Positions 1 through 64,000 of a DNA stretch of 64,000 nucleotides are shown piece after piece. How positions within the stretch are numbered: the first letter of the stretch is position 1; the number at the start of each line of letters is the position of its first letter. The stretch spans positions 38,359 through 102,358 of the forward strand of contig CANRAU010000004.1 in NCBI GenBank assembly GCA_947628665.1, in the 5' to 3' direction. Below the pieces are notes generated by a model. It searched no databases and was not told the origin of the DNA. It saw only the letters and a program-made list of their open reading frames with translations. A program made the position numbers and the translations under genes. The DNA comes from an uncultured Clostridia bacterium (GTDB lineage Bacteria; Bacillota; Clostridia; Oscillospirales; Acutalibacteraceae).

Positions 1-2
1 AT

Positions 3-326
3 GCGGCGTATCTTGCGGCAAAAGAACTTAAAAAGCCGGAAAGCGCCGATCCCCCCGCTGCCACGCAAGCCCCGTCCGCACAAAGCCGTGCGCGTGAAGC
101 CGAGCGAAAAAACAAAGCGGAGGAACGAAAACGCCGCGCGAAGCTCTCGGCTCTGCAAAAAGAGATCGAGGAAATGCACGGGCGTCTGCACGCTCTGAAA
201 GCGGAATGCGAGCAGCCCAAGGTCGCCGACAATTATCTGCGCCTGACCGAGCTTTTGGAGCAGATCGAAGAACTGGAAGCGACCGTAGAAGAAAAAGAGG
301 ATCTGTGGCTGACGCTGTCCGATTAA
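3..326 (+). CDS. ABC-F family ATPase, C-terminal end (partial; start lies upstream of the window)
   Basis: Frame 3 is open from the window edge to TAA at 324-326. The translation ...KRRAKLSALQKEIEEMHGRLHALKAECEQPKVADNYLRLTELLEQIEELEATVEEKEDLWLTLSD is a Lys/Glu-rich coiled-coil tail typical of ABC-F proteins. It is absent from the ORF track because there is no in-window start. Confidence 0.4.
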   Translation, partial: AAYLAAKELKKPESADPPAATQAPSAQSRAREAERKNKAEERKRRAKLSALQKEIEEMHGRLHALKAECEQPKVADNYLRLTELLEQIEELEATVEEKEDLWLTLSD

Positions 327-481
327 AATGCAGATTTGTTTTTGAATTTTTCGTAAATTCTTCTGCGGTTTGCCTATTTTTCAAAAAATAGGCTTGTAAG
401 TTTTTATAAAATAGTATAAAATAGGCTTGTTTACGGTCACTTTGACCGTTTTTGATTCAAGTGTAAAGGGATGAAATCCGA

Positions 482-2185
482 ATGGAAAACAACCAATCCG
501 GAAAGAGCCAGGCGGAGCTCTATCGCGAGGAGCGTAAAAAACGCATGGCTGCTGAGGCGAAAAAGAGCGCCAAAAAGAAGAATCCGAAAGTCGCCCGCGC
601 TAAAAAAATTGCCGGTAAAGTGATCGCGATCGTATTGTCCGTTGTGATCGCTTTGGGCGCTGTGTACGCCGTTCTCAATTTCTTTGGCGTACCGCAGAAG
701 GTGCTGCCGGCTGCGAAGATCGGCGATCAAAAAGTGTCGATCGCAAAATATGATTACTATTATATGGAAATGTACTTAAACATCCTAAACACGGTGCAAT
801 CCTATAATTCGCAGTACGGGGAAGGCGCGGGTGCGCTCTATACCGGGTTTGACAGTACCAAAGCGCCCGAAGATCAACCGTATGATGAAGAGACGCTTGG
901 GGAAATCGAGGGCTTTGAAGGCGAAAACCCGACTTGGGCGGATTTTTTGCGCTGCAACACGCTGAACTCCATGCAATCCTACATGGCGTATGCCAAAATG
1001 GCGCGTGATGCGGGCATCACCCTGACGGAAGAGGAAACCGCCAACATCGATCAGGAAATCGAATCCGCGCGCGAAACAGCCGAACAGAACGACTATTCTC
1101 TGGATCGCTTCCTGACCAAGTATTACGGCAAGGGCGCAAGCGAAAAACTGCAGCGCGAGATCATGGAAGAAAAAAGTCTGGCGAGCAAATATGCACAGCA
1201 AAAGAACGAAGAGCTCTCGAACGGCATCACCGACGAGCAGATCGAGGCGGAATACAACGAAAATATAGCGAACTACGCTTTAGTTTCCGTATCGGCTTTC
1301 ACCGTGAGCGCCGATACTTCGAGCATTGCGGAGGATGCTACCGACGAAGAAAAGACGGCGGCCACCAATGCGGCTATGGAAGAGGCCAAGAAGAAGGCAG
1401 ACGCCTATGCCGCAAAGGTAAACAGTCCCGAAACACTGCTTGAACAGGCTAAAGCATACAACACCTCGGCTACGGAAAGCTCTGTAAAGAGCGAAAACGT
1501 GAAGCCCTCTGATTTGGAGACCACATACGGTACAGCCGCAAAAGACTGGGTCCTGGCATCCGGCCGCAAGGTGGGCGACGTGACCGTCGTGGAATCCACC
1601 GGCGGTTACAGTGTGCTGTATATGTCCGCGTTACCGCATAAGGACACCACGAAGCCCGTGGACGTTCGGCATATTTTGTTCCAGTTTGAAAGCAAAACCG
1701 ACGACAGCGGCAACACAGTCGCGTTGACGGATCAGGAAAAAGAAACCTATATGCAGAAAGCGCGTGAGGTTTACGACGAGTATTTGAAGAATCCGACCGA
1801 GGATCATTTCGCTGAGCTTGCAGAAAAGAACAGCGCCGACTCGGGTTCTAACACCAACGGCGGTCTGTATGAAGAAGTCAAGGTCGGCGATATGGTCACC
1901 GAATTCAACGACTGGTGCTTTGATCCGGCGCGCAAGCCCGGTGACACCGGCATCGTCGAAACGACATACGGCTATCATATCATGTACTATGTCGGCAACG
2001 ATCATGCGGAAACCTGGCGCACCGACGTACAGAGTGCCCTCGCTTCCAAGCAGTTGGAGGACTTCGACGCGCAGATCCACGACGGCGACGCCTATAAGAT
2101 CAAGCCGCACAATCTGAGCCTCAAATGGGCGATTGCGCAGTTGAACAGCTTGATCAAATCCTTCTCTGTGACTTCCGCTTCGTAA
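482..2185 (+). CDS. membrane-anchored parvulin-type peptidyl-prolyl isomerase (PrsA/SurA-like foldase)
   Basis: 567 aa. It has a Lys-rich N-terminus followed by a TM helix (VIAIVLSVVIALGAVYAVL). PpiC-type motifs are VRHILF, GGLYEEVKVGDMVTEFNDW and GYHIMYY. Confidence 0.75.
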   Translation: MENNQSGKSQAELYREERKKRMAAEAKKSAKKKNPKVARAKKIAGKVIAIVLSVVIALGAVYAVLNFFGVPQKVLPAAKIGDQKVSIAKYDYYYMEMYLNILNTVQSYNSQYGEGAGALYTGFDSTKAPEDQPYDEETLGEIEGFEGENPTWADFLRCNTLNSMQSYMAYAKMARDAGITLTEEETANIDQEIESARETAEQNDYSLDRFLTKYYGKGASEKLQREIMEEKSLASKYAQQKNEELSNGITDEQIEAEYNENIANYALVSVSAFTVSADTSSIAEDATDEEKTAATNAAMEEAKKKADAYAAKVNSPETLLEQAKAYNTSATESSVKSENVKPSDLETTYGTAAKDWVLASGRKVGDVTVVESTGGYSVLYMSALPHKDTTKPVDVRHILFQFESKTDDSGNTVALTDQEKETYMQKAREVYDEYLKNPTEDHFAELAEKNSADSGSNTNGGLYEEVKVGDMVTEFNDWCFDPARKPGDTGIVETTYGYHIMYYVGNDHAETWRTDVQSALASKQLEDFDAQIHDGDAYKIKPHNLSLKWAIAQLNSLIKSFSVTSAS

Positions 2186-2217
2186 GCAAGCTAAAATCCA
2201 TTGACTGTACAAACGAA

Positions 2218-2251
2218 CGGCAGATGCTTGATAAGGCATCTGCCGTTTTTT
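2218..2251 (+). terminator. rho-independent terminator between convergent genes
   Basis: A 10-bp GC-rich stem CGGCAGATGC/GCATCTGCCG (2218-2227/2236-2245) is followed by TTTTTT at 2246-2251. Confidence 0.7.
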
Positions 2252-3125
2252 ATGGGGTTTCCTGTTCGGAAATCGGATAGGTATAAATGAGCGCGTCCTC
2301 TTCGGGGTCTCGGTAAAACCGTTTGCGCACACCGCGCTTTTGAAAGCCGCATTTTTGATAGAGCTTGCGCGCGGGCGTATTGCTCAGACGCACCTCCAAT
2401 GTGACAAAATGCGCTTTTTCTGCTTCGGATCGACACAGCAGAACGCGAAGCAGCAGTTCCCCTATCCCCCTTCCGCGATACGACGGCAAAACGGCGAGAT
2501 TGGTCATGTACACTTCGTCCGCAATATTGTTCGCACCGATGTAGCCGACCGCCTTACCGTCTGCGACGCACACAAAGAACCGCGCGGTCGGGTTGGTCAA
2601 TTCCTCCTCTATGGAAGAAACGCTCCACGGGTGCGCAAAGCACTGCTGTTCTATGTCGGCGACGGCGGCAAGATCGTCTGCGCACAGCCTGTGCAGATCA
2701 TCGACGCCGAAAGCAAATCGCAACACCGACGGGAGCTTTTTTTCGATCTCATGGGCACAGCGCGTATATACCGCGAGATCGCCGCCGTAGGGATCGGCAA
2801 TGTCCAATGTCAAAATTCGTTCGGCTTCGACATACATTTGTAAGACTGCGGCATGTTCACGCGTCATGCAGACAAAACAGGTTTCCGGCTCTTGCAGATC
2901 GTAACGCGTGATCGTCCGCGAACGATGTGCCGCAATATCTGCGCCGAATTCCTTCGCCGCCGTTACGGCAAAATCTGTCGGCGGCGAACCCACCGCGGCG
3001 GCAAGCCCCGCGCCGGAGACTTCGATAAAGCCCATATCTCTTTTTTGCAGGTATACACGGAACAGCCCTTCCGCCATGGGGCTTCGGCAGGTGTTCCCCG
3101 TGCAGACAAATATAATTTTTTTCAT
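2250..3125 (-). CDS. fusion protein: low-molecular-weight protein phosphatase domain plus RimI-type GNAT N-acetyltransferase domain
   Basis: The N-terminus MKKIIFVCTGNTCRSPMAEG carries the CX5R(S) P-loop, and a DPYG Asp loop follows. The C-terminal half has IEQQCFAHPWS and the acetyl-CoA motif YRGRGIGELLL typical of RimI. Confidence 0.75.
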   Translation of the reverse strand: MKKIIFVCTGNTCRSPMAEGLFRVYLQKRDMGFIEVSGAGLAAAVGSPPTDFAVTAAKEFGADIAAHRSRTITRYDLQEPETCFVCMTREHAAVLQMYVEAERILTLDIADPYGGDLAVYTRCAHEIEKKLPSVLRFAFGVDDLHRLCADDLAAVADIEQQCFAHPWSVSSIEEELTNPTARFFVCVADGKAVGYIGANNIADEVYMTNLAVLPSYRGRGIGELLLRVLLCRSEAEKAHFVTLEVRLSNTPARKLYQKCGFQKRGVRKRFYRDPEEDALIYTYPISEQETP

Positions 3126-3127
3126 GC

Positions 3128-5692
3128 TTATCCCTTTGCGTCATACCACGTTTTGCCGATGTGCGCGTCGCTTCTCAGGCGCACCTTCATTTGGCAGGCA
3201 TTTTCCATTTCCCGGGAAACGATCTCCTTGACGCGTTCGGCTTCCTCCTCGGGCGCTTCGACGATCAGTTCGTCGTGCACCTGCAAAATCAGCTGTGCGC
3301 GCATATTTTCGGCTTTCAACTGTCGATACACACGGATCATGGCAATTTTAATAATGTCCGCCGCCGTCCCCTGGATAGGCATATTCCGCGCGACGCGTTC
3401 CCCGAACGCCCGCAGCATCCCGTTGGAGGAGGCAAGCTCCGGCAAATACCGCCGCCGCGCAAACAGGGTCGTGACGTAGCCGTCCTTTTTCGCCTGTTCC
3501 ACAATGCGTTTCATATAGGCGTCGACCCCTGCGTAATGGTGCAGATAATCCTTGATATACTTGTCCGCCTCGGCGCGCGTGACGCCGATGTCCTTACTCA
3601 GAGAAAAAGCGCCGATGCCGTACACGATACCAAAATTGACCGCCTTGGCACGACTGCGCATCAAAGGTGTGACCATCTGCAGGGGCATACGAAACACCTG
3701 CGAGGCCGTCTCGGTATGAATGTCGGTATCCGTATTGAATGCCTCGATCATCGCTTTGTCGTCGGCGATGTCCGCAAGCACACGCAGTTCAATTTGAGAA
3801 TAGTCCGCATCGACCAGCACCTTGCCCTCGTCAGCCTTAAAAAATTTGCGCATTTCACGCCCCAGATCCTGCCGCACGGGGATATTCTGCAAATTCGGTT
3901 CGGTGGAGGAAATGCGCCCCGTGCGCGTCTCCGTTTGATTGAAGCAGGAATGGATGCGCCCGTCCGCACCGATCACCTTTAAAAGCCCGTCGCAGTAGGT
4001 GGATTTTAATTTGGCAAGGGTGCGGTACGCGAGGATATGCCGCACGATCTCATATTCCCCTGCCAAGCCCTCCAACACCTCAGCATTGGTGGAATAGCCG
4101 CTTTTGGTTTTCTTTTTTGTGGGAATTTGCAATTTGACGAACAGGATTTCCCCCAACTGTTTGGGCGAATTGATGTTGAACGTCTCGCCCGCAAGCGCAT
4201 AAATGGCGTCCTGCAATTCAGCGACCTTTTCCGTAAGCATTTCGGAAAACTGCTCGATGCCCGCTTTATCCACCAAAACGCCCACCCGCTCCATAGAAGC
4301 AAGCACCTCGGCAAGCGGAATTTCAATGGTTTCCAAAAGGTCGAGCTGTTCATTTGTCTCCAGACGCGCGACGAGCTTTTTGCACAGGGAAATAAGATTC
4401 GCGCAATCGTTTGCAAGCGCGTCCTCCGTCTCGGCGGCGGCAAAGACAGTGCAATATTCCTGAATCAGGCGATGCAGATCGTAATCCTTGGCCGAAGGAT
4501 TCAGCAGATAGGCGGCGAGCGTTACATCCATACGGACGTTTTGCACGTCTGTCCCATTCGCCATGCCGAACGCATAGACCTCCTTCGACGAATAGACGTA
4601 TTTTTCCGTGTTCGCATCGGACAGGAGTGCAAGGAAATTCGCCTTTTGCGCGCTGTCGGTCAAGTCCGCACGCAAAACAAAGCCATCGGCGGCAAAATAG
4701 GCGGTATCGGCGGACGGCAGGATCAAATACGCCCGTCGCTGCACGACGACCTGTGCCGCAGAGGACAATCCTGCTCGGAAAGACAGCTTGGTCGGTTCTG
4801 CCGTCGCTTGCGCAACGCCCGCGTCATCCGAAAGATGCAGTTTTTCCAAAATCTTGAACATTTCCAAAGAGACGAGTATCCCCGTGGCCTCCTGTACATT
4901 CGGAGGGTCTTTGACATACTGCGAAAGCGCGGTATCGATGGGTGCGTCTAATTCGATCGTACCGAGTTTATAGCTCAAATATGCAGAATCTTTCCCGTCA
5001 AGCAGTTTTTGCCGCATACCCGCTTTGATTTCGGGGGCGTCGATGTTGGCGTATACGCCGTCCAGAGTTTGGAATTGTTGGATAAGCGCTTCGGCGGTTT
5101 TCTTGCCGACGCCCGCAACGCCGGGAATATTGTCGGAACTGTCGCCCATCAGCGCTTTTATGTCGATCATTTGCCGGGGCGTTACGCCGTATTCCTCCCG
5201 AATTTTGGCAATGTCGTACACATTGGTTTCGGGACGCCCCATTTTGGTTGACGCCAACAGCACCTGCACATTTTCGCGCACCAGCTGTAAGCTGTCGCGG
5301 TCGCCGGTCGCGATATAGCAGGCGTCCTCCGCTTTCGTGTGCGAAGCGAGCGTACCAATCAGGTCGTCCGCCTCAAAGCCTTCTTTCGTAACGATCCGAT
5401 AGCCGAGCGCGGTCAGCAATTCCTTGAGTACGGGCATTTGCTCGGCAAGCTCGGGCGGCATCCCCTTTCGGTTCGCCTTGTAGCCGTCATACATCAAATG
5501 CCGAAAGGTTTTTGCCTTTACGTCAAAGGTGACGGCGACCGCGTCGGGCTGCACATCCTCCTCCAGCTTCAGCAGGATGTTCATAAAGCCGTAAATGGCG
5601 TTCGTGAAGCGTCCGTCCTTTGTGGTCAGCAGCTTGATCCCGTAAAAGGCGCGGTTCAAAATGCTGTTTCCGTCCAACACCAAAAGTTTCAT
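3128..5692 (-). CDS. polA: DNA polymerase I
   Basis: 854 aa. It has an N-terminal 5'-nuclease domain (LLVLDGNSILNRAFY). Family-A polymerase motifs are DYSQIELRVLA, RSRAKAVNFGIVYG and QVHDELIVE. Confidence 0.95.
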   Translation of the reverse strand: MKLLVLDGNSILNRAFYGIKLLTTKDGRFTNAIYGFMNILLKLEEDVQPDAVAVTFDVKAKTFRHLMYDGYKANRKGMPPELAEQMPVLKELLTALGYRIVTKEGFEADDLIGTLASHTKAEDACYIATGDRDSLQLVRENVQVLLASTKMGRPETNVYDIAKIREEYGVTPRQMIDIKALMGDSSDNIPGVAGVGKKTAEALIQQFQTLDGVYANIDAPEIKAGMRQKLLDGKDSAYLSYKLGTIELDAPIDTALSQYVKDPPNVQEATGILVSLEMFKILEKLHLSDDAGVAQATAEPTKLSFRAGLSSAAQVVVQRRAYLILPSADTAYFAADGFVLRADLTDSAQKANFLALLSDANTEKYVYSSKEVYAFGMANGTDVQNVRMDVTLAAYLLNPSAKDYDLHRLIQEYCTVFAAAETEDALANDCANLISLCKKLVARLETNEQLDLLETIEIPLAEVLASMERVGVLVDKAGIEQFSEMLTEKVAELQDAIYALAGETFNINSPKQLGEILFVKLQIPTKKKTKSGYSTNAEVLEGLAGEYEIVRHILAYRTLAKLKSTYCDGLLKVIGADGRIHSCFNQTETRTGRISSTEPNLQNIPVRQDLGREMRKFFKADEGKVLVDADYSQIELRVLADIADDKAMIEAFNTDTDIHTETASQVFRMPLQMVTPLMRSRAKAVNFGIVYGIGAFSLSKDIGVTRAEADKYIKDYLHHYAGVDAYMKRIVEQAKKDGYVTTLFARRRYLPELASSNGMLRAFGERVARNMPIQGTAADIIKIAMIRVYRQLKAENMRAQLILQVHDELIVEAPEEEAERVKEIVSREMENACQMKVRLRSDAHIGKTWYDAKG

Positions 5693-5874
5693 ACACAGGC
5701 TCCCAAATCAAATTCCTCGGTGGAAATCATTTCTTAATTAAAATATACCACAAAAGCCCGCAGAATGCACGAGAATTTTCAAGTTGCCGCCGCAAACGAT
5801 ATGTGGTAGAATAAGGAGCGATATAACTTTTAAAATGTGTGCCTTGTGACAGGGCGGATGAGTAAGGAAAAGCT

Positions 5875-6846
5875 ATGAAAATCGGAAACAGGGAAATTCA
5901 GGGGTTTGCGGGACTTGCGCCCATGGCGGGCGTCGCCGATCGGGCGTTTCGGGAGCTTTGCACACGGTACGGCGCGGCATACGTTGTATCGGAAATGGTA
6001 AGCTCCAAAGGCGTATCCATGGGCGACAGAAAATCCAAATTCCTTATGCAGCTTTCAGACACCGAGCGACCCGCAGGCGTGCAGATTTTCGGAAGCGACC
6101 CCGAGATCATGGCGCAGGCCGCGAAAACGGTACTGGAAGTACAGCCTGACTTTGTGGACATCAACATGGGCTGTCCCGCCCCTAAAATTGCGGGCAACGG
6201 CGGCGGCGCGGCGTTGATGCGCGATCCCATTCTCTCGGAAAAAATCGTCAAATCGGTCGTGGACGTGTGCAAAGATGTACCCGTGACCGTCAAGATTCGT
6301 ATCGGCTGGGACGAGGATTCCGTAAACGCTGTGGAAATGGCACAGCGCGCCGAATATGCGGGCGCGGCGGCCGTTACCGTACATGGCAGGACGCGGCGAC
6401 AGATGTACGCGCCGCCCGTGCATACCGACTGCATTGCGGCGGTAAAGCAAAATGTGCAGATTCCCGTCATTGCCAACGGCGATATTGCGGACGGTGTAAG
6501 CGCGGCGCGGATGCTGGAAGCGACCAACGCCGATTTTCTCGCGGTGGGGCGCGCGTCTCTCGGCAGGCCATGGGTTTTTCAGCAGATCAACGCCTATTTG
6601 CAGGAGGGCAGACTTCTGCCCGAACCGCCCGTCAGCGAACGGATGCGCGTGATGGTCGAGCATATCCGAAGCATTTGCGATTATAAAGGAGAACGCGTCG
6701 GCATACGGGAGGCGCGCAAGCACGCCGCATGGTATACCAAGGGCATCCACGGCGCGGCAGCCTATCGGCGTGCGCTTGGAATGCTGGAAAGCGTAGAACA
6801 ACTTGAAGAGATCGCGTATCGCATCTGTTTGGAAAACGAAGATTAG
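5875..6846 (+). CDS. dusB: tRNA-dihydrouridine synthase
   Basis: 323 aa. Motifs LAPMAGVADRAFR, DINMGCPAPK and VTVHGRTR are typical of the Dus family. Confidence 0.85.
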   Translation: MKIGNREIQGFAGLAPMAGVADRAFRELCTRYGAAYVVSEMVSSKGVSMGDRKSKFLMQLSDTERPAGVQIFGSDPEIMAQAAKTVLEVQPDFVDINMGCPAPKIAGNGGGAALMRDPILSEKIVKSVVDVCKDVPVTVKIRIGWDEDSVNAVEMAQRAEYAGAAAVTVHGRTRRQMYAPPVHTDCIAAVKQNVQIPVIANGDIADGVSAARMLEATNADFLAVGRASLGRPWVFQQINAYLQEGRLLPEPPVSERMRVMVEHIRSICDYKGERVGIREARKHAAWYTKGIHGAAAYRRALGMLESVEQLEEIAYRICLENED

Positions 6847-6850
6847 GAAA

Positions 6851-6888
6851 GACGGCAGCAAATTGCCTTGCTGCCGTCTCATTTTTTT
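6851..6888 (+). terminator. rho-independent terminator of dusB
   Basis: An 11-bp stem GACGGCAGCAA/TTGCTGCCGTC with loop ATTGCC is followed by TCATTTTTTT. Confidence 0.75.
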
Positions 6889-6944
6889 ACTATAGATAAA
6901 CACGGGGTGTTCACGCAAAACTCCGGAAAAATTTTCTTGCAAAA

Positions 6945-7730
6945 TCAGGAAATTTTCAACTGCAAACGCAATTTGTCGCTGATCATGGCGATAAACTCGG
7001 AATTGGTGGGCTTGCCGCGGCTGTTTTGGATGGTATAGCCGAAATAGGAGCTTAACACATCCACGTCTCCCCTGTCCCAAGCGACTTCGATGGCATGGCG
7101 GATGGCGCGCTCTACGCGGGAGGACGTCGTGGAGAAGCGCTTTGCGACCGTCGGATACAGCACTTTGGTTACGGAATTCATCATTTCCGTGTCGTTGATC
7201 GACAAAATAATCGCTTCACGCAAATACTGATAGCCCTTGATATGCGCGGGAACGCCGATCTGGTGCATGATGTCGCTGACGAGCACCTCCAGATCCGCGT
7301 TGCTCATATGCGCCGCATTTTCATATGTATCGCCTGCGCCCATGCCGTGCTTTTTCCAACCCGTCATCATGGCGATGCGTTCCGCCATCATGCCGATGTC
7401 AAAGGGCTTTAAAAAATAGTAATTCGCGCCTGCCATAAGCACTTCGTTTTCAAAACGCTGGTTGTCCACACCAGAAACGACCATGACCAATGGTTTTTTC
7501 GGAATGGCGGACTTTTGCAGCTGCTGCAATACGCCCAGCGCGTCGATTGAAGCTAAGATCGCGTCCATGACAAGCACGTCCGGCTTTTCTTTTTCGATCA
7601 TGTGCAGGACTTCCGCACCGTTCTTCGGGACAAGCCTTACGTCAAAGCCATAGGAACGCAGCACAGCCGCACAGTGCTTTCCGAAATCATTGGCCTCCTC
7701 GGTCAGTAATACTTTCAATGTTTTCTCCAT
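6945..7730 (-). CDS. spo0A: sporulation master regulator Spo0A
   Basis: The C-terminal effector domain is near-canonical: [17 protein letters not shown]...[15 protein letters not shown]...[17 protein letters not shown]. The receiver domain has VLVMD and LKPF. I prefer the ATG at 7730 (GGAGG lies 9 nt upstream) over the TTG at 7739 in the ORF track. Confidence 0.93.
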
Positions 7731-7763
7731 CAAAATCAACCTCCGTGATTATTTTTCTGCCAT

Positions 7764-7792
7764 ATTTTACCATATGTGTTAATTTATGGCAA
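7764..7792 (-). promoter_or_regulatory. candidate sigma-A-type promoter upstream of spo0A
   Basis: On the minus strand: TTGCCA (7792-7787), 17 nt, TAAAAT (7769-7764), about 35 nt upstream of the spo0A start. Confidence 0.35.
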
Positions 7793-7844
7793 TCCTTTTT
7801 TCAAAAATTTTTTAAATTTTTCTAAAAAAGGAAGAATATCTCCC

Positions 7845-7887
7845 AAAAAACAGAGGATGTATAAATACTTGTCGCATTTATACACCC
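7845..7887 (-). terminator. rho-independent terminator of spoIVB
   Basis: 12-nt arms at 7855-7866/7876-7887 carry one mismatch. On the minus strand a T6 run follows (plus-strand AAAAAA at 7845-7850). Confidence 0.6.
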
Positions 7888-7895
7888 TCTTTTCT

Positions 7896-9143
7896 TTATG
7901 AGGCCTTTTGAAGCAATGCCGATTCGATCGTCTGTTCGCTTTCGATCATCGTATCGGCAAATATGCCGTACCCCTGAAGAGAATTATTGACGAAAACATG
8001 TGTGACCGCACCGACCAGCATACCGTTTTGTACAATGGGGCTTCCGCTCATACCTTGAATAATGCCCCCTGTTTTTTCGATCAAGGCGCTGTCTGTGACT
8101 TCAATGATCATATTTTTACCGTTCTCATCAGAATTTGGGTAAATCTTTGTGATTTTAACGTCATAATAATGCGGACCTGTTTCATCAATACTGGAAATGA
8201 TTTGTGCGTAACCGGTTTTTACCTCACTTTTTGTCGCGACCGGCAGCGGAACTGCGGTTGTATCGTAGTTTGCCAATCGGCCGTATACGCCCGTATCGCC
8301 GTTGGAATACAACTCCCCGATATTCTTATCCTGAAATACACCGCACAGCTCTCCGGTGATCCCGGGGCTTCCCTTATAGCAGCCGCTGATTTTGGTTTCC
8401 ACCGCAACGCCGCTTTTCATCGGCATAACGCACCCCGTGTCGATATCGCAGATCGCGTGACCGAGGCCGCCGAAAAGGCCGCTTGCAGGATCATAAAAAG
8501 TCAAAGTGCCGACGCCTGCGGTGCTGTCCCGCACCCAAAGCCCGGCTTTCAGCTTTCCGTCGTTCTGCGAAATCACGGGTTTTAAGCTGACGGTCAGTTC
8601 CTTTTTATCGCGTCGAGCCAGGATCGTCATAGGCTTTTCGGCAGCCTTTAACAGTTCGGACAATTTCTCGGCGGAATCCACCGCCTTGCCGTTGACCGAA
8701 AGAATGACGTCGCCGACTTTAAGACCCGCTTCCTTCGCGGGATTGACAGCGCCCTCGCTCGTATACACATCGTCCATACCGACGATCAAAACGCCCTCGG
8801 TAAAAATCTTGATACCGAAAATTTCGCCGCCGGGCACAACATACTTTCGCTTGCTGACCGTAACCGTTGAGGATTTGACCGGGATCGTGTTCAGAACGGA
8901 AATGTCTACCTTATAGCTTGCATCGTTCCCCGCCGAGATCAAACCTTTGGAACTCGCAGAAAGCGCCGTTTCCTCTTTCGATTGCGAACTCTTAAACGAG
9001 TAAATGCCGTTGACATGGATCTCTTCGTTTTCAATCAAATGGAAGCTGTCGGGTATTCTTTTTTCGCCCAAAAACACAAATACAAAAATGACAGAGGCAA
9101 TCAATAAACCCAAAAGGCTGAAAAACTTGAATAATTTCTTCAT
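7896..9143 (-). CDS. spoIVB: SpoIVB peptidase (S55 signalling serine protease)
   Basis: 415 aa. It has an N-terminal TM helix, a PDZ segment (GLKVGDVILSVNGKAV), the motif GTLTFYDPASGLFGGLGHAI, and the catalytic-Ser motif GMSGSPIV. Confidence 0.9.
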   Translation of the reverse strand: MKKLFKFFSLLGLLIASVIFVFVFLGEKRIPDSFHLIENEEIHVNGIYSFKSSQSKEETALSASSKGLISAGNDASYKVDISVLNTIPVKSSTVTVSKRKYVVPGGEIFGIKIFTEGVLIVGMDDVYTSEGAVNPAKEAGLKVGDVILSVNGKAVDSAEKLSELLKAAEKPMTILARRDKKELTVSLKPVISQNDGKLKAGLWVRDSTAGVGTLTFYDPASGLFGGLGHAICDIDTGCVMPMKSGVAVETKISGCYKGSPGITGELCGVFQDKNIGELYSNGDTGVYGRLANYDTTAVPLPVATKSEVKTGYAQIISSIDETGPHYYDVKITKIYPNSDENGKNMIIEVTDSALIEKTGGIIQGMSGSPIVQNGMLVGAVTHVFVNNSLQGYGIFADTMIESEQTIESALLQKAS

Positions 9144-9211
9144 TTTTCACCTCCGCACGCGGTTTTCGACCGCACTTATACTCTGTGATTTTTTTGCGGC
9201 TTTATTTGCGG

Positions 9212-9276
9212 AAAAAACAAGACTTTACGGCCACATTTAACTTGGAATAGTATTCCCAAAATGTGCGTAAAGTCTT
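9212..9276 (-). terminator. long hairpin terminator downstream of aroK
   Basis: An extended, nearly perfect hairpin spans 9219-9276 (AAGACTTTACG..ACATTT..TGGAATA-G-TATTCCA..AAATGT..CGTAAAGTCTT). On the minus strand a T6 run follows (plus-strand A-run at 9212-9217). Confidence 0.5.
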
Positions 9277-9313
9277 CTAATGGTTTGATTTAATTTTTAA
9301 AAATTTTAAAAAA

Positions 9314-9823
9314 TTATATTTCGGCGGTTTGCGCAAGCGCTTTTACAAGTCTTTCGACCGTATCTTCACAGGTGCAGCCATCCACACATAGAGTGAGATC
9401 GGCATATTTTTGATAGAGCGGCAGACGTTCGCGGTAAATATCGTCGATACTTTCGTTTTTCGGAGCAGCAACACCGCGTGTTTTGATATTTTGCAGCCGC
9501 TGTTTCACGGTTTCCAAAGATACGTCCAAGTACACGATTATGCCGCCGCGCTTTAACTTCTGCATGGCTTCGTCACGAAAAACCGCACTCCCGCCCGTCG
9601 CGATCACGGCGTTTTGGCAGTCTAAGGATAAGATCGCGTCGCGTTCGGCGTCCAAAAAATAGGCGATGCCGTTTTCGTCCAAAATTTGCTGCAAAAGTCG
9701 ATGCTCGCGTTGCTGGATATACAGATCCGTATCATAAAACCCAACGCCGAGCGTTTTGGCAAGCAGCACGCCCACCGTGCTTTTCCCGCAGGTCGGCATA
9801 CCGATCAAAACAATGTTCTGCAT
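9314..9823 (-). CDS. aroK: shikimate kinase
   Basis: 169 aa. The Walker A motif is GMPTCGKSTVG, followed by FYDTD. The start overlaps the pfkA stop (TGATG at 9825-9821). Confidence 0.85.
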   Translation of the reverse strand: MQNIVLIGMPTCGKSTVGVLLAKTLGVGFYDTDLYIQQREHRLLQQILDENGIAYFLDAERDAILSLDCQNAVIATGGSAVFRDEAMQKLKRGGIIVYLDVSLETVKQRLQNIKTRGVAAPKNESIDDIYRERLPLYQKYADLTLCVDGCTCEDTVERLVKALAQTAEI

Positions 9824-10785
9824 CAGATCGAGATTTTGTGCGCCAAATTGTAAACATTCATATCAATGGTCTTATGCATATTCAGCGCTTCAAATATATC
9901 AAAATCGACGATCTCATCCTTTTGCATGGCAACGACACGGTTTCCGATGCCTTTTTTCAAAAGTTCGACCGCAAGACAGCCCATTTTGCTGCCGACCACT
10001 CTGTCGCGCACACTGGGCGAACCGCCGCGCTGTACATGCCCGAGGATGGTGGCGCGGGTTTCCACACCCGTCTCCTCCTCAATGCGTTTTGCCATTTCCT
10101 GCGTGCCGCCGATGCCCTCGGCCACAATAATGATAAAATGCCGCTTGCCCGTCTTCTGCGTTCTGCGCATTCTTTCAATAACGTCCCTTTCAAAATCATA
10201 CGGGACTTCGGGGATCAAAATGGTGGTCGCGCCGCAGGCTATGCCGGAATTCAGCGCGATATACCCCGCTTTTCTGCCCATGACTTCCACGACCGAGCAG
10301 CGGTCATGCGATTCGGACGTATCGCGCAGACGGTCCACCATTTCCATGACCGTATTCATGGAGGTGTCATAGCCGATGGTGTAATCGCAGCAGGCAATGT
10401 CATTGTCGATCGTGCCGGGAATGCCCACACAGGGAATGCCGCGCAGGGAAAGGTCGCGCGCGCCGCGGAAAGAACCGTCACCGCCGATGACGACAATGCC
10501 CTCCATTCCCATTTCCTTGCAGACGGCGATCGCTTTCTGCATACCTTCCTCGGTTTTGAATTCGGGACTTCTGGCGGAATACAAAATCGTACCGCCGCGA
10601 TTGATGATATTGGATACGCTGCGGAGATTCATTTCGTACATATCGCCATACATCAGCCCGTTATATCCGCGGCGGATGCCCATAACCCGAAAGCCGTTTT
10701 CACAGCCGGAACGAACCACTGCGCGAATCGCGGCATTCATGCCCGGGGCGTCGCCGCCGCTTGTCAAAACACCAATGGTTTTCAT
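9823..10785 (-). CDS. pfkA: ATP-dependent 6-phosphofructokinase
   Basis: 320 aa. Motifs are GVLTSGGDAPGMNAAIR, IGGDGS and PGTIDND. Confidence 0.93.
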   Translation of the reverse strand: MKTIGVLTSGGDAPGMNAAIRAVVRSGCENGFRVMGIRRGYNGLMYGDMYEMNLRSVSNIINRGGTILYSARSPEFKTEEGMQKAIAVCKEMGMEGIVVIGGDGSFRGARDLSLRGIPCVGIPGTIDNDIACCDYTIGYDTSMNTVMEMVDRLRDTSESHDRCSVVEVMGRKAGYIALNSGIACGATTILIPEVPYDFERDVIERMRRTQKTGKRHFIIIVAEGIGGTQEMAKRIEEETGVETRATILGHVQRGGSPSVRDRVVGSKMGCLAVELLKKGIGNRVVAMQKDEIVDFDIFEALNMHKTIDMNVYNLAHKISI

Positions 10786-10895
10786 ACTGTCACCTCAAAA
10801 AACGTAGTCAAAATATAATGATACACAATTCTGCCCGCTTGTCAAGCAAAACGAGCGTTTTTCGCAAAAAACGGGACGATTTTCAAAAGGCAGAA

Positions 10896-13800
10896 TTATT
10901 TTAACAGGACGCCTCTTTCCCCGAGCATTTTCTTCAATTCGGACAAAAGCGGCTCGTTAAGCGCTACCCCGCGCGAACAAACATATTTTTTTCGCGTATC
11001 CTGATAATACAAATAGGTTTCGGTGTCGCCCTCAAAAATCGAAAGCAGATTTTTTACTTTTTTATCCTGTTTGCTGTCCAGGGTATCCACCAAAAGCGAA
11101 AGGCTTTGCACGGGGGCGGCCGTCTGTTCCGCCGTGGGTGCATATGTCGCTTTCCCCTGCTCGCCTCTTTTCGGTGTATTGCCTTGCGGCAAATTTTTCT
11201 CGTCGGGGCAGGGTTCAATCCGGTCGGGGATCACCTTGGCGTTTTCGTCCTCGCGAAGAGAGACGCGCCCCTCGACAAGCAACACATTGCCCGAAATCAG
11301 GCGTTGCGCACATCGAGCATAGACCGTCGGGAAAACCAGAAGCTCTAAACTGCCGTACATATCCTCTACCGTCACAAACGCCATCGTCGTATCGTTTTTG
11401 GTCGTTTTCTTTTTGACCCCCGTTACGATCACCAACAGCCGCACGGACGTGCCGTCGTGGATTTTGGAAACGGGGTCGGAGTCCGCTTCGGCGATGTCGG
11501 AAATGCGCGTAACGCGCAACTTTTCCGTAAGCGGCAGATACGCGGCCATGGGATGCCCCGACAAATAAAGCCCCGTCGCATCCTTTTCCATTTGCATACG
11601 CTCCGTCACGGGGAATTCTTCGCAATGGCTGTACGAGGGCGTGTAGCTTGACGCTTCGGACGAAGACCCGAGAGAGAAAATATCCAGCTGCCCGTCCAAA
11701 TTGCGGCGATGCTCGCCCTCCAGCCCCGCCAAAATCTCCGGCAGGTTTTGGAGCATTTCCCGACGGTTCAGTCCTAAGCCGTCGAGCGCGCCGCTTTTGA
11801 TAAGCCCCTCCGCCGCGCGCTTATTGAATTCCTTGCCGTATAAGCGTTTGCAAAAATCATAAAAGCTTGTATACACGCCGTTTGCTTCGCGTTCCTTTAC
11901 GATGGCTTCAATAAAATGCCGGCCGAGATTTTTAATGGCGGAAAGACCAAATCGGATCGCACCGTCGGCATTTGGCGTAAACGCAAATACGCTTTCATTG
12001 ACGCTCGGCGGCAGTACCCGAATTTCTATCCGCGTACAGTCGGCGATATATTCCGAAATCTTCGCCGTATCGTCCATTACGCTCGTCAAAAGCGCAGACA
12101 TAAACGCGGCGGGATAATGCCGCTTTAAATAGGCGGTTCGGTACGCCACGACAGCATATGCCGCTGAATGGGATTTGTTGAAGGCATAGGATGCGAAGGA
12201 GGACATATCGTCAAAGATGCTGTTGGCGGTCTTTTCATCGATGCCGTTCGCCACACAGCCGCAGCACGCCACTGTGCCGTCGGGATTGCGAAGCCCATGT
12301 ACAAAGTATTCGCGCTCCTGCTCCATGACCTTATGCTTCTTTTTGGACATGGCGCGGCGCACCACGTCCGCGCGGCCGAAGGAATAGCCCGCAAGCGTGC
12401 GGAAAATTTCCATGACCTGCTCCTGATAGACCATGCAGCCGTAGGTCACATCCAAAATGGATTTGAGCTGCGGCGTTTTATAGTGAATGCTCTCGGGATG
12501 GTGGCGGTTTTCGATATAATCGTCTATGGAATCCATAGGACCGGGTCGGTACAGGGAAATGACCGCGATAATATCCTCTAAATTGCGGGGACGCAGGCGC
12601 ATCAGCACACTGCGAAGCCCTGCGGATTCGCATTGGAACACCCCGTAGGTCTGGCCTTTGGAGAACATGGCATAGGTCGCCGCATCATCCATGGGGATGC
12701 GCTCTATATCGAAATCAGGCTCTGTTCGGCGGATGAGCGTCTCGGTGTCATGAATGACCGTCAGAGTACGAAGCCCCAAAAAGTCCATTTTTAATAAGCC
12801 CAATTCTTCAATGGTGGTCATCGTGAACTGCGTGACGATTGATTCATCGTTTCGCGCAAGCGGCACATATTCGCTCACGGGGCGGTCGGTAATGACCACG
12901 CCCGCCGCGTGCGTGGACGCGTGCCGAGGCATGCCCTCGACGCTTTTAGCGGTGTCGATCAGCTCGCGAATTTTGGGGTCGGTATCGTAAAGTGCCTTCA
13001 ATTCGCTGTTTTTCTTTAACGCCTTTTCAATGGTGATGCCAAGCTCACGCGGGATCTGCTTTGCGACGGCGTCCACGGTATTATAGGCGATGCCGAGCGC
13101 ACGGCCGACGTCGCGCACAGCCGCACGCGCCGCCATCGTACCGAAGGTCACGATCTGCGCCACATGATCTGCGCCGTATTTGCGGATGACGTAGTCGATC
13201 ACTTCTTCACGGCGTTCATAACAGAAATCCACGTCGATATCGGGCATACTCACGCGTTCGGGATTTAAAAAGCGTTCAAAGATCAAGCCGTACCGCATCG
13301 GGTCAACGCCCGTGATACCCATGCAGTATGCCGCGAGGCTTCCCGCTCCCGAGCCGCGCCCCGGGCCTACGGGGATGCCCTTGGATTTTGCATAGGAAAT
13401 GAAGTCGGCGACGATCAAAAAGTAATCCACATAACCCATTTCGCGAATGACCGACAGCTCGTATTCAAGACGTTCGACATAGGACTGCGGCGCGTCTTTG
13501 CCGTAAAGCCTTGAAAGCCCTAAAAAGCACTGTTCACGAAAATACGTAAAATGGTCACGTCCGTCGGGGACGTCAAAATGCGGCAGCTTGGTTTTTCCGA
13601 ATTCAAATTCGACGCTGCAGCGTTCGGCGATGGCCGCCGTATTGTCCACCGCTTCGGGAATGAACGAAAACAGCTCGCGCATTTCTTCTTCGGATTTCAA
13701 ATAAAATTCATCCGTGCCGAATTCCAAGCCCGTTTCTTCGTCTATGGTATGGTTCGTCTGGATGCAGATCAGGACTTTTTGCGTTTTGGCGTCCGTCTTT

Positions 13801-14429
13801 TCGACATAATGCACGTCGTTGGTCGCGACCGTCGGGATACCCGTTTCGCGTGACAGCTGCACAAGCTGCGGCAAGATCGCCTGCTGCTCCTTCATGCCGT
13901 GATTTTGCAGTTCCAAATAAAAATTTTCATGCCCGAACACGCGTTCGTACCAAAGCGCGGTTTCTTTTGCGCCCGCGTAATCCCCTGCGGCGAGCTTGCG
14001 CGGGATCTCACCTGCAAGACAGGCGGAAAGCGCGATAAGCCCCTCGTGATGCGCTTCCAGCAGCGCCTTATCCACACGCGGACGCACGTAAAAGCCGTCC
14101 ACCCAGGCTTTCGAGACCATATGAATAAGGTTTTTATAGCCCGTTTCGTTTTTGCACAGCAGCACCAAATGATACCGCTGTGAATCGAGGCCGTGTACCT
14201 TGTCGGTCAAAGTCCGCTCCGCGACGTACACCTCGCAGCCGATGATCGGCTTGATACCGTGCGCTTTTGCGGTTTTGTAGAAATCCACCGCACCGAACAT
14301 ATTGCCGTGGTCGGTGATAGCCAGCGCCGTTTGCCCCAGGCGTTCTGCGGCAACACAAAGGTTCTCGAGCCGGCACGCGCCGTCGAGCAGACTGTACTCC
14401 GTATGCAGATGCAAATGGGCAAAGGCCAT
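10896..14429 (-). CDS. dnaE: DNA polymerase III alpha subunit (DnaE type)
   Basis: 1177 aa. The PHP N-terminus is FAHLHLHTEYSLLDG. The polymerase core has GCMVYQEQVMEI, and there is a C-terminal OB region. Confidence 0.93.
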   Translation of the reverse strand: MAFAHLHLHTEYSLLDGACRLENLCVAAERLGQTALAITDHGNMFGAVDFYKTAKAHGIKPIIGCEVYVAERTLTDKVHGLDSQRYHLVLLCKNETGYKNLIHMVSKAWVDGFYVRPRVDKALLEAHHEGLIALSACLAGEIPRKLAAGDYAGAKETALWYERVFGHENFYLELQNHGMKEQQAILPQLVQLSRETGIPTVATNDVHYVEKTDAKTQKVLICIQTNHTIDEETGLEFGTDEFYLKSEEEMRELFSFIPEAVDNTAAIAERCSVEFEFGKTKLPHFDVPDGRDHFTYFREQCFLGLSRLYGKDAPQSYVERLEYELSVIREMGYVDYFLIVADFISYAKSKGIPVGPGRGSGAGSLAAYCMGITGVDPMRYGLIFERFLNPERVSMPDIDVDFCYERREEVIDYVIRKYGADHVAQIVTFGTMAARAAVRDVGRALGIAYNTVDAVAKQIPRELGITIEKALKKNSELKALYDTDPKIRELIDTAKSVEGMPRHASTHAAGVVITDRPVSEYVPLARNDESIVTQFTMTTIEELGLLKMDFLGLRTLTVIHDTETLIRRTEPDFDIERIPMDDAATYAMFSKGQTYGVFQCESAGLRSVLMRLRPRNLEDIIAVISLYRPGPMDSIDDYIENRHHPESIHYKTPQLKSILDVTYGCMVYQEQVMEIFRTLAGYSFGRADVVRRAMSKKKHKVMEQEREYFVHGLRNPDGTVACCGCVANGIDEKTANSIFDDMSSFASYAFNKSHSAAYAVVAYRTAYLKRHYPAAFMSALLTSVMDDTAKISEYIADCTRIEIRVLPPSVNESVFAFTPNADGAIRFGLSAIKNLGRHFIEAIVKEREANGVYTSFYDFCKRLYGKEFNKRAAEGLIKSGALDGLGLNRREMLQNLPEILAGLEGEHRRNLDGQLDIFSLGSSSEASSYTPSYSHCEEFPVTERMQMEKDATGLYLSGHPMAAYLPLTEKLRVTRISDIAEADSDPVSKIHDGTSVRLLVIVTGVKKKTTKNDTTMAFVTVEDMYGSLELLVFPTVYARCAQRLISGNVLLVEGRVSLREDENAKVIPDRIEPCPDEKNLPQGNTPKRGEQGKATYAPTAEQTAAPVQSLSLLVDTLDSKQDKKVKNLLSIFEGDTETYLYYQDTRKKYVCSRGVALNEPLLSELKKMLGERGVLLK

Positions 14430-14446
14430 GTCTGTTCCCTCTTATC

Positions 14447-15727
14447 TTATTGTTCGTCTTTTAATACCGTTTGATAAAAGTCGAAGCCGTCAAAGGTTCT
14501 GAAGTAATCCGCAGGGGTCTCCGCACGGCGGATGAGCTTTGCAGAACCGTCCTCCCGAAGCAGAATTTCGGCGGATCTCAGCTTTCCGTTATAATTATAC
14601 CCCATCGAAAAGCCGTGCGCGCCCGTGTCGTGGATATACAGCAAATCGCCGATCTCAATTTCGGGCAGCATTCTGTCTACGGCAAATTTATCGTTGTTCT
14701 CGCACAGCGAACCCGTCACGTCATACAGATGGTCGCAGGGCTCGTCCTCCTTACCCATGACCGTGATATGATGGTATGCGCCGTACATGGCGGGGCGCAT
14801 GAGATTGACCGCACAGGCGTCCACGCCGACGTATTCCTTGTGCGTATGTTTTTCGTTGATGACCCGTGTGACCAGCGCGCCGTATGGCCCCATCATAAAA
14901 CGCCCAAGCTCCGTATAGATCGCCACGTCGCCCATCCCCGCTTTTCCAAGGACTTCGTCGTACACCTTCTTAACGCCCGCGCCGATGGCGTAAATGTCGT
15001 TGGGTTCTTGATCGGGTCTATACGGAATGCCGACGCCGCCCGAAAGATTGATAAAGCGAATATTCGCGCCTGTTTCCGCTTTCAAACGCACGGCGATCTC
15101 AAACAGGACTTTCGCAAGCTGCGGGTAGTATTCGTTCGTCACGGTGTTGCTCGCAAGGAATGCGTGAATGCCGAATTCCTCCACGCCCTTTTCTTTGAGA
15201 ATGCGGAACGCCTGAAAAATCTGCTCGGTGGTCATGCCGTATTTGGCTTCGCCGGGGTTGTCCATAATGCCGTTAGACATCCGAAACACCCCGCCGGGAT
15301 TGTAGCGGCAGGAGAGTTTTTTCGGCAGGCGTCCGAGCGTTTTTTCCAGCACGTCGATATGCGTAATGTCGTCGAGATTGATAATTGCGCCCATATCGTG
15401 CGCATATTGAAACTCTGAAGCGGGCGTATCGTTGGACGAAAACATCACGTCGTCCCCTACAGCGCCTATGGCTTTGGCAAGCATCAGCTCCGTGCGCGAG
15501 GAACAGTCGCAGCCGCAGCCGTATTCGCGCAGAATTTGAATGAGAAACGGGTTCGGCGTCGCTTTCACGGCAAAATATTCTTTAAAACCCTTGTTCCACG
15601 AAAATGCCGCCTTGAGCGCTTCGGCGTTGCGGCGTATCCCCGCTTCATCGTACAGATGAAACGGCGTGGGAAACCGCGCGGCGATCTCTTCCAATTTTTC
15701 TTTGCTTGTAAATGGTCTTTTCTGCAT
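14447..15727 (-). CDS. lysA: diaminopimelate decarboxylase family (group IV PLP decarboxylase)
   Basis: 426 aa. TPFHLYDE...YFAVKATPNP carries the PLP-binding Lys. GGVGIPY and CENNDKF motifs are also present. Confidence 0.7.
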   Translation of the reverse strand: MQKRPFTSKEKLEEIAARFPTPFHLYDEAGIRRNAEALKAAFSWNKGFKEYFAVKATPNPFLIQILREYGCGCDCSSRTELMLAKAIGAVGDDVMFSSNDTPASEFQYAHDMGAIINLDDITHIDVLEKTLGRLPKKLSCRYNPGGVFRMSNGIMDNPGEAKYGMTTEQIFQAFRILKEKGVEEFGIHAFLASNTVTNEYYPQLAKVLFEIAVRLKAETGANIRFINLSGGVGIPYRPDQEPNDIYAIGAGVKKVYDEVLGKAGMGDVAIYTELGRFMMGPYGALVTRVINEKHTHKEYVGVDACAVNLMRPAMYGAYHHITVMGKEDEPCDHLYDVTGSLCENNDKFAVDRMLPEIEIGDLLYIHDTGAHGFSMGYNYNGKLRSAEILLREDGSAKLIRRAETPADYFRTFDGFDFYQTVLKDEQ

Positions 15728-15747
15728 TCCATATCCTCCGAAAGATT

Positions 15748-16329
15748 TTATCGCACAAACTGTTCAATCAGGGCGAGCAGCTGCTCTGCGCCCTCTTTTC
15801 GCACGGCGGAAAACGGGATCAGCCGCTCGCGCGGCACTTGCGGTAGTTCTTTTTCCGCAAGCGCTAAACGGTTTTGATATTCGGTTTTATTGAGCTTATC
15901 GCTCTTCGTCAGCACGACGGCAAATGCATAGCCGTTTGCCTGCAAAAATTCGAGCATCCCAAGGTCGTCCTTGGTCGGCGGATGGCGCATATCGACAAGC
16001 TGCACCACCAGACGAATATCACGTCCCGAGCGAAAGTACCCTTCCATAAGCTCCGACCAACGCTGCTTTTCGCTTTTGGCGACCTTCGCATAGCCGTATC
16101 CCGGCAAATCGACGAACCGTACACGATCCGCCAAATAAAAATTGACCGTAACCGTCTTTCCCGGAACGGAGCTGACGCGCGCCAGAGATTTCCGCCGGAA
16201 CAGGCAATTCAACAGCGAGGATTTTCCAACATTGGAACGCCCCGCGAACGCTACCTCGGGCAAATCGGATTTTGGAAGCTGGGCAAATGTGCCGAACGCC
16301 GCTTCAAATTTTACTTGCTGCAAATGCAT
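15748..16329 (-). CDS. engB: ribosome-biogenesis GTPase EngB/YsxC
   Basis: 193 aa. The G1 motif is GRSNVGKSSLLN, G3 is DLPGYG and G4 is TKSDK. It lies directly downstream of lon, as in Bacillus. Confidence 0.88.
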   Translation of the reverse strand: MHLQQVKFEAAFGTFAQLPKSDLPEVAFAGRSNVGKSSLLNCLFRRKSLARVSSVPGKTVTVNFYLADRVRFVDLPGYGYAKVAKSEKQRWSELMEGYFRSGRDIRLVVQLVDMRHPPTKDDLGMLEFLQANGYAFAVVLTKSDKLNKTEYQNRLALAEKELPQVPRERLIPFSAVRKEGAEQLLALIEQFVR

Positions 16330-16335
16330 CGTCTC

Positions 16336-18765
16336 TTACCCCTGTCGGCAGATTTCCGTTTGCGCGATGCGGGTCTTGTTCCGTATCGGCAGCGGTTTTG
16401 CGGGTCTGCCGTTTTCCCGCACAGTTTCCGCCGGTCTTACCAGCGCCAGGGAAAGCACCTCGGAAACCTCGGAAACCGAAAGAAATTCGAGCTTTTCCCG
16501 AACGGTCGGGTCGATGTCCCGTAAATCGGGGAGATTTTCTTCGGGGAGGATCACGGTTTGCAGCCCTGCTTTATAGGCGGCCATCGTCTTTTCGCGAAGC
16601 CCGCCGATAGGCAGAACGCGCCCCGTCAGCGTCACTTCGCCCGTCATGGCGACGTCGGCGCGCACAGGGTTTCCCGACAGCGCGGACACAACCGCCGTTG
16701 TGACCGTGATGCCCGCAGACGGGCCATCCTTCGGCACAGCGCCCTCGGGAAAATGGATGTGGATGTCCTTCTTTTTATAAAATTCGGGGTCAATATCCCA
16801 AAGCGCGGCGTGCGCACGGATATAACTGCACGCGGCCTTGGCGGATTCCTTCATCACGTCGCCCAAAGAGCCCGTCAGCTCCAATTTTCCGCTGCCGTCC
16901 ATGGCGGCCGCTTCCACCTTCAAAAGCTCGCCGCCCACCGAAGTCCACGCAAGGCCGTTGACCACGCCGACCTCATTTTGCGCCGAAAGGCAGGTCGGTT
17001 TATACTTGCGCACGCCGAGCAGTTCCTCTAAATCCGACGCGCGCACGGTGATTTTCCCGTCGAAGCCGTCGGCGAAACGAACCGCCGCCTTGCGCATGAC
17101 TTTCGCGATGGTGCGTTCGAGCTTGCGCACGCCCGCCTCGCGCGTGTAGCCGTCGATCATCAGGCGAAGCGCGTCGTCGGTAATGCGGAACTGCGCGGCA
17201 GAGAGGCCGTTTTCCTGCATTTGCTTTTTCACCAAATGCTTTTTCGCGATTTGGAATTTTTCCTCGGCCGTATAGCTGTAGAGTTCAATGACCTCCATGC
17301 GGTCAAGAAGCGGCGCGGGGATCATACCGACGTCGTTCGCCGTGGTCACGAATAAAACCTTGCTCAAATCAAAGGGAATTTCAATATAATGATCGCGGAA
17401 GGTATTGTTTTGCTCGGGGTCAAGCGCCTCCAAAAGCGCCGAGGCGGGATCGCCCTTATAATCGCCCGCGAGCTTATCGATCTCGTCGAGCAAAATCAGC
17501 GGATTCGACGAACCGACGCGCGTGAGCGCAGCAATAATATTCCCCGGCATTGCGCCAATATAGGTTTTGCGATGGCCGCGAATTTCCGCTTCATCATGCA
17601 CGCCGCCCAGGGAAATACGGGTGTATTTGCGGTTCATGGCGCGCGCAAGCGACCGCGCAATCGAAGTCTTGCCGACGCCCGGAGGGCCTGCAAGGCAGAT
17701 GATCTGCCCCTTTACATCGGGGGAGAGCTTGCGCACGGCAAGTAATTCCACAATGCGTTCCTTGACCTCCTGCAGGCCGAAATGGTCTTTATCCAAAATT
17801 TTGCGCGCGTTGTCGGGGCGCAGGTTGTCCTTTGTAAATTGATTCCACGGCAGCGCCAGCACCGCATCCAAATAGGAACGGGAAACCGCGTTTTCGGGAC
17901 TTGACGGCTGTGTGCGCGCCAGACGGTCGCATTCCTGCAGGAGCTTTTCTTCGCTGTCCTTTTCCAAATGCAGAGCCAGCACGCGTGCACGGTAATTCTG
18001 CGCTTCACCGACCGACGAATCCCCTTCGCCGAGTTCCTGCGAGATGGCCTTCAACTGCTCACGCAGATAGTATTCGCGCTGGTTTTCGTCCATTTGCTCC
18101 TGCACGCGATCCTCAATGACCGCCATGGCTTCGAGCATCTCCACCTCATGCGCCAAAATAACGCAGAGCTTTTCGAGGCGTTTTTTGGTATTGACCTCTT
18201 CCAAAACGACCTGCTTGTCCGTAAATTCCAGCGGCAAATTGCCCGCGATATAGTCCGCCAGTTTTCCCGCAGAATGCTGACAGGCCACGCCGAGCGTGAT
18301 GTCCGGCGCAAGCTTCGGGCAAAGCTCCGCATAGTTCTCAAACAGAGCGCGCGCATAGCGCATGAGCGCGTCGATCTCCGCAAATGCGGTGTTGCGCGGC
18401 TCTTTCGGCGTGATCGTCTTTAAGGAAACGACCAAATGCGGCTTGTCCGTGTAAAGCTCCAAAAGCCTTGCACGGTATTTCCCCTCGACCACCACGCGGT
18501 AGTATTCGCCGGACGGCAGACGCATCATCTGCTTGACCTCGCACACCACGCCTACATTGAAAAGGCTCTCCCGACCGTGCAGCTCCTCGTCCAAATCGAC
18601 CTGCGCGACCAAAAAGATGTTTTGCTTGTGCAGCATGGCGGATTTGACCGCAGAGATCGACTTTTTCCGCCCAATATCAAAATGCAGCGTCATTTCCGGG
18701 AAAATCACCAGCCCCCGCAATGCGACGGCGGGCAGTGTAAATTCCTCCTGCGTCAGTATACCCAT
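16336..18765 (-). CDS. lon: ATP-dependent Lon protease (LonA)
   Basis: 809 aa. It has a LON N-terminal domain, Walker A GPPGVGKTS, and the protease motif PKDGPSAGIT. Confidence 0.95.
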   Translation of the reverse strand: MGILTQEEFTLPAVALRGLVIFPEMTLHFDIGRKKSISAVKSAMLHKQNIFLVAQVDLDEELHGRESLFNVGVVCEVKQMMRLPSGEYYRVVVEGKYRARLLELYTDKPHLVVSLKTITPKEPRNTAFAEIDALMRYARALFENYAELCPKLAPDITLGVACQHSAGKLADYIAGNLPLEFTDKQVVLEEVNTKKRLEKLCVILAHEVEMLEAMAVIEDRVQEQMDENQREYYLREQLKAISQELGEGDSSVGEAQNYRARVLALHLEKDSEEKLLQECDRLARTQPSSPENAVSRSYLDAVLALPWNQFTKDNLRPDNARKILDKDHFGLQEVKERIVELLAVRKLSPDVKGQIICLAGPPGVGKTSIARSLARAMNRKYTRISLGGVHDEAEIRGHRKTYIGAMPGNIIAALTRVGSSNPLILLDEIDKLAGDYKGDPASALLEALDPEQNNTFRDHYIEIPFDLSKVLFVTTANDVGMIPAPLLDRMEVIELYSYTAEEKFQIAKKHLVKKQMQENGLSAAQFRITDDALRLMIDGYTREAGVRKLERTIAKVMRKAAVRFADGFDGKITVRASDLEELLGVRKYKPTCLSAQNEVGVVNGLAWTSVGGELLKVEAAAMDGSGKLELTGSLGDVMKESAKAACSYIRAHAALWDIDPEFYKKKDIHIHFPEGAVPKDGPSAGITVTTAVVSALSGNPVRADVAMTGEVTLTGRVLPIGGLREKTMAAYKAGLQTVILPEENLPDLRDIDPTVREKLEFLSVSEVSEVLSLALVRPAETVRENGRPAKPLPIRNKTRIAQTEICRQG

Positions 18766-19053
18766 TGTATGTAATCACTCCAAAAGAATTCGCAAAAGAA
18801 TCCCATAGTAAGATATAAGTATACATGATTCTTGCGTTTCCTGCAACAGAAACCTACAATTTCCCGCAAAATCTTACGGATTTATCGAAAGCGAACGCAA
18901 GAAAATGGGCGTTTGGGCGCATGAAAATCCCCTGTTTCCGTCGCGGCGGCCGCCTTTCCTAAGCAGATTGCACATATATTGTTAAAAATCTAAACAACTT
19001 TTTAAAAATCACAGCAAATTTCAGAAAAATCTTGTTAAAATTTTGTCAATTCA

Positions 19054-19082
19054 TTGACTTTTCCACTACGCGTTGCTATAAT
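19054..19082 (+). promoter_or_regulatory. sigma-A-type promoter of serC-serA
   Basis: TTGACT (19054-19059), 17 nt, TATAAT (19077-19082), about 45 nt upstream of the serC ATG. Confidence 0.6.
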
Positions 19083-19127
19083 GCAATGCAAAGCGTAAAA
19101 AAGCTATCAATTTTGGAGGTAAGCAAC

Positions 19128-20210
19128 ATGTCCAGAGTTTACAATTTTTCCGCAGGCCCTTCCATGCTTCCCGAGGAAGTTCTGAAAAAGGCTGCCGCCG
19201 AGATGCTCGATTATGAGGGCAGCGGCCAGTCCGTCATGGAAATGAGCCACCGTTCCAAGGTGTATGATTCCATCATCAAAGGTGCGGAAGCCCTTTTGCG
19301 CGAGCTGATGAACATACCCGACAACTACAAGGTTCTGTTTTTGCAGGGCGGCGCGTCCACGCAGTTTGCCGCGATCCCGCTGAATTTCATGAACGGCAGC
19401 GGCAAAGCGGATTATGTCCTCACGGGACAGTGGGCAAAAAAGGCTTTTGCGGAAGCGCAGAAATACGGTGACGTAAAGGCTGTGGCCTCCTCCGCCGATA
19501 AAACCTTCTCTTACATTCCGAAGCTCGACAAATCGACCTTTACGCCCGATGCGGATTATTTCTATATCTGCATGAACAACACCATTTACGGCACGGTATA
19601 CCACGAGCTGCCCGACACGGGCAATGTGCCGCTGATCGCGGATATTTCCTCCTGCTTCCTGTCCGAGCCGCTGGATGTGACCAAATTCGGTATGGTGTAC
19701 GGCGGCGCGCAGAAAAACGTCGCACCTGCAGGGCTTACCATCTGCATCATCCGCGAGGATCTGCTCGGCCATGCGCGCGACATCACGCCCACCATGCTCA
19801 ACTATCAGATCCACGCCGACAACAATTCGCTTTACAATACCCCGCCCTGCTACACCATCTACATCTGCAAGCTGGTGCTGGAGTGGCTCAAAGAGAACGG
19901 CGGGCTTGAGGCCATGCAGGCGCGCAACATCAAAAAGGCAAAGCTCCTTTACGATTTCCTGGACAACAGCAAAATGTTCCGCGGCACAGTCGTTCCCGAG
20001 GATCGTTCGCTCATGAACGTGCCGTTTGTCACCGACAGCGACGAGTTGAACGCGAAATTCGTCAAAGAGGCGCAGGATGCGGGTCTTGTCAATTTGAAGG
20101 GTCACCGCACGGTCGGCGGTATGCGCGCTTCTATCTATAACGCGATGCCGTATGCAGGCGTGCAGGCTCTTGTGGACTTCATGGCAAAATTTGAAAAGGA
20201 AAATGCATAA
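19128..20210 (+). CDS. serC: phosphoserine aminotransferase
   Basis: The start is set at the ATG at 19128 (GGAGGT upstream). The sequence begins MSRVYNFSAGPSMLPEEVL, and the PLP-Lys region is GAQKNVAPAGLT. Confidence 0.92.
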   Translation: MSRVYNFSAGPSMLPEEVLKKAAAEMLDYEGSGQSVMEMSHRSKVYDSIIKGAEALLRELMNIPDNYKVLFLQGGASTQFAAIPLNFMNGSGKADYVLTGQWAKKAFAEAQKYGDVKAVASSADKTFSYIPKLDKSTFTPDADYFYICMNNTIYGTVYHELPDTGNVPLIADISSCFLSEPLDVTKFGMVYGGAQKNVAPAGLTICIIREDLLGHARDITPTMLNYQIHADNNSLYNTPPCYTIYICKLVLEWLKENGGLEAMQARNIKKAKLLYDFLDNSKMFRGTVVPEDRSLMNVPFVTDSDELNAKFVKEAQDAGLVNLKGHRTVGGMRASIYNAMPYAGVQALVDFMAKFEKENA

Positions 20211-20239
20211 ATTCTTTTGACAGAAAGGTTTTTACGATT

Positions 20240-21400
20240 ATGTACCGTATTTTGACTTTGAACAAAATTTCCGAAACAGGGCTGAAAAATTTCCCCGACA
20301 CGTATACCTATTCCGCAGAGGAAACCGCTCCCGACGCGGTTTTGGTACGTTCGGCTTCCATGCATGAGACCAAGTTTGCCGAAAATACGCTGGCGATTGC
20401 AAGAGCGGGCGCGGGCGTCAACAACATTCCGATCGACAGATGCAGTGAAAACGGCATCGTGGTATTCAACACCCCCGGCGCAAACGCCAACGCCGTAAAA
20501 GAGCTGGTGCTGTGCGCCATGTTGCTTTCCTCCCGCAAAATCCCCGCCGCCATCGACTGGGTAAAGACCCTCAAGGGCAACGGCGACCAAGTCCCGAAGA
20601 TGGTCGAAAAAGGCAAATCCGCGTTTGCAGGCCCTGAAATCAAAGGCAAAACGCTCGGCGTGATCGGTCTCGGCGCGATCGGCGTATTGGTCGCCAACGC
20701 GGCGCTTTCCCTCGGCATGCAGGTCTATGGCTACGATCCGTATCTGTCGGTAGACGCGGCCTGGTCGCTCTCGCGCGGGGTGCATCACGCGGCGTCTTTG
20801 GATGAGATCTTCAAGAACAGCGATTACATCACCCTGCATGTACCGTCGACGCCCGATACCAAAGAGATGATCTGCAAAGCGAACATCGACATGATGAAAG
20901 ACAACGTCCGCATTCTCAATTTCGCGCGCGGCGATCTCGTCAACACGGCGGATATTTTGGAAGCGCTCGGTACGAGCAAGATCGCGGCCTATGCGACGGA
21001 CTTCGGGGCGGATGCGATGATCGGCGTGCCCGGTGTGCTGGTTCTCCCCCATCTCGGCGCTTCCACGCCCGAATCCGAGGATAACTGCGCAGTCATGGCG
21101 GTCGATGAGATCCGCGACTTCTTAGAAAACGGCAACATCACCCACTCGGTCAACCTCCCCGACGTGAATGTGCCGAGAAGCGGCAGATCCCGCATCACCA
21201 TTATCCATAAGAATGTGCCTAACGTCATCAGCAAGATCACCGCGACCGTGGCGCAGGAAAACATCAATATTGACAACATGGTCAACAAATCCAAAGGGCA
21301 GTACGCCTACACGATGCTGGATACCGATGCGGACGTATCCGAAGAAGCCATTGCGGCTATCGCGGCATTGGAGGATGCCATCCGCGTTCGCGTGGTCTGA
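20240..21400 (+). CDS. serA: D-3-phosphoglycerate dehydrogenase with C-terminal ACT domain
   Basis: 386 aa. It has a 2-hydroxyacid dehydrogenase fold with NAD motif GLGAIGVLVA. The ACT-like tail is ITIIHKNVPNVISKIT. Confidence 0.88.
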   Translation: MYRILTLNKISETGLKNFPDTYTYSAEETAPDAVLVRSASMHETKFAENTLAIARAGAGVNNIPIDRCSENGIVVFNTPGANANAVKELVLCAMLLSSRKIPAAIDWVKTLKGNGDQVPKMVEKGKSAFAGPEIKGKTLGVIGLGAIGVLVANAALSLGMQVYGYDPYLSVDAAWSLSRGVHHAASLDEIFKNSDYITLHVPSTPDTKEMICKANIDMMKDNVRILNFARGDLVNTADILEALGTSKIAAYATDFGADAMIGVPGVLVLPHLGASTPESEDNCAVMAVDEIRDFLENGNITHSVNLPDVNVPRSGRSRITIIHKNVPNVISKITATVAQENINIDNMVNKSKGQYAYTMLDTDADVSEEAIAAIAALEDAIRVRVV

Positions 21401-21421
21401 TCTCCCCCATCCTAAAAGCCA

Positions 21422-21450
21422 AAAGAGCGAAGCGTTATGCTTCGCTCTTT
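21422..21450. terminator. hairpin terminator shared by convergent serA and the exonuclease gene
   Basis: A 12-bp stem AAAGAGCGAAGC/GCTTCGCTCTTT with loop GTTAT and flanking T/A tracts. It overlaps the last codons of the minus-strand gene. Confidence 0.55.
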
Positions 21451-22322
21451 TCTGCTTTCACGGGAATGGATTCCGGCGCGTTCGTGATCTCGGTATAGGT
21501 CTTGCGGACGTCGAGCCGATCATACAACTGCTTATATTGGATCGAAACGCGAAACCGTCTGTCGCATTTTTGGCAGTAAAAGACGGCTCGAAAGGCATGG
21601 TTCGAGTACTTCCAATTCTTCTCTTTTTTCACCTTGCCGCCGCAGACGTCACAGACACAGCGAAAGGCGTCCGCATCCACGAGCGGGCTGTTGATGTCGC
21701 TGATATAATACGGGTGAAACGAGAGCCGCTCATAAAACGGCTTGTCGCACCAATGCGCCGCCTGCGAGAGACGCTTTTGGTCGAACACGCACAAAAGGCA
21801 CGCGGCGGCAAGGCGGCTGTCGTCCAGCGCACGGTGGTGCGGGTATACGTCGGGGTCTATCCCCAATTTGACCGCCGCGGCGGAAAGACCCAACTGCTGT
21901 CCGGAATTTGCGGCGTCGGTAAAGCTCTGACAGTATTTCTGCAAATCCACATAGTGATGCAGAAAAGGGATTTCGGGAAGCTCCAAAAAGCAGGCGCAGT
22001 TTTTCACAAGCGTCCTTATATCCCCGTCTCCCCACGTCAAAAAGGTGTTGTCCTCGTCCCCTAACCATGCGGTAAACCGCTCGACAGCCTCCCGAAAAGT
22101 CACCCCGTGCGAAATATCCGCATTGGTCAAATGCGTTAAGGATTTGACCCGCGATTGCAGACGCTTGCTCACCTGCGAACGGATAATGACGGAAAATGTT
22201 TTCGTTTCTTGCAACTGTTCATCGAGCGCCAGCGCGCCGATCTCAATAATTTCATTGATAAACCCGCCGAGCTTTTTGCTGTATGCGGTATTCCATTCCA
22301 AATCCATAACGATATATTGCAT
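21435..22322 (-). CDS. DEDDh 3'-5' exonuclease (ERI-1/KapD-like) with C-terminal Cys-rich zinc-ribbon-like tail
   Basis: Motifs are MDLEWN (Exo I), WGDGD (Exo II) and HHRALDDS (Exo III). The tail contains CVCDVCGG...YCQKCDRRF. Confidence 0.7.
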   Translation of the reverse strand: MQYIVMDLEWNTAYSKKLGGFINEIIEIGALALDEQLQETKTFSVIIRSQVSKRLQSRVKSLTHLTNADISHGVTFREAVERFTAWLGDEDNTFLTWGDGDIRTLVKNCACFLELPEIPFLHHYVDLQKYCQSFTDAANSGQQLGLSAAAVKLGIDPDVYPHHRALDDSRLAAACLLCVFDQKRLSQAAHWCDKPFYERLSFHPYYISDINSPLVDADAFRCVCDVCGGKVKKEKNWKYSNHAFRAVFYCQKCDRRFRVSIQYKQLYDRLDVRKTYTEITNAPESIPVKAEKSEA

Positions 22323-22540
22323 ATCCCTTTTCCCCCAAAGATATCAAAGACAACATACAGCATACCACGGCGCACACATTTTGTCGAGGGAAACTTATTT
22401 CCTTTTCCGAATTCCAATCGCAGAAAGAACATAAAATCCCGTCTGCGCGCGGTATAAATTGACCGCTCGATTCACACGCTAAAGCAAAGGCAAAGGAAGG
22501 GACGATACCGCAAAAAGGACTGCCAAGGCAGTGTTTCGCT

Positions 22541-22915
22541 TTGCGTGTATCTCAGAAAATCATGAAAAACAGGAAAATCGGCATATTGGGCGTGCCGGTT
22601 GGCGTGATCAACATTTTGCTCGGCGCGGGCGGCGGCATTCTTGCCGTGCCCATCTTAAAAAAATGCGGTCTGGATCAAAAGGAAGCGCAGGCCAACGCCG
22701 TAGCGGTCATTTTGCCGCTGACATTTGTAAGCTTTCTGCTGTATGCCAGAGGGCAATATGTGTATTTTGCGGAAAACGCGTGGATCTTGCCGCTGTCGGC
22801 CTTCGGCGCGATCCTCGGCGCGACGATTTTTAAGAAGCTGTCGCCGCGTTTCCTTAGAAAACTGTTTGCCATATTTATGATTTGGGCGGGGGTGCGCATG
22901 CTTTGGAAGCTGTAA
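22541..22915 (+). CDS. TauE/SafE-family anion exporter, N-terminal half-size ORF
   Basis: 124 aa with 4 predicted TM helices. It carries the family motif LLGAGGGILAVPIL and ends ...IWAGVRMLWKL. Confidence 0.6.
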   Translation: MRVSQKIMKNRKIGILGVPVGVINILLGAGGGILAVPILKKCGLDQKEAQANAVAVILPLTFVSFLLYARGQYVYFAENAWILPLSAFGAILGATIFKKLSPRFLRKLFAIFMIWAGVRMLWKL

Positions 22916-23301
22916 ATCTGTGGGACGCGCTCGCCGTGATCGCATCCGCTATTGTCGGTTCTATGGGCCTCGGCGGCGGCAGTGTGCTGATTTTGTACCT
23001 GACGCTCGTAAAGGGTACGCCGCAGTTGCGCGCGCAGGGCATCAATCTTTTGTTTTTTCTGCCCTGTGCCGTTACCGCCGTGTGTATGTACCAAAAGCAG
23101 GGACTGCTTCGCTGGGATATTCTTTGGCGCATGACTGTCGGCGGTCTTTTGGGCGTGTTGCTTGGGCAAATGCTTTTGCGGCAAATCGAAACCAAAGCCA
23201 TTACCGCTTTGTTTGCGGGATTTCTGATCGTCGCCGGAGTTATTACGCTGTTTTCCAAACAAGAAAGTACCGAACAGGAGAATGCCGAAAAAGGGAAATA
23301 A
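22882..23301 (+). CDS. TauE/SafE-family anion exporter, C-terminal half-size ORF (start uncertain)
   Basis: It lies in the +1 frame relative to the previous ORF and overlaps it by 34 nt. The second copy of the family motif is GSMGLGGGSVLILYL. The only start in the overlap is a TTG. Confidence 0.5.
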   Translation: MGGGAHALEAVNLWDALAVIASAIVGSMGLGGGSVLILYLTLVKGTPQLRAQGINLLFFLPCAVTAVCMYQKQGLLRWDILWRMTVGGLLGVLLGQMLLRQIETKAITALFAGFLIVAGVITLFSKQESTEQENAEKGK

Positions 23302-23368
23302 TGTAAATTTATATTGTTTGTGCGATATAGATATGATAAAATGAAAGAAATCGTACAGGAGGCGACTT

Positions 23369-26008
23369 ATGAGAAACATAAAGAAACGAATCGGAATTCT
23401 GGTCGGCGTTTTGCTTGCCGTTTTGCTGATCTGCAGTGTAAGCGCCGTGTGCATCTATCATTTCAACCGTCCCACGGTAACGGTAGACTTTTCACAAAAA
23501 ACGGGTGAAGTGACCAACGGCGCGGCGGGTTTCTTATACGGTCTTGCCGAACCCGATATTCCGTCAACGGAAATTACCGACAGCATCGATCCGTCTTCGC
23601 TCGCGACCAAAACCGCAGGCGGCTTACAGCACCCTATCGGCGATTTGCAACAGGTCGCGGATACGTTCCTTCGCGCGGGCGGTGAAGAGCTGCTCGTATA
23701 TACGCAGGATATGTACGATACATGGTATTATGAATTCGACTCCTTGGAGCAGTACCATGAGCGTGTGCGCGAAACCGTGACCAAGACGGCGGCGCTCCCT
23801 TACGCGGATAAAGTCACCTACTGCATTTATAACGAAATGGACAACGGCGCGTGGTTCGACGATTTCGGAAATGCCGAAAACCGACAAAAGACCTATGAAG
23901 CGTGGAAAGCGACCTACGCGCTTGTCAGATCCATCGATCCGAACGCCAAAATCGGCGGTCCGAACTATTGCGGATATAATGCGGATTACATAAAAGAATT
24001 CTTGGAATACTGCAAATCGGAAAATTGCCTGCCTGACGTTATGATCTGGCACGAACTGGGGGATAATTCTCTGTATTTCCTGCAAGACCACTGCGACGAT
24101 TACGCGGCGCTTTGCAAGGAACTGGGTATCGAGGAAAAACCGATCTGCATTACGGAATACGGCCTGATGTCCTCCAACGGCATTCCGGGCGAATCCGTCA
24201 AATGGATCGAGCGCGTCGAAACGGCAAAGGTCGACGGTTGCATCGCCTATTGGCGGCTGGCAAACAATCTTTCCGAAGTCACAGCGGATGACGTCGCGCC
24301 CAACAGCAACTGGTGGGCTTACCGCTTCTATGCGCAAATGACGGGTGAAACCGTTGCCTTCACCGCAAAGGATCTGTTCCAAAGCAACATGGGGAAATTC
24401 CTGACGTTTCGGTCGAAAGGGCTTCGCTCCAAGGGCTTTACGGCACTGACCACCATAGATGAAGAAGAATCCTGTATCCATATGATCGCAGGCGGCAGCA
24501 ACCGCGATTCCACCATCCGCCTGCGGAACCTCGACAAAACGGAGAGCTTCCGCGACGCCAAACGGCTTTACGTTACAGCGGAATACGTGGATTACAAGGG
24601 CTTGGGCGGCGTTGTCACCGCGCCGAAAACCAAATTTATGCAATACGTCGATGTGAAAAACGGCAGTGCGGAAATTGAGCTGAACGATATTTTATACTCG
24701 CAGTGCTTTGATATCACGATTCGGCCCGAAACGGGCGACACCTCCTTTGTGGGTACGGAAATGACTGAGGATACCGACGCCATGCGCCGCTATGAAGCGG
24801 AGGACGCAACGCTGTTCGGCACGGCGGCTGCGACCGATCAAATCGCCTATGCCGCTTCCGAAAAAATGCTGGTCATGGCCGACAGCTCGAAAGAGAGCGG
24901 CGTGGAATTTACGGTTAAGACAGACAACGACGGCAGCTATGTTTTGGACATTGTTTACGGCAACGGCGCAAACAATATCCAAACCAATGCGGACGGCAGC
25001 GCCGATAAGGGCGAGCGCACCACGGTGAAGCTCTGGCTTTCGGTGGACGGCGGCGAACCGCAGACGCTTCTGCTCCCCTCCACCATCAAGGATGAATTTA
25101 CAAGCTGTGTCACCACAGTTGCACAGCTTTCGGCGGGAGAACACACCGTCCGTCTGACGCTTCCCGAAAATCAGAAATTCCGTGAAACGATCTCTTTGGA
25201 CTTCCTGGATGTGACGAAGGCCGAAGCCGTTCCCGCAAAAACCTATGTACAGCTTGACGGCGACCGTTCCACCGAACAAAATGCCTCTTTCCTGACGGTC
25301 GTCGATGCGGACGGCTATTACAGCGCGTGTTTTATTTGCGAAAAACAACCGACGAAGTTCACCTTAAACGGCACGACAGTGGAAAACGCGGCGTTCATGC
25401 ACCTTGATAAATCCGTATATGAGACGGTCGTTTTTTTGCACCGCGGGGTCAATTATTTGGATATTCCGCAGGAAAAGGACGGGGAGATCTCTGTCGAGAG
25501 CCTTGCGGCATACGGCGAAAAAGCTAACGGCAGCACGGTCCTTTCTGCCGAGAAGCTCACGATCTCGAACGGCGCAAAGCTCGTCAGACCCGATGCGCAA
25601 AGCGCGGATGCGGCGAAGCACCTGCAAAATACGCAGCCGTATATCGACGGTATCAACTGCGACTCGAAGGCGTCGGCTTCCTTTACCTATACCGCTGCGC
25701 AGGACGGGTACTATCAACTGACTTTCCTGTACGCCAACAATGAAGAGGGCGGCGTTCACAGCTATAACGTCGATCTGATCGAGCGTTATTTGACGCTCTT
25801 TGTCAACGGCAAGTCAGTGGGCAACGTCTTCTGCCGCAACACCTATTCCTGGGACACCTACAAAACCAAAACCGTCACCGTGTATCTGACGGCGGGGGAA
25901 AACCAAATCACCTTCTCGAATGACGGCAGCTACCGCTTCAACGGCAAAACCACCTATGCGCCGCAAATCGCCGGTGTGACCGTCTCCCCCGTTGTGCTTG
26001 CAAAATAA
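23369..26008 (+). CDS. membrane-anchored extracellular glycoside hydrolase (clan GH-A-like catalytic core) with two CBM6/35-like modules
   Basis: 879 aa with a signal-anchor (IGILVGVLLAVLLICSV). IYNEMDN and ICITEYGL look like acid/base and nucleophile strands. There are two beta-sandwich-like modules, starting at RRYEAEDATLFG and near the C-terminus (YQLTFLYAN...LFVNGKSVG). Confidence 0.55.
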   Translation: MRNIKKRIGILVGVLLAVLLICSVSAVCIYHFNRPTVTVDFSQKTGEVTNGAAGFLYGLAEPDIPSTEITDSIDPSSLATKTAGGLQHPIGDLQQVADTFLRAGGEELLVYTQDMYDTWYYEFDSLEQYHERVRETVTKTAALPYADKVTYCIYNEMDNGAWFDDFGNAENRQKTYEAWKATYALVRSIDPNAKIGGPNYCGYNADYIKEFLEYCKSENCLPDVMIWHELGDNSLYFLQDHCDDYAALCKELGIEEKPICITEYGLMSSNGIPGESVKWIERVETAKVDGCIAYWRLANNLSEVTADDVAPNSNWWAYRFYAQMTGETVAFTAKDLFQSNMGKFLTFRSKGLRSKGFTALTTIDEEESCIHMIAGGSNRDSTIRLRNLDKTESFRDAKRLYVTAEYVDYKGLGGVVTAPKTKFMQYVDVKNGSAEIELNDILYSQCFDITIRPETGDTSFVGTEMTEDTDAMRRYEAEDATLFGTAAATDQIAYAASEKMLVMADSSKESGVEFTVKTDNDGSYVLDIVYGNGANNIQTNADGSADKGERTTVKLWLSVDGGEPQTLLLPSTIKDEFTSCVTTVAQLSAGEHTVRLTLPENQKFRETISLDFLDVTKAEAVPAKTYVQLDGDRSTEQNASFLTVVDADGYYSACFICEKQPTKFTLNGTTVENAAFMHLDKSVYETVVFLHRGVNYLDIPQEKDGEISVESLAAYGEKANGSTVLSAEKLTISNGAKLVRPDAQSADAAKHLQNTQPYIDGINCDSKASASFTYTAAQDGYYQLTFLYANNEEGGVHSYNVDLIERYLTLFVNGKSVGNVFCRNTYSWDTYKTKTVTVYLTAGENQITFSNDGSYRFNGKTTYAPQIAGVTVSPVVLAK

Positions 26009-26035
26009 GGCTTATCCAAAATAACTATATATACT

Positions 26036-26080
26036 CTGCCGTCAAATTGCGTATCCAAGCGCAATTTGACGGCAGTTTTT
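26036..26080 (+). terminator. rho-independent terminator of the glycosidase gene
   Basis: A 16-bp perfect stem CTGCCGTCAAATTGCG/CGCAATTTGACGGCAG is followed by TTTTT. Confidence 0.8.
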
Positions 26081-26247
26081 CTTGCGGCATTCTGCGAAAA
26101 AACAGGCGTTTTGCGCAAGTGGACACTTTTTTCGCGCGGCGCGGACGAAAGTTCTGCATGAAGCGTTAAAATCTTAACAAAATGACGGCGGGCATTCGCC
26201 GTTTTTTTTTGCTTTTTTCCAAAAATTCACAAGTTATGTTTTTTTTA

Positions 26248-26276
26248 TTGAATCCCGAAACTATATATTGTATAAT
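26248..26276 (+). promoter_or_regulatory. sigma-A-type promoter of the decarboxylase operon
   Basis: TTGAAT (26248-26253), 17 nt, TATAAT (26271-26276). Confidence 0.5.
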
Positions 26277-26341
26277 TCATTTTAAACTGGCAAAGATTTG
26301 GCATTTCTATTTATGCCTGTGAAAATACTGGAGGACTCTGT

Positions 26342-27721
26342 ATGAAAGTTCAATTCACAGAAACCGTATTGCGGGACGCGAACCAGTCTTTGATCGCGAC
26401 GCGTCTGCCCTACGAGCGGTTTGAAGCGATCCTCGAAACCATGGATCGCGCGGGTTATTACTCGCTCGAATGCTGGGGCGGCGCGACGTTTGACTCGTGC
26501 CTGCGGTATCTGAACGAAGACCCGTGGGAAAGGCTGCGCAAGATTCGCGCAAAATGCCCCAACACCAAGCTGCAAATGCTGTTGCGCGGGCAGAATCTGC
26601 TCGGCTACAAGCACTATCCCGATGACGTTGTGCGGATGTTCGTCAAAAAATCTGTCAAAAACGGCATCGATATTATCCGCATTTTCGACGCGCTCAACGA
26701 CGTGCGCAACATCGCCGTTGCCGTGGATGAAACCGTGAAAAACGGTGCGATCGCCTCGGGCGCGATCAGCTATACCAAAAGTCCTATCCATAATTTGGAA
26801 GCCTATGTGAAGCTCGCGAAGGAAATGGAAAACATGGGATGTCAGTCGATCTGCATCAAAGATATGGCGGGCATCATGGGGCCTCAGGAAGCGTATGACA
26901 CCGTAAAAGCCCTCAAGGAAAACGTCAGCGTGCCGATCGTTCTGCACACCCACTCCACCACGGGGCTTGGTATGCTGACGCTGCAAAAAGCCGTTGAAGC
27001 GGGCTGCGACGTCATCGACACCGCGATCTCCTCGTTCTCCGGCGGCACTTCGCAAGCGCCGACCGAAACCATGGCCTATGCCCTAAAGCAGGAAGGCTAT
27101 GAAGTCGATCTCAACATGGATGTACTCAAAGAGATCAACGATTTCTTCAAGCCCGTCAAGGAGGAGTTCCTGGAAGCGGGCAAGCTCAATCCCGTCGTCC
27201 TCTCGACGGATACCGACGCGCTGAATTATCAAGTTCCGGGCGGTATGCTCTCCAACCTTGTCGCACAGCTGACCGCACAGAACAAAATGGATCAGTTCCC
27301 CGCCGTGCTTGCCGAAACACCGCGCGTGCGCAAGGATCTCGGGTATCCGCCTCTGGTCACGCCCATGAGCCAAATGGTGGGCGTACAGGCGACTGCCAAC
27401 GTGCTTGCGGGCGAACGGTATAAAAATGTTTCCAAAGAGGTAAAGGCCTATATCCGCGGCGAATACGGCAAAGCCCCCGGCGAAATTGATCCGGCGCTTC
27501 AGAAAAAGGTACTCGGTGACGAGCAGCCCATTACCTGCCGTTTTGCGGACACCTTAGAGCCCGGCTTTGAAAAAGCCAAAGCGGAGATCGGCGACAAGGC
27601 CAAAAGCGATGAGGACGTGCTTTCCTATATCGCTTTCCCGGCGCAGGCAGAGGCTTTCTTCGACAAACGCGACGAGCAGAAGAAGAACACCTTTACTTAC
27701 AGCATCAAAAGAATCGATTAA
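26342..27721 (+). CDS. oxaloacetate decarboxylase alpha-type carboxyltransferase subunit (no biotin domain)
   Basis: 459 aa. The sequence begins MKVQFTETVLRDANQSL, and HTHSTTGLG is the metal site. It has the HMGL-like plus PYC_OADA architecture and lacks a C-terminal AMKM motif. Confidence 0.8.
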   Translation: MKVQFTETVLRDANQSLIATRLPYERFEAILETMDRAGYYSLECWGGATFDSCLRYLNEDPWERLRKIRAKCPNTKLQMLLRGQNLLGYKHYPDDVVRMFVKKSVKNGIDIIRIFDALNDVRNIAVAVDETVKNGAIASGAISYTKSPIHNLEAYVKLAKEMENMGCQSICIKDMAGIMGPQEAYDTVKALKENVSVPIVLHTHSTTGLGMLTLQKAVEAGCDVIDTAISSFSGGTSQAPTETMAYALKQEGYEVDLNMDVLKEINDFFKPVKEEFLEAGKLNPVVLSTDTDALNYQVPGGMLSNLVAQLTAQNKMDQFPAVLAETPRVRKDLGYPPLVTPMSQMVGVQATANVLAGERYKNVSKEVKAYIRGEYGKAPGEIDPALQKKVLGDEQPITCRFADTLEPGFEKAKAEIGDKAKSDEDVLSYIAFPAQAEAFFDKRDEQKKNTFTYSIKRID

Positions 27722-27724
27722 GGG

Positions 27725-28114
27725 GTGACGCAAGATATGGGGATTTACGCACTTACCTATGGAAAGGACATCACCCTCGGTGAAGCGGTCAATATTTCGA
27801 TTACAGGCTTTGTGGTCGTTTTGCTGATTTTGGCATTGCTCGCAGTTTTGGTTTTGCTGCTGTCCAAAGGCATCCGACTGGTGGAAAGCCGTACCGGCAA
27901 GCAGAAAACGGAAAAGGAGCAGCAACCGCAAAGCGCGGGCAGTACACCGACCGCAGCGGTTTCTCCCCTGCCCGAAAATGCCGATGCGGGCAGTCTGGAT
28001 GTATATGATGTAGACGAGAAAACAGCCGCCGTGATTATGGCGATTGTCAGCAACGAGAGCGGCATACCGCTGAACCGTTTGCTGTTTAAATCCATCAAGC
28101 GAATCGAAAAGTAA
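27725..28114 (+). CDS. OadG-like small membrane subunit of the Na+-pumping decarboxylase
   Basis: About 125 aa with a single TM helix (ITGFVVVLLILALLAVLVLLL) and a Pro/Ala-rich linker. It sits between the alpha and biotin-carrier genes. The start is GTG at 27725 or ATG at 27738. Confidence 0.55.
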   Translation: MTQDMGIYALTYGKDITLGEAVNISITGFVVVLLILALLAVLVLLLSKGIRLVESRTGKQKTEKEQQPQSAGSTPTAAVSPLPENADAGSLDVYDVDEKTAAVIMAIVSNESGIPLNRLLFKSIKRIEK

Positions 28115-28127
28115 GGGGTAAAAGAAC

Positions 28128-28505
28128 ATGAAATATATAGTGACCTTAAACGGAACGGATTACGAGGTGGAAGTGGAAGAGAGCAAGGAAGCCATCGTCA
28201 CGAACGTTGCGCCCGCATCCGCACCCGCCGCTGTACCTGCACCCACACCCGTGCAGTCTGCCGCACCCGCGCCTGTGCAGGCATCCGGCAGCGGCACACC
28301 CGTCAAAGCGCCGATGCCCGGCACGATTTTGAGCGTGCAGGCACAAAACGGGCAATCTGTCAAGGAGGGCGACGTGCTGTTTATTTTGGAAGCCATGAAA
28401 ATGGAAAATGAAATCGTTGCGCCCGTCAGCGGGACGGTTACGCAGGTGCTTGCCGCAAAGGGCAATTCTGTAGCGACCGACGAAGCGCTCGCCTTTATCG
28501 GTTGA
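28128..28505 (+). CDS. biotin carboxyl carrier protein (biotinyl domain)
   Basis: 125 aa with an Ala/Pro linker. The biotinylation motif is EAMKMENEI. Confidence 0.85.
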
Positions 28506-28518
28506 GGAGGGCGCCCCA

Positions 28519-29715
28519 ATGTCTGTTGTAAACGCATTATTTGAGATTTTTCAAGAGTCCGGCTTTATGCATCTCCAGTGGCAAAACTGGGTCATGATTG
28601 CCGTTTCCTTTCTGCTTTTGTACCTGGCAATCGTGAAAAAATTCGAGCCGTTGCTGCTCCTGCCCATTGCTTTCGGTATGCTGCTTGTCAACATATACCC
28701 CGACATTATGTACGACCCGTTGATGCTGTCCTCATACAGCGGCGAGGTCGTCGAAGGCGCGCATTGGTACGACACGGGTGTTTTGCGGCTGATCTATTCG
28801 GGCGTTAAATCCAGTATTTTCCCCTGTCTGATCTTTTTGGCCATAGGCGCGATGACCGATTTCGGTCCGCTGCTTGCCAACCCCGTCAGTCTCCTTTTGG
28901 GCGCGGCGGCGCAGCTCGGCATCTATGTCGCGTTCCTGATTGCAATCGTCGCCAAATACATTCCGGGCTTTGAGGGCTTTGACGCACTCGAAGCCGCAGC
29001 CATCGCCATTATCGGCGGTGCGGACGGCCCTACCGCCATTTACCTGACTTCCAAACTCGCCCCGCACCTGTTAGGCCCGATTGCTGTCGCCGCCTATTCC
29101 TACATGGCGCTGATTCCTCTCATCCAGCCGCCGATCATGCGTATGCTCACCACCCAAAAAGAGCGCGAGATCAAAATGGATCAATTGCGCACCGTCAGCA
29201 AGGCGGAAAAAATCATTTTCCCCATTGTCGTTACGGTGCTTTGCGTCCTCATTCTTCCCTCGGTCGCTCCCCTGCTCGGCATGCTGATGCTCGGAAACCT
29301 GTTTAAAGAGAGCGGTGTGACCGACCGTTTGAGCGACACGGCGCAAAACGCGCTTTGCAATATCATCACCATCCTGCTTGGCGTGACCGTCGGCGCGACT
29401 GCGGAGGGCAAAACCTTCCTCGACCCGAAAACCGTCGCCATTATCATCATCGGCCTTTTGGCGTTCTGCTTCTCTACGGTCGGCGGTGTGCTGTTCGCAA
29501 AGCTCCTCAACGTCATCACCAAAGGCAAGATCAATCCGCTCATCGGTTCGGCGGGCGTTTCCGCAGTTCCCATGGCCGCGCGCGTCTCGCAAGCTGAGGG
29601 CAGAAAGTACAATCCCTCCAACTTCCTTTTGATGCACGCCATGGGTCCGAATGTGGCGGGCGTGATCGGTTCTGCCGTCGCCGCAGGCTTCCTGTTGCTG
29701 ACATTCGGCTCTTGA
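28519..29715 (+). CDS. Na+-translocating decarboxylase beta subunit (OadB/GcdB/MmdB family)
   Basis: 398 aa and polytopic. Conserved segments are [11 protein letters not shown] and [14 protein letters not shown]. Confidence 0.85.
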
Positions 29716-29743
29716 TCAAAGGACGTTCGCATTTTGTAAAGAA

Positions 29744-29780
29744 AAAAGCAGGGTGTTGCGGTAGGCAATTCCCTGCTTTT
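29744..29780 (+). terminator. rho-independent terminator of the decarboxylase operon
   Basis: AAAAGCAGGG (29744-29753) pairs with CCCTGCTTTT (29771-29780). An inner TTGC/GCAA helix adds to the stem, and T-rich sequence follows. Confidence 0.65.
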
Positions 29781-29804
29781 GCTTTTGCTTTTGCTTTTGC
29801 TTTT
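29775..29804. repeat. hexanucleotide microsatellite (GCTTTT)x5
   Basis: Five perfect tandem GCTTTT units span 29775-29804, followed by a degenerate GTGTTT unit. The repeat overlaps the terminator 3' arm. Confidence 0.9.
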
Positions 29805-29905
29805 GTGTTTCCTGCGTTTTCGCCATGTTCGGTGCGGGAAAGCCGCATTGCACAAAAAAAGCTGTCTGCTTTGATAAAGTTTAAACAAATTGAAACTTTT
29901 AAATG

Positions 29906-29933
29906 GTTGCATTTGAGACAAAAAGCGATATAA
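29906..29933 (+). promoter_or_regulatory. candidate sigma-A-type promoter
   Basis: TTGCAT (29906-29911), 16 nt, TATAAT (29928-29933), about 100 nt upstream of the ATG at 30036. Confidence 0.4.
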
Positions 29934-30035
29934 TGGTACTGTAAGCTGACAAGCATCGCAGAAATCTGCATATCCTGTAACAGGAGGAAAAATAAAGCAC
30001 AAGAAGCGATAAAAAAATTGAAAGAGGAGAGTTAT

Positions 30036-30661
30036 ATGACGAAAGCAAAATTCAATTTTTATCAATATGTGTGGATATTTATCGCCGGCTGTTATTTGGG
30101 CTATGGTGTGGAAACCATTTGGTGCCTCATCCGAAACGGCTTCATAGAAAGCAGAAAATCTCTGGTTTTGGGTCATCTTAGCATCGCATACGGCATGGGA
30201 GCCGTGTTGCTCACCCTTTTGCTTGTGCGCTTTCAAAACGAATCCGTATGGAAAATATTTTTGGTCGCGTTTGCCAGCGGTACGGTCGTGGAATACATTT
30301 GCTCTCTGGGGCAGGAAATCTGCTTCGGGTCTGTCGCCTGGGATTACAGCGATCTGCCGCTGAACATCAACGGCAGGGTCTGTCTCATCTATTCCCTCTT
30401 TTGGGGATTCCTTGGTCTTGCATGGGTCAAGTTTGTGATCCCCTTGATGAGCAGGATATTCCAATCGGTGCATATTCCGTTCAGCAAAGCCATTGTTTGG
30501 GCGTTCATCGCTTTCTTTTTATTGGATGCGGGGCTGTCCGCATGGAAAAACGGGATAACGGCATAGCGCCGAGAAATCGTTTTGAACAGTTCTTAGATTT
30601 GCACTATGATGATGAAACCATGCATAATATCTATGCCAATTCCAAAAGCGTAGAAAAATAA
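30036..30661 (+). pseudogene. polytopic membrane protein (putative ABC-transporter type IV / PF06541-like) interrupted by a -1 frameshift at an A5 run
   Basis: The ATG at 30036 is preceded by GAGGAG. Frame 0 ends WKNGITA* at 30566. The -1 frame continues (E)KRDNGIAPRNRFEQFLDLHYDDETMHNIYANSKSVEK to 30661, and a terminator follows. One extra A in the run at 30546-30550 would fuse the two frames. Confidence 0.5.
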
Positions 30662-30712
30662 GGCGGTTTTGCCGCTTGCACGAAGCCGCTTTGCAGTATC
30701 CGCCATTTTATA

Positions 30713-30745
30713 CGCGCCGACTGATTTTCAGTCGGCGCGTTTTTT
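30713..30745 (+). terminator. rho-independent terminator
   Basis: A 12-bp stem CGCGCCGACTGA/TCAGTCGGCGCG is followed by TTTTTT at 30740-30745. Confidence 0.7.
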
Positions 30746-30880
30746 ATATGGCTTCTGCAAAATGCCCATTGACATGGGCAGTCCTCGCAAAGAACAAGGC
30801 TGAAAGCCGAAGCCTCCAGCCCATAGCTCGGAAATATAAAATCCAAATCCCTTATTTGATTTTCCGCGCCGATGCTCTTT

Positions 30881-31312
30881 TTACTTTTTACGGTTGCATT
30901 GCTTATCAAAGCTCGGATTGAAGGCGTAGAAGTTCTTCTCATTCAGCCGATCGGTCGCCAAACGCAAGCCCTCGCCGAAGCGCTGGTAATGCACGATCTC
31001 GCGTTCGCGCAGGAATTTGATCGGATCGCGCACATCGGGATCGTCAACCAGACGCAGGATATTGTCATAGGTCGTTCTGGCCTTTTGCTCAGCCGCCAAA
31101 TCTTCGTGCAGATCGGTGATGACGTCGCCCTTGCTCTGAATATATGCGGCCGTGAACGGTACGCCTGCCGCAGACGAAGGATATACGCCTGTGGTATGAT
31201 CGACAAAGTAGGCGTCAAATCCGCATTTCTTGATTTGCTCGTCGCTGAGACTGCGCGTCAGCTGATAAACGATCGCACCGATCATTTCCAAATGTCCCAG
31301 TTCTTCCGTACC
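30881..31312 (-). CDS. cotJC: cotJC 3' segment (codons about 62-204 of a Mn-catalase-family spore coat protein), separated from its 5' segment by the inserted element
   Basis: From G-TEELGHLEMIGAIVYQL onward it matches the CotJC/Mn-catalase family (AAGVPFTAAYIQSKGD, EDLAAEQKARTTY, FLREREIVHYQRF). The 40 in-frame codons upstream (31313-31432) are unrelated and lie inside the element. Confidence 0.85.
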   Translation of the reverse strand, partial: GTEELGHLEMIGAIVYQLTRSLSDEQIKKCGFDAYFVDHTTGVYPSSAAGVPFTAAYIQSKGDVITDLHEDLAAEQKARTTYDNILRLVDDPDVRDPIKFLREREIVHYQRFGEGLRLATDRLNEKNFYAFNPSFDKQCNRKK

Positions 31313-31331
31313 CAGAGAAGCATCGAAAATG
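31291..31331. repeat. attL-like junction (host cotJC / element left end)
   Basis: The plus strand reads AATGTCCCAGTTCTTCCG-TACC-C-AGAGAAGCATCGAAAATG. TACC (31309-31312) is repeated at 41244-41247. The arm at 31314-31331 is the inverted partner of 41227-41244. Confidence 0.7.
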
Positions 31332-31481
31332 TTCCACAGGCCCAAAATGGCGGACAAGCCCCTTATTTTGGCTTTCCGGTACATACCTTTACGACCTCGG
31401 ATAAGGTTTGGCTGTAACACCCCTACTGCCAAGTCTGTAGTGGACTTTCACCACCAAGTTGTAATGCGCGCCGAGCGCACA

Positions 31482-31521
31482 AAGAAAGGGGCTGTATCAA
31501 AACCCCTTTCTTGTGTTTTTT
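31482..31521 (+). terminator. rho-independent terminator just inside the element left end
   Basis: A 10-bp stem AAGAAAGGGG/CCCCTTTCTT with an 11-nt loop is followed by GTGTTTTTT. Confidence 0.65.
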
Positions 31522-31553
31522 ATTTGGCAAAATCTTCTTCCGCATACCGTCGC

Positions 31554-32702
31554 GTTTTTCTACCTTATGAAATTACACTACTCTCAAACTAAAGAACTTC
31601 GTAAAAGATGACCTTCTCGTTTGTCTACCTTATGAAATTACACTACTCTCAAACCATAGCAACACAGTATTATGATCAGCTTGGTTTGTCTACCTTATGA
31701 AATTACACTACTCTCAAACGAAGCACGCACCGCCGACGTTCCACGGCAAGTTTGTCTACCTTATGAAATTACACTACTCTCAAACTGAAGTGATAGGGTC
31801 TTTCGAGAATACTAGTTTTTCTACCTTATGAAATTACACTACTCTCAAACAGTACTGGATTTTCCCGTATTGGTTCGTGTTTTTCTACCTTATGAAATTA
31901 CACTACTCTCAAACCCGTTTACGTTATTTTCAAGGCTCAAACCCGTTTTTCTACCTTATGAAATTACACTACTCTCAAACAGAATGTGAAAAGCTGAAAT
32001 TTTCTTCGGGTTTTTCTACCTTATGAAATTACACTACTCTCAAACTCGCTTACACATATTCTGCATATGGTAGCGGTTTTTCTACCTTATGAAATTACAC
32101 TACTCTCAAACCGGTTCGGATTGTTTGCAAAGTATTCATCGTTTTTCTACCTTATGAAATTACACTACTCTCAAACGACATTGCTAGTGTTATGGAAAAC
32201 GAGCCTGTTTTTCTACCTTATGAAATTACACTACTCTCAAACACTCATATGCAAAAACCGTCGACGACGCAAGTTTTTCTACCTTATGAAATTACACTAC
32301 TCTCAAACACTCATATGCAAAAACCGTCGACGACGCAAGTTTTTCTACCTTATGAAATTACACTACTCTCAAACTACCGCGAGGTCACACAAGCGATCAC
32401 GCCGGTTTTTCTACCTTATGAAATTACACTACTCTCAAACAGCCCTGTTCAAGTCGATGTTGACGGTGAGTTTTTCTACCTTATGAAATTACACTACTCT
32501 CAAACTGACTTCCGCAAATTTTTGCTTTAACCCTTGTTTTTCTACCTTATGAAATTACACTACTCTCAAACTGGCGCGTCTGTTTTCACAACTGAAATAG
32601 GTTTTTCTACCTTATGAAATTACACTACTCTCAAACCACATACCCATATGTTGCGTTGTGCGTCGAGTTTTTCTACCTTATGAAATTACACTACTCTCAA
32701 AC
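31554..32702 (-). CRISPR. CRISPR array, 18 repeats of 36 nt and 17 spacers of 28-30 nt
   Basis: The plus-strand repeat is GTTTTTCTACCTTATGAAATTACACTACTCTCAAAC, which in crRNA sense is GTTTGAGAGTAGTGTAATTTCATAAGGTAGAAAAAC. Repeat starts are 31554, 31619, 31684, 31750, 31815, 31879, 31945, 32010, 32076, 32141, 32207, 32273, 32339, 32405, 32470, 32536, 32601 and 32667. Minus-strand transcription is inferred from cas gene orientation and the tracrRNA anti-repeat. Confidence 0.97.
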
Positions 32703-32787
32703 CTCAAATCGCACAGGAGAATAAACGGCGGACACTACAAACCGTCGGGCAATTTCATAAGATAATTATATAATAAAACAATTCTTA
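32703..32787 (-). promoter_or_regulatory. CRISPR leader
   Basis: An 85-nt AT-rich spacer lies between the csn2 stop and the first repeat. The last leader bases in crRNA sense read ...GCGATTTGAG immediately before GTTTGAGAG. Confidence 0.6.
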
Positions 32788-33459
32788 TCATTTTTCAACT
32801 ATTTCACACAGATCACTGTCAACTATATACACCGCCTCCTTAAGCAAATTTCCAAAGCATTTTTTGTTTTCTATCAAAAGAATGTTAACATTCTGATAAA
32901 CAAGCTCGCTGAAAAAAAGTTCCAACTCTCCAGGCGTAAAGCAACTGTGCATGTTCAAAAACACAAAGCATTTGACCGAAGTGTATTTTTTCATAAGTTT
33001 AACAAATTCAAGGACCTTCTCAGGTATATCTTCGTTTCCGAGATCCGGCTTAAGGCATTGAATTTTAAATAGATCGGCAAGATCCAGTTCTTCCTTAAAA
33101 GTAAAATCACAGTCAAAACTCTCGTTTAACTTTTCAAGAAAAGTAAGAACATCGGCTTTTAGCGTAGCTGTTTGATCAATCATATAATTACATGCATAGA
33201 ATGTAAAATCTTCATACAGTTTCTTTATAAGAGAAGAAGAAAAATCAAGGCTGTAAAGATTAGGCACAAAACAAACATTACCCTTAAATCTCAGAGGTTC
33301 ATAGTTTTCGGAAAACACTATGCCGCAGTTTTTCGGGCATTCGGAAAATAAATTTACCACCGTATTTCTGTACAGTCTCTGATTTTCAATATACAGTGAA
33401 CTTGCTTTTTCCGACGAAAGCTCTATCGGTTCGGATAAAAAGTCAAAACTTACCATCAT
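32788..33459 (-). CDS. csn2: Csn2 (type II-A marker protein)
   Basis: 223 aa. It occupies the position after cas2 and before the array, and its size and acidic, Phe/Leu-rich composition are typical of short Csn2 proteins. It overlaps the cas2 stop by 4 nt. Confidence 0.75.
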   Translation of the reverse strand: MMVSFDFLSEPIELSSEKASSLYIENQRLYRNTVVNLFSECPKNCGIVFSENYEPLRFKGNVCFVPNLYSLDFSSSLIKKLYEDFTFYACNYMIDQTATLKADVLTFLEKLNESFDCDFTFKEELDLADLFKIQCLKPDLGNEDIPEKVLEFVKLMKKYTSVKCFVFLNMHSCFTPGELELFFSELVYQNVNILLIENKKCFGNLLKEAVYIVDSDLCEIVEK

Positions 33460-33776
33460 AATATTAAAAGCCTTTCATCGCTGTCAACAACATTGCCAAC
33501 GCTTTTTCCGGATATTATTTCCATTTTAGAATACTGCTTTTCCGTTATGGAAAGTATATACACTATACCTTTTTCCGGCTGCGCTTTTTTAACATCGGTA
33601 ACTATCTGCACAACCTGCGTTGAATTAAGGGCAAGCTTGGAATAAACGGATTCCTGTATCATCATAAAACCGCCTTTTATAAGAAATCTTCTGAATTTAC
33701 TGTAATTTCGCCTGTCGGCAGCCGTTTCCGTGGGCAAATCAAAAAATACCAAAACTCTCATAAATCTATAACTCAT
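33456..33776 (-). CDS. cas2: Cas2
   Basis: 106 aa. The sequence begins MSYRFMRVLVFFDLPTET...IQESVYSK, typical of type II Cas2. Confidence 0.9.
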   Translation of the reverse strand: MSYRFMRVLVFFDLPTETAADRRNYSKFRRFLIKGGFMMIQESVYSKLALNSTQVVQIVTDVKKAQPEKGIVYILSITEKQYSKMEIISGKSVGNVVDSDERLLIL

Positions 33777-34644
33777 AGCTGTAAAATCTTATAAGCGCCG
33801 TATCTTCGCTTTCAACAGCATCAAAAACACTTTTTGAATAAATTTTAATTGTGTTGAGTAGGGATTGCTTTTTTCCGTCAACAATGAATTCCTCACTTAA
33901 AAGCCTGAGAATCCGTTTCTTTTCCTCACTTTCAAATTTTTCGGGAGAAAGTGATTTTACCGCCCTGTCGATTATCGGACGAAAAGGTTCCATAATATCA
34001 CAGCCCAAATTAAACTGATTGAACATATTGTTGTGATGCAAACCGAGCATCGTTGAATATCCGCAGCACACTATTTCCCGGTTAAAGCAAGAAAGAATAA
34101 TGCTGTAGCCGTAGTTAAGAGCGGCATTTACAGGGCACTCATCGCTTCTTGAAAATTTTTTGCCAAAAAGAGCATTAAAATACACTTTGGCGGAATGCCC
34201 CTCCCGATTTGTTTCGTCGTTAAATTCGATTCCATCAATATACGAATACAGTTTTGATGCCTCGGGAATTTTAAAATACTCCAGATTCATAGCCTGCATT
34301 TTTATTTTCTGTGTAACGATGGCCGTCCAAACTGCCTGCTTTGAAAGCTCGCTCCATGCAAGCTGATTTCTGAATTTCAGCGAGCAATCGTGGCAACCGT
34401 AATATGAAACGAGCTCCGACGAAGGATTTTGCTTTTCATCGCAAAAAATCACCTTTATTTTTTGCTTTGTCAACTCGCTCAACAAAGCGGCTGTAACGGA
34501 GGACGCGGTATTTTCAATGATAAGCACCGATATTTCGCTTATATGCACGCGAACGGAACCTTCGGCATCGCGCACCACCATATATCCGAGCCTTAAATCA
34601 AGCTTTGATGATTTTGAAACTACCACAGTCCTCCAGCCCATCAT
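33766..34644 (-). CDS. cas1: Cas1
   Basis: 292 aa. Motifs are GWRTVVVS...LDLRLGYMVV and a C-terminal NAALNYGYSI...DIMEPFRPIID. Confidence 0.9.
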   Translation of the reverse strand: MMGWRTVVVSKSSKLDLRLGYMVVRDAEGSVRVHISEISVLIIENTASSVTAALLSELTKQKIKVIFCDEKQNPSSELVSYYGCHDCSLKFRNQLAWSELSKQAVWTAIVTQKIKMQAMNLEYFKIPEASKLYSYIDGIEFNDETNREGHSAKVYFNALFGKKFSRSDECPVNAALNYGYSIILSCFNREIVCCGYSTMLGLHHNNMFNQFNLGCDIMEPFRPIIDRAVKSLSPEKFESEEKKRILRLLSEEFIVDGKKQSLLNTIKIYSKSVFDAVESEDTALIRFYSYEL

Positions 34645-34658
34645 TTTTTCTCCTTATT

Positions 34659-37600
34659 TCAACGAATTTTCATCAGATCAACTTCCTGCTCATAAAGCCC
34701 TGTTACGGATTGATTGATCAGCTTTGCAGAGCTGTAGCCCGATTGCAATTTATTGCTTATAGACGTTACGCCGCATTTTTTGGCCTCGCCCAACAATGTT
34801 AAATCTCCAATCATAACATTGGCGTGCAGAATATTCAGAATTTGCTTTATTACGCAACACTGCTGATACAGCGAAAGCACGCAAAAGTCTTCTTTTTTAT
34901 TCCGGAGCTTTTTACCGAGACTTGCAAATTTTGACTTGAATACGGTGTTTACCATTTTATCGGTTATCGTATTAAAAATATCCATATTCTTTTCCGCCTC
35001 GATTCCGTCATAGGCGGTTATTTCTTTTTCCTTTTTGATCTCATCGCATTTATTAAGATAGTTCATTATTGTTTTTACATACGATTCCCGCTCATCGCCA
35101 AGAACAAGCTGAACAGCAGGCTTGCAGACAATTTGTGATCCTCCATTGCTTTTTGAGCTTATATGCATTCTGAAGCCGTCAATGCTTATAAGCGCGTTAT
35201 ATTTTACACAAGGGATAAGTATTTTTACCGTATCTTTTTCAACACCGAGCCTTTCGGCGATGAATGCAACGGGGTCGGTAGTATATTCATTTTCTCTATA
35301 CTTATCCACAGGCTCAAAGGAGCGAATCTTTTTGCCTTTTTTATCCGTATATGCAACAAATGCAAAAAACGACGATGACGGAGCATTGTATCCGCCATAT
35401 TTTTCTATAGCAAGGCCTTTTTTGCGTTCCACCTGACCAAAGCCTTTTTTCAACGGATTCTGATCAAACAAACCACCCTGTTGTTTAAAGGCATATCGCG
35501 TGAATCTTACATTGTTTTTTGCCATAGTCGATCTTACCACACTGATCGATTTGTTGTTTTCTGTTTCCCACGCGCCCTTTGTCGGATAGTCAAACATTCT
35601 GTTAAAGCTTTGACGACCGCTTAGAATATCGGAATAAAACTTATGACTTGAAGCCTTTACCGTGTAAACGTTGCCTACAACGATATTGAGATATGCATCT
35701 TTTGCATGGTGAATATCGTTCACTTCTCTGCATTTCGGCATTTTAAAATCTTTTCTGAAATCGGACACAAGCCCCGCTTTTATATACTCCACGTCCGTTT
35801 CGGGGTAGCGTTTTTTCAAAAGCTGTGCCACCGCCTTTGTGGACTGCCTTGTTTCAACAAGCTGCCTGGATATAAATTCGTTTAATTCCTCTTCGGAAAG
35901 CGGCGTGTTTCTTACAAGGCGTTCAAATTTTCGCTTGCTGATGAGTTCCTTTGAGAGAAGCAGTTTCCAAAACGAGCGCATTTTTTCTCTGATTTCAGGG
36001 ATTATCGGATAATCATCTCCTTTCTTTTGATTCGCATCTTTGGAAACAAGCACTCTGTTGTCAATGCTGTCATCCTTTAGCTTAGAGCGCGGGAAAATAT
36101 GGTCTATATCATAGTTCGTGCTTAATTCGTCAAGATTTATGCATTCACCGGTATACATACACTTGCCGAACTGTGCGTAATACAGATAGAGAGCGTCGCG
36201 CTGCAAATCGTTTTCATTGGTATTTTTAAGGTTCTCATAAAGCTCTCCCTGTTCCTCTCCGCATTTTTTGTAGAGTTCGATCAAGCTTTGCTTTCTTGAT
36301 ATTTTTCTTTCCTTTTTGCCTTCAAAGCGCGTGACCTCGACGAATATCTTTTCGGGCGCGCCGCCCTGAATTTTTACGATTTCCTCAACTATCTGCATCG
36401 TCTGATAAATCGGCCTTTTTATTTTTGGCGAGACATACAGATCTTCAACCTCCTGCTTAAGCGAAGTAAATGCGCCAGCACCGTTTTCTCTGTCTATATT
36501 TTCTCTGAATTGATAATTTTTGCTGAGCAGTTTCATAAGATTGTCGTTTGTTTCCCAAAGGGCGTGTATAATGTTTGTCACCTCGCCGGTTTCGGGCAAA
36601 ACGCTTTCTATCCCTGTAAGCAGTTTTCGGGAAAGCCTGCTCCAGCCTGTAAATTTCAGCCTGCAAAGCTTAGTGATCTCTTCATCCGTTAATCTGCCGC
36701 CGTAATTCTTTTGAATCCTTTTTTTCAGCAGCTTTTTATCATCTCCGAATATAGTTATCGATTTTATGATATCTTCTTTGTCGCTGTCCGGCAGGCCGAT
36801 GAAATCAAGCTCCCTGTATGCCTTCAAACTGCTTTTGAAATCGCCGTCAACGCCCGAAATTACAACGTTTTCAAGCCCTTTTGCTCTGAAATAATCTACA
36901 AGCGCTTTATACGTGACCTTGTTTTTGCGCATAAACAAATCTCTGTATATCGACTGTTTCATTTCAACCGTGATCGGTTCACCGTCGGCTTTCAGATTGT
37001 TTAGCTCATTGAGCACCATATACGATGAATACAAAAGAGAGTTTTTGGGAATGACGTCCTCTTTAGGAAGATACGTGCATTTGCTTGTAAGATTATCTAT
37101 AAACTTTTCGGCGCTTGCATCGGTATCGACCACCTTTTCAAAATTCCACGGATATATTTTTTCTTTCGTTCTCACAAGCCAGTGCTTCTCGCTGTGTTCA
37201 TTGAGCGGGCCAACATAATAAGGTACTCTGAAACTGAATATATCGATTATCTTTTCGCTTACGGTTTTGCCGCTTTCATCCAATTCTTTAAGGAACGGTA
37301 GATATTCTTGCGCGTTTTTCAGTATCGCCTTAAGCTCTTCCCTGTTTATCTGCATAGGAATAACGGAATTGTTCTTGGTAACGTCCTTGGGCATAAATGT
37401 GCCTGCGTCTATTTCAGCAAACATTTTTACATATTTTTCATCCACGTCATCTTTTGGAAGCTGCTTTTTCAAAAATTCGCAGAAAAGTTCCTGCGAGCAT
37501 TTTTTCATAACCGGCTGTTTACTCGAATGCCCGGAATAAGCAAGATAATTATTCGTACCGCTTACATTTTCGTTAAATATCAAGTCATACTTTTCGGGCG

Positions 37601-38615
37601 CAAAAGCTTTTACATATTCTTTCAGCAATTTAAGATCGCTTTTGTGCTTGTTATATTCGTTTACCTTTGCAAAGGAGATATATTTTTTCCCGCCGTATAC
37701 ATCAGCATCGCCGCATATATCGGCAAGAACAGCCCAATCGTAAAGCGCTTTCAACTTTTCTATCAATTCAAACCTTTCACCGAAAAAGCTCTCATATATA
37801 TCGTGCTTTTCATCATAGCCGTTTTTGAAAGAAACGGTTTTTGCATCGGTCTTGTCAAATTCATCGGTTTGAAAAATGTTCTTGGCGTTGACTTTGGCTC
37901 CCGAAAGGAGATTCAGCAAGGCTGTCTCAAACGAATTTTCTTTTTTGCTCAATCCTAATTCCTTTATCAGCGCCTCGCTTTTTTGTTTTATTCCCAACGA
38001 ACGATCTTTCAGTATATCTTCTACAGACGATAAGTTTTCAGCATAAAGTTCGGAATCGTAATTATCCCTCAGATATGTATTTAGTTCTCTCCAAATCGCG
38101 GAAAAATCATTGTTGCCTGTTCCGAGATCATCGCTTTCAAAAAGAAAATGTCCTCTGTTTTTTACAATATGGCTAACCACAAGATAAACGAGCCTTACAT
38201 CGTGCGCAGCCGGATTAACGATCAATTCTTTGCGCAGATGATATATGGTAGGATATTCTTTATGATATTCCTTATCCGTATAATTCTTATCATTAAACAG
38301 GGAATATCTTCCTTCAACAGTCTTATCACCGTCATACAAGGCACTGTCCTTAAGCCTTTGAAAAAAGGATATATCGACTTTAGCGATTTCTTTATTAAAC
38401 AGCATTTCAAGGCATTCGAGCCTGAATTTGCTTCGCTGCCTTCTTCTGCGATCGCTTCTGTAACCTCTTCGTTCCGCCGCAGTCTCACCGCCGTCAAAAA
38501 GCCTTATCCCCCACATTGCGTTTCCCTTGAATTTTGGGATATGGTACTCCTCATCGGTAACCGCCCAGCCTATGGAATCCGTGCCTATATCGAGTCCCAA
38601 ATAATATTTTTCCAT
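34659..38615 (-). CDS. cas9: Cas9 (type II-A)
   Basis: The start is set at the ATG at 38615 (AGGGGGAG RBS). RuvC-I is YYLGLDIGTDSIGWAV, HNH is YDIDHIFPRSKLKDDSIDNRVLV, and RuvC-III is DIHHAKDAYLNIVVG. Length is about 1318 aa. Confidence 0.95.
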   Translation of the reverse strand: MEKYYLGLDIGTDSIGWAVTDEEYHIPKFKGNAMWGIRLFDGGETAAERRGYRSDRRRRQRSKFRLECLEMLFNKEIAKVDISFFQRLKDSALYDGDKTVEGRYSLFNDKNYTDKEYHKEYPTIYHLRKELIVNPAAHDVRLVYLVVSHIVKNRGHFLFESDDLGTGNNDFSAIWRELNTYLRDNYDSELYAENLSSVEDILKDRSLGIKQKSEALIKELGLSKKENSFETALLNLLSGAKVNAKNIFQTDEFDKTDAKTVSFKNGYDEKHDIYESFFGERFELIEKLKALYDWAVLADICGDADVYGGKKYISFAKVNEYNKHKSDLKLLKEYVKAFAPEKYDLIFNENVSGTNNYLAYSGHSSKQPVMKKCSQELFCEFLKKQLPKDDVDEKYVKMFAEIDAGTFMPKDVTKNNSVIPMQINREELKAILKNAQEYLPFLKELDESGKTVSEKIIDIFSFRVPYYVGPLNEHSEKHWLVRTKEKIYPWNFEKVVDTDASAEKFIDNLTSKCTYLPKEDVIPKNSLLYSSYMVLNELNNLKADGEPITVEMKQSIYRDLFMRKNKVTYKALVDYFRAKGLENVVISGVDGDFKSSLKAYRELDFIGLPDSDKEDIIKSITIFGDDKKLLKKRIQKNYGGRLTDEEITKLCRLKFTGWSRLSRKLLTGIESVLPETGEVTNIIHALWETNDNLMKLLSKNYQFRENIDRENGAGAFTSLKQEVEDLYVSPKIKRPIYQTMQIVEEIVKIQGGAPEKIFVEVTRFEGKKERKISRKQSLIELYKKCGEEQGELYENLKNTNENDLQRDALYLYYAQFGKCMYTGECINLDELSTNYDIDHIFPRSKLKDDSIDNRVLVSKDANQKKGDDYPIIPEIREKMRSFWKLLLSKELISKRKFERLVRNTPLSEEELNEFISRQLVETRQSTKAVAQLLKKRYPETDVEYIKAGLVSDFRKDFKMPKCREVNDIHHAKDAYLNIVVGNVYTVKASSHKFYSDILSGRQSFNRMFDYPTKGAWETENNKSISVVRSTMAKNNVRFTRYAFKQQGGLFDQNPLKKGFGQVERKKGLAIEKYGGYNAPSSSFFAFVAYTDKKGKKIRSFEPVDKYRENEYTTDPVAFIAERLGVEKDTVKILIPCVKYNALISIDGFRMHISSKSNGGSQIVCKPAVQLVLGDERESYVKTIMNYLNKCDEIKKEKEITAYDGIEAEKNMDIFNTITDKMVNTVFKSKFASLGKKLRNKKEDFCVLSLYQQCCVIKQILNILHANVMIGDLTLLGEAKKCGVTSISNKLQSGYSSAKLINQSVTGLYEQEVDLMKIR

Positions 38616-38629
38616 TCTTAAACTCCCCC

Positions 38630-38658
38630 TTGACAAAGCAAGAATTATGGATTATACT
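38630..38658 (+). promoter_or_regulatory. consensus sigma-A promoter of the tracrRNA, divergent from cas9
   Basis: TTGACA (38630-38635), 17 nt, TATACT (38653-38658). The -35 box lies 15 nt upstream of the cas9 ATG on the opposite strand. Confidence 0.65.
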
Positions 38659-38664
38659 TAAGGT

Positions 38665-38784
38665 ATCTCAACGCCTTATGAGATTACACTACAAGTTCAA
38701 ATAAAAATTTATTCAACCCGCCGTGAAAGCGGCATCACAGTGTGTGAGCGTGGCCTGCGATATAAGCAGGCCTTTATTTTTTTT
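38665..38784 (+). ncRNA. tracrRNA
   Basis: The anti-repeat CCTTATGAGATTACACTACAAGTTCAAAT (38674-38702) is complementary to the crRNA repeat, with one G:U pair and a 2-4 nt bulge. A small CCGC/GCGG hairpin follows, then the terminator GGCCTGC-GATATAA-GCAGGCC-TTTATTTTTTTT (38752-38784). The 5' end is inferred from the promoter. Confidence 0.8.
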
Positions 38785-39273
38785 AAAAATTGCGCCAATT
38801 TTTTCAACAAAATGTTACCATATTTTTCTAATTGTGTAAAGGAGAGGTTTCTTTGCACCGATTTTAGGACTTAAAAATCAGGTGAAAACAGCAGTATTTT
38901 TGTTTATGCTTTTGCCGTCCGATGTAACCTCACGGGATAAGCCGCCAACGGAGGTAAAAAGCTCATCTTATAATCGCCGCAGGTGAAACCACAATTTACA
39001 CCAAAATAATGCTGCAAAAGTGTGTTGTTATATGTAGAAACTCTCGGCGGGCGTTTTCTTATTAAGTGAACACCCCGTATCAGATTGCAAAAAAGAATTA
39101 GCCCCCTCGTTATCACGATGCGAGAATGGAATTTCGCATCGTATCAACGTTCTGTCAAGGCTTTAAGGATGGAGATTTTCGCCGGAAAATACGATCCGTG
39201 CCTTGACAGGTTGTTATATGGGACAATCACAGGCTCATATACTTATTGAGAACGAGGGAGGTGTTGGTAACTG

Positions 39274-39477
39274 TTGCATCGAGAATTTGTTTATGTGGGT
39301 GCTCCTGTCCCAGATTTGGATGGGCAGGAATACGCAGCGTTCCTTTTGAACATTCAAAAGTCAATCCTCTTTTCTTTGGAGCATAGAAAACTATTGACCC
39401 CTTCACAGCGGGAACGCTGTTTGGTTGCGCTTGAAAATCAGTACAGTCAAAAAGAGAGGAATAAGCGCCAAGCATAG
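39274..39477 (+). CDS. small hypothetical protein (67 aa) upstream of the recombinase
   Basis: A TTG start sits 12 nt after GAGGGAGG. The sequence is MHREFVYVGAPVPDLDGQEYAAFLLNIQKSILFSLEHRKLLTPSQRERCLVALENQY.... The stop codon lies in the loop of a terminator hairpin. Confidence 0.4.
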   Translation: MHREFVYVGAPVPDLDGQEYAAFLLNIQKSILFSLEHRKLLTPSQRERCLVALENQYSQKERNKRQA

Positions 39478-39492
39478 CCGCTTGGCGTTTTT
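39466..39492 (+). terminator. rho-independent terminator after the small ORF
   Basis: An 8-bp stem CGCCAAGC/GCTTGGCG with a 6-nt loop is followed by TTTTT. Confidence 0.55.
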
Positions 39493-39600
39493 ACATATAG
39501 AGAAATGTGCAAATTTGAAATTCGCACATTCGACAGAACCACCGCCCTTATTTACAATAGAAATAACGGCAGCAGAGGTTGCTGGGAAAGGAGTATTGGA

Positions 39601-41409
39601 ATGAACAAATACGAACTCTTAAACCAAGAGCGCAAATTCGTTGATAAGAAAAAACGAGTTGCGGCTTATTGCCGAGTTTCAACCGATAACGAAGATCAAG
39701 CAAACTCTTTTGAAAGTCAGCAGCGGTATTTCCGGCAATATATCGAGCGCAATCCCGATTGGGAACTTTATGAGATATTTGCCGATGAGGGAATATCCGG
39801 TACAAACACCAAGAAGCGCAAAGAGTTTAACCGCATGATTGCCTGTGCTAAAAACGGGGATTTTGATTTGATTATCACAAAAGAGATCTCCCGCTTTGCC
39901 AGAAACACGCTCGACAGCATTTACTATACCCGTGACTTGAAAAAGCATGGTGTAGGTGTTATCTTTATGAATGACAACATCAACACAATGGACGGCGACG
40001 CAGAGCTGCGCCTTGCCATTATGTCCTCTATCGCACAGGAGGAAAGCCGAAAGACCTCGGAGCGTGTGAAGTGGGGGCAGAAACGCCAGATGGAACAAGG
40101 CGTCGTTTTCGGCAGGGATATGCTCGGTTACGATGTCCGTGGCGGTAAAATGTATATCAATGAAGAAGGGGCAAAAATCGTTCGCCTTATCTTCCATAAG
40201 TTTGTTGTCGAGGGAAAAGGCACTCATGTTATCGCTCGTGAGCTTCGGGAGGAAGGCATTGAACCTATGCGGGTAAAGGAATGGCAGAACACGGTCATTC
40301 TCCGCATTATCCGCAACGAAAAATACTGCGGCGATCTGGTACAGAAAAAAACTTATACGCCGGACTTCCTATCCCATGAGAAAAAGTACAACCGTGGGCA
40401 GGAGGAATTCGTCATTATTAAAGATCACCATGAGCCAATCATTTCCCGTGAGCTGTTCGATGAAGCCAATCGGATTTTAGACGAACGCTCTTTATCGCCG
40501 GAGGGAAAGGCGAAGCACTCAAACCGCTATCCGTTCTCTGGAAAAATCAAATGCGGATGCTGCGGCGCAAGCTATGTGGCAAGGTATAAGACCCGCAAGG
40601 ACGGAAGCCGATATAAGGCGTGGCGTTGTCTGGAAGCCGCCCGAAACGGCAGCCCGCATATAGATAAGGCGGGCAATCAAGTCGGTTGCACAGCCCCAAG
40701 TATCCGAAACGAGGACGCAACACATCTCATGTATCTCGTTACCAAAGACTTAAAATTCAACCGGCAGAAAATCACGGATAACCTGCTTTCCATTATCAAA
40801 TCCATTATCGCTATGGATACCACAGGGTCGGATGTAGAAAAAATGAAAGCGAAAATCAAAGCGATCGAGGACAACCGAGCCAAGCTGATTGACCTCTATA
40901 TGTCGAATGTCATAACCAAAGAGGAATTTGCAGACGCCAGAGTAAAGTACGACAGTGAAATTGCCGAGCTGCAATCGGTCATCGACAGCATGGATAAACA
41001 GCAGGCACAGATACCGCAACAGCAAGAGCTTATCCAAGAGATAAGCGTGTCAATCAAAGAGATCATCGGCGGCGTGGAATACGAAGATGCGTTTTACAGA
41101 CGGATTTTAGAAAGAATAGTCGTGAATGACCGTGACAATATAGATGTATATCTGCATTTACTTCCAATCAAGTGGAGCTATACGGCTCTTAAAGCGTCAA
41201 AAAAAGCGTTAGCCCCTAAAATGGTTCATTTTAGGGGCTTCTCTACCTATATCCGTCAGCAGACCTTTCAGTTCCGCATAAGGCATAGAGAAGCGTTGGG
41301 AAAGATAGCGCAACGATGCACCCAATTCGCCGTCCGGCCCGCCATACTGGCTGATAATGATCTGTGCATATTTCGGGTTGGGGGTTTTGATTCTTACGGG
41401 ATACTGTAA
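39601..41409 (+). CDS. large serine recombinase (resolvase domain + recombinase domain + zinc ribbon + coiled coil)
   Basis: The ATG at 39601 follows GGAAAGGAG. The catalytic-Ser motif is VAAYCRVSTDNEDQ. Other motifs are ITKEISRFARN, IAQEESRKTSERVKWG and the Cys cluster KCGCCGASY...WRC...GC. The ORF runs 54 codons past the element boundary (41244) into antisense cotJC. Confidence 0.88.
   Translation: MNKYELLNQERKFVDKKKRVAAYCRVSTDNEDQANSFESQQRYFRQYIERNPDWELYEIFADEGISGTNTKKRKEFNRMIACAKNGDFDLIITKEISRFARNTLDSIYYTRDLKKHGVGVIFMNDNINTMDGDAELRLAIMSSIAQEESRKTSERVKWGQKRQMEQGVVFGRDMLGYDVRGGKMYINEEGAKIVRLIFHKFVVEGKGTHVIARELREEGIEPMRVKEWQNTVILRIIRNEKYCGDLVQKKTYTPDFLSHEKKYNRGQEEFVIIKDHHEPIISRELFDEANRILDERSLSPEGKAKHSNRYPFSGKIKCGCCGASYVARYKTRKDGSRYKAWRCLEAARNGSPHIDKAGNQVGCTAPSIRNEDATHLMYLVTKDLKFNRQKITDNLLSIIKSIIAMDTTGSDVEKMKAKIKAIEDNRAKLIDLYMSNVITKEEFADARVKYDSEIAELQSVIDSMDKQQAQIPQQQELIQEISVSIKEIIGGVEYEDAFYRRILERIVVNDRDNIDVYLHLLPIKWSYTALKASKKALAPKMVHFRGFSTYIRQQTFQFRIRHREALGKIAQRCTQFAVRPAILADNDLCIFRVGGFDSYGIL
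41227..41262. repeat. attR-like junction (element right end / host cotJC)
   Basis: The plus strand reads CATTTTAGGGGCTTCTC-TACC-TATATCCGTCAGCAG. The arm at 41227-41244 is the inverted partner (15/18) of 31314-31331. Confidence 0.7.
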
Positions 41410-41430
41410 TTTTTTCTCATATTGAAACAT
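41245..41430 (-). CDS. cotJC: cotJC 5' segment (codons 1-62)
   Basis: MFQYEKKLQYPVRIKTPNPKYAQIIISQYGGPDGELGASLRYLSQRFSMPYAELKGLLTDIG matches the CotJC N-terminus. As integrated, the ORF continues for 11 unrelated codons (REAPKMNHFRG) to a stop at 41209. Confidence 0.85.
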
Positions 41431-41433
41431 AGC

Positions 41434-41697
41434 TTACCTCACACACTCCTCTACATCCCACGGCCAGGGATTTTGCAGCCAGCTCGCGCCGCTGCCCGAA
41501 CGGGCGGTCAACGGGCCGTATTTGTCTTCAAAGGCTTCCTTTAACTGTTTGTATTTGACCATATATTTTTGAAGCCTTTCCATGGCTTCACAGTCGTCGG
41601 GATGCGTATCCAAATATAAGTGCAGTTCCCAAAGCACAAATTGTGCGGCGGAAAGCTCTTGCAGGCACTTTTCACGCTCAGTCATCATCATATACAT
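41434..41697 (-). CDS. cotJB: spore coat protein CotJB
   Basis: 87 aa. The segment LQELSAAQFVLWELHLYLDTHPDD is typical of CotJB. Confidence 0.85.
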   Translation of the reverse strand: MYMMMTEREKCLQELSAAQFVLWELHLYLDTHPDDCEAMERLQKYMVKYKQLKEAFEDKYGPLTARSGSGASWLQNPWPWDVEECVR

Positions 41698-41936
41698 TTA
41701 CCTCCCAAAAACGGCTTGTCGAGGTCGGGGAACAGCGTACCGCGGCTTAAAGCCTTGTCGGCCTCATACATGCACGTATCAATTTGAAACGGTACATATG
41801 CCATTGCGCTGACGGGATTTTTCGGCAGCTTGGAAAGCCCTGTATATACGGACGGGTCCGCCGCCGAACACGAAGCGCAGGAGGAATTTGCCTGTGCGCC
41901 CGCTGCGCAATAGTCCAAATAGTCTTTCAAAGTCAT
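41688..41936 (-). CDS. cotJA: spore coat-associated protein CotJA
   Basis: 82 aa. It carries the family signature AMAYVPFQ...ALSRGTLFPDLDKPF. Confidence 0.8.
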   Translation of the reverse strand: MTLKDYLDYCAAGAQANSSCASCSAADPSVYTGLSKLPKNPVSAMAYVPFQIDTCMYEADKALSRGTLFPDLDKPFLGGKCI

Positions 41937-42174
41937 GACTCCTTTTCTTTTTTTATCGGAACAATCCTTCTACAGCATCTTATGCCGCGTTCGGCGGTTG
42001 GTGCGGGATTTGGGACTATGTCTGCTCTGGAAAGAAGCGTTTCAAGGGTAAGCGCAAAATAGTCCACAAATTTTCCTGCGGATTTTTGTGGATTTGTAGC
42101 ATTGAAATGGCCCTTGTATTTATGTAGAATGAACATAAGAATCATTGAATCTCAGGGAAAAAGGAGAGAGGTCT

Positions 42175-43647
42175 ATGCCGGAGCAAAATACCTTGATCGA
42201 CGCCAATGTAAGACATATCAAAATGAAAGAATGGATCCTCTATCTGTTAGCGGTATTCTTTTATACGAATATGACAGGTATGGTGGGTTCGTACCGCAGC
42301 GCGTATCTTGTCAACGTATTGCAACTGAAAGAAACCGAAACCTCCCTGTTTAATGTGCTTACCGGGGTGATCCCGTTTGTATTGAACTTCTTCATTTCCC
42401 TGTACATAGACGGCAGACGCATGGGCAAGGGCGGCAAATTCAGACCCATCGCCCTGCTTTTGGCGATCCCGATGGGCATCATCTTGGTGCTCAACTTCTG
42501 GGCGCCGCCGTCGATCAGCGGCACAATTCTGATGATCTACATTGTGACCGTTGCCATTGCCTGGTCCGTCTGCACGATTTTCGGAAACACGGTCAACATG
42601 GTCTCTTTTGTGATGAGCCCCAACAGCAAAGAACGTGACGACGCGATCTCCTTCAAAAGCATCGCCTCCGCAGTCGGCAATTCCGCGCCCCTTGTGATCG
42701 TTTTTGTGATCGGTTTAATTTGGGATAATGAGGGCACACGGTATATCATCGGCGCGGCGCTCTGCGGCGTGGTGGGCATCATCACCATACTGCTTGGCAT
42801 GAGCGCGGTACAGGAACGCATTACATACAGTGCCGAAAAGAAAAACCCGCTGGTGGGTTTTCGGTACATTTTCGTCAACAAGTACGCGTGGGTACTCATC
42901 ATTTCCGAGTTTGTCAAGAGCTTCCGCAACATTGCCACCTTTATGGGCGTTTTTATGGCCGCCGCACTGCTCGGCGGTACGGATAAATTCCTGCTGTTCG
43001 GCCTGCCGACGGGCATCGGAACTGCCGTGGGTATGCTGATTATCAACTTCCTGCTGAAAAAGTTCTCTTACAAAGTGCTTTATATCGGGAGCGGCATTTA
43101 CTCCATACTCATCAACGGCGTCGCATTCGGCGTGGGCTATACGTATTTCCGCCAGCAGGAAGCGGGGCAAGGGTCGTCCTTCCTGCAGATCCTTTTCATC
43201 CTCTCCCTGTTCCTCATCGGTCTGCAATTCGGCGCTTCCAACCTGCTGCCTGACCTGTTCCGTGCGGATATTCTCGAGGACATCGAGCTGAAAAGCGGCA
43301 AAAGACTGGACGCTTCTTACCGTTTCGTGACAGACGTTTTCACCATGGTAAGCGGTACGATCGCCAGCGCATTGGCGCCGCTTATCCTTTACGGCGACAA
43401 TTCGATCATCGGCTATATCCAGCCGAGCGCATTGAATCCCGAACCTGTGCAAAGCGTGCGGACGAAGATCATTATGCTGTTCTTCTATACCGTTTTCCAC
43501 GGCATTATGATGTTCCTTGCGGGCGTCCCGTTCTTCTTCTACAAGCTGACGGGCAAGACCAAGGAGGATGTACATAACGCCGTTCTCGCGCAGCGCGAAG
43601 CACTTGCCGCCAAAGAGGGCAATGCGTCCGCCGCAGAGGCGCAATAA
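42175..43647 (+). CDS. glycoside-pentoside-hexuronide (GPH/MelB-like) cation symporter
   Basis: The ATG at 42175 follows AGGAGAG. About 12 TM helices are predicted. The GPH loop motif is DGRRMGKGGKFRP. Confidence 0.65.
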   Translation: MPEQNTLIDANVRHIKMKEWILYLLAVFFYTNMTGMVGSYRSAYLVNVLQLKETETSLFNVLTGVIPFVLNFFISLYIDGRRMGKGGKFRPIALLLAIPMGIILVLNFWAPPSISGTILMIYIVTVAIAWSVCTIFGNTVNMVSFVMSPNSKERDDAISFKSIASAVGNSAPLVIVFVIGLIWDNEGTRYIIGAALCGVVGIITILLGMSAVQERITYSAEKKNPLVGFRYIFVNKYAWVLIISEFVKSFRNIATFMGVFMAAALLGGTDKFLLFGLPTGIGTAVGMLIINFLLKKFSYKVLYIGSGIYSILINGVAFGVGYTYFRQQEAGQGSSFLQILFILSLFLIGLQFGASNLLPDLFRADILEDIELKSGKRLDASYRFVTDVFTMVSGTIASALAPLILYGDNSIIGYIQPSALNPEPVQSVRTKIIMLFFYTVFHGIMMFLAGVPFFFYKLTGKTKEDVHNAVLAQREALAAKEGNASAAEAQ

Positions 43648-43715
43648 ACCGATTTTTCTGCCGCTGCACTTTGAAAGTGCGGCGGCAATGTTCTTTTGGA
43701 AAGGAATAGACCGTT

Positions 43716-44624
43716 TTGGAAGCAAGCACCAAAATTCTTGACGCTGGATTAGCGGCGGACGAACGCGAAAGCACGGACGCGATCCATTTTTTGCGTACCG
43801 GCAGTTCGGATGCGATATTGCTGGAAAGCGACGGTCAATTTGCCCTCATAGACTGCGCGGAGGACAGCGACAACCCCCGAGGCTTTGCGGAATTGGCGTT
43901 TACGGGCTTTGAGGACGAGGTTTTGGCCTACCTGAAAGCGCACGCGGCAGATGAGAACGGAAACGTGCGGCTTGCGTTTATCGTCGGGACGCACAGCCAT
44001 TCGGATCATATCGGCGGATTTGACACGGTGATCGCCGATCGGAATGTTTTCATCGAAAAGGCTTACTTAAAAGCCTATGACGAAAGCAAAATCACCGATT
44101 ACGAAGTCAACAACTGGGACAACAAAGAAGTTTATCAGCAAATGGTGGATGCTTTGCACGCAAAAAACGTCCCGATCCTCTCCGAAATCGAGGAAAAGCC
44201 GTTCATGTTCGGCAATTTTCAGGTGACGCTGCTCAACACCACCGACAACGATCCCGAAAAGGTCGGGGAAAATGATCGCTCGCTCGGCGTTTTGCTCGAA
44301 AACAGCGGTGCAAGGATTTTTCTTGCGGGTGACATCAACAATATAAACGGCGACGAAGACCGTCTTGCCCCCGTGATCGGCGCGGTCGATCTGCTCAAAG
44401 TGGGACATCACAGCTACAGCGGCTCGACCACGGAGGAATTCCTCCAAACGCTTCGCCCGAAGGTGTGCGTCATCACGAACGACCAAGAACGTGTGGATCA
44501 ACAGACGCTGGACAGAATTTCGGACATCGCACATTCGACGATATACATTACGGGTGCAGAAAACGGCATAAAAGCGGTCATTGAAAAAAGCGGAGAAATA
44601 CGCTATTTCAACAACATACATTGA
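43716..44624 (+). CDS. MBL-fold metallo-hydrolase
   Basis: 302 aa. It has the HxHxDH motif GTHSHSDHIGG and a later VGHHS motif. Confidence 0.7.
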   Translation: MEASTKILDAGLAADERESTDAIHFLRTGSSDAILLESDGQFALIDCAEDSDNPRGFAELAFTGFEDEVLAYLKAHAADENGNVRLAFIVGTHSHSDHIGGFDTVIADRNVFIEKAYLKAYDESKITDYEVNNWDNKEVYQQMVDALHAKNVPILSEIEEKPFMFGNFQVTLLNTTDNDPEKVGENDRSLGVLLENSGARIFLAGDINNINGDEDRLAPVIGAVDLLKVGHHSYSGSTTEEFLQTLRPKVCVITNDQERVDQQTLDRISDIAHSTIYITGAENGIKAVIEKSGEIRYFNNIH

Positions 44625-44635
44625 GGAGATGCTGT

Positions 44636-45988
44636 ATGGAAAATTTCAGTTTTTATCTCTTGACGGACACGCACTTTTTTAAAAATTCGCTTGGGGCGCG
44701 CGGAGAGGAATACGATCAATTCATGCGCTTTGAGCAGAAATGCTTCGCCGAAACCGAAACCATCAACAACGCTACCTTTGATTGGCTTTGCAAAGACGAC
44801 CGCGCGCAAACCGTCCTGATCGCGGGCGATCTGTCCTTTAACGGCGAATACGAAAGCCATCTCGGCTTTATTGAATTGCTGAAAAAATTGGGCGCGAGCG
44901 GGAAGCGGATTTTTGTCATCACGGCGGATCACGATTTCAAAGACCCGCCCGATACCGCTTTTGCGTTCGACGAAACAGGCAGGCTGACCCCCGAAAGTAC
45001 GCCGCGCGATATGCTTTATGATTTGTATTATGAATTCGGCTTTCACGACGCGATCGCCGTGGACAAAAAGCATTTGTCGTATGTCGCACAGCTGTGCGAC
45101 GGCGTGCGTTTGCTGGCGCTCAACAACGACGGCAGCGGCAGGGAAAACCGTACATATGACGAGGAACAGATCGCATGGATCAAGGCGCAAACCAAAAAGG
45201 CGCGCGAGGATGGACAGATGCTGTTTGCCATGAACCACTACCCCCTGCTCCCCGGTCAGCCGATCTTTTCGCTGGTCAAACCTGCGGTGCAGAAAAACGC
45301 GGGCGAGATCACGACCATGCTCGCCGACGAGGGCGTGCATTTGGTCTTTACGGGGCATATGCACAACCAGAGCATCAACGAGAAGATCACCGAAAAGGGC
45401 AACAAATTCTATGACGTTTGCACGGGGTCGATCATTGCAAGTCCCGCTGTGATGCGGCTTGTGACCATAGAAAGTCCGAAGCAGGTCAAAATCGAGACGA
45501 TCCCCTGCCCGGATTTTGCATGGGATACGGGCGGACGCTCCTGCACGCAGTATCTCGACGACCTGTTTGACAACATGATCCAAAACAAACTGACGGATAT
45601 GACAGAGCATCCCGAAAAAATCGCAGGCAAAAACAAACTGCTCTGCAGGATCATCGGCAGCTTTGGCAAGCGTCTGCCTAAGCTCACCGTCGGGGGCGTC
45701 GCAAGGCTTTGCATGGTAAAGTGCGACCCGTCCATTCGGAAAATGAAGGTCATGGATTATGCCACCGAGCTTGTCCGCAATGTGTTCAGCGGCAATCAGA
45801 CCTTTAAAGAGGGTACGCCCAAGGGAGACGTTCTTCTCACCCTTTTGAAGCGGTTTGGATTTGTTTGGAAAAAACTCAATCTGAAAGACGCAGACGGAAA
45901 CCCAGCGGATCTATATGATCTGCTGAAAAACACTGCAGGAAACTACGGCATAGACGACTACAACGCAACGCTGATTTTGGAAGATTAA
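44636..45988 (+). CDS. calcineurin-like metallophosphoesterase
   Basis: The ATG at 44636 follows GAGGAG. Motifs are LLTDTHF, IAGDLSFNGE, NHYPL and FTGHMHNQ. Confidence 0.7.
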   Translation: MENFSFYLLTDTHFFKNSLGARGEEYDQFMRFEQKCFAETETINNATFDWLCKDDRAQTVLIAGDLSFNGEYESHLGFIELLKKLGASGKRIFVITADHDFKDPPDTAFAFDETGRLTPESTPRDMLYDLYYEFGFHDAIAVDKKHLSYVAQLCDGVRLLALNNDGSGRENRTYDEEQIAWIKAQTKKAREDGQMLFAMNHYPLLPGQPIFSLVKPAVQKNAGEITTMLADEGVHLVFTGHMHNQSINEKITEKGNKFYDVCTGSIIASPAVMRLVTIESPKQVKIETIPCPDFAWDTGGRSCTQYLDDLFDNMIQNKLTDMTEHPEKIAGKNKLLCRIIGSFGKRLPKLTVGGVARLCMVKCDPSIRKMKVMDYATELVRNVFSGNQTFKEGTPKGDVLLTLLKRFGFVWKKLNLKDADGNPADLYDLLKNTAGNYGIDDYNATLILED

Positions 45989-46081
45989 GCTTTATAGAGG
46001 ACGGCAGGTTAAAAACAGGGCATTGCTTTTGTGCAATGCCCTGTTTTGATGTTTGTATAAAAATTGGACGAATCAAATCGT

Positions 46082-46411
46082 TCAATTCAGTAGCTCCCGC
46101 AGCTTATCGAGGAAGGCTTCTTCACCAAACGTGTTGATTTTGAAGAACATCGCCTGACTGCCGCCGGAAGTGATCGCGGAAAGGTGTACGGCATCTGTAC
46201 CGTTTTGAAACAAGGTCACATTGAGGCTCACACGGTTTCCGCCCGCATAGCTGTACCGCTCAAACACGCGGACGCTGCATCGGGCGTCCCCGCTTCGGAA
46301 ATCACTGGAATCCTCAAGGGAGGCCGAAACGCTGCCGCCCAAAATGCCGTTTTCGATCTTTTTTAAGACTTCATCGAATGTTCCGTTTACCGTTCGTTCC
46401 AGTTTTGCCAT
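46082..46411 (-). CDS. small conserved hypothetical protein
   Basis: About 109 aa from MAKLERTVNGTFDEVLKKIENGILGG.... No catalytic motif was recognised. Confidence 0.4.
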   Translation of the reverse strand: MAKLERTVNGTFDEVLKKIENGILGGSVSASLEDSSDFRSGDARCSVRVFERYSYAGGNRVSLNVTLFQNGTDAVHLSAITSGGSQAMFFKINTFGEEAFLDKLRELLN

Positions 46412-46458
46412 AATGCGATCCCCCTTCTGTTTACGTCCGGCGTTCTGCACTTTACAGA

Positions 46459-47976
46459 TCAGGCAACCTCTGTCAGCTGCACCTGCTGCGTGCAGATCGT
46501 CTCTCCTGCGGTGTTTTGACTTTGGATATCGACCAAACCGTTTGCAAAGTGCATTTTGGTATAGCGAAGATCATGACTGCCATTCTTTCCGCCGCAGATA
46601 TAATAGGCAATGCCCGTTTTGCTTTCGTCGGCGGGTACAAACTCGGTGGTATGGCTATGCCCGCAGATCGTCAGTTCCACACCCAGATCCCGCAGCACGG
46701 CGCACATGGGCGAGGGCTGCTCGTTCGGTTCAAAGAAAATGTGCGACGAATGCGTAATAAGCACGTTGTAGCCGCTCTCTTTTGGAAGCGTTTTTGCCCA
46801 CTCGATCTGGCTTTCAAAATAGGGGGCAAAATCGTTGTAGCCGGCATACTCATAGTTCCCGTCCTCTTTGTCCTCGCCGGAATCCAAAACGGTGAACACA
46901 TATCTGCCGATATGTACACGGTAGTAAAACGTTCCGAAATCGAGCGCATCGAGCATAGCGGGTACTTTGCTGCCGCGGTGGTCGTGGTTGCCGAGCGTAT
47001 AAATCACGGGCTTTACGCCGCTGCTCAACTCCCCTGCGGGGACGACCAGATTATCAATGATGCTGTCGATCGTATAAATGCCGTTGGCAATGTCGCCCAA
47101 AAATACAAACAGATCGGCATTCCCTCTCATGGACGCCCAATCCGGCTTGCAGCCGTGATTGTCGGTCACGCAGGTCATATCAAAATCATCATCCGGGCAA
47201 GGCGTAAACGCCTCCACAGACTGCGTGATCTCTTTGCCGAGATGCCCGCCATAGGCAATATCCTCTACCGCGCGTACCGCGCCGACGGCATAGGTGTTTC
47301 CGTCCAGTGCGTCATAGGGAACCTGCACGCTGTGTATGCGCGCGGATTCCTTTCTGCCCGCTATCGTATCCCATATGATCTGTTCGCCGTCGCCTGTGCC
47401 GAGCTTTACATAGCCTACGGAATTTCGGTTGGTGGCAAATACGATGTGGTATCCGTCGCCCGTATCGAATACGGCAGGGCTGCTCTCAAAGGAAAAGCCG
47501 CCTGCGGGGAATATCGCGCAAAGCGCCGTGATGACGATCGCCGCCGTAACGATGCCCGCAATGCTCTTCTGCACCGTTTTGCGGCTTACGGAGAAAATGA
47601 GCGCTAAGAATAAAAATGCATAAAACGCGCCAAGATACGGCGCAACTTCTGCGGAAACATACAGAAAACTCAGGTGATCGTCCTTGCCGATAATGAGAAA
47701 AGCCACGGCGCACGCGAAGCTTACGGCGGTCACGACCGCGTTTGCGATAAACAGCTTTTTTCGATATAACCGATTCCCGCAAATGCTGCCGCGAAGCTGG
47801 AAAAAGAGGATGACCGTATTGAGAATAAACAGCGCCCACAAAAGACAGCAAAAGCCGTCAAACAACACATGATCTACAAAAATGAAACCAATGCGAAAGC
47901 CGCAAAAGCACAGCGTGATCAGAGCGGATATCGCCGTAAATACCGATGTCAGAATGATTTGTTTTTTTCGCTCCAT
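46459..47976 (-). CDS. membrane-anchored metallophosphoesterase
   Basis: 505 aa with about 5 N-terminal TM helices. The C-terminal domain has FLGDIANG, GNHDHRG and ICGHSHT. Confidence 0.65.
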   Translation of the reverse strand: MERKKQIILTSVFTAISALITLCFCGFRIGFIFVDHVLFDGFCCLLWALFILNTVILFFQLRGSICGNRLYRKKLFIANAVVTAVSFACAVAFLIIGKDDHLSFLYVSAEVAPYLGAFYAFLFLALIFSVSRKTVQKSIAGIVTAAIVITALCAIFPAGGFSFESSPAVFDTGDGYHIVFATNRNSVGYVKLGTGDGEQIIWDTIAGRKESARIHSVQVPYDALDGNTYAVGAVRAVEDIAYGGHLGKEITQSVEAFTPCPDDDFDMTCVTDNHGCKPDWASMRGNADLFVFLGDIANGIYTIDSIIDNLVVPAGELSSGVKPVIYTLGNHDHRGSKVPAMLDALDFGTFYYRVHIGRYVFTVLDSGEDKEDGNYEYAGYNDFAPYFESQIEWAKTLPKESGYNVLITHSSHIFFEPNEQPSPMCAVLRDLGVELTICGHSHTTEFVPADESKTGIAYYICGGKNGSHDLRYTKMHFANGLVDIQSQNTAGETICTQQVQLTEVA

Positions 47977-48010
47977 AAAAATGCCTCCTTATATGTTTAC
48001 AGATATCTTT

Positions 48011-48433
48011 TTATGCATACAACGTCTTGGACAGAATAAAGCACACCCAAAGCGCGACCACGAAGAAGCCCTCTGCGGGGATCGCGAGCTTTGTGTACGG
48101 GCATTTCCAGCCCTTATCGACGCAAAGAAAAATCGAACGTGTGACAAAAACGGTCGTGGAGAAAAACAGCCCGCCGATCATCGAATACACGGGCGTTTGC
48201 AGCGCAAAGGTCAGATACAGCAAAAACGCGCCCAAAGCAAACGAAATACCGCCGTAATACACGCGTATTTCGGTTTTTCCGGCGTTATCCACGGGCTTCA
48301 CGGAAAAGCTCTCAGCATTTTTAACGGGGCTTACCACGAATACCACCGCCATGGCGAAAAAGTATCCGACAAGACCCACTACCGCCACACTGGCGGGAAT
48401 GTTGGAAAAGAACAGGGTTTTGATCGTTTCCAT
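48011..48433 (-). CDS. small integral membrane protein (4 TM, DUF-type)
   Basis: 140 aa with four hydrophobic segments. No functional motif was recognised. Confidence 0.45.
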   Translation of the reverse strand: METIKTLFFSNIPASVAVVGLVGYFFAMAVVFVVSPVKNAESFSVKPVDNAGKTEIRVYYGGISFALGAFLLYLTFALQTPVYSMIGGLFFSTTVFVTRSIFLCVDKGWKCPYTKLAIPAEGFFVVALWVCFILSKTLYA

Positions 48434-48545
48434 AAGGTGACCTCCTTATATAGATTTATTCCGCACGCACCTTCTCAAGCTCGCATGGTAAAGCCTATCT
48501 TATCCATCGCGCGTATGCCGTATGTTTGCGGCTTTTCTTCCATTT

Positions 48546-50876
48546 TTACGCTCTCCTTTCGTGTGTCGGATCGTCCAAAGTTTGGACGAACAATTTTCGC
48601 TTATCGCCTGCGCACAGACGAATTTGTGGCATAAGCGCGATATTCCCGCTGTTTTGGTACTCGACGCATACCGAATCCCCTGTACAGCATACCGTAAAGT
48701 GCAAATGCACGCAGTCGTTGTTTTGATAGGCGAAGCTCTCGCCGTCGTCGGTGAAAAATGTACTTGCAAAGCTGCCGTTTTTCAGCGGATACACCGTAAA
48801 TACGAGTTCTTCCGACGTGTCAAACCCATACGGCGCTTCATCGGTCGGCAACACGCAGCCGCTTCGGACAAAGTACGGCATATATGCCGTCGCGGGGATG
48901 GTCAGCTGCACGGTCGAACCGCCCGCAAAGCATTTTTCGCCCAAATACCAATCCGAACTCCGCGGCAAATAGGCGTTGACGGTTTCTTCCCCCTCGTCGA
49001 ACACGAAAGCGACCAAAATATCCCTGCCGAGCATCATTTCATCGGTATAGGCGTACAATTCCTCGTCGTCATCATACAAAAACGGCGGCGCGTTCAACGG
49101 GAGCTCGTTTTCCACCGCCTGATACGCGCAGTTGTAAATGTACGGAAGCAGCCGTTGCCGCTGGGCGAACAGCCCACGCACCGCGTCGAGAATATCGGGA
49201 TAGCTCCACGGCATAGTCGCAGAGCCGTCACGGTTCCACGAATGGATGGTAAAGCGCGGCTCGAAAATGCCGTGCTGCAGCCAGCGCAGCAAAAGTTCGC
49301 GCGAGGGCATATCGCCGTGAAATCCGCCGAGGTCGTGTCCGTAAAAGGAAAAGCCCGACAGCGACATGGTAAGTCCTATGTTGTGACAATAGCGCAGGTC
49401 GGAAAATTCGGAGCGATTGTCCCCCGACCAGGTCTGCGCAAAGCGCCGGACGGCGATATTTCCGCTGCGCGTAGATAAAAACGGGCGAAGCGCGGGTTGC
49501 TTTTGGATCTGCGCCTGATAGGAGGCCGCGACCATCAAACAGGTCAAAATCGGGCGAATGCGGCTCGCCTGTACATGCCCTTTTCCAAAGCCTTCGGCGA
49601 CCGCGTCACAGTCGCGAATGTCAAATTCGTTGTTGTCGTTCCACGTCGCGGATATACCGTACTCCAAAAGCGTTTCGTTGACCTTATCCTTCCAAAAGGC
49701 AAATGCGGCCGGATTTGTAAAATCCAAATAACTGCCGAGGCCGTCCCAAAATTCCGTGACGAATGGCGTGCCGTCGGGGTTTTTCACAAACAGCCCCTTT
49801 TCGGCAATGGACACGTACAGCGGGTGATTTTGAAGAAACGCAGGTTTGATATTCGGTATGATTTGCATACCCTGCGACAAAAACTGCGAAATCAGACGCT
49901 TCGGATCGGGAAATTTTTCGTGATTCCAGTGAAATACAAAACGCTGAGAGCCGATAGACGTATAACCCGACGACAGATAGAATCCCTTGCAGGAAAGGTC
50001 GGTCTCTTGACACATCTCTAAGAAGCGGAGCATTTGCCGCTCGGAATCGGGCGCATCGGTATACGCCATGGTACTCGCGCAGTACGAAAAGCTCCATTTC
50101 GGCGGGAACGCCTGTTTGCCACAAAGCCGCGCAAACTGCTGCAAAATCGACAGCTTGCTTCCGAAAAAGACGTAATATACCAGCGCATTATCGGCGGTTT
50201 TAAAATACTTATAGGGCGGATAATAGTTGTTGATCTCTTTGCCGAAGTCCATATAGGATGTGTCCGACGTATCGTAAAAGACGCCGTAGCACCCGACCGC
50301 ATTTTCGCATATATAAAACGGCACATGCTTATAGAGCGGATCGCTCTCGCGCGCGTCATAGCCCATGCAATCTGTTGTTTCGATGCGAAAGGCTCTGCCC
50401 GCTTTGTCGAGCTTTCCCGCCTTGTCGCCCAAGCCGAAAATGCGCTCATTTTCCGCACGCGTGCTATAGTGAACCGTTTCCCTGCCGAATTCATGCGCGA
50501 AATTATAGGCAAGCGGCGCTCTGTCCGCAAACAAAACGCTGTCCCCTACCATATATTGCAACAGGAAATTTTGGGTGTTTAGCCGTACCGTGACCCCGCA
50601 GGGCAGTTGAAAATATTCGGTCGTACCGTCTTTTTGCACGGTTGGCGCGCACAGCGGGAAGCCCGATGTATCCAAACGGTCGCGCCCATAGGGAGAAAAA
50701 CTGCCGTCGGGGTCTATACAAAAGGTCGGCAACAGCGCATCGTTCTTTTTAAAAATTGCAACGCGCAAACAGCTTTCGCTTACAAAATCCAAGCGCGCGA
50801 TGTTTTCCCCGCAGGCGTACACGCGGGAGGTTTCGGTTTCCGATGCAAGCGCAAACGGATGATTGAATTTTCCCAT
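48546..50876 (-). CDS. GH31 alpha-glucosidase/alpha-xylosidase
   Basis: The start is set at the ATG at 50876, which overlaps the upstream stop (TGATG). The GH31 motifs are WNDNNEF (nucleophile region) and WSGDNRSEF. Confidence 0.85.
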   Translation of the reverse strand: MGKFNHPFALASETETSRVYACGENIARLDFVSESCLRVAIFKKNDALLPTFCIDPDGSFSPYGRDRLDTSGFPLCAPTVQKDGTTEYFQLPCGVTVRLNTQNFLLQYMVGDSVLFADRAPLAYNFAHEFGRETVHYSTRAENERIFGLGDKAGKLDKAGRAFRIETTDCMGYDARESDPLYKHVPFYICENAVGCYGVFYDTSDTSYMDFGKEINNYYPPYKYFKTADNALVYYVFFGSKLSILQQFARLCGKQAFPPKWSFSYCASTMAYTDAPDSERQMLRFLEMCQETDLSCKGFYLSSGYTSIGSQRFVFHWNHEKFPDPKRLISQFLSQGMQIIPNIKPAFLQNHPLYVSIAEKGLFVKNPDGTPFVTEFWDGLGSYLDFTNPAAFAFWKDKVNETLLEYGISATWNDNNEFDIRDCDAVAEGFGKGHVQASRIRPILTCLMVAASYQAQIQKQPALRPFLSTRSGNIAVRRFAQTWSGDNRSEFSDLRYCHNIGLTMSLSGFSFYGHDLGGFHGDMPSRELLLRWLQHGIFEPRFTIHSWNRDGSATMPWSYPDILDAVRGLFAQRQRLLPYIYNCAYQAVENELPLNAPPFLYDDDEELYAYTDEMMLGRDILVAFVFDEGEETVNAYLPRSSDWYLGEKCFAGGSTVQLTIPATAYMPYFVRSGCVLPTDEAPYGFDTSEELVFTVYPLKNGSFASTFFTDDGESFAYQNNDCVHLHFTVCCTGDSVCVEYQNSGNIALMPQIRLCAGDKRKLFVQTLDDPTHERRA

Positions 50877-52210
50877 CACGGCATCCACATCCCCGACAGT
50901 GTTTTGCGCACATTTCCTGCGGTATCCCACCGCATGGGACGCGTCGTCTCGCAGAAGCGCAGCGGCCAATCAGCGGACGGCGTCCATACGGGGATCGCGC
51001 CGCAGTTCGGGTCTCGGGTTTTGGCAAAGGCGCAAAGCGCATCGGAGAGCTGCTCGGATATGGCGCGGTCAATGGGCTCAAAGGGTCTCCAGTTAAAATC
51101 CAGCGTCGAAAACGCATACAAAAGGTCGCAGGAGTGCCAAGCGCCTTTTGCGTCTCCGGGAAGCGGCCGTGTGAAATTATAGACATAGCATTTGCTCGAG
51201 TGGTTCTTTTCGGCATATGCCGCCCATTTTTTCGCGAGGCGTTCCAAAACAAGCGGCGCCATATCGTCAGCCGTCACGCCGATGATCTGCGGTATATCGG
51301 CGATCGCCTGCAAATTGAACGCATCGCTTTTAAGCAGTACGCCGTCATACACGGGCACTGTATAGAACATACCGAGCTTCATGGAACGGTACGCCGTCAG
51401 CCACGCATCATACAGCGTTTTTGCGTCCGTATGCCGCAGGTCATCCATGGTCGCCGCGCTCGCATTTTCCATGACCTTCTCCCAAAAGGGCTTTGTTTTT
51501 TCAGGGGTCAGGGGCTTACCGAAAAGCCGCTGCATCCCCGCGCCGCTCATCATGACGGCGGCGGAAAACGCGTCCCGACATAAGGGATTCGACAGATGAA
51601 TATCCACACTCATCGCGCCCGCGCTCTGCCCCATCAACGTGATGCGTTCGGGGTCGCCGCCAAAGGCAGCGATATTCTCTTTCACCCACAAAACGGCCTC
51701 GGTCTGATCAAACAGCCCCTGGTTGCCGCAAGCGCCGTTTTCCCCTCGGACGTCCGGATGGGAGCAAAAACCAAACGGACCCAAACGGTAATTTACGGAC
51801 ACCAAAATCACGCCTTTTTCGGCGAAACGCGCACCGCTGATCTGCCCCTCGTTGCCGCTGCCGCCCGTAAAGCTGCCGCCGTGTATGTACAGAAGCACAG
51901 GACAGTTCTGCGCCTGCTTCGGCGTCCAAATATTTAAGAAAAGGCAGTCCTCATCGTATGAAAACGTAAGCCCTTTTCTGAATTCCTTATGATAAAACGG
52001 ATTGACGACCGCGTCATCATAAAACGCACGCTGCTGATAGCAGCACGCCCGAAATTCGGTGGCATCATATTCGCCGTCCCAGTGCGTTACCCGTTTCGGA
52101 TAGGCAAAGCGTTCGGCCGTCGCATAGCGGATTCCGCGAAATTCCAGACATCTCTCGGTTTCCAGTCCGAAAAGTTTGCCACAGGCCGTTTGCCGTGTAA
52201 CAAAATTCAC
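50876..52210 (-). CDS. type-B carboxylesterase (para-nitrobenzyl-esterase-like)
   Basis: The GTG at 52210 follows AAGGGGTGG. The oxyanion motif is IHGGSFTGGSG and the nucleophile elbow is GQSAGA. Confidence 0.8.
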   Translation of the reverse strand: MNFVTRQTACGKLFGLETERCLEFRGIRYATAERFAYPKRVTHWDGEYDATEFRACCYQQRAFYDDAVVNPFYHKEFRKGLTFSYDEDCLFLNIWTPKQAQNCPVLLYIHGGSFTGGSGNEGQISGARFAEKGVILVSVNYRLGPFGFCSHPDVRGENGACGNQGLFDQTEAVLWVKENIAAFGGDPERITLMGQSAGAMSVDIHLSNPLCRDAFSAAVMMSGAGMQRLFGKPLTPEKTKPFWEKVMENASAATMDDLRHTDAKTLYDAWLTAYRSMKLGMFYTVPVYDGVLLKSDAFNLQAIADIPQIIGVTADDMAPLVLERLAKKWAAYAEKNHSSKCYVYNFTRPLPGDAKGAWHSCDLLYAFSTLDFNWRPFEPIDRAISEQLSDALCAFAKTRDPNCGAIPVWTPSADWPLRFCETTRPMRWDTAGNVRKTLSGMWMP

Positions 52211-52410
52211 AAAACCACCCCTTAAAAACCAATTCAAATTGTTTATATTATAGTATATTTCGCGCAAGATTTCAACACATATTGATAAAATTTCACCCTA
52301 TGGTTAGGCCAATGACCGAAAGGAAACATAAAAAAGCTGCCCGAAAGCAAACCTTTCGGACAGCCGATATTTTTCATGTCGTGTAAAACTATAGAATTTT
52401 CAAATCGAGA

Positions 52411-53667
52411 TCATAATACATAAATCACTACGTCGCGGCTTCCCCACCGATTGCATTGCGACTCGGAGTTCATAAACAGATCCACGGTAAACTTGCCGCG
52501 TTTGACGAATCCGCCCGTGTCCGCCGCAATGGCATAGCCGTAAACAATGCCATCCGTGGATACGATCCACATCTTTGTGCCATACGGGATCTGCGCCGGA
52601 TTTACCGCAATATACCCGGGCTTGACCGTGCGCCCGCTTGCAGTTTTCGCGCCCGGAGACGCCGTATACGCCGCTGCTTTGCCGTTAATGATTTTGGAAT
52701 ACTGCGTCGGCGCGCCGTTTTCAATTTTTAAACTGTCGGGCGGCGTCAGCTCGGAGATCGGTTTGCCGTTGTTCCGAAGACTTGCCACCGCAACCGCTTT
52801 TTGCCGCGTTCCAACGTCGGTGATTTGCGGCACGGCCTCTGTCAATACAGTCTCCGATATCGCTTCGGAGGATTGACGCACACCGTCCACGATCTTATCG
52901 CGGTACGTCACACGCTTTTTGCCGTTCACACCGGCTTGCGTGACTTCGCTCTCGCCCTTATACATGGCGGAGGATTTTACGGTTTGCTTTGCAAAGGGAA
53001 TGGCCTTTTCCTCGGTATGCTCGGCATACGTCACACGGTAAACCGTTACAGAAAGATTTTCGTATAAGGGGCTGTCCAAAGCGGGCGAAACCTCATCATC
53101 CGCACCGAGCGTGACATTTGCTTCTTTGAGCGCGTCGGCGACCGTGCCTTCCCCGATGAAAAGGTTCATCGTGTTCCCGTCCGCCAAAACACGGACATGG
53201 TAGGCGTTTGTCAGTTTGACGGTCATCCCGTCTTGCAGCACAGTGTCGGTCGGTACGCTGACCAACTGATCCGCCCCTACCGTAACAGACAGTTCCGCAA
53301 GCAGATCCGAAACCGTTCCGGCACACACCGTATAAACGATATTGCCGTCTGCGTTTTCAAAGGCCACTTCGGCTGCGCGGTAGACCGTGATCGTACAATC
53401 CTCGCCGGGAACAAAATCCGCAAGCGCAAGTTTGTCGTCCTCAGAAAGGGAAATGGCGGCCTGTTTCACAATTTCGTAAGGGTCGGTTTTGGAGGTCTCT
53501 ACTCTTGTGATTTGGGGACCGTCGTAGATATCTACGGCGTAGGCGTCCGGTGCGGCAGCAAAAGCTGTTCCTGCAAAAAGCAGGGCAAGAACCAAAACGA
53601 CGGCGGAAAGCCGCGTCAGTTTCGGTCTGATCGCCTTTGCATACCCCCTTAATTCAGTAATCATCAT
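52411..53667 (-). CDS. cell-wall-associated protein with DUF348 repeats, G5 domain and C-terminal 3D domain (YabE/RpfB-like)
   Basis: 418 aa with an N-terminal TM helix. It has repeated ~45-aa DUF348-like units. The G5 region is TQAGVNGKKRVTYRD. The 3D tail is GYIAVNPAQIPYGTKMWI...AADTGG. Confidence 0.75.
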   Translation of the reverse strand: MMITELRGYAKAIRPKLTRLSAVVLVLALLFAGTAFAAAPDAYAVDIYDGPQITRVETSKTDPYEIVKQAAISLSEDDKLALADFVPGEDCTITVYRAAEVAFENADGNIVYTVCAGTVSDLLAELSVTVGADQLVSVPTDTVLQDGMTVKLTNAYHVRVLADGNTMNLFIGEGTVADALKEANVTLGADDEVSPALDSPLYENLSVTVYRVTYAEHTEEKAIPFAKQTVKSSAMYKGESEVTQAGVNGKKRVTYRDKIVDGVRQSSEAISETVLTEAVPQITDVGTRQKAVAVASLRNNGKPISELTPPDSLKIENGAPTQYSKIINGKAAAYTASPGAKTASGRTVKPGYIAVNPAQIPYGTKMWIVSTDGIVYGYAIAADTGGFVKRGKFTVDLFMNSESQCNRWGSRDVVIYVL

Positions 53668-54289
53668 TCTGCTCCTTTAACTCATACCTCTTTGGTAGAT
53701 TGGTTTGGAAAAAGAGGCTGTTGGACGCCTGCCGAAGCTCGAAAGCAATACAAAATCATCGGCATTTTTACGGCGTCACGGTTATGTTCGCGACATGACA
53801 ACGGACATTATATTTCTATGACAACTAATTGTCAAATTTTAAAATCTTTCATTTTTGTGAATTTTGCATAATCCAAAATGGTAAAAAATGGGGAATCCCA
53901 GGGTTTTCGAGAAAAGTTTTGAACATTTTTCGATTGAAAACGGGAAATATTTGTGAAAATGTTAAAAATCTCAAAAATCCGTAAAAATGGGGGAAAATGA
54001 GGGGGTTTGGGCTTGTTTTATGGGTTAAAAATGCCTCTGTTTCCATAACCAGTATATGCTATTTGCGGAAAAATATACCGTATGCGTCCAGGTTTATCCA
54101 TCCCGAAAACAATATTTTGATTCTTGTGGGGAAATTCCTACAATTCTCCCCCACTTCTTGGATTTTTCCGCGTATTTTTCATGCAAAAATCCCCTATTTG
54201 GGAATGGATAGAAAGGCATGGAAATTTTCACGCGGTTGTGATAGAATAAAAGCGGAATTTATATTGTATGAAAACAGGAAAGCTATGGT

Positions 54290-55252
54290 ATGAAAGAGTT
54301 TATCATCACGCAAAACGACGCGGGGCTTCGGCTCGACAAATTTCTGTGCAAGGCCGCGCCCAATCTGCCGCAGTCCCTGCTTTACAAAGCCATCCGCACC
54401 AAAAATATCAAGGTGAACGGCAAGCGCGCCGAAATTTCGACGCGCCTTTGTGTCGGCGATTCGGTCAAGGCATTTTTGGCGGACGAGTTTTTTGAAAGAA
54501 ACGAAACGATCTACGATTTTACCCGCGCAGGCAAGTCCCTCGACATCGTATACGAGGATGAAAATCTCCTCCTTCTCAACAAAAAGGCGGGCTTGCTTTG
54601 CCATCCGGACGACCACGAGTACATCGATACGCTCATTGGCCGCGTCAAGCGCTATTTATATGAGAAGGGCGAATACCGACCCGATGCGGAAAATTCCTTT
54701 GTCCCCGCTTTGGTCAATCGCATCGACCGCAACACAGGCGGCATTGTGATCGCCCCCAAAAATGCCGAAAGTCTGCGCATTCTCAATCAGAAAATGAAGA
54801 ACCGTGAACTCCACAAAACCTATTTGTGCGTCGTACACGGCTCTCTGCACCCAAAAGAATGCACGCTTACGGGGTATCTGATCAAAGATGAAGCCAAAAA
54901 CAAGGTGCAGGTGTTAAAAGCCTCCGCCCCGGGTGCTAAGAGCATCCAAACCAAATACAATGTTTTAGAGGAAAAGAACGGGCTTTCTTTGGTAGAGGTG
55001 GAACTGCTGACAGGCCGCACGCACCAAATCCGCGCGCATTTTGCGTCGATCGGGCATCCCCTCCTGGGCGACGGAAAATACGGCCGCAACGCGCAAAACA
55101 AGCGTTACGGCTACAAAAAGCAGTTTTTATATTCGTATAAGCTCCGATTTGATTTTACGAGCGACGCGGGTATGCTCGCGTACCTGAACGGGCGGTGCTT
55201 CACCGCGTCGGAGGTTTGGTTCGTCAGCGCGTTCCAAAACGGGGAATTGTAA
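54290..55252 (+). CDS. RluA-family 23S rRNA pseudouridine synthase with N-terminal S4 domain
   Basis: 320 aa. The catalytic region is VNRIDRNTGGIV. HQIRAHFASIGHPLLGDGKYG is also present. Confidence 0.85.
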   Translation: MKEFIITQNDAGLRLDKFLCKAAPNLPQSLLYKAIRTKNIKVNGKRAEISTRLCVGDSVKAFLADEFFERNETIYDFTRAGKSLDIVYEDENLLLLNKKAGLLCHPDDHEYIDTLIGRVKRYLYEKGEYRPDAENSFVPALVNRIDRNTGGIVIAPKNAESLRILNQKMKNRELHKTYLCVVHGSLHPKECTLTGYLIKDEAKNKVQVLKASAPGAKSIQTKYNVLEEKNGLSLVEVELLTGRTHQIRAHFASIGHPLLGDGKYGRNAQNKRYGYKKQFLYSYKLRFDFTSDAGMLAYLNGRCFTASEVWFVSAFQNGEL

Positions 55253-55344
55253 AAGGCATCATAAAAATATAATATTATAGTATATACTATAGAAAAACAC
55301 CCGATACGAGCGTCGTATCGGGTGCAGATTTTTGTAGGGAAAAG

Positions 55345-55743
55345 TTATCGCTTCGAGAACTGCGGTGCACGGCGAGCGCCTTTGAGACCGTATTTCTTTC
55401 TCTCTTTCATTCTCGGGTCGCGCGTCAGGAAACCCGCCTTTTTGAGGAGAGGACGGAGATTTTCGTCATACTGCAAAAGCGCACGGGAAAGGCCGTGACG
55501 GATCGCGCCCGCCTGACCGCTGACGCCGCCGCCCGCAACCTTGCAGACGATGTCAAACTTTTCGGTCGTGCCGGTCAGCGCAAGGGGCTGGCGAACGATC
55601 AATTTTAAGGTTTCAAGGCCGAAATAATCATCGATATCTCTGTCATTTACCGTGATTTTGCCGGTACCTGCATAAACGCGTACACGGGCGACGGATTTCT
55701 TTCTTCTGCCCGTACCGTAAAAATAAGGATTGGTTTCGTACAT
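55345..55743 (-). CDS. rpsI: 30S ribosomal protein S9
   Basis: 132 aa. The sequence has [19 protein letters not shown] and ends ...[10 protein letters not shown]. Confidence 0.95.
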
Positions 55744-55762
55744 GATCTTCTGCCTCCCTCTC

Positions 55763-56191
55763 TTAGAATTCTCTTACCTGGGGCTTCTGCGCCGCATGTG
55801 CGTGCTCAGCGCCTCTGTAAATGTGCAGTCTCGTAAGCGATTTTCTGGCGACGGTGTTGTCGGGAAGCATCCCTTTGACCGCTTTCTTTACGGCAAACTC
55901 CGGCTTTGTGGCCATAAGGGTTTTGTACTGAACCTCTTTCATGTTGCCGATGTAGCCGGTATGATGATAATACTTTTTCTGTACGAGCTTGTTGCCGGTC
56001 AGGACAATTTTGTCCGCATTGATGATGATGACATTGTCGCCGCAATCCGCATGCGGTGCGAAAGTCGGCTTATGCTTGCCGCGAAGCAGCGTTGCCGCCT
56101 CGGCGGCTACCGCGCCGAGCGTTCTGCCGTTGGCATCAAGCACATACCAGTCCCGGCTGATATCGCCGGCCTTAGGCATATAGGTTGACAT
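55763..56191 (-). CDS. rplM: 50S ribosomal protein L13
   Basis: 142 aa. The sequence has [12 protein letters not shown]...[19 protein letters not shown]. Confidence 0.95.
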
Positions 56192-56244
56192 AGGACATAA
56201 CCTCCGATTTCAAATAGATTGGTACTTTCTCAAAATGCTCCAAT

Positions 56245-56273
56245 ATCTTACCACGGCAAAAAGCATTCGTCAA
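56245..56273 (-). promoter_or_regulatory. sigma-A-type promoter of rplM-rpsI
   Basis: On the minus strand: TTGACG (56273-56268), 17 nt, TAAGAT (56250-56245). A short ATTGG...CCAAT hairpin lies in the 5' UTR. Confidence 0.5.
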
Positions 56274-56696
56274 CCATTTTTTTGCAAATTTTAATCGATC
56301 GGTATAAATTCTTCGATTTTTGCTTGTTTTCTTCTGTTTTTATAGTATTTTCTAAAAGATTATTTTTGTTATCGGCGAGCGTTCGGCTTCATAGGCGCAA
56401 AGACACAGTCAGCAAATATCTGCCTCTCCCCCATTGCCTGCGGCGGCAGTCCCCTCGACAGAGGGGCAAAAGTGTGCGCAGGGTTTCGCGGTGCAAATCG
56501 GCAGAGGAAGATAGAGAGGGAATAGGAAATTGCAGGAAATTTATAAGAAAAATGCAAAAAAGTATGGTTTTATATGCAGGCAAAGATAGTCAGATATTCA
56601 CCATTTCCAGTTTTTGCCAGTTTCTTTTTCAACGATGAAAATGTTCAAAACTCTGTTCATAATGTTAAAAACTTTGCTGTTTGGGGGTTGACCGTC

Positions 56697-56739
56697 TGAA
56701 AAAAGCAAAATCCGTGTAAAGGAAATCCCTTTGCACGGA
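56697..56739 (-). terminator. rho-independent terminator of the fucosidase gene
   Basis: A 12-bp stem at 56711-56722/56728-56739 contains one G:U pair. On the minus strand TTTTGCTTTTTT follows. Confidence 0.7.
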
Positions 56740-56819
56740 TGTGTTTTGCCGCATTTTTCGACATCTTCCCTGTATATTTTTTGCAGGACAAAATGCATTC
56801 CAAGACAGATTTTGAGTAT

Positions 56820-58253
56820 TCAGCCAATTTCCTCCCGCTTATAGGCGCACACGCGCAAAAGCGTCGCTTTGCCGCGATGGGAACGGATGACCAGCCGTAT
56901 TTTCCGCGCGCGCATCGTCTTTTTGAAACGGCAAATGCGTTTATACCCGATCACGGTGTATTTGCCGACGCGCTTCCAGCGTTCATGCTTTTGGATATAG
57001 AGATCGAATGCCTCGATCTGCTGGCCTGTAGCGATGTTTTCCTGCAAAATCACGCTGTCAAACGCGGTCTCCTCCCCGAAATCGAGGATTAGTTCGGGGT
57101 GTTCGTCGTCGGAGGCCGCCTGCCAGAAGCTGTCGTCCGCTTTTAACACATTGCCCGCCTCGTGTTCCGTATCGCTTTCACTGGTCGCCGACGCGCGGCC
57201 GTTCTCCAAAAGCTCGGTCGGAAATTCGCGTTTTAAAAATCTGCCGAAGGAATCCAGCACCATGGCGTCCTCCGCGTGGATGCGCCCCGTCTTATCCGGC
57301 GGCACGTTCAAAAGCAGAGAGGCGTTTGCACCCACAGAACGCAGATAGATATTAAACAGCTTTTCCACGGATTTGACCTTGTTATCCTGTGAAGCGTGGT
57401 AGAACCAGCCCGGGCGAATGGAGACGTCCACCTCCGCCGGATACCAGATGAGTTCCGTCTCGCCGCGGATCGCTTTGCGTGAGCCGAGATCCAGCACCAT
57501 GGCGTTATGTTTTTTGGCAAAACGCTTGTCGTCTGTTTTTTGGGATTTTTCGGCGGTGTATTCGTTGATGGCAAGCCAGGATGGAACGACGCTCCATTCC
57601 GATTCGCGGCAAACGCCCGCCTCATTGCCGATCCAGCGCACGTCCGGCCCGCTGATACAAATGGCGGCGTTGGGCTGTAACGCACGCATCACGGCATAAT
57701 ACCCCTGCCAATCGTACTTCTGCACCTTGCCGTTTTTGCCCTCCCCGCAAGCGCCGTCCAGCCAAATGCAGAACAGTTCACCGTAATTGGTCAACAGCTC
57801 GCGCAGTTGGTTTTTATAATAGGTATTGTAAGGCTCGCCCTGCCCGTAGGTCGGTTCGTGCCGATCCCAAGGCGAAAGATAAATGCCGAATTTCAGCCCG
57901 TGCGCCTTGCAGGCATCTGCCACCTCTTTGACGACGTCCCCATGCCCGTCGCGAAACGGACTGTTTTTCACGGAGTATTCCGTATACGCGCTCGGCCACA
58001 GGCAAAAGCCGTCATGGTGCTTGCAGGTCAAAATAAGCCCGCGCATGCCTGCGGATTTGATCGTCTTTGCCCACTGATCGGCATCGAAATCCGTCGGTTG
58101 AAACACTTCGGGCGGCGTATCGCCCGTCCCCCATTCAACGTCTGTAAACGTATTCATCCCAAAATGGCAAAATGCGTAAAACTCGGTCTGTTGCCATTTC
58201 AGTTGACGGGCAGAGGGTGTGACCTCTGCGGCGATTTGATAGCTTTCAGGCAT
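56820..58253 (-). CDS. GH29 alpha-L-fucosidase
   Basis: The ATG at 58253 follows AAGGGAGA. It has the GH29 motif TCKHHDGFCLWPS, and a C-terminal beta-sandwich domain is likely. Confidence 0.85.
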   Translation of the reverse strand: MPESYQIAAEVTPSARQLKWQQTEFYAFCHFGMNTFTDVEWGTGDTPPEVFQPTDFDADQWAKTIKSAGMRGLILTCKHHDGFCLWPSAYTEYSVKNSPFRDGHGDVVKEVADACKAHGLKFGIYLSPWDRHEPTYGQGEPYNTYYKNQLRELLTNYGELFCIWLDGACGEGKNGKVQKYDWQGYYAVMRALQPNAAICISGPDVRWIGNEAGVCRESEWSVVPSWLAINEYTAEKSQKTDDKRFAKKHNAMVLDLGSRKAIRGETELIWYPAEVDVSIRPGWFYHASQDNKVKSVEKLFNIYLRSVGANASLLLNVPPDKTGRIHAEDAMVLDSFGRFLKREFPTELLENGRASATSESDTEHEAGNVLKADDSFWQAASDDEHPELILDFGEETAFDSVILQENIATGQQIEAFDLYIQKHERWKRVGKYTVIGYKRICRFKKTMRARKIRLVIRSHRGKATLLRVCAYKREEIG

Positions 58254-58403
58254 TGCTGTATCTCCCTTTATCATTGGTTACCAAGAGTATAGCACACTTC
58301 GTCAAAAATAGCAATTTCCGTTGTTCAGTCGGCGATGCAAAGCAAAATACCCGACAGCACATCGGATTCGCTGTCGGGCATGGAATGAATTGCAGTTTTC
58401 CTT

Positions 58404-59675
58404 TTAAGAGGCGTTGATAACGACCTCCACGACGTTGTATGAATCGGCGGCCGCGCAGATCGGCGCGACCGAATCGGCCTCTTGCCAGTCCGATTCTGTG
58501 ACGGCAATCCGGCCGGATTGTTTGAAAGGAGACTCAGAAGAATCGTTAAGAAAGTCAATATAAACATACTTCTTGGTTATATCGGCGGTTACAACTTCTT
58601 TATTGATCTCATATTCCAGTTTATTGCTGCACGCCACACGCACAAACTCACCGCTATGTTCAAACGCTATCCGTGTATCTATATCCGATAAATAACCTCT
58701 GTCATACCACATGGCGAAATATAGACTAAAATCCAAGTCAGGAGACAGAACCAGCACATCGGCAGGATCTACTTCTTCAAGCGAACAAGGCGTATCGCTT
58801 TGCATAATGACAACGGTATTAAAAGAATAAGTTTCATCATTTGTCACGGGGTCTGTAGGATGTTTGCCAAAGAAATAGCCGAAAAATCCGGCCACCAAAG
58901 AAATGCATACGATGATCCCGGAGACGGTCAAAAGACCTTTCTGAATACGATCGGTTCGTCTGTACATTTTTTTGTTATACAAGCTGTAGGTCGGTTGGTG
59001 CAGTTTGCGGACACTTCTGCTTGCAGCAATCAGCAAAGACAAAATAAATAGATAAAAAACACAGGTCGCTGCTGTGATCCATGGCGCAGCCGTTATATTT
59101 CCAACTCTGCCGTATGTGCTTAAACAGGAAAAGTCCCCCGTAAGGATGCAAAAAAGAGCCAAAACGAGCGGTGAGCATATTGAATCCATAATCATGATTT
59201 GAAGCGGATAGGTCAGTAAAAAGACAACAATCGACAAACCGCACAAAAATCGGTTCTTCCGCTTTTTCCCAAGGATCGAAAGTTCAATAATGCAAAACAA
59301 ACGCAAAAGTTCCGATACGCCGAATCCGATTATACCGTCGCCCAAGACATAGAATTTATAACACGCGATTATAAAAAGCAGAAAAATGATCCCTAAGACC
59401 GCAAAAACGGTGTTTGCTGCGTAATCTTGCGGGTAAATCTCCGAAAATGCGGCGGCGACCGCATCGGGATCGCCCATCTGCTCGACCGCCTTTTGCGCCG
59501 CCTGCGCCTCGTCAAAGCCGATTTCTTTGTAATACTCGATTCTGTCATCGATGTGCGCGGCCAGTTCCAAAGCCGCCTCATGTTTGTCCGAATCGTTTTC
59601 GATTTGGGAAACGGCGGCGTTGATATATTCCTCTTTGGTCGTGACGCACTTTCCTTTTTCTATCGGTTCACGCAT
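58404..59675 (-). CDS. PadR-associated polytopic membrane protein (permease-prefix / DUF1700-like N-terminus)
   Basis: 423 aa. The N-terminus is ...HEAALELAAHIDDRIEYYKEIGFDEAQAAQKAVEQMGDP, followed by multiple TM helices. It overlaps the padR stop by 8 nt. Confidence 0.55.
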   Translation of the reverse strand: MREPIEKGKCVTTKEEYINAAVSQIENDSDKHEAALELAAHIDDRIEYYKEIGFDEAQAAQKAVEQMGDPDAVAAAFSEIYPQDYAANTVFAVLGIIFLLFIIACYKFYVLGDGIIGFGVSELLRLFCIIELSILGKKRKNRFLCGLSIVVFLLTYPLQIMIMDSICSPLVLALFCILTGDFSCLSTYGRVGNITAAPWITAATCVFYLFILSLLIAASRSVRKLHQPTYSLYNKKMYRRTDRIQKGLLTVSGIIVCISLVAGFFGYFFGKHPTDPVTNDETYSFNTVVIMQSDTPCSLEEVDPADVLVLSPDLDFSLYFAMWYDRGYLSDIDTRIAFEHSGEFVRVACSNKLEYEINKEVVTADITKKYVYIDFLNDSSESPFKQSGRIAVTESDWQEADSVAPICAAADSYNVVEVVINAS

Positions 59676-59994
59676 AATTCAGCACCTTTGTTACGGAATG
59701 CGAAAACGATTCCCATTCTTCCTTTTCCCGTTCCAGCTCGCGAAGTCCTTTTTTGGTGATGTGATAATATTTTCGGTTTCTGCCGTCCGTGATTTGCCAA
59801 TACGACTGCAAATAATCCTCTTTTTCCAACGCGTGCAAAATCGGATAGAGCGTCCCTTCGGTCATTTCAAACGCGTGTTCGCTCGCCGCTTCCAGCTCGC
59901 GGATAATGCGGTAACCGTAGAAATCGCCCCGCCCCAAAATGCTCAAAATCAAAAGGGACGTGCTGCCTTTCAACAATTCTTTGCTGTATTTCAT
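59668..59994 (-). CDS. PadR-family transcriptional regulator
   Basis: 108 aa. The winged-helix signature is LLKGSTSLLILSILGRGDFYGYRIIRELE...GTLYPILHALE. Confidence 0.88.
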   Translation of the reverse strand: MKYSKELLKGSTSLLILSILGRGDFYGYRIIRELEAASEHAFEMTEGTLYPILHALEKEDYLQSYWQITDGRNRKYYHITKKGLRELEREKEEWESFSHSVTKVLNYA

Positions 59995-60072
59995 AAAAAC
60001 ACCTCTTTTGTTTTATTGCCGAAACGCCGTTCTTATGCTATGATATAGGTACAGTGTTTAGGGGGAATTGAT

Positions 60073-61065
60073 ATGGAACAGAAAAAACGACAGATTAAAA
60101 AGTCCGTTTCCCTGATTTTGGCGCTTGTTTTTGTTTTGCTGTGCTGTACGCTCGGCGGCTGTAAAAAGGCAACCGAAGCCGAGACAAGCACCGCGCCCGA
60201 AGCGACCGCAGGACAAGGGACGGATACATACGCGCCGAATCCGAGTTCCGTTACAGAGGATGCGCAAACCGCCGCATCTTCGGAAAAACAGCCCGCAACC
60301 ACCAAAAAGGCGGCTGCATCGGGCGGAAAACAGGAAGCCGCAAAAACCACAGCCGCGCCTGAACCCCAAATCACGGGAACAGCCACGCTTACAAACGGAA
60401 ACAAAACCGTCGTTTACCCGAAAGCTCTGGAAAGCACGTCCCGGCGGTATCCCGTAATCGTTTGGGCGAACGGAACAGGCTGTCCGACCTCCTTATATAT
60501 GTCCTTACTTGAAAAATTTGCAAACGCGGGCTATGTTGTCGTTGCGGATGCAAGCGTCATGACTGCGGACGGGAGCGCGCAGAGGAATTCCATTGACTTT
60601 ATTGTAAGCGAAAGCAAAAGCGCGTCCTCTGTATTTTACAACAAAATCGATACCGCAAAAATCGGCGCTTCGGGACATTCCCAGGGCGGCAGGAGCTGTG
60701 TAAATGCGGCGCAGGCGGATGCAAGAATTCAATGCATCGTTTCCATAGCAGGCGCTTCCTCGGCGCAGGAGGCAAACGGTCTGAAAGCCCCTACCCTATA
60801 CCTTACGGGTACTTCGGATATGGTGGTGGTTTCCTCCCAATGGGTCAAGCCCTCTTACGACGCCACAGCGGGCAGGGCGGTTTATGCCTCGCTGAAGGGT
60901 GCGGCGCACACGGTCTGCATGACGAATCCCGAAAAGGTATCGGGCTACGCTATAAGCTGGTTTGACGCTTATCTTAAAAACGACAGCGAAGCGAAAGCGG
61001 TTTTTGCCGTCGGCGGTAAGCTCGCTTCCGACGCCGACTGGCAGGATTTTGCAAGCAAAAACTGA
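60073..61065 (+). CDS. secreted lipoprotein, alpha/beta hydrolase (esterase/lipase-like)
   Basis: The lipobox is LLCCTLGGC, followed by a low-complexity Ala/Thr/Pro linker. The nucleophile elbow is GASGHSQGG. Confidence 0.65.
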   Translation: MEQKKRQIKKSVSLILALVFVLLCCTLGGCKKATEAETSTAPEATAGQGTDTYAPNPSSVTEDAQTAASSEKQPATTKKAAASGGKQEAAKTTAAPEPQITGTATLTNGNKTVVYPKALESTSRRYPVIVWANGTGCPTSLYMSLLEKFANAGYVVVADASVMTADGSAQRNSIDFIVSESKSASSVFYNKIDTAKIGASGHSQGGRSCVNAAQADARIQCIVSIAGASSAQEANGLKAPTLYLTGTSDMVVVSSQWVKPSYDATAGRAVYASLKGAAHTVCMTNPEKVSGYAISWFDAYLKNDSEAKAVFAVGGKLASDADWQDFASKN

Positions 61066-61088
61066 CCATGCACGGTTGTATCGCAAAT

Positions 61089-61120
61089 CGACCTCGCTAT
61101 ACAAGCGGGGTCGGTTTTTT
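61089..61120 (+). terminator. rho-independent terminator
   Basis: A 9-bp stem CGACCTCGC/GCGGGGTCG with one G:U pair is followed by GTTTTTT. Confidence 0.65.
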
Positions 61121-61179
61121 GCTTTCAGCCTTTCCCCTGCTGTATTTTATAAGAAATTCTTCCCGGCTCTATGCAAGAA

Positions 61180-61219
61180 TACCTTGTTATACAATGCATA
61201 TACATTGTATAACAAGGTA
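61180..61219. repeat. 40-bp perfect palindrome (17-bp arms, 6-nt spacer)
   Basis: TACCTTGTTATACAATG-CATATA-CATTGTATAACAAGGTA. It lies in the intergenic region between convergent genes. Confidence 0.9.
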
Positions 61220-61274
61220 TCCGTTTTGTCAAGTATAAAATAGATGTAAGCAAAAGGCATGCAAGTGCGCGCGC

Positions 61275-62213
61275 TTATTCTTTGATAACGGCAACCGCCT
61301 GCATCCCCATGGAACGGTAGCTTTTTTCCGCTGTTTGGCGGTCATAGCATACCACGCGTTCTTCGGACAACGGGTCGGAAAAATAATAATTTTGCGCGTC
61401 GAAGCCGCAAAGCACCATACAATGTTGGTTGACGGGATACAAAAAGGTTTCTGTCTTGTCGTAGGACTGCCACTGATAGGCATTTTGAATCGGCTCTAAA
61501 TCCTGCGTGACCCAAACGGCAACAGGGATATCCGACGCTACATATAAAGCCGCCAATTCGTTCAAGGTCACCCCTGTCAAGCTGACCGCTTTTAAGTCTT
61601 TGGGCAGACAGTCGTTCAAAGCATTTACGATCACAGGCGAAAAGCATCCCCATCCGCCTTTTTTGCTGTGCGGATCGCCTGCGTAGGCTTTGGAAGGATC
61701 GGGTCCATAGCGGCAACCCCAGCGAATTTTGACGGGTTCGCAGGTCAAATGCTCGCTCACAAACGCTTCAGGCGTTATGGAAAGGCCGTTGTATTGCAGC
61801 AGCATCGTCGCCGAAACGGCCTCACAGCCGTTCGGAAGAGATTCTTGTATCTGATTCAAATGCGGCACATCCAAAATATATGTACCCGAATACGCTTGAA
61901 TTTTCTCGAAAGTATCGGCAATCTCCATCTCCTGTTTTAAGATGGCGTCTCGTCCATCATAGACCGTACGATACGTTGCAGCGTATTCTTCACGAACCGC
62001 ATCGGCCGGTAAGGATGGGATCTCAGATGCCACGCCGTCCGTTTCTCCCTGCTCCAAAATCCAAGTGTTGTCCAAAGATATATTTTTGGAAAACAAATTG
62101 ACCTTGGAAAGTCTGAAAAGCGTATATCCGAGTCCGCCGGCTGTTATCAACAACAGCGCGACCGCAACGCTCAGCGCGACGGTCAGCCGCTTAAATTTAC
62201 GCTGTGCATTCAT
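61275..62213 (-). CDS. membrane-anchored C39-like cysteine peptidase (peptidase_C39_2 / YvpB-like)
   Basis: 312 aa with an N-terminal TM helix. The catalytic-Cys context is VPHLNQIQESLPNGCEAVSATMLLQY. Confidence 0.65.
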   Translation of the reverse strand: MNAQRKFKRLTVALSVAVALLLITAGGLGYTLFRLSKVNLFSKNISLDNTWILEQGETDGVASEIPSLPADAVREEYAATYRTVYDGRDAILKQEMEIADTFEKIQAYSGTYILDVPHLNQIQESLPNGCEAVSATMLLQYNGLSITPEAFVSEHLTCEPVKIRWGCRYGPDPSKAYAGDPHSKKGGWGCFSPVIVNALNDCLPKDLKAVSLTGVTLNELAALYVASDIPVAVWVTQDLEPIQNAYQWQSYDKTETFLYPVNQHCMVLCGFDAQNYYFSDPLSEERVVCYDRQTAEKSYRSMGMQAVAVIKE

Positions 62214-62289
62214 AATCGTATATCCTCATGCGATTTGCAAAAGCGAGGGCGGAATGTGTTCGCCCCCGCTTTACTTGTTTGATTCGCGA

Positions 62290-62649
62290 TTAGGCTTCGT
62301 TGGTCGCGACGATGTCAATTCCTGTGTTCAAAATGTTTTTCAGAACCACATCGCCGATCTTCACGGGCGCCTGTACGGTAATTTGATTGATCTCCTGCAT
62401 ACAGGCAAACAAAAGCTCCTTCGGTACGGGAGACGCGGATTTGACGGGAACGACGGGCAATCTGCCGCCCTCTACCTTTACGGTCGTGCAGAGCATCCGT
62501 TCGGGGTGGGTGCATTCCTGCCGCGCGTAGCTCTCGCCGCGTTTGCAGGTGTTGCCCGTGACCGAAACCACTTCGCCCGCATCGTTCAGTTCCACCGTGA
62601 TCGCGCAGCCTATGGGACAGGATACGCAAACCAAATCTTTTTTCGCCAT
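62290..62649 (-). CDS. DUF1667 domain protein (small subunit of anaerobic FAD-dependent dehydrogenase clusters)
   Basis: 119 aa. The sequence has KDLVCVSCPIGCAITV...TGNTCKRGESYARQE. Confidence 0.7.
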   Translation of the reverse strand: MAKKDLVCVSCPIGCAITVELNDAGEVVSVTGNTCKRGESYARQECTHPERMLCTTVKVEGGRLPVVPVKSASPVPKELLFACMQEINQITVQAPVKIGDVVLKNILNTGIDIVATNEA

Positions 62650-62653
62650 TGTC

Positions 62654-63910
62654 TTACGCCTCCTTTATATGCACGGTCAATGTGCTGCCCGCAGGCAATT
62701 TTTGCAACGTGTCGGTCTTGAGGGTCACATACTCCATTTCGCCGGGCGTCATTTTGCGCTTTTTGCGCGAGAAGATCACTTCGTCGCCGCAGGTGACGCA
62801 CAAGGTCACGTTTTCAAAAACGCGCCCCACGCGGAAATACAGCTTCACATCCGCATCCGTATCGCGATGGATCTTTTGCGGCACGACATAGCGCACGCCG
62901 TTTTCGCCTTTGGTCTGCACCGTGTCGGAATCCGGCTTGCTGCCACGAATGGATTTTGCCGCGCCGACGCCCGCAAGCTGGCTTTCTTCGGTCACAAAAT
63001 CGACCAGATCATGCACTTGCAGCACATTGCCGCAGGCAAATACGCCCTTGTGCGAAGTCTCGCGGTATTCATCGACCACCGGGCCGCCCGTCACGGGATC
63101 AAGTGCGATCCCCGCATTTTTGGAAAGCTCGTTTTCGGGGATAAGGCCGACGGAAAGCATCAGCGTGTCGCAGGGAATATATTCCTCCGTGCCCGGGATG
63201 GGCTGCAAATGCTCGTCCACATTGGCGACGGTCACGCCCTCCAAACGCTCCTTGCCGTGCGTCTCCACAACGGTGCAGGAAAGGCGCAGCGGAATACCGA
63301 AATCCTCCAAGCACTGTACAATATTTCGCGTAAGACCGCCCGAGTACGGCATCAATTCGCACACGGCCTTGACCTTTGCGCCCTCCAACGTCATGCGGCG
63401 CGCCATGATAAGCCCGATGTCGCCCGAACCGAGGATGACGACGGTTTTGCCGGGCATATAGCCGTCTATGTTCACATATTTCTGCGCCGTTCCGGCGGTC
63501 ATAATGCCCGCCGCGCGGCTGCCCGCGATGGAAAGTGCGCCGCGCGGTCTTTCGCGGCATCCCATAGCCAGCACGATGGCCTTTGCCTGTATGATCAAAA
63601 GCCCGTCAAAATTATTCACGGCGGTCACGACGTTGTCGGCGGAAATATCCAGCACCATGGTATCCACCTTGACGTCGATATCGGTATTGTAGACCTTTTC
63701 AATGAAGCGACCCGCGTACTCGGGACCCGAAAGCTCCTCGCCGAAGTAATGCAGTCCGAAGCCCGTGTGAATGCACTGCTCCAAAATACCGCCGAGCGTA
63801 TCGGCACGCTCCAAAATCAAAATTTTCTCGATTCCCTCTTCGTGCGCCTGCAATGCAGCCGCCATACCTGCGGGGCCGCCGCCGACCACGACCAAATCAT
63901 AATGCAGCAT
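62654..63910 (-). CDS. NAD(P)/FAD-dependent pyridine-nucleotide-disulfide-type oxidoreductase
   Basis: The ATG at 63910 follows GAGGTG. The first dinucleotide fold is YDLVVVGGGPAGMAAA and the second Rossmann motif is VVILGSGDIGL. Confidence 0.75.
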   Translation of the reverse strand: MLHYDLVVVGGGPAGMAAALQAHEEGIEKILILERADTLGGILEQCIHTGFGLHYFGEELSGPEYAGRFIEKVYNTDIDVKVDTMVLDISADNVVTAVNNFDGLLIIQAKAIVLAMGCRERPRGALSIAGSRAAGIMTAGTAQKYVNIDGYMPGKTVVILGSGDIGLIMARRMTLEGAKVKAVCELMPYSGGLTRNIVQCLEDFGIPLRLSCTVVETHGKERLEGVTVANVDEHLQPIPGTEEYIPCDTLMLSVGLIPENELSKNAGIALDPVTGGPVVDEYRETSHKGVFACGNVLQVHDLVDFVTEESQLAGVGAAKSIRGSKPDSDTVQTKGENGVRYVVPQKIHRDTDADVKLYFRVGRVFENVTLCVTCGDEVIFSRKKRKMTPGEMEYVTLKTDTLQKLPAGSTLTVHIKEA

Positions 63911-63921
63911 CGTCACACACC

Positions 63922-64000
63922 TCACTTCGTTTTCTCAAACAGGATTTTCGATCCGCCGCCGAACTTGGTGATCTCGTTCATCGGCACACCGAGCTCGCGC
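63922..64000 (-). CDS. 3' end of an upstream minus-strand gene (partial), possibly the GlpA-like FAD dehydrogenase partner
   Basis: An open frame ends in TGA at 63924-63922. The tail is ...RELGVPMNEITKFGGGSKILFEKTK. Assignment rests only on the operon context with the two downstream genes. Confidence 0.3.
   Translation of the reverse strand, partial: RELGVPMNEITKFGGGSKILFEKTK

Follow-up and report, generated by a model that had tools for sequence, protein, structure and literature searches.

The locus raises the question whether cotJC, which is split here by a site-specific integrative element of 9,935 bp, is rebuilt by excision of this element during sporulation or is inactivated by an ordinary mobile cassette. 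The host is a spore former, and the window (the whole 64-kb stretch of DNA that was analysed) contains a gene for a SpoIVB peptidase.

The interrupted cotJC gene and its empty sites

The genes cotJA (41688–41936, minus strand; Pfam CotJA, E 4.3e-18) and cotJB (41434–41697, minus strand; Pfam CotJB, E 1.2e-25) are followed on the same strand by an open reading frame at 41209–41430, which codes for the first 62 residues of CotJC (Pfam Mn_catalase positions 1–65, E 1.5e-19; 5' piece at 41245–41430) and then runs into 11 unrelated, element-encoded codons and a stop. Codons 63–204 and the stop codon are located at 30881–31309 (minus strand) within an open reading frame at 30881–31432, which matches Mn_catalase positions 61–198 from TEELGH on (E 7.7e-32). 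The element occupies positions 31313–41247, between codons 62 and 63, and deleting the 9,935 bp between the two TACC copies at 31309–31312 (attL) and 41244–41247 (attR) yields an in-frame cotJC of 204 codons directly behind cotJA and cotJB, with the restored junction reading …GGT|ACG…. An initial annotation had described cotJC as split in frame and rejoinable in this way, and all of the features it named were present in the sequence. Over 100 uninterrupted homologues matched the rejoined protein with 87–98% identity across 97–100% of its length (mostly 100%), and the two pieces are therefore colinear and non-overlapping and do not stem from separate paralogues. On our reading of the TEELGH motif, the insertion would fall inside the conserved metal-binding ExxH helix of CotJC.

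Uninterrupted alleles and the attB site predicted by the same annotation were both recovered from relatives. The exact rejoined CotJC of 204 aa was found on 16 public contigs, and the predicted attB 32-mer was present verbatim in all six conspecific empty-site contigs examined. These six contigs share the gene order of the window; on either side, most of the flanking sequence that they contain (as much as about 10 kb) aligns at 95–98.6% nucleotide identity, and their breakpoints lie at window positions 41238 and 31312. Alleles with and without the element are intermingled among host haplotypes that are nearly identical, as illustrated by the filled locus L107, which differs by 0.1% from the empty loci L102 and L104. 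Because the species includes strains with and strains without the element, the host does not require it, which we count against a developmental role.

Both junctions carry short identical cores, and attP is imperfectly palindromic. In locus L019, GG alone is common to both junctions, and crossover probably takes place at the dinucleotide CC, which reads GG on the coding strand of cotJC. The left end of the element (31313–31553) takes in the attP P arm, which reads GGAACATTTTCGATGCTTCTCTGGG in the orientation of the cotJC coding strand. A terminator-like hairpin with a T-run (41207–41239, minus strand; −19.8 kcal/mol, z-score −4.4) faces the truncated cotJC from just inside the element and is conserved across the element family.

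The recombination module and the Cas9 cargo

The element consists of two modules, a recombination module made up of orf67 and a gene for a large serine recombinase, and a complete type II-A CRISPR-Cas9 locus. It is devoid of phage genes and has a G+C content of 0.35–0.42 vs. about 0.5 in the flanks. The recombinase gene (39601–41409, plus strand; Pfam Resolvase, Recombinase and Zn_ribbon_recom; PHROG integrase, E 5e-134) codes for 602 aa in the integrated state. It had been annotated as abutting the right junction, and it is indeed located there, but its reading frame crosses attR: residues 1–548 are element-encoded and host DNA supplies the tail, so that the final ~54 codons lie antisense to the 5' piece of cotJC. 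The protein has its full length and shares 97% identity with relatives, and Ser27 of the motif YCRVST, picked out by eye in the translation, is presumably the catalytic serine. Its best NCBIfam match, CcrB, reaches 133 bits, far below the model cut-off of 900, and SprA is only distantly related (PDB 9dxh, E 5e-12).

Directly upstream lies orf67 (39274–39477, plus strand), which codes for 67 aa from a TTG start behind the ribosome-binding site GGGAGGTG. Judged by its codon-position signature (0.216/0.111/0.400) and the complete lack of stop codons in 62 distinct sequences, it is genuinely protein-coding and evolves under purifying selection. Family searches assigned the product to no known family. 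Its predicted structure is a two-helix hairpin (pLDDT 84), and we infer that it is a candidate recombination directionality factor, although it is not homologous to any described so far, which we count against this role. The stop codon (39475–39477) is overlapped by a terminator-like hairpin with T5, which reaches slightly past it (39463–39490, plus strand; −17.7 kcal/mol, z-score −4.3) and is conserved in the family. This hairpin is followed by a sigma-70-type promoter motif, TCGACA-17-TACAAT (39530–39558, plus strand; sigma-A-type family consensus TCGACA-N17-TATAAT), and then by the recombinase gene.

The promoter motif upstream of orf67 is of another type, ATA-N17-CATATACT (39216–39243, plus strand), and fits the sigma-E consensus; a −35 element of ATA rather than AC sets sigma-E apart from sigma-K (PMC3789822). 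The strict motif has a single match in the window, directly upstream of orf67, with 0.11 matches expected by chance. Most family loci retrieved have it in the equivalent place, and homology to other family members starts at 39213, at this very motif. Its spacer contains an invariant ACAA-C resembling a SpoIIID box. These motifs suggest that the orf67 promoter is sigma-E dependent. Two observations count on the other side: a partial sigma-A extended −10 (TGGTACAAT) is also readable in the promoter block, its last T not being conserved, which speaks against sigma-E, and the SpoIIID-like box fits the Bacillus subtilis consensus in just 11 of 74 family members, which speaks against developmental control. 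Upstream of cotJA, a sigma-K-type motif is present, AC-N16-CATAAGAT (41977–42002, minus strand); motifs of this class (AC-N16/17-CATANNNT) precede cotJA in 46 of 61 loci and those of the sigma-E class in none of the 61.

The CRISPR-Cas9 locus comprises tracrRNA, cas9, cas1, cas2, csn2, a leader and 18 repeats. The tracrRNA (38665–38782, plus strand, approximate ends; anti-repeat at about 38671–38695) is preceded by the promoter motif TTGACA-17-TATACT (38630–38658, plus strand) and ends in a terminator identified by fold analysis (38752–38772, plus strand). All other components are on the minus strand. The cas9 gene (34659–38615; Pfam Cas9_REC, Cas9_PI, HNH_4, Cas9_RuvC and Cas9-BH; NCBIfam Cas9, E 1.8e-267) codes for 1318 aa from ATG and matches P0241 at 100%, and visual inspection suggests intact RuvC and HNH motifs. 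It is followed by cas1 (33766–34644; Pfam Cas_Cas1), cas2 (33456–33776; Pfam CRISPR_Cas2), the type II-A signature gene csn2 (32788–33459; Pfam Cas_Csn2; NCBIfam Csn2, E 2.5e-35), the leader between csn2 and the first repeat (32703–32787) and the array (31554–32702), which contains 18 repeats of 36 nt (GTTTGAGAGTAGTGTAATTTCATAAGGTAGAAAAAC in crRNA sense) and 17 spacers of 28–30 nt, one of them duplicated. The locus may have been captured from a chromosomal locus resembling that of a related rabbit-gut bacterium, and we saw no sign that Cas9 guides the integration of the element itself. This main content of the element was missing from the initial annotation, as was the widespread, horizontally moving family to which the element belongs.

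Mobility of the element family and proposed excision from cotJC

A scan of species-representative genomes retrieved 408 stretches encoding relatives, of which the best 80 (75–97% identity) were analysed. The order orf67, recombinase gene, antisense cotJC codons 1–62, cotJB and cotJA was found in 69 of these 80 loci, and orf67 preceded the recombinase gene in 77. These two are the sole genes common to the family members, the smallest complete elements measure 3.0–3.8 kb, and the junction sequences are conserved, with both att arms of our element matching the family consensus. The recombination module defines a large, widespread and apparently undescribed family of cotJC-targeting elements in gut Clostridia. 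Module DNA is 86.6–95.3% identical (92–95% for most relatives) to that of elements in hosts whose flanks are no longer alignable, indicating horizontal spread of the family with recent transfer between distant hosts. The cargo across the family includes AbiE, ParE/Phd, Fic, PemK, MatE, ABC-F and Cas9, i.e. toxin-antitoxin, abortive-infection, Fic and efflux functions besides Cas9. Such cargo and recent transfer are equally expected of a purely selfish element, which we count against a developmental role. Four metagenome contigs of other family members contain an intact attP junction without cotJC flanks, which speaks for mobility, though these contigs could stem from tandem copies or from forms that are not integrated instead of from excision. 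For the element at 31313–41247, neither an attB junction from a carrier strain nor an attP junction turned up, which we count against the proposed excision.

We assign a probability of about 0.6 to excision of this site-specific element during sporulation, enabled by orf67 and restoring cotJC. The earlier suggestion of developmental excision is supported insofar as everything expected in the sequence of a skin/SPbeta-type intervening element was found, namely a precise in-frame split of a gene whose operon has mother-cell (sigma-K-type) promoter motifs, short identical cores, an imperfectly palindromic attP and exact empty sites within the species, whereas the proposed coupling to sporulation and its timing derive from the promoter motifs. 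The recombinase would be made constitutively from its sigma-A-type promoter and would on its own be capable only of integration (attP x attB). The orf67 product would act as the directionality factor that lets it join attL and attR, whereupon the element would exit as a circle and cotJC would be exactly restored before sigma-K transcribes cotJABC. The forespore chromosome would retain the element, and the Cas9 system would therefore be inherited.

It is possible, if doubtful, that the element is an ordinary integrative cassette which inactivates cotJC in its carriers, targets it only as a dispensable gene with a conserved site and is excised rarely, stochastically or on signals unrelated to sporulation. 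The accessory and defence cargo, the recent transfer between distant hosts, the deviating G+C content and the polymorphism within the species all agree with this, as does a second, unrelated recombinase element in cotJC of several genomes, which suggests that the gene is a tolerated landing pad. Such a cassette leaves unexplained, however, why the motif that precedes orf67 in most fetched loci is a strictly conserved one of sigma-E rather than sigma-A type and why the module starts exactly there. Moreover, the mobile and developmental readings are not exclusive, SPbeta being both mobile and developmentally excised (PMC4191935).

A decayed remnant with a dead recombination system, leaving a fixed pseudogenising scar, is very unlikely. 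We saw no spacer turnover between samples and no attP contig of this element, and cas9 is split in L098, a contig of low coverage, but the full-length, well-conserved recombinase, the intact orf67, the consensus att arms and the exact empty sites in near-identical haplotypes with and without the element all contradict decay. That the Cas9 block was misjoined to cotJC during assembly is hardly conceivable: the sequence probably stems from a metagenome-assembled genome, and related contigs frequently end near the recombinase module, but independent assemblies of other samples reproduced the junctions from the recombinase gene via orf67 to cas9 (L096), from csn2 via the array to the cotJC 3' piece (L098) and from the cotJC 5' piece to the element (L105–L109).

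Comparison with known systems

A close parallel to the proposed sporulation-linked excision from cotJC is the skin element of Clostridioides difficile, where the recombinase CD1231 is constitutive (sigma-A) and CD1234, a directionality factor of 72 aa without database homologues, is controlled by sigma-E and SpoIIID (PMC5025042). Both elements split a mother-cell sporulation gene, encode a large serine recombinase at one edge and are absent from some strains, and excision of ours would, as with skin, rebuild the reading frame exactly. They also share a sigma-A-type recombinase promoter and a small (~70 aa) orphan gene whose sigma-E-type promoter is accompanied by a SpoIIID-like box, an arrangement experimentally shown for CD1234/CD1231 and predicted from motif matches in the cotJC element. 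The split gene in C. difficile is the sigma factor gene sigK instead of a coat gene and the cargo consists of prophage remnants instead of a Cas9 system, whereas in our element the small gene immediately precedes that of the recombinase. Excision has been demonstrated experimentally for the C. difficile element, while that of ours is predicted from sequence.

SPbeta, with a size of 134 kb, is an active phage, whereas the cotJC element is without phage genes. Located in spsM of Bacillus subtilis (SprA/SprB), it is likewise mobile and, as in our model, developmentally excised, with recombinase expression uncoupled from a sporulation-controlled directionality factor (PMC4191935, PMC5499854). The gin element (GirC/GirX), which interrupts gerE in Bacillus cereus ATCC 10987, is likewise non-phage and combines a recombinase with a small accessory factor, but differs in target gene, recombinases and host group, and its abstract reports no defence cargo (PMC5595907). 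For Laceyella sacchari, one sentence mentions a 'skin-like element' interrupting cotJC (Galperin et al., bioRxiv 10.1101/2022.02.25.481979); the target gene is thus shared, but the passages retrieved give this single bacillus-class species in a table, without site, family, regulatory module or cargo.

The element further resembles SCCmec (Ccr) as a small cassette with accessory cargo, a large serine recombinase and one conserved chromosomal site, but SCCmec uses another target and host group and has no developmental link. CRISPR-Cas systems are known to travel on plasmids, phages and Tn7-like CRISPR-associated transposons. The cotJC element shares with these a CRISPR-Cas locus as mobile cargo and differs in carrying a complete adaptive type II-A Cas9 system on a serine-recombinase cassette of ~10 kb within a sporulation gene.

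Interruption of cotJC and its empty sites

The cotJA-cotJB-cotJC operon is broken between codons 62 and 63 of its last gene. The genes cotJA (41688-41936) and cotJB (41434-41697), both on the minus strand, are followed by a minus-strand ORF at 41209-41430, which matches positions 1-65 of the Pfam Mn-catalase/CotJC profile and encodes 62 family-matching residues, ending in a stop after 11 further codons that are unrelated. Positions 61-198 of the Mn-catalase profile are covered by a second minus-strand ORF at 30881-31432, with the match starting at TEELGH. As the initial annotation had proposed, deleting 9,935 bp between the TACC copies at 31309-31312 and 41244-41247, which represent the junction cores, restores an in-frame cotJC of 204 codons, reading LLTDIG-TEELGH across the joint. 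Because the joined protein aligned to more than 100 uninterrupted homologues with 87-98% identity over 97-100% of its length (mostly 100%), the two pieces are colinear and belong to one gene, and not to different paralogues, as would have spoken against the proposal. The element (31313-41247) shows three features expected of an intervening element of the skin/SPbeta/gin type: it interrupts a sporulation gene, its precise removal between short identical cores restores that gene, and its own site-specific recombinase is encoded at its right edge (39601-41409), where a serine recombinase gene had been predicted.

The recombinase is a large serine recombinase matching PF00239, PF07508 and PF13408 above all cut-offs, which correspond to N-terminal resolvase, recombinase and zinc-ribbon domains. 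Reading its translation by eye revealed a YCRVST motif, which we take to be the site of the catalytic serine. The ORF lacks a stop before the crossover, and as long as the element is integrated, its last ~54 residues (41244-41409, plus strand) are read from the strand opposite to cotJC; excision would exchange this tail for a different one of 35 residues (602 vs. 583 amino acids). In some relatives, such as the one at locus L082, the recombinase stops short of the junction, and the junction-crossing ORF is not family-wide.

The initial annotation had suggested searching related genomes for the reconstructed CotJC and the empty site (attB), and treated a general lack of uninterrupted alleles as an argument against the element; identical uninterrupted alleles and empty sites were found in the same species. 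The exact 204-residue protein is recorded on 16 public contigs, six of which (L099-L104) were inspected. On either flank, their genes are arranged as in the window (MFS transporter, cotJABC, CmpB-like gene, oxaloacetate decarboxylase genes and an 879-residue ORF). They show 95-98.6% nucleotide identity over most of the flanking sequence present on each side (up to ~10 kb), break off at window positions 41238 and 31312, and all six contain the predicted attB 32-mer (CCCAGTTCTTCCGTACCTATATCCGTCAGCAG) letter for letter. In a related organism (L001), the operon is likewise uninterrupted, and the alignment with the window stops precisely at GGTA. Filled alleles with the exact truncated product of 73 residues occur on six further contigs, of which five (L105-L109) were fetched. 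One of these, L107, differs by 0.1% from the empty alleles L102 and L104 in 1.1 kb of adjoining host sequence, and distance clustering of this stretch intermingles filled and empty alleles, indicating that the insertion is polymorphic and that the species has acquired or shed it repeatedly.

Among other features of the region, the 879-residue ORF (23369-26008, plus strand) has no Pfam match and is kept in the conspecific contigs L099-L101, likewise without Pfam matches. A 423-residue ORF (58404-59675, minus strand) has no Pfam match at E ≤ 1e-5, and a perfect hexanucleotide microsatellite, (TGCTTT) x 5.3, lies at 29774-29805 between the genes for oxaloacetate decarboxylase beta and the CmpB-like protein.

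A complete type II-A CRISPR-Cas system as cargo

The recombinase-bounded element of the initial annotation was confirmed; its cargo, which went unmentioned there, is a complete type II-A CRISPR-Cas system consisting of cas9, cas1, cas2, csn2, a tracrRNA and a repeat-spacer array. The left element end (31313-31553) is followed by the array (31554-32702; 18 repeats, each of 36 nt, and 17 spacers, of which one occurs twice), its leader (32703-32787), the genes csn2, cas2, cas1 and cas9 (32788-38615, all minus strand) and a divergent tracrRNA (~38665-38782) with a 25-nt anti-repeat, a sigma-70-type promoter of its own and a terminator. Next come ~430 bp without recognisable genes (38783-39212) and the recombination module (39213-41247). 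The RuvC and HNH motifs of Cas9 appear intact on inspection by eye, and the G+C content of the element (0.35-0.42) is lower than that of its flanks (~0.5). No structural, packaging or lysis genes of a prophage were found in the element, whose recognised genes are the cas genes, orf67 (a 67-codon gene beside the recombinase gene) and the recombinase gene, the latter being the only one with a PHROG match; nor were there any relaxase, coupling protein or type IV secretion genes of an integrative conjugative element in the 9.9 kb. An Rfam scan of the whole window gave no match above family thresholds and none that was meaningful in the element, and the tracrRNA matched no Rfam model.

Spacers 6 and 7 from the leader (32243-32338) are identical, and a contig from another sample (L098) contains a single copy next to otherwise the same spacers. 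On this low-coverage contig (L098:354-4309), cas9 is broken into ORFs of 1026 and 288 residues. The stretch that separates the terminator of the tracrRNA from the promoter of orf67 (38783-39212) contains no convincing ORF, and 39031-39113 is 74-81% identical to sequences at the matching position in loci L007-L009 and L011.

The closest other Cas9 genes show 86% and 83% identity, one of them from a rabbit-gut genome, and reside in ordinary chromosomal loci without recombinase or cotJC, on which grounds we rejected a common inheritance of the Cas9 block and the recombination module. DNA homology to the rabbit-gut locus spans 31553-38787, precisely from the array to the tracrRNA, indicating that the block was captured as a unit. 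No cas genes lie inside the element in the best 80 of 408 recombinase-related loci, the Cas9 of L024 being located outside.

The element recurs in other samples at 97.6-99.3% identity with unchanged spacers. No protospacers were detected for the whole array among 50,697 phage records (INPHARED) or for three spacers in IMG/VR, and all spacers, when compared with the window plus 1.43 Mb of fetched loci, matched nothing but chance 13-14-mers, so that neither self-targeting nor targeting of rival cotJC elements is seen in these sequences. Foreign-matching spacers or spacer turnover, as expected of an active type II-A system, were not found in the databases and loci searched, where the absence of matches does not equal inactivity.

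A family of cotJC elements and its mobility

Scanning one genome per species yielded 408 stretches encoding relatives of the recombinase, and the best 80 (75-97% identity) were compared in detail. Their hosts are Lachnospiraceae, Oscillospiraceae, Ruminococcaceae, Acutalibacteraceae and unclassified Clostridia, many of them from rabbit or mouse gut. The order recombinase, antisense cotJC codons 1-62, cotJB and cotJA is present in 69 of these 80 loci, while two show the opposite orientation, two are cut by a contig edge, and the remaining seven are mostly nested or tandem insertions. Complete members range from 3.0 to ~10 kb, and among their cargo are genes for Phd/ParE, Fic, ParA, AbiEi/AbiEii, PemK, an ABC-F protein, MatE efflux pumps and a Cap4-type nuclease accompanied by an SMC-like ATPase. 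The present locus suggests that one recombination module, composed of a serine recombinase and a small gene with a sigma-E motif, has colonised the same cotJC codon in numerous uncultured gut bacteria of the Lachnospiraceae, Oscillospiraceae and related groups, apparently ferrying defence and addiction genes and, in this instance, a whole Cas9 system.

Seven loci (L026, L044, L052, L054, L059, L061 and L085) contain another insertion near codons 19-32 of the 5' piece, showing that insertions favour cotJC at no fewer than two independent places. The element at this second site (e.g., L026:3405-8181) carries an unrelated large serine recombinase of 26-34% identity.

The attachment site of the circularised element (attP) reads CATTTTAGGGGCTTCTC-TACC-CAGAGAAGCATCGAAAATG, an imperfect inverted repeat of the large-serine-integrase type; the predicted junction sequence is CATTTTAGGGGCTTCTCTACCCAGAGAAGCATCGAAAATG. 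Across the family, the host side of the junctions reads GAT-ATH-GG, the element side A(G/C)(A/G)GAAGCCYCTRAAATG and the far element end GGAACATTYCNATGCTTCTCTGG. Just GG is common to the two junctions of L019, and in the oppositely oriented loci L003-L005 GG takes the place of CC behind the recombinase-proximal arm. From these two observations, GG/CC is the probable crossover dinucleotide, and the exchange in L003-L005 is as expected if the core dinucleotide sets the orientation. A palindromic central TA was also considered as the cause of the opposite orientation and rejected in favour of the flipped GG/CC core. The same cotJC codon is occupied in opposite orientation in L003-L005 (recombinase at 10001-12094) and in the loci of proteins P0154-P0158, P0169 and others, and in such members the recombinase ORF continues in frame into the 3' piece of cotJC, predicting recombinase-Mn-catalase fusions of ~697 residues.

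The DNA of the recombination module is 86.6-95.3% identical (mostly 92-95%) to that of relatives whose host flanks fail to align, indicating recent horizontal transfer. Searching with a degenerate attP pattern identified four metagenome contigs in which the 3' end of a recombinase gene is joined via an intact attP to the left element end, without cotJC at the junction. They belong to other family members, not to the present element, and represent forms that were excised or are not integrated, or else copies arranged in tandem. Upstream of the junction, one of them (L089:1-9160) encodes several large ORFs with signal-peptide-like N-termini, and another (L090:1-14406) contains genes for a two-component system, an ABC/FtsX transporter and a toxin resembling PemK; given these extra genes, some members may be much larger or reside in other replicons. 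No attP junction was found in IMG/VR, and the best recombinase relative on known plasmids or cultured phages shows just 49.5% identity, which means that the transfer vehicle was not found among these.

Possible coupling of excision to sporulation

The host possesses sporulation machinery, as evident from a gene for a SpoIVB-type signalling peptidase (7896-9143, minus strand; Pfam Peptidase_S55 and PDZ). By analogy with B. subtilis and C. difficile, cotJC would be expressed in the mother cell. The candidate directionality factor gene orf67 (39274-39477, plus strand) starts with TTG behind the ribosome-binding site GGGAGGTG and is situated directly upstream of the recombinase gene in 77 of the best 80 loci. 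Its variation by codon position (0.216/0.111/0.400) follows a coding pattern, and its frame is free of stops in 62 distinct sequences, in which the other two frames are closed. A set of 1.84 billion proteins contains 128 cluster representatives of the product, which has no match in Pfam, NCBIfam or PHROGs; single-sequence structure prediction gave a two-helix hairpin, a fold too plain for an informative fold comparison.

Immediately 5' of orf67 lies the block GTT-ATA-YGGKACAANCANTNGCT-CATAYATT, at whose start (39213) homology between the window and its closest relatives sets in. The ATA, the CATA and a spacer ACAA-C are near-invariant in 74 sequences of this block. The strict pattern ATA-N17-CATAYANT matches once in the 64-kb window (39216-39243; 0.11 expected) and recurs at the same position in most fetched family loci. 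Sigma-E promoters are characterised by ATA at -35 and CATA at -10, and sigma-K promoters by AC at -35 (PMC3789822). At the motif level, the orf67 block carries a putative sigma-E-type signature, and a sigma-K reading was rejected since there is no AC 16-17 nt upstream of CATA. Behind orf67, a hairpin with a T-run precedes a TCGACA-17-TACAAT promoter ahead of the recombinase gene. Of 61 loci, 46 have sigma-K-type motifs upstream of cotJA, and none has a sigma-E-type motif there. If these motifs are functional, sigma-E would serve for excision and sigma-K afterwards for the target operon, and cotJC would be repaired before its use.

It is well supported that a serine recombinase drives this precise, site-specific element, which has moved recently. 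A dead remnant or an assembly artefact both appear unlikely, given intact att sites and genes, exact empty sites, and the recovery of every junction in independent assemblies. Based on the conserved promoter motifs and on analogy, we assign a probability of about 0.6 to excision being coupled to sporulation. The main rival, a purely selfish cassette residing in a tolerated gene, is a serious possibility that we hold at well below even odds, and it is compatible with sporulation-coupled excision, as both may apply to the same element.

A more speculative and rather improbable extension is that sporulation serves the cotJC elements as a "soma-only" launch pad for horizontal spread. Sigma-E-driven excision would then be restricted to the mother cell, whose fate is lysis, and lysis would free a circle with attP, the gene for the recombinase and a cargo, for example the Cas9 system; neighbouring Clostridia might take up this circle, while the forespore would retain its own copy. 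If true, this would make sporulation a routine horizontal route for defence systems among gut spore formers, and would explain both the near-identical modules in the same cotJC codon across families and the intermingled filled and empty sites within the species.

Should sporulation-coupled excision itself prove true, programmed gene reconstitution would extend beyond pathogens and bacilli to commensal gut spore formers, the module would represent a natural compact pair of recombinase and directionality factor with defined 40-bp sites, and Cas9 systems would have a new way to move between species. In a literature search of incomplete coverage, we found no account of a cotJC-targeting recombinase family in gut Clostridia, of its module of a small gene with a sigma-E motif, or of CRISPR-Cas9 as cargo of such an element. 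The known intervening elements of sporulation genes are a few model cases, affecting sigK, spsM, gerE, spoVFB, spoVR and yabG, and a comparative study mentions in a single sentence that cotJC of Laceyella sacchari harbours a skin-like element (Galperin et al., bioRxiv 10.1101/2022.02.25.481979). In C. difficile's skin element, the recombinase CD1231 is constitutive, and the 72-residue orphan protein CD1234, whose production is controlled by sigma-E and SpoIIID, is the directionality factor limiting excision to the mother cell (PMC5025042). The present element has the same layout, with a constitutive-type promoter ahead of the recombinase gene and a small gene behind a sigma-E-type motif.

Follow-up and report, generated by a model that had tools for sequence, protein, structure and literature searches.

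[quoted passage not shown] The skin element also holds a CRISPR array, CRISPR 6 in 630 and CRISPR 10 in R20291 (PMC4556805). The gin element of Bacillus cereus ATCC 10987 interrupts gerE, and the recombinase GirC and the small accessory GirX are both required for the rearrangement; gin has three recombinase genes and no defense cargo is described for it (PMC5595907). For Laceyella sacchari, a skin-like element in cotJC is mentioned in one line (bioRxiv 10.1101/2022.02.25.481979), in a passage that names neither cargo, insertion point nor family.

We analyzed a window of 64,000 nucleotides, the whole stretch of DNA under study, from a host known from metagenome assemblies only. It contains an LSR element that splits cotJC. 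As in skin, the LSR lies at the element edge, a mother-cell sporulation gene is split and a small gene of about 70 codons is present; the layout of a sigma-E/SpoIIID-dependent small gene and a sigma-A-dependent LSR likewise appears to fit the motifs found here. The target differs, being cotJC and not sigK, and the element carries a complete CRISPR-Cas system and no other recognizable cargo, whereas the array in skin is reported without cas genes. Unlike gin, the cotJC elements have one LSR and variable cargo. The L. sacchari element also splits cotJC, but resides in a member of the Bacilli; the family described here belongs to gut Clostridia, has an insertion point known to the exact codon and includes CRISPR-Cas in its range of cargo.

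The recombinases of SCC cassettes (Ccr) are large serine recombinases as well. The insertion site of SCC is the 3' end of orfX/rlmH and not a developmental gene, the CRISPR-Cas system associated with SCCmec is of type III-A, and SCC is not known to be linked to sporulation. Our element instead carries type II-A, and its LSR is only distantly similar to CcrB, its best NCBIfam match (E = 1e-38); with 133 bits against a cut-off of 900, it is not a Ccr recombinase. The likeness lies in defense systems that move with recombinase-mobilized chromosomal cassettes: anti-phage defenses, including CRISPR-Cas, are reported to be mobilized alongside SCCmec in staphylococci (PMC11470126). The original prediction was aware of no described sporulation-gene intervening element with CRISPR-Cas as its cargo. 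This claim needs softening, because a skin-borne array (PMC4556805) and, in one line, a skin-like element in cotJC (bioRxiv 10.1101/2022.02.25.481979) were already described; the skin array is reported without cas genes.

A precise insertion in cotJC

The element occupies window positions 31313-41247 (9,935 bp) and is inserted precisely between codons 62 and 63 of cotJC (Table 1). Joining the two halves in silico restores the reading frame exactly and yields a CotJC of 204 aa, which is 88-98% identical, over 100% of its length, to many intact homologues of 204 aa. One cotJABC locus without an insertion (L224) matches window positions 41991-41238 and then 31312-30880, the two stretches overlapping by 10 bp at the core, and is collinear with the cotJC 3' fragment at its positions 1241-1673. 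The closest CotJC (98% aa identity; locus 86% nt) is uninterrupted. cotJC is expressed in the mother cell in B. subtilis. For the present analysis its mother-cell expression was taken from the C. difficile literature (PMC3789822).

The sole sequence common to both junctions is the 4-bp core TACC (GGTA in the sense of cotJC), so that attL and attR share 4 bp only. Around this core the element ends form an imperfect inverted repeat of about 21 bp, with the left arm inverted relative to the right arm, which is kept in all complete relatives. The attP arms are intact and read GGTTCATTTTAGGGGCTTCTC / TACC / CAGAGAAGCATCGAAAATGTTCC in the window and GGAACATTTCAGAGGCTTCTC / TACC / CAGAGAAGCATCGGAAATGTTCC in relatives. 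Homology to relatives at the left end reaches to about 31408; the non-coding stretch between left arm and array has no ORF with a family match and is also found in an independent contig (L227).

The LSR is intact. The element encodes 548 aa of it (39601-41243) and the gene abuts the right junction, beyond which the ORF runs on for 55 codons antisense to cotJC. Its start is fixed by a conserved AAGGAG...ATG, the translation shows the Ser motif YCRVST, and the match to the PHROG 95 integrase has E = 5e-134. A three-domain LSR and an attP whose short core lies between imperfectly inverted arms are the marks of a large-serine-recombinase element; the split cotJC, its reconstruction by excision in silico and the LSR at the right junction are those of a sporulation-gene intervening element. 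A prophage or integrative conjugative element was considered and rejected, as no structural, packaging, replication or conjugation genes were detected with Pfam and PHROGs, in agreement with the original prediction. Element ORFs other than cas, orf67 and the LSR gave no match to Pfam or PHROGs. LSR relatives on known phages and plasmids all showed less than 60% identity (best matches listed 48.5% and 49.5%) and no free attP was found in IMG/VR; neither comparison thus yielded a vehicle that could carry the element from one cell to another.

At both ends of the element the GC content drops abruptly, from 52.6% and 50.6% in the flanks to 40.7% in the whole element and 39.0% in the CRISPR module. 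The CRISPR-Cas locus is compositionally foreign to its host, and the predicted contrast is real, although a hand estimate of 55-68% for the flanks had been too high.

Table 1. Features of the cotJC element and its borders, in window coordinates.
Feature	Position	Strand	Basis
cotJC 3' fragment, codons 63-204 and stop; starts TEELGHLEM, holds the shared core	30881-31312	-	Pfam Mn_catalase, translation
Left copy of crossover core TACC	31309-31312		junction comparison
Left attP-type arm, CAGAGAAGCATCGAAAATGTTCC	31313-31337		kept at left end of 10 complete relatives
Left-end non-coding stretch, hairpin AAAGGGG...CCCCTTT and T-run; adjoins array trailer	31338-31553		read from sequence
CRISPR array, 17 spacers between 18 repeats (36 nt each)	31554-32702	-	array analysis
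Leader	32703-32787	-	next to csn2
csn2	32788-33459	-	Pfam Cas_Csn2, E = 2.4e-18; TIGR01866, 122 bits vs cut-off 35
cas2	33456-33776	-	Pfam CRISPR_Cas2
cas1	33766-34644	-	Pfam Cas_Cas1
cas9	34659-38636	-	five Cas9 Pfam domains; TIGR01865, 891 bits vs cut-off 100
Predicted tracrRNA, ends approximate; divergent from cas operon	~38666-38785	+	sequence-predicted
Linker, CRISPR module to conserved backbone	38788-39212		homology boundaries
Promoter-like block before orf67	39213-39263	+	columns at least 90% conserved, 67 distinct relatives
orf67, 67 codons, candidate recombination directionality factor	39274-39477	+	conservation upstream of LSR
LSR promoter, sigma-A-like, TCGACA-17-TACAAT	39530-39558	+	conserved in relatives
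LSR	39601-41409	+	Pfam Resolvase (PF00239), Recombinase (PF07508), Zn_ribbon_recom (PF13408)
Right attP-type arm, GGTTCATTTTAGGGGCTTCTC, and right core TACC (41244-41247)	41222-41247		junction/relative comparison
cotJC 5' fragment, codons 1-62; ends LLTDIG	41244-41430	-	translation, collinear with L224
cotJB, upstream gene of interrupted operon	41434-41697	-	Pfam CotJB
cotJA, upstream gene of interrupted operon	41688-41936	-	Pfam CotJA

Backbone genes and candidate control of excision

Conserved backbone DNA begins sharply at 39213. Nearly all relatives have orf67 immediately before the LSR; its product shows 41-98% aa identity and has no family match in Pfam, PHROGs or NCBIfam; an antisense ORF that overlaps it, orf82, is less conserved. 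The block before orf67 contains GTTATA with a -35 ATA at 39216-39218, GGGACAA (39220-39226), then CATATACT (39236-39243), and the ribosome-binding site GAGGGAGGTG at 39254-39263. In relatives the motif GTTATA..G(G/T)ACAA..N..CATA(C/T)A is followed by a ribosome-binding site and is at least 90% conserved. Clostridial sigma-E promoters combine a -35 ATA, a gap of 17 bp and a -10 CATA, and the ATA-N17-CATA block before orf67 resembles this published consensus as a motif (PMC3789822). The box G(G/T)ACAA is SpoIIID-like and agrees with the C. difficile consensus at 7 of 9 positions (PMC5025042). A terminator hairpin follows orf67 (39466-39492), and in most of 64 distinct relatives aligned the LSR promoter reads TTCGACA-N17-TATAAT/TATACT.

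By analogy with skin, we consider it likely that the locus is a non-phage LSR element in cotJC that has a conserved backbone and an exchangeable cargo slot and undergoes skin-like excision in the mother cell. The LSR would have inserted the 9.9-kb element site-specifically between codons 62 and 63. As in C. difficile skin, the LSR may be made constitutively from its sigma-A-type promoter, and the orf67 protein would act as recombination directionality factor, made in the mother cell only under a sigma-E-type promoter and a SpoIIID-like box. Excision by attL x attR would in this way restore an intact cotJC in the mother cell, which is terminally differentiating, and both the element and its CRISPR memory would be retained on the forespore chromosome, the germline copy. 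During vegetative growth, the CRISPR-Cas unit would provide ordinary adaptive immunity. The conserved sigma-E/SpoIIID-like and sigma-A-like motifs suggest such a restriction of excision to the mother cell.

It is possible, although rather unlikely, that the element is an ordinary site-specific island for which cotJC is a mere landing site, with no developmental excision and a cotJC that stays inactivated. On this view the cell tolerates the loss, either since it does not need CotJC or since paralogues exist, and insertional C. difficile mutants of cotCB/cotD (CotJC-type) are reported to show no significant coat-formation defect (quoted in PMC11222575). LSRs are intrinsically site-specific, so that a conserved target alone is no proof of developmental control, and no excision product, neither an attB nor an attP junction of the host species, was seen in the assemblies searched. 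What such an island does not lead one to expect is a conserved sigma-E-type block before orf67 with a terminator between it and the sigma-A-type promoter of the LSR, a layout that agrees with the proven C. difficile skin circuit. The target is moreover a mother-cell spore-coat gene, as for every characterized intervening element, and its frame is exactly recovered upon excision in silico. Finally, the insertion is very common across species, which argues for little cost. Developmental excision is thus the reading we favor, and the cotJC-splitting family as a whole, judged by the same analogy, probably excises during sporulation.

A complete type II-A CRISPR-Cas system

The CRISPR-Cas locus is a complete type II-A system with Cas9, an operon of cas1, cas2 and csn2, a tracrRNA and an array. 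In S. pyogenes SF370, the type II-A genes follow the order cas9-cas1-cas2-csn2, and the tracrRNA is encoded upstream of cas9 in the divergent direction. Our locus agrees with this canonical type in gene order, divergent tracrRNA, repeats of 36 nt, spacers of about 30 nt and a leader adjacent to csn2; the setting alone differs, in that a sporulation gene surrounds the locus and the att sites of an LSR element enclose it. The four cas genes score far above Pfam and NCBIfam cut-offs. The cas9 ORF extends to 38636, with the ATG at 38615 as the likely start of a 1318-aa protein, and the 1318-aa protein P0121 is 100% identical to Cas9.

Spacers are 28-30 nt long and 16 of the 17 are unique, because sp11 equals sp12. 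The repeat reads GTTTGAGAGTAGTGTAATTTCATAAGGTAGAAAAAC in crRNA sense and is degenerate at the array end distant from csn2. The leader has a sigma-70-like promoter, TTGAAA-17-TATTAT (32798-32770), and, at 32744-32764, a conserved partial copy of the repeat in inverted orientation. For the tracrRNA, a promoter of the sigma-70-like type is predicted at 38630-38658, with agreement at 11 of 12 positions; its anti-repeat CCTTATGAGATTACACTAC (38674-38692) pairs with the repeat at 18 of 19 positions and is accompanied by a nexus-like element, AAGTTCAAATAA, and a terminator (38752-38785). No Rfam family matched the tracrRNA region. The unit spans exactly the distance from array trailer to tracrRNA terminator and, judged by its sequence, is apparently functional.

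The original prediction had listed cas9-cas1-cas2-csn2, tracrRNA, leader, 18 repeats with 17 spacers, a 67-codon ORF and a recombinase between the att junctions, and all of these were recovered at or near their predicted places. The intact Cas9 motifs DIGTDSIGWAV (RuvC-I) and DIDHIFPRS (HNH) were likewise found, and the cas operon runs, as predicted, in the same direction as the cotJA-cotJB-cotJC operon, both on the minus strand. The locus indeed lies within the element, of which the predicted 31554-38784 represents the CRISPR module only. A proposed search for spacer targets gave no protospacers, either for the whole array against INPHARED or for four spacers against IMG/VR.

A family with exchangeable cargo

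In a species-representative genome collection 408 relatives were confirmed, and the best 80 of the 408 were fetched. Hosts of the orf67-LSR backbone are gut Lachnospiraceae and Oscillospiraceae, and at least 70 of 85 loci show the order orf67, LSR, antisense cotJC codons 1-62, cotJB and cotJA. A large number of the related contigs end close to the backbone; those elements for which both ends could be located measure about 3 to 10 kb. The family is modular: its 429 cargo ORFs fall into 268 clusters, and most relatives carry transporters, regulators or toxins. In two species representatives (L053 and L083) orf67-LSR is immediately preceded by a type I-C system, which has cas5c, cas8c, cas7, cas4, cas1 and cas2 and an array of 59 or 67 repeats; L053 has cotJC, cotJB and cotJA downstream of the LSR, and the L083 contig ends within the LSR. 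CRISPR-Cas is thus a recurrent cargo, and the element described here represents one of the cargo variants in a cotJC-splitting family that is very common and has hardly been described. On this reading, the backbone of att arms, orf67 and LSR occurs at the one cotJC site in hundreds of genomes of gut Clostridia, and its slot accepts type II-A, type I-C or other cargo. In four relatives (L011-L014) the LSR is 95-96% identical to that of the window and CotJB only 37-48%; sequence comparison thus supports mobility through this contrast, together with the uninterrupted closest CotJC locus.

According to the original prediction, the CRISPR-Cas system was acquired horizontally as payload of the recombinase element, a claim held to fail if close relatives of the locus sat at other sites without the recombinase, or if related elements carried other cargo and the locus had arrived by a secondary insertion with its own boundaries. 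This interpretation is partly supported, by the foreign GC content, the position in split cotJC, the LSR-linker-CRISPR arrangement at 99% identity in two independent contigs (L226 and L227) and type I-C in the same slot. Arrival as payload, or a transfer of the II-A module and the backbone between species as one unit, is not supported by the comparison: the II-A loci most similar to ours (84-85% nt) are located elsewhere in the chromosome, with neither recombinase nor cotJ beside them, and the most similar backbones (92-95% nt) have a different cargo. Module and backbone have separate histories; the module was therefore taken up by an element of modular build or exchanged into it.

This difference between the nearest relatives of module and backbone, and module edges (31553/31554 and 38787) that are sharp against L006 and L009, would also fit a CRISPR-Cas locus that was its own transposon-like mobile unit and entered a resident cotJC element by secondary insertion. 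We regard this as improbable. Boundaries of its own were not found for the module, the element having neither transposase nor second recombinase and the module no flanking direct repeat of at least 9 bp; the edges coincide with functional limits, array trailer and tracrRNA terminator. A different CRISPR type in the same slot elsewhere points to general cargo exchange and not to CRISPR-specific mobility. In the linker next to the module, neither Pfam nor PHROGs gave a match; it includes an unsupported ORF of 70 codons (38904-39116, minus strand), and its last 100 bp or so (39114-39212) are absent from L011-type backbones.

A misjoining of a low-GC CRISPR contig to a higher-GC chromosome in assembly or binning, which the sharp GC steps and the many contigs ending near the backbone might suggest, is hardly credible, as the cotJC halves flank the element in correct order and frame and L226 and L227, from other samples, reproduce the joins. 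At 99% identity they match the window from the LSR across the cas genes as far as the left end, L226 covering 40223-32674, from the LSR into the first array repeat, and L227 covering 39415-32601 and then trailer and left end down to 31422. The array itself differs between samples, with 17 spacers versus 1, and its flanks are still 99% identical.

Insertion site and content of the element

An uninterrupted cotJA-cotJB-cotJC locus of a relative (L224, 86% nucleotide identity) aligns with positions 41991-41238 of the window and then directly with 31312-30880, the two alignments overlapping by 10 bp at the insertion point. Since the only sequence common to both junctions is TACC (GGTA in the sense of cotJC; 31309-31312 and 41244-41247), the element extends from 31313 to 41247 and comprises 9,935 bp. 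When the two halves of cotJC are rejoined in silico, the resulting 204-aa protein has a great number of intact homologues, also of 204 aa, in the protein database, with 88-98% identity along their entire length. The flanking genes encode DNA polymerase I, DNA polymerase III alpha and Lon, and as housekeeping genes they place the insertion site on the chromosome. Around the TACC core the two element ends are imperfect inverted copies of each other over about 21 bp, as is typical of the attP site of a large serine recombinase (LSR).

Positions of the split cotJ operon and of the CRISPR features
Feature	Position in the window	Strand	Description	Basis
cotJA and cotJB	41936-41434	minus		
cotJC, 5' part	to 41244	minus	62 first codons, ending LLTDIG	
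cotJC, remainder	31312-30881	minus	starting TEELGHLEM	
CRISPR array	31554-32702		18 repeats of 36 nt and 17 spacers	tandem-repeat and repeat searches
tracrRNA	upstream of cas9, intrinsic terminator ending near 38785	plus	promoter, anti-repeat and nexus-like segment	

The contents of the CRISPR-Cas9 locus named in the original prediction were confirmed, i.e. the array, four cas genes, a divergent tracrRNA, a 67-codon ORF upstream of the LSR gene (orf67) and the recombinase. csn2, cas2, cas1 and cas9 are encoded on the minus strand and each scored far above curated thresholds, and the motifs DIGTDSIGWAV and DIDHIFPRS were both found in Cas9. Sixteen spacers are unique, sp11 being identical to sp12, and the three slightly degenerate repeats are all located at the array end distal to csn2. 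The tracrRNA has a predicted sigma-70-type promoter close to consensus, the anti-repeat CCTTATGAGATTACACTAC and the nexus-like segment AAGTTCAAATAA; no Rfam family matched it in a scan of window 31000-42000 (E <= 1). Besides the cas genes only orf67 (39274-39477) and the LSR (39601-41243 within the element) are supported ORFs, and none of the ORFs within the element resembled phage, replication or conjugation genes. The low GC content of the CRISPR module (31554-38787), previously estimated by spot checks, was borne out by computed values of 39.0% for the module and 40.7% for the whole element versus 52.6% and 50.6% for the flanks.

Derivation of a PAM from spacer targets, as envisaged in the original prediction, did not succeed: the entire array gave zero matches to INPHARED phages (blastn, E <= 1), as did four spacers or their 23-24-nt PAM-proximal parts to IMG/VR, so that these searches provided no protospacer from which a PAM could be derived. 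Against the window and all fetched loci only chance matches of 13-20 nt occurred, and self-targeting was not found. We also observed an inverted partial copy of the repeat, TCTTATGAAATTGCCCG, in the array leader (32744-32764), which is kept in two related II-A loci (L006 and L009) and on the pre-crRNA strand would read as a second anti-repeat-like segment.

CRISPR-Cas modules as cargo

The module shares 84-85% DNA identity with II-A loci of other gut MAGs or contigs (L006-L010), which lie between unrelated chromosomal genes and are accompanied neither by an LSR nor by cotJ. The hosts of these loci have a GC content of about 39-44%, like the module, and II-A genes were found in none of the 85 related elements. 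These comparisons are evidence that the II-A module and the recombination backbone (att arms, orf67 and LSR) have separate histories. Related CRISPR loci do occur elsewhere without the recombinase, which had been named as one of the observations that would refute acquisition as payload of a serine-recombinase element, but boundaries of the module's own, as left by a secondary insertion, were not found: there is no transposase, no direct repeat of at least 9 bp flanks the module, and its edges coincide exactly with the array trailer and the tracrRNA terminator.

The same composite is reproduced at 99% identity in independent assemblies of other samples. One of them (L226) spans window 40223-32674, reaching from the interior of the LSR as far as the array's first repeat, the other (L227) spans 39415-32601 followed by the trailer and the left end down to 31422. 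Both were reached via the database protein P0361, a cluster mate of P0121, a Cas9 that is 100% identical to that of the window and for which an exact look-up gave no gene on record. In addition, a type I-C system made up of cas5c, cas8c, cas7, cas4, cas1 and cas2 immediately precedes orf67 and the LSR in two further species representatives, L053 and L083, whose arrays number 59 and 67 repeats and whose backbones share 95% identity with each other. The LSR of L053 is followed by the cotJC 5' fragment, cotJB and cotJA, and the contig of L083 stops within the LSR.

Since the module lacks boundaries of its own, the composite recurs at 99% identity in independent assemblies and a I-C system occupies the same slot in other species, we keep the reading of CRISPR-Cas as cargo. 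With two types in one slot, CRISPR-Cas is a recurrent occupant that was captured at least twice. The interpretation in the original prediction is supported in part, with respect to cargo status, foreign origin and recurrence, while the arrival of the system as payload and excision in the mother cell are what we infer.

The array of L227 (6629-6946, corresponding to window 31422-32702) consists of a single spacer, which differs from sp02 by one mismatch, between two repeats, compared to 17 spacers in the window, a difference that suggests turnover by growth or loss, or else a collapse during assembly. A II-A relative common in the human gut (L221-L223, L091-L099; Cas9 66% identical, in a cluster of 1039 sequences) lies downstream of a different, DUF4368-containing LSR, at a distance of 1.4 kb. 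This relative has lost cas2 entirely and cas1 for the most part, so that cas9 and a remnant of cas1-csn2 remain.

Sporulation-gene intervening elements are usually regarded as prophage relics without clear benefit to the host. [quoted passage not shown] The novelty assumed for such cargo holds for the complete system, of which we found no report in a sporulation-gene intervening element in an incomplete literature library, but not for cas-less arrays, which are already described. The same library contained no report of this cotJC element family in Clostridia. Among the known non-phage intervening elements is gin in gerE (PMC5595907), and one preprint mentions in one sentence a skin-like element in cotJC of Laceyella sacchari (bioRxiv 10.1101/2022.02.25.481979).

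Distribution and cargo of the cotJC element family

Relatives of the LSR with 75-97% identity number in the thousands. In a scan of one genome per species 408 relatives were confirmed, and the best 80 of these 408 were fetched. They belong to Lachnospiraceae, Oscillospiraceae and unclassified Clostridia from human and animal guts. The succession of orf67, LSR, antisense cotJC codons 1-62, cotJB and cotJA was present in at least 70 of 85 examined loci. DNA homology to the window starts sharply at 39213 in dozens of loci and extends to the junction, and at the left end it spans 25 to about 95 bp inside the junction. Elements with both ends identified measure about 3 to 10 kb. In all, 429 cargo ORFs fall into 268 clusters, commonly ABC transporters, two-component systems, HTH/ECF-sigma regulators, MATE pumps and radical-SAM proteins. 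Such variable content between conserved ends characterizes the element as a conserved recombination backbone combined with a slot for exchangeable cargo. In 27 relatives (L056:9136-9627 and 26 others) orf67 is immediately preceded by an ORF for a PemK/MazF-like toxin, a possible addiction module that is missing from the window element. PADLOC matches on the cargo were mostly generic ATPase and HTH proteins and were not counted as evidence for a defence island.

The closest backbones (L011-L014) show 95-96% LSR identity and 92-95% nucleotide identity, although the CotJB of their hosts is only 37-48% identical to that of the window; the most similar CotJC (98%) belongs to an uninterrupted locus. 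This discordance between backbone and host genes indicates recent horizontal spread. A vehicle was not found, as all matches of the LSR in plasmid and phage collections were below 60% identity (best among the matches listed: 49.5% for a Pusillibacter plasmid record and 48.5% for an unannotated faecal phage contig). A degenerate pattern for a free attP matched IMG/VR 14 times, in each case without the flanking arms and without an LSR; these matches were attributed to chance, and a free attP was thus not found there.

In ten loci (L005, L030, L048, L058, L063, L065, L089, L171, L173, L180) the 5' fragment of cotJC is itself interrupted near codons 19-32 by another LSR that is unrelated to the first (26-34% identity). 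Two LSR families thus share cotJC as a double hot spot, and their elements can be nested or in tandem. An extra copy of the left end (L037:9364-9462, 78% identical to window 31310-31407) lies just upstream of the backbone in L037, whose true left end is at about 4507-4598, which suggests tandem accretion of elements. Many of the nearest relatives (L011-L013, L015, L046, L059; from rabbit-gut MAGs) are on contigs that break off within the LSR or 0.3-1.7 kb short of orf67, as would be expected if assembly is disrupted by a backbone that occurs in one sample with more than one cargo.

Putative excision circuit and recombinase reading frame

Upstream of orf67, 67 distinct relatives share the block cGTTATAtgG(G/T)ACAAnC-N6-CTCATA(C/T)A, after which come GAGGGAGGTG and an NTG start; the block is compatible with ATA as -35 and CATA as -10 element at a spacing of 17 bp. 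In B. subtilis the SpoIIID consensus contains GGACAA. The embedded G(G/T)ACAA is SpoIIID-like and agrees with 7 of 9 positions of KRTAACARK, a consensus from another species, C. difficile (PMC5025042). [quoted passage not shown] Downstream of orf67 there is a hairpin with a T-run, and a separate conserved TCGACA-N17-TATAAT-like promoter together with the ribosome-binding site AAGGAG precedes the LSR. The stretch at window 39114-39212, about 100 bp long and containing a TTGACA box besides two hairpins, is also present in L014, L022, L071, L074 and L087; in backbones of the L011 type without it TCGTTAT joins ATGGGACAA directly, and the end of the inserted stretch recreates the GTTATA box.

Experiments on the C. 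difficile skin element have shown that sigma-A drives transcription of the LSR CD1231 in every cell, and that the 72-aa directionality factor CD1234, which needs sigma-E and SpoIIID, limits excision to the mother cell (PMC5025042). The likeness would consist of a sigma-E/SpoIIID-type promoter for the small gene and a sigma-A-type promoter for the LSR, both predicted here from motifs. Since the layout appears to match, we infer that orf67 is a candidate directionality factor and that cotJC would be rebuilt only in the mother cell. C. difficile operons of the cotJB2-cotD type depend on sigma-K (PMC3789822), and excision driven by sigma-E, which acts earlier than sigma-K, would restore cotJC in time. 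Provided that excision takes place in the mother cell only, the host bears no sporulation cost and the spore line retains the element together with the immune memory, which would explain a stable defence system inside an important gene.

An abundant family with one landing site and near-identical backbones in distant hosts makes a plausible route for the exchange of defence and resistance genes among gut spore-formers, one that has so far barely been described. The Ccr enzymes mobilizing SCCmec are LSRs, and the SCCmec-associated mobilization of defence involves type III-A CRISPR-Cas. A study on staphylococci deals with defence systems mobilized alongside SCCmec elements (PMC11470126). As a speculative and rather improbable extension, the cotJC elements could be a germline-safe shuttle for adaptive immunity among gut spore-formers. 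The cargo slot would then accommodate complete CRISPR-Cas systems, of two types or more, and these would be kept in the spore genome, while circles excised in every mother cell would be freed at its lysis. Neighboring Clostridia, nearly all of which would offer the same cotJC landing site, would thereby receive a regular supply of transferable immunity cassettes that the LSR could integrate. The family is of interest chiefly for its size and modularity and because it has captured adaptive immunity repeatedly; it also offers well-defined LSR/att pairs together with a candidate directionality factor.

The LSR frame has no stop within the element and continues for 55 further codons past the junction (window 41244-41409, plus strand), antisense to the cotJC 5' fragment, so that homologues range in length between 536 and 981 aa; upon excision the recombinase would acquire a different C-terminus. 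A few relatives (L002, L078, L090, L176) are inserted into cotJC in the opposite orientation. L002 keeps the LSR-proximal arm with the core TAGG instead of TACC, i.e. a flipped central dinucleotide, and in the other three the other att arm adjoins the LSR. A palindromic core as the cause of the reverse orientation is ruled out by these two patterns, both of which fit a non-palindromic central GG (cotJC sense) that would set polarity. In relatives of reverse orientation an in-frame fusion joins the LSR to the C-terminal part of CotJC, and the resulting proteins carry an Mn_catalase domain. Annotators should be aware that cotJC and the recombinase are routinely miscalled, either as pseudogenes or as recombinase-catalase fusions.
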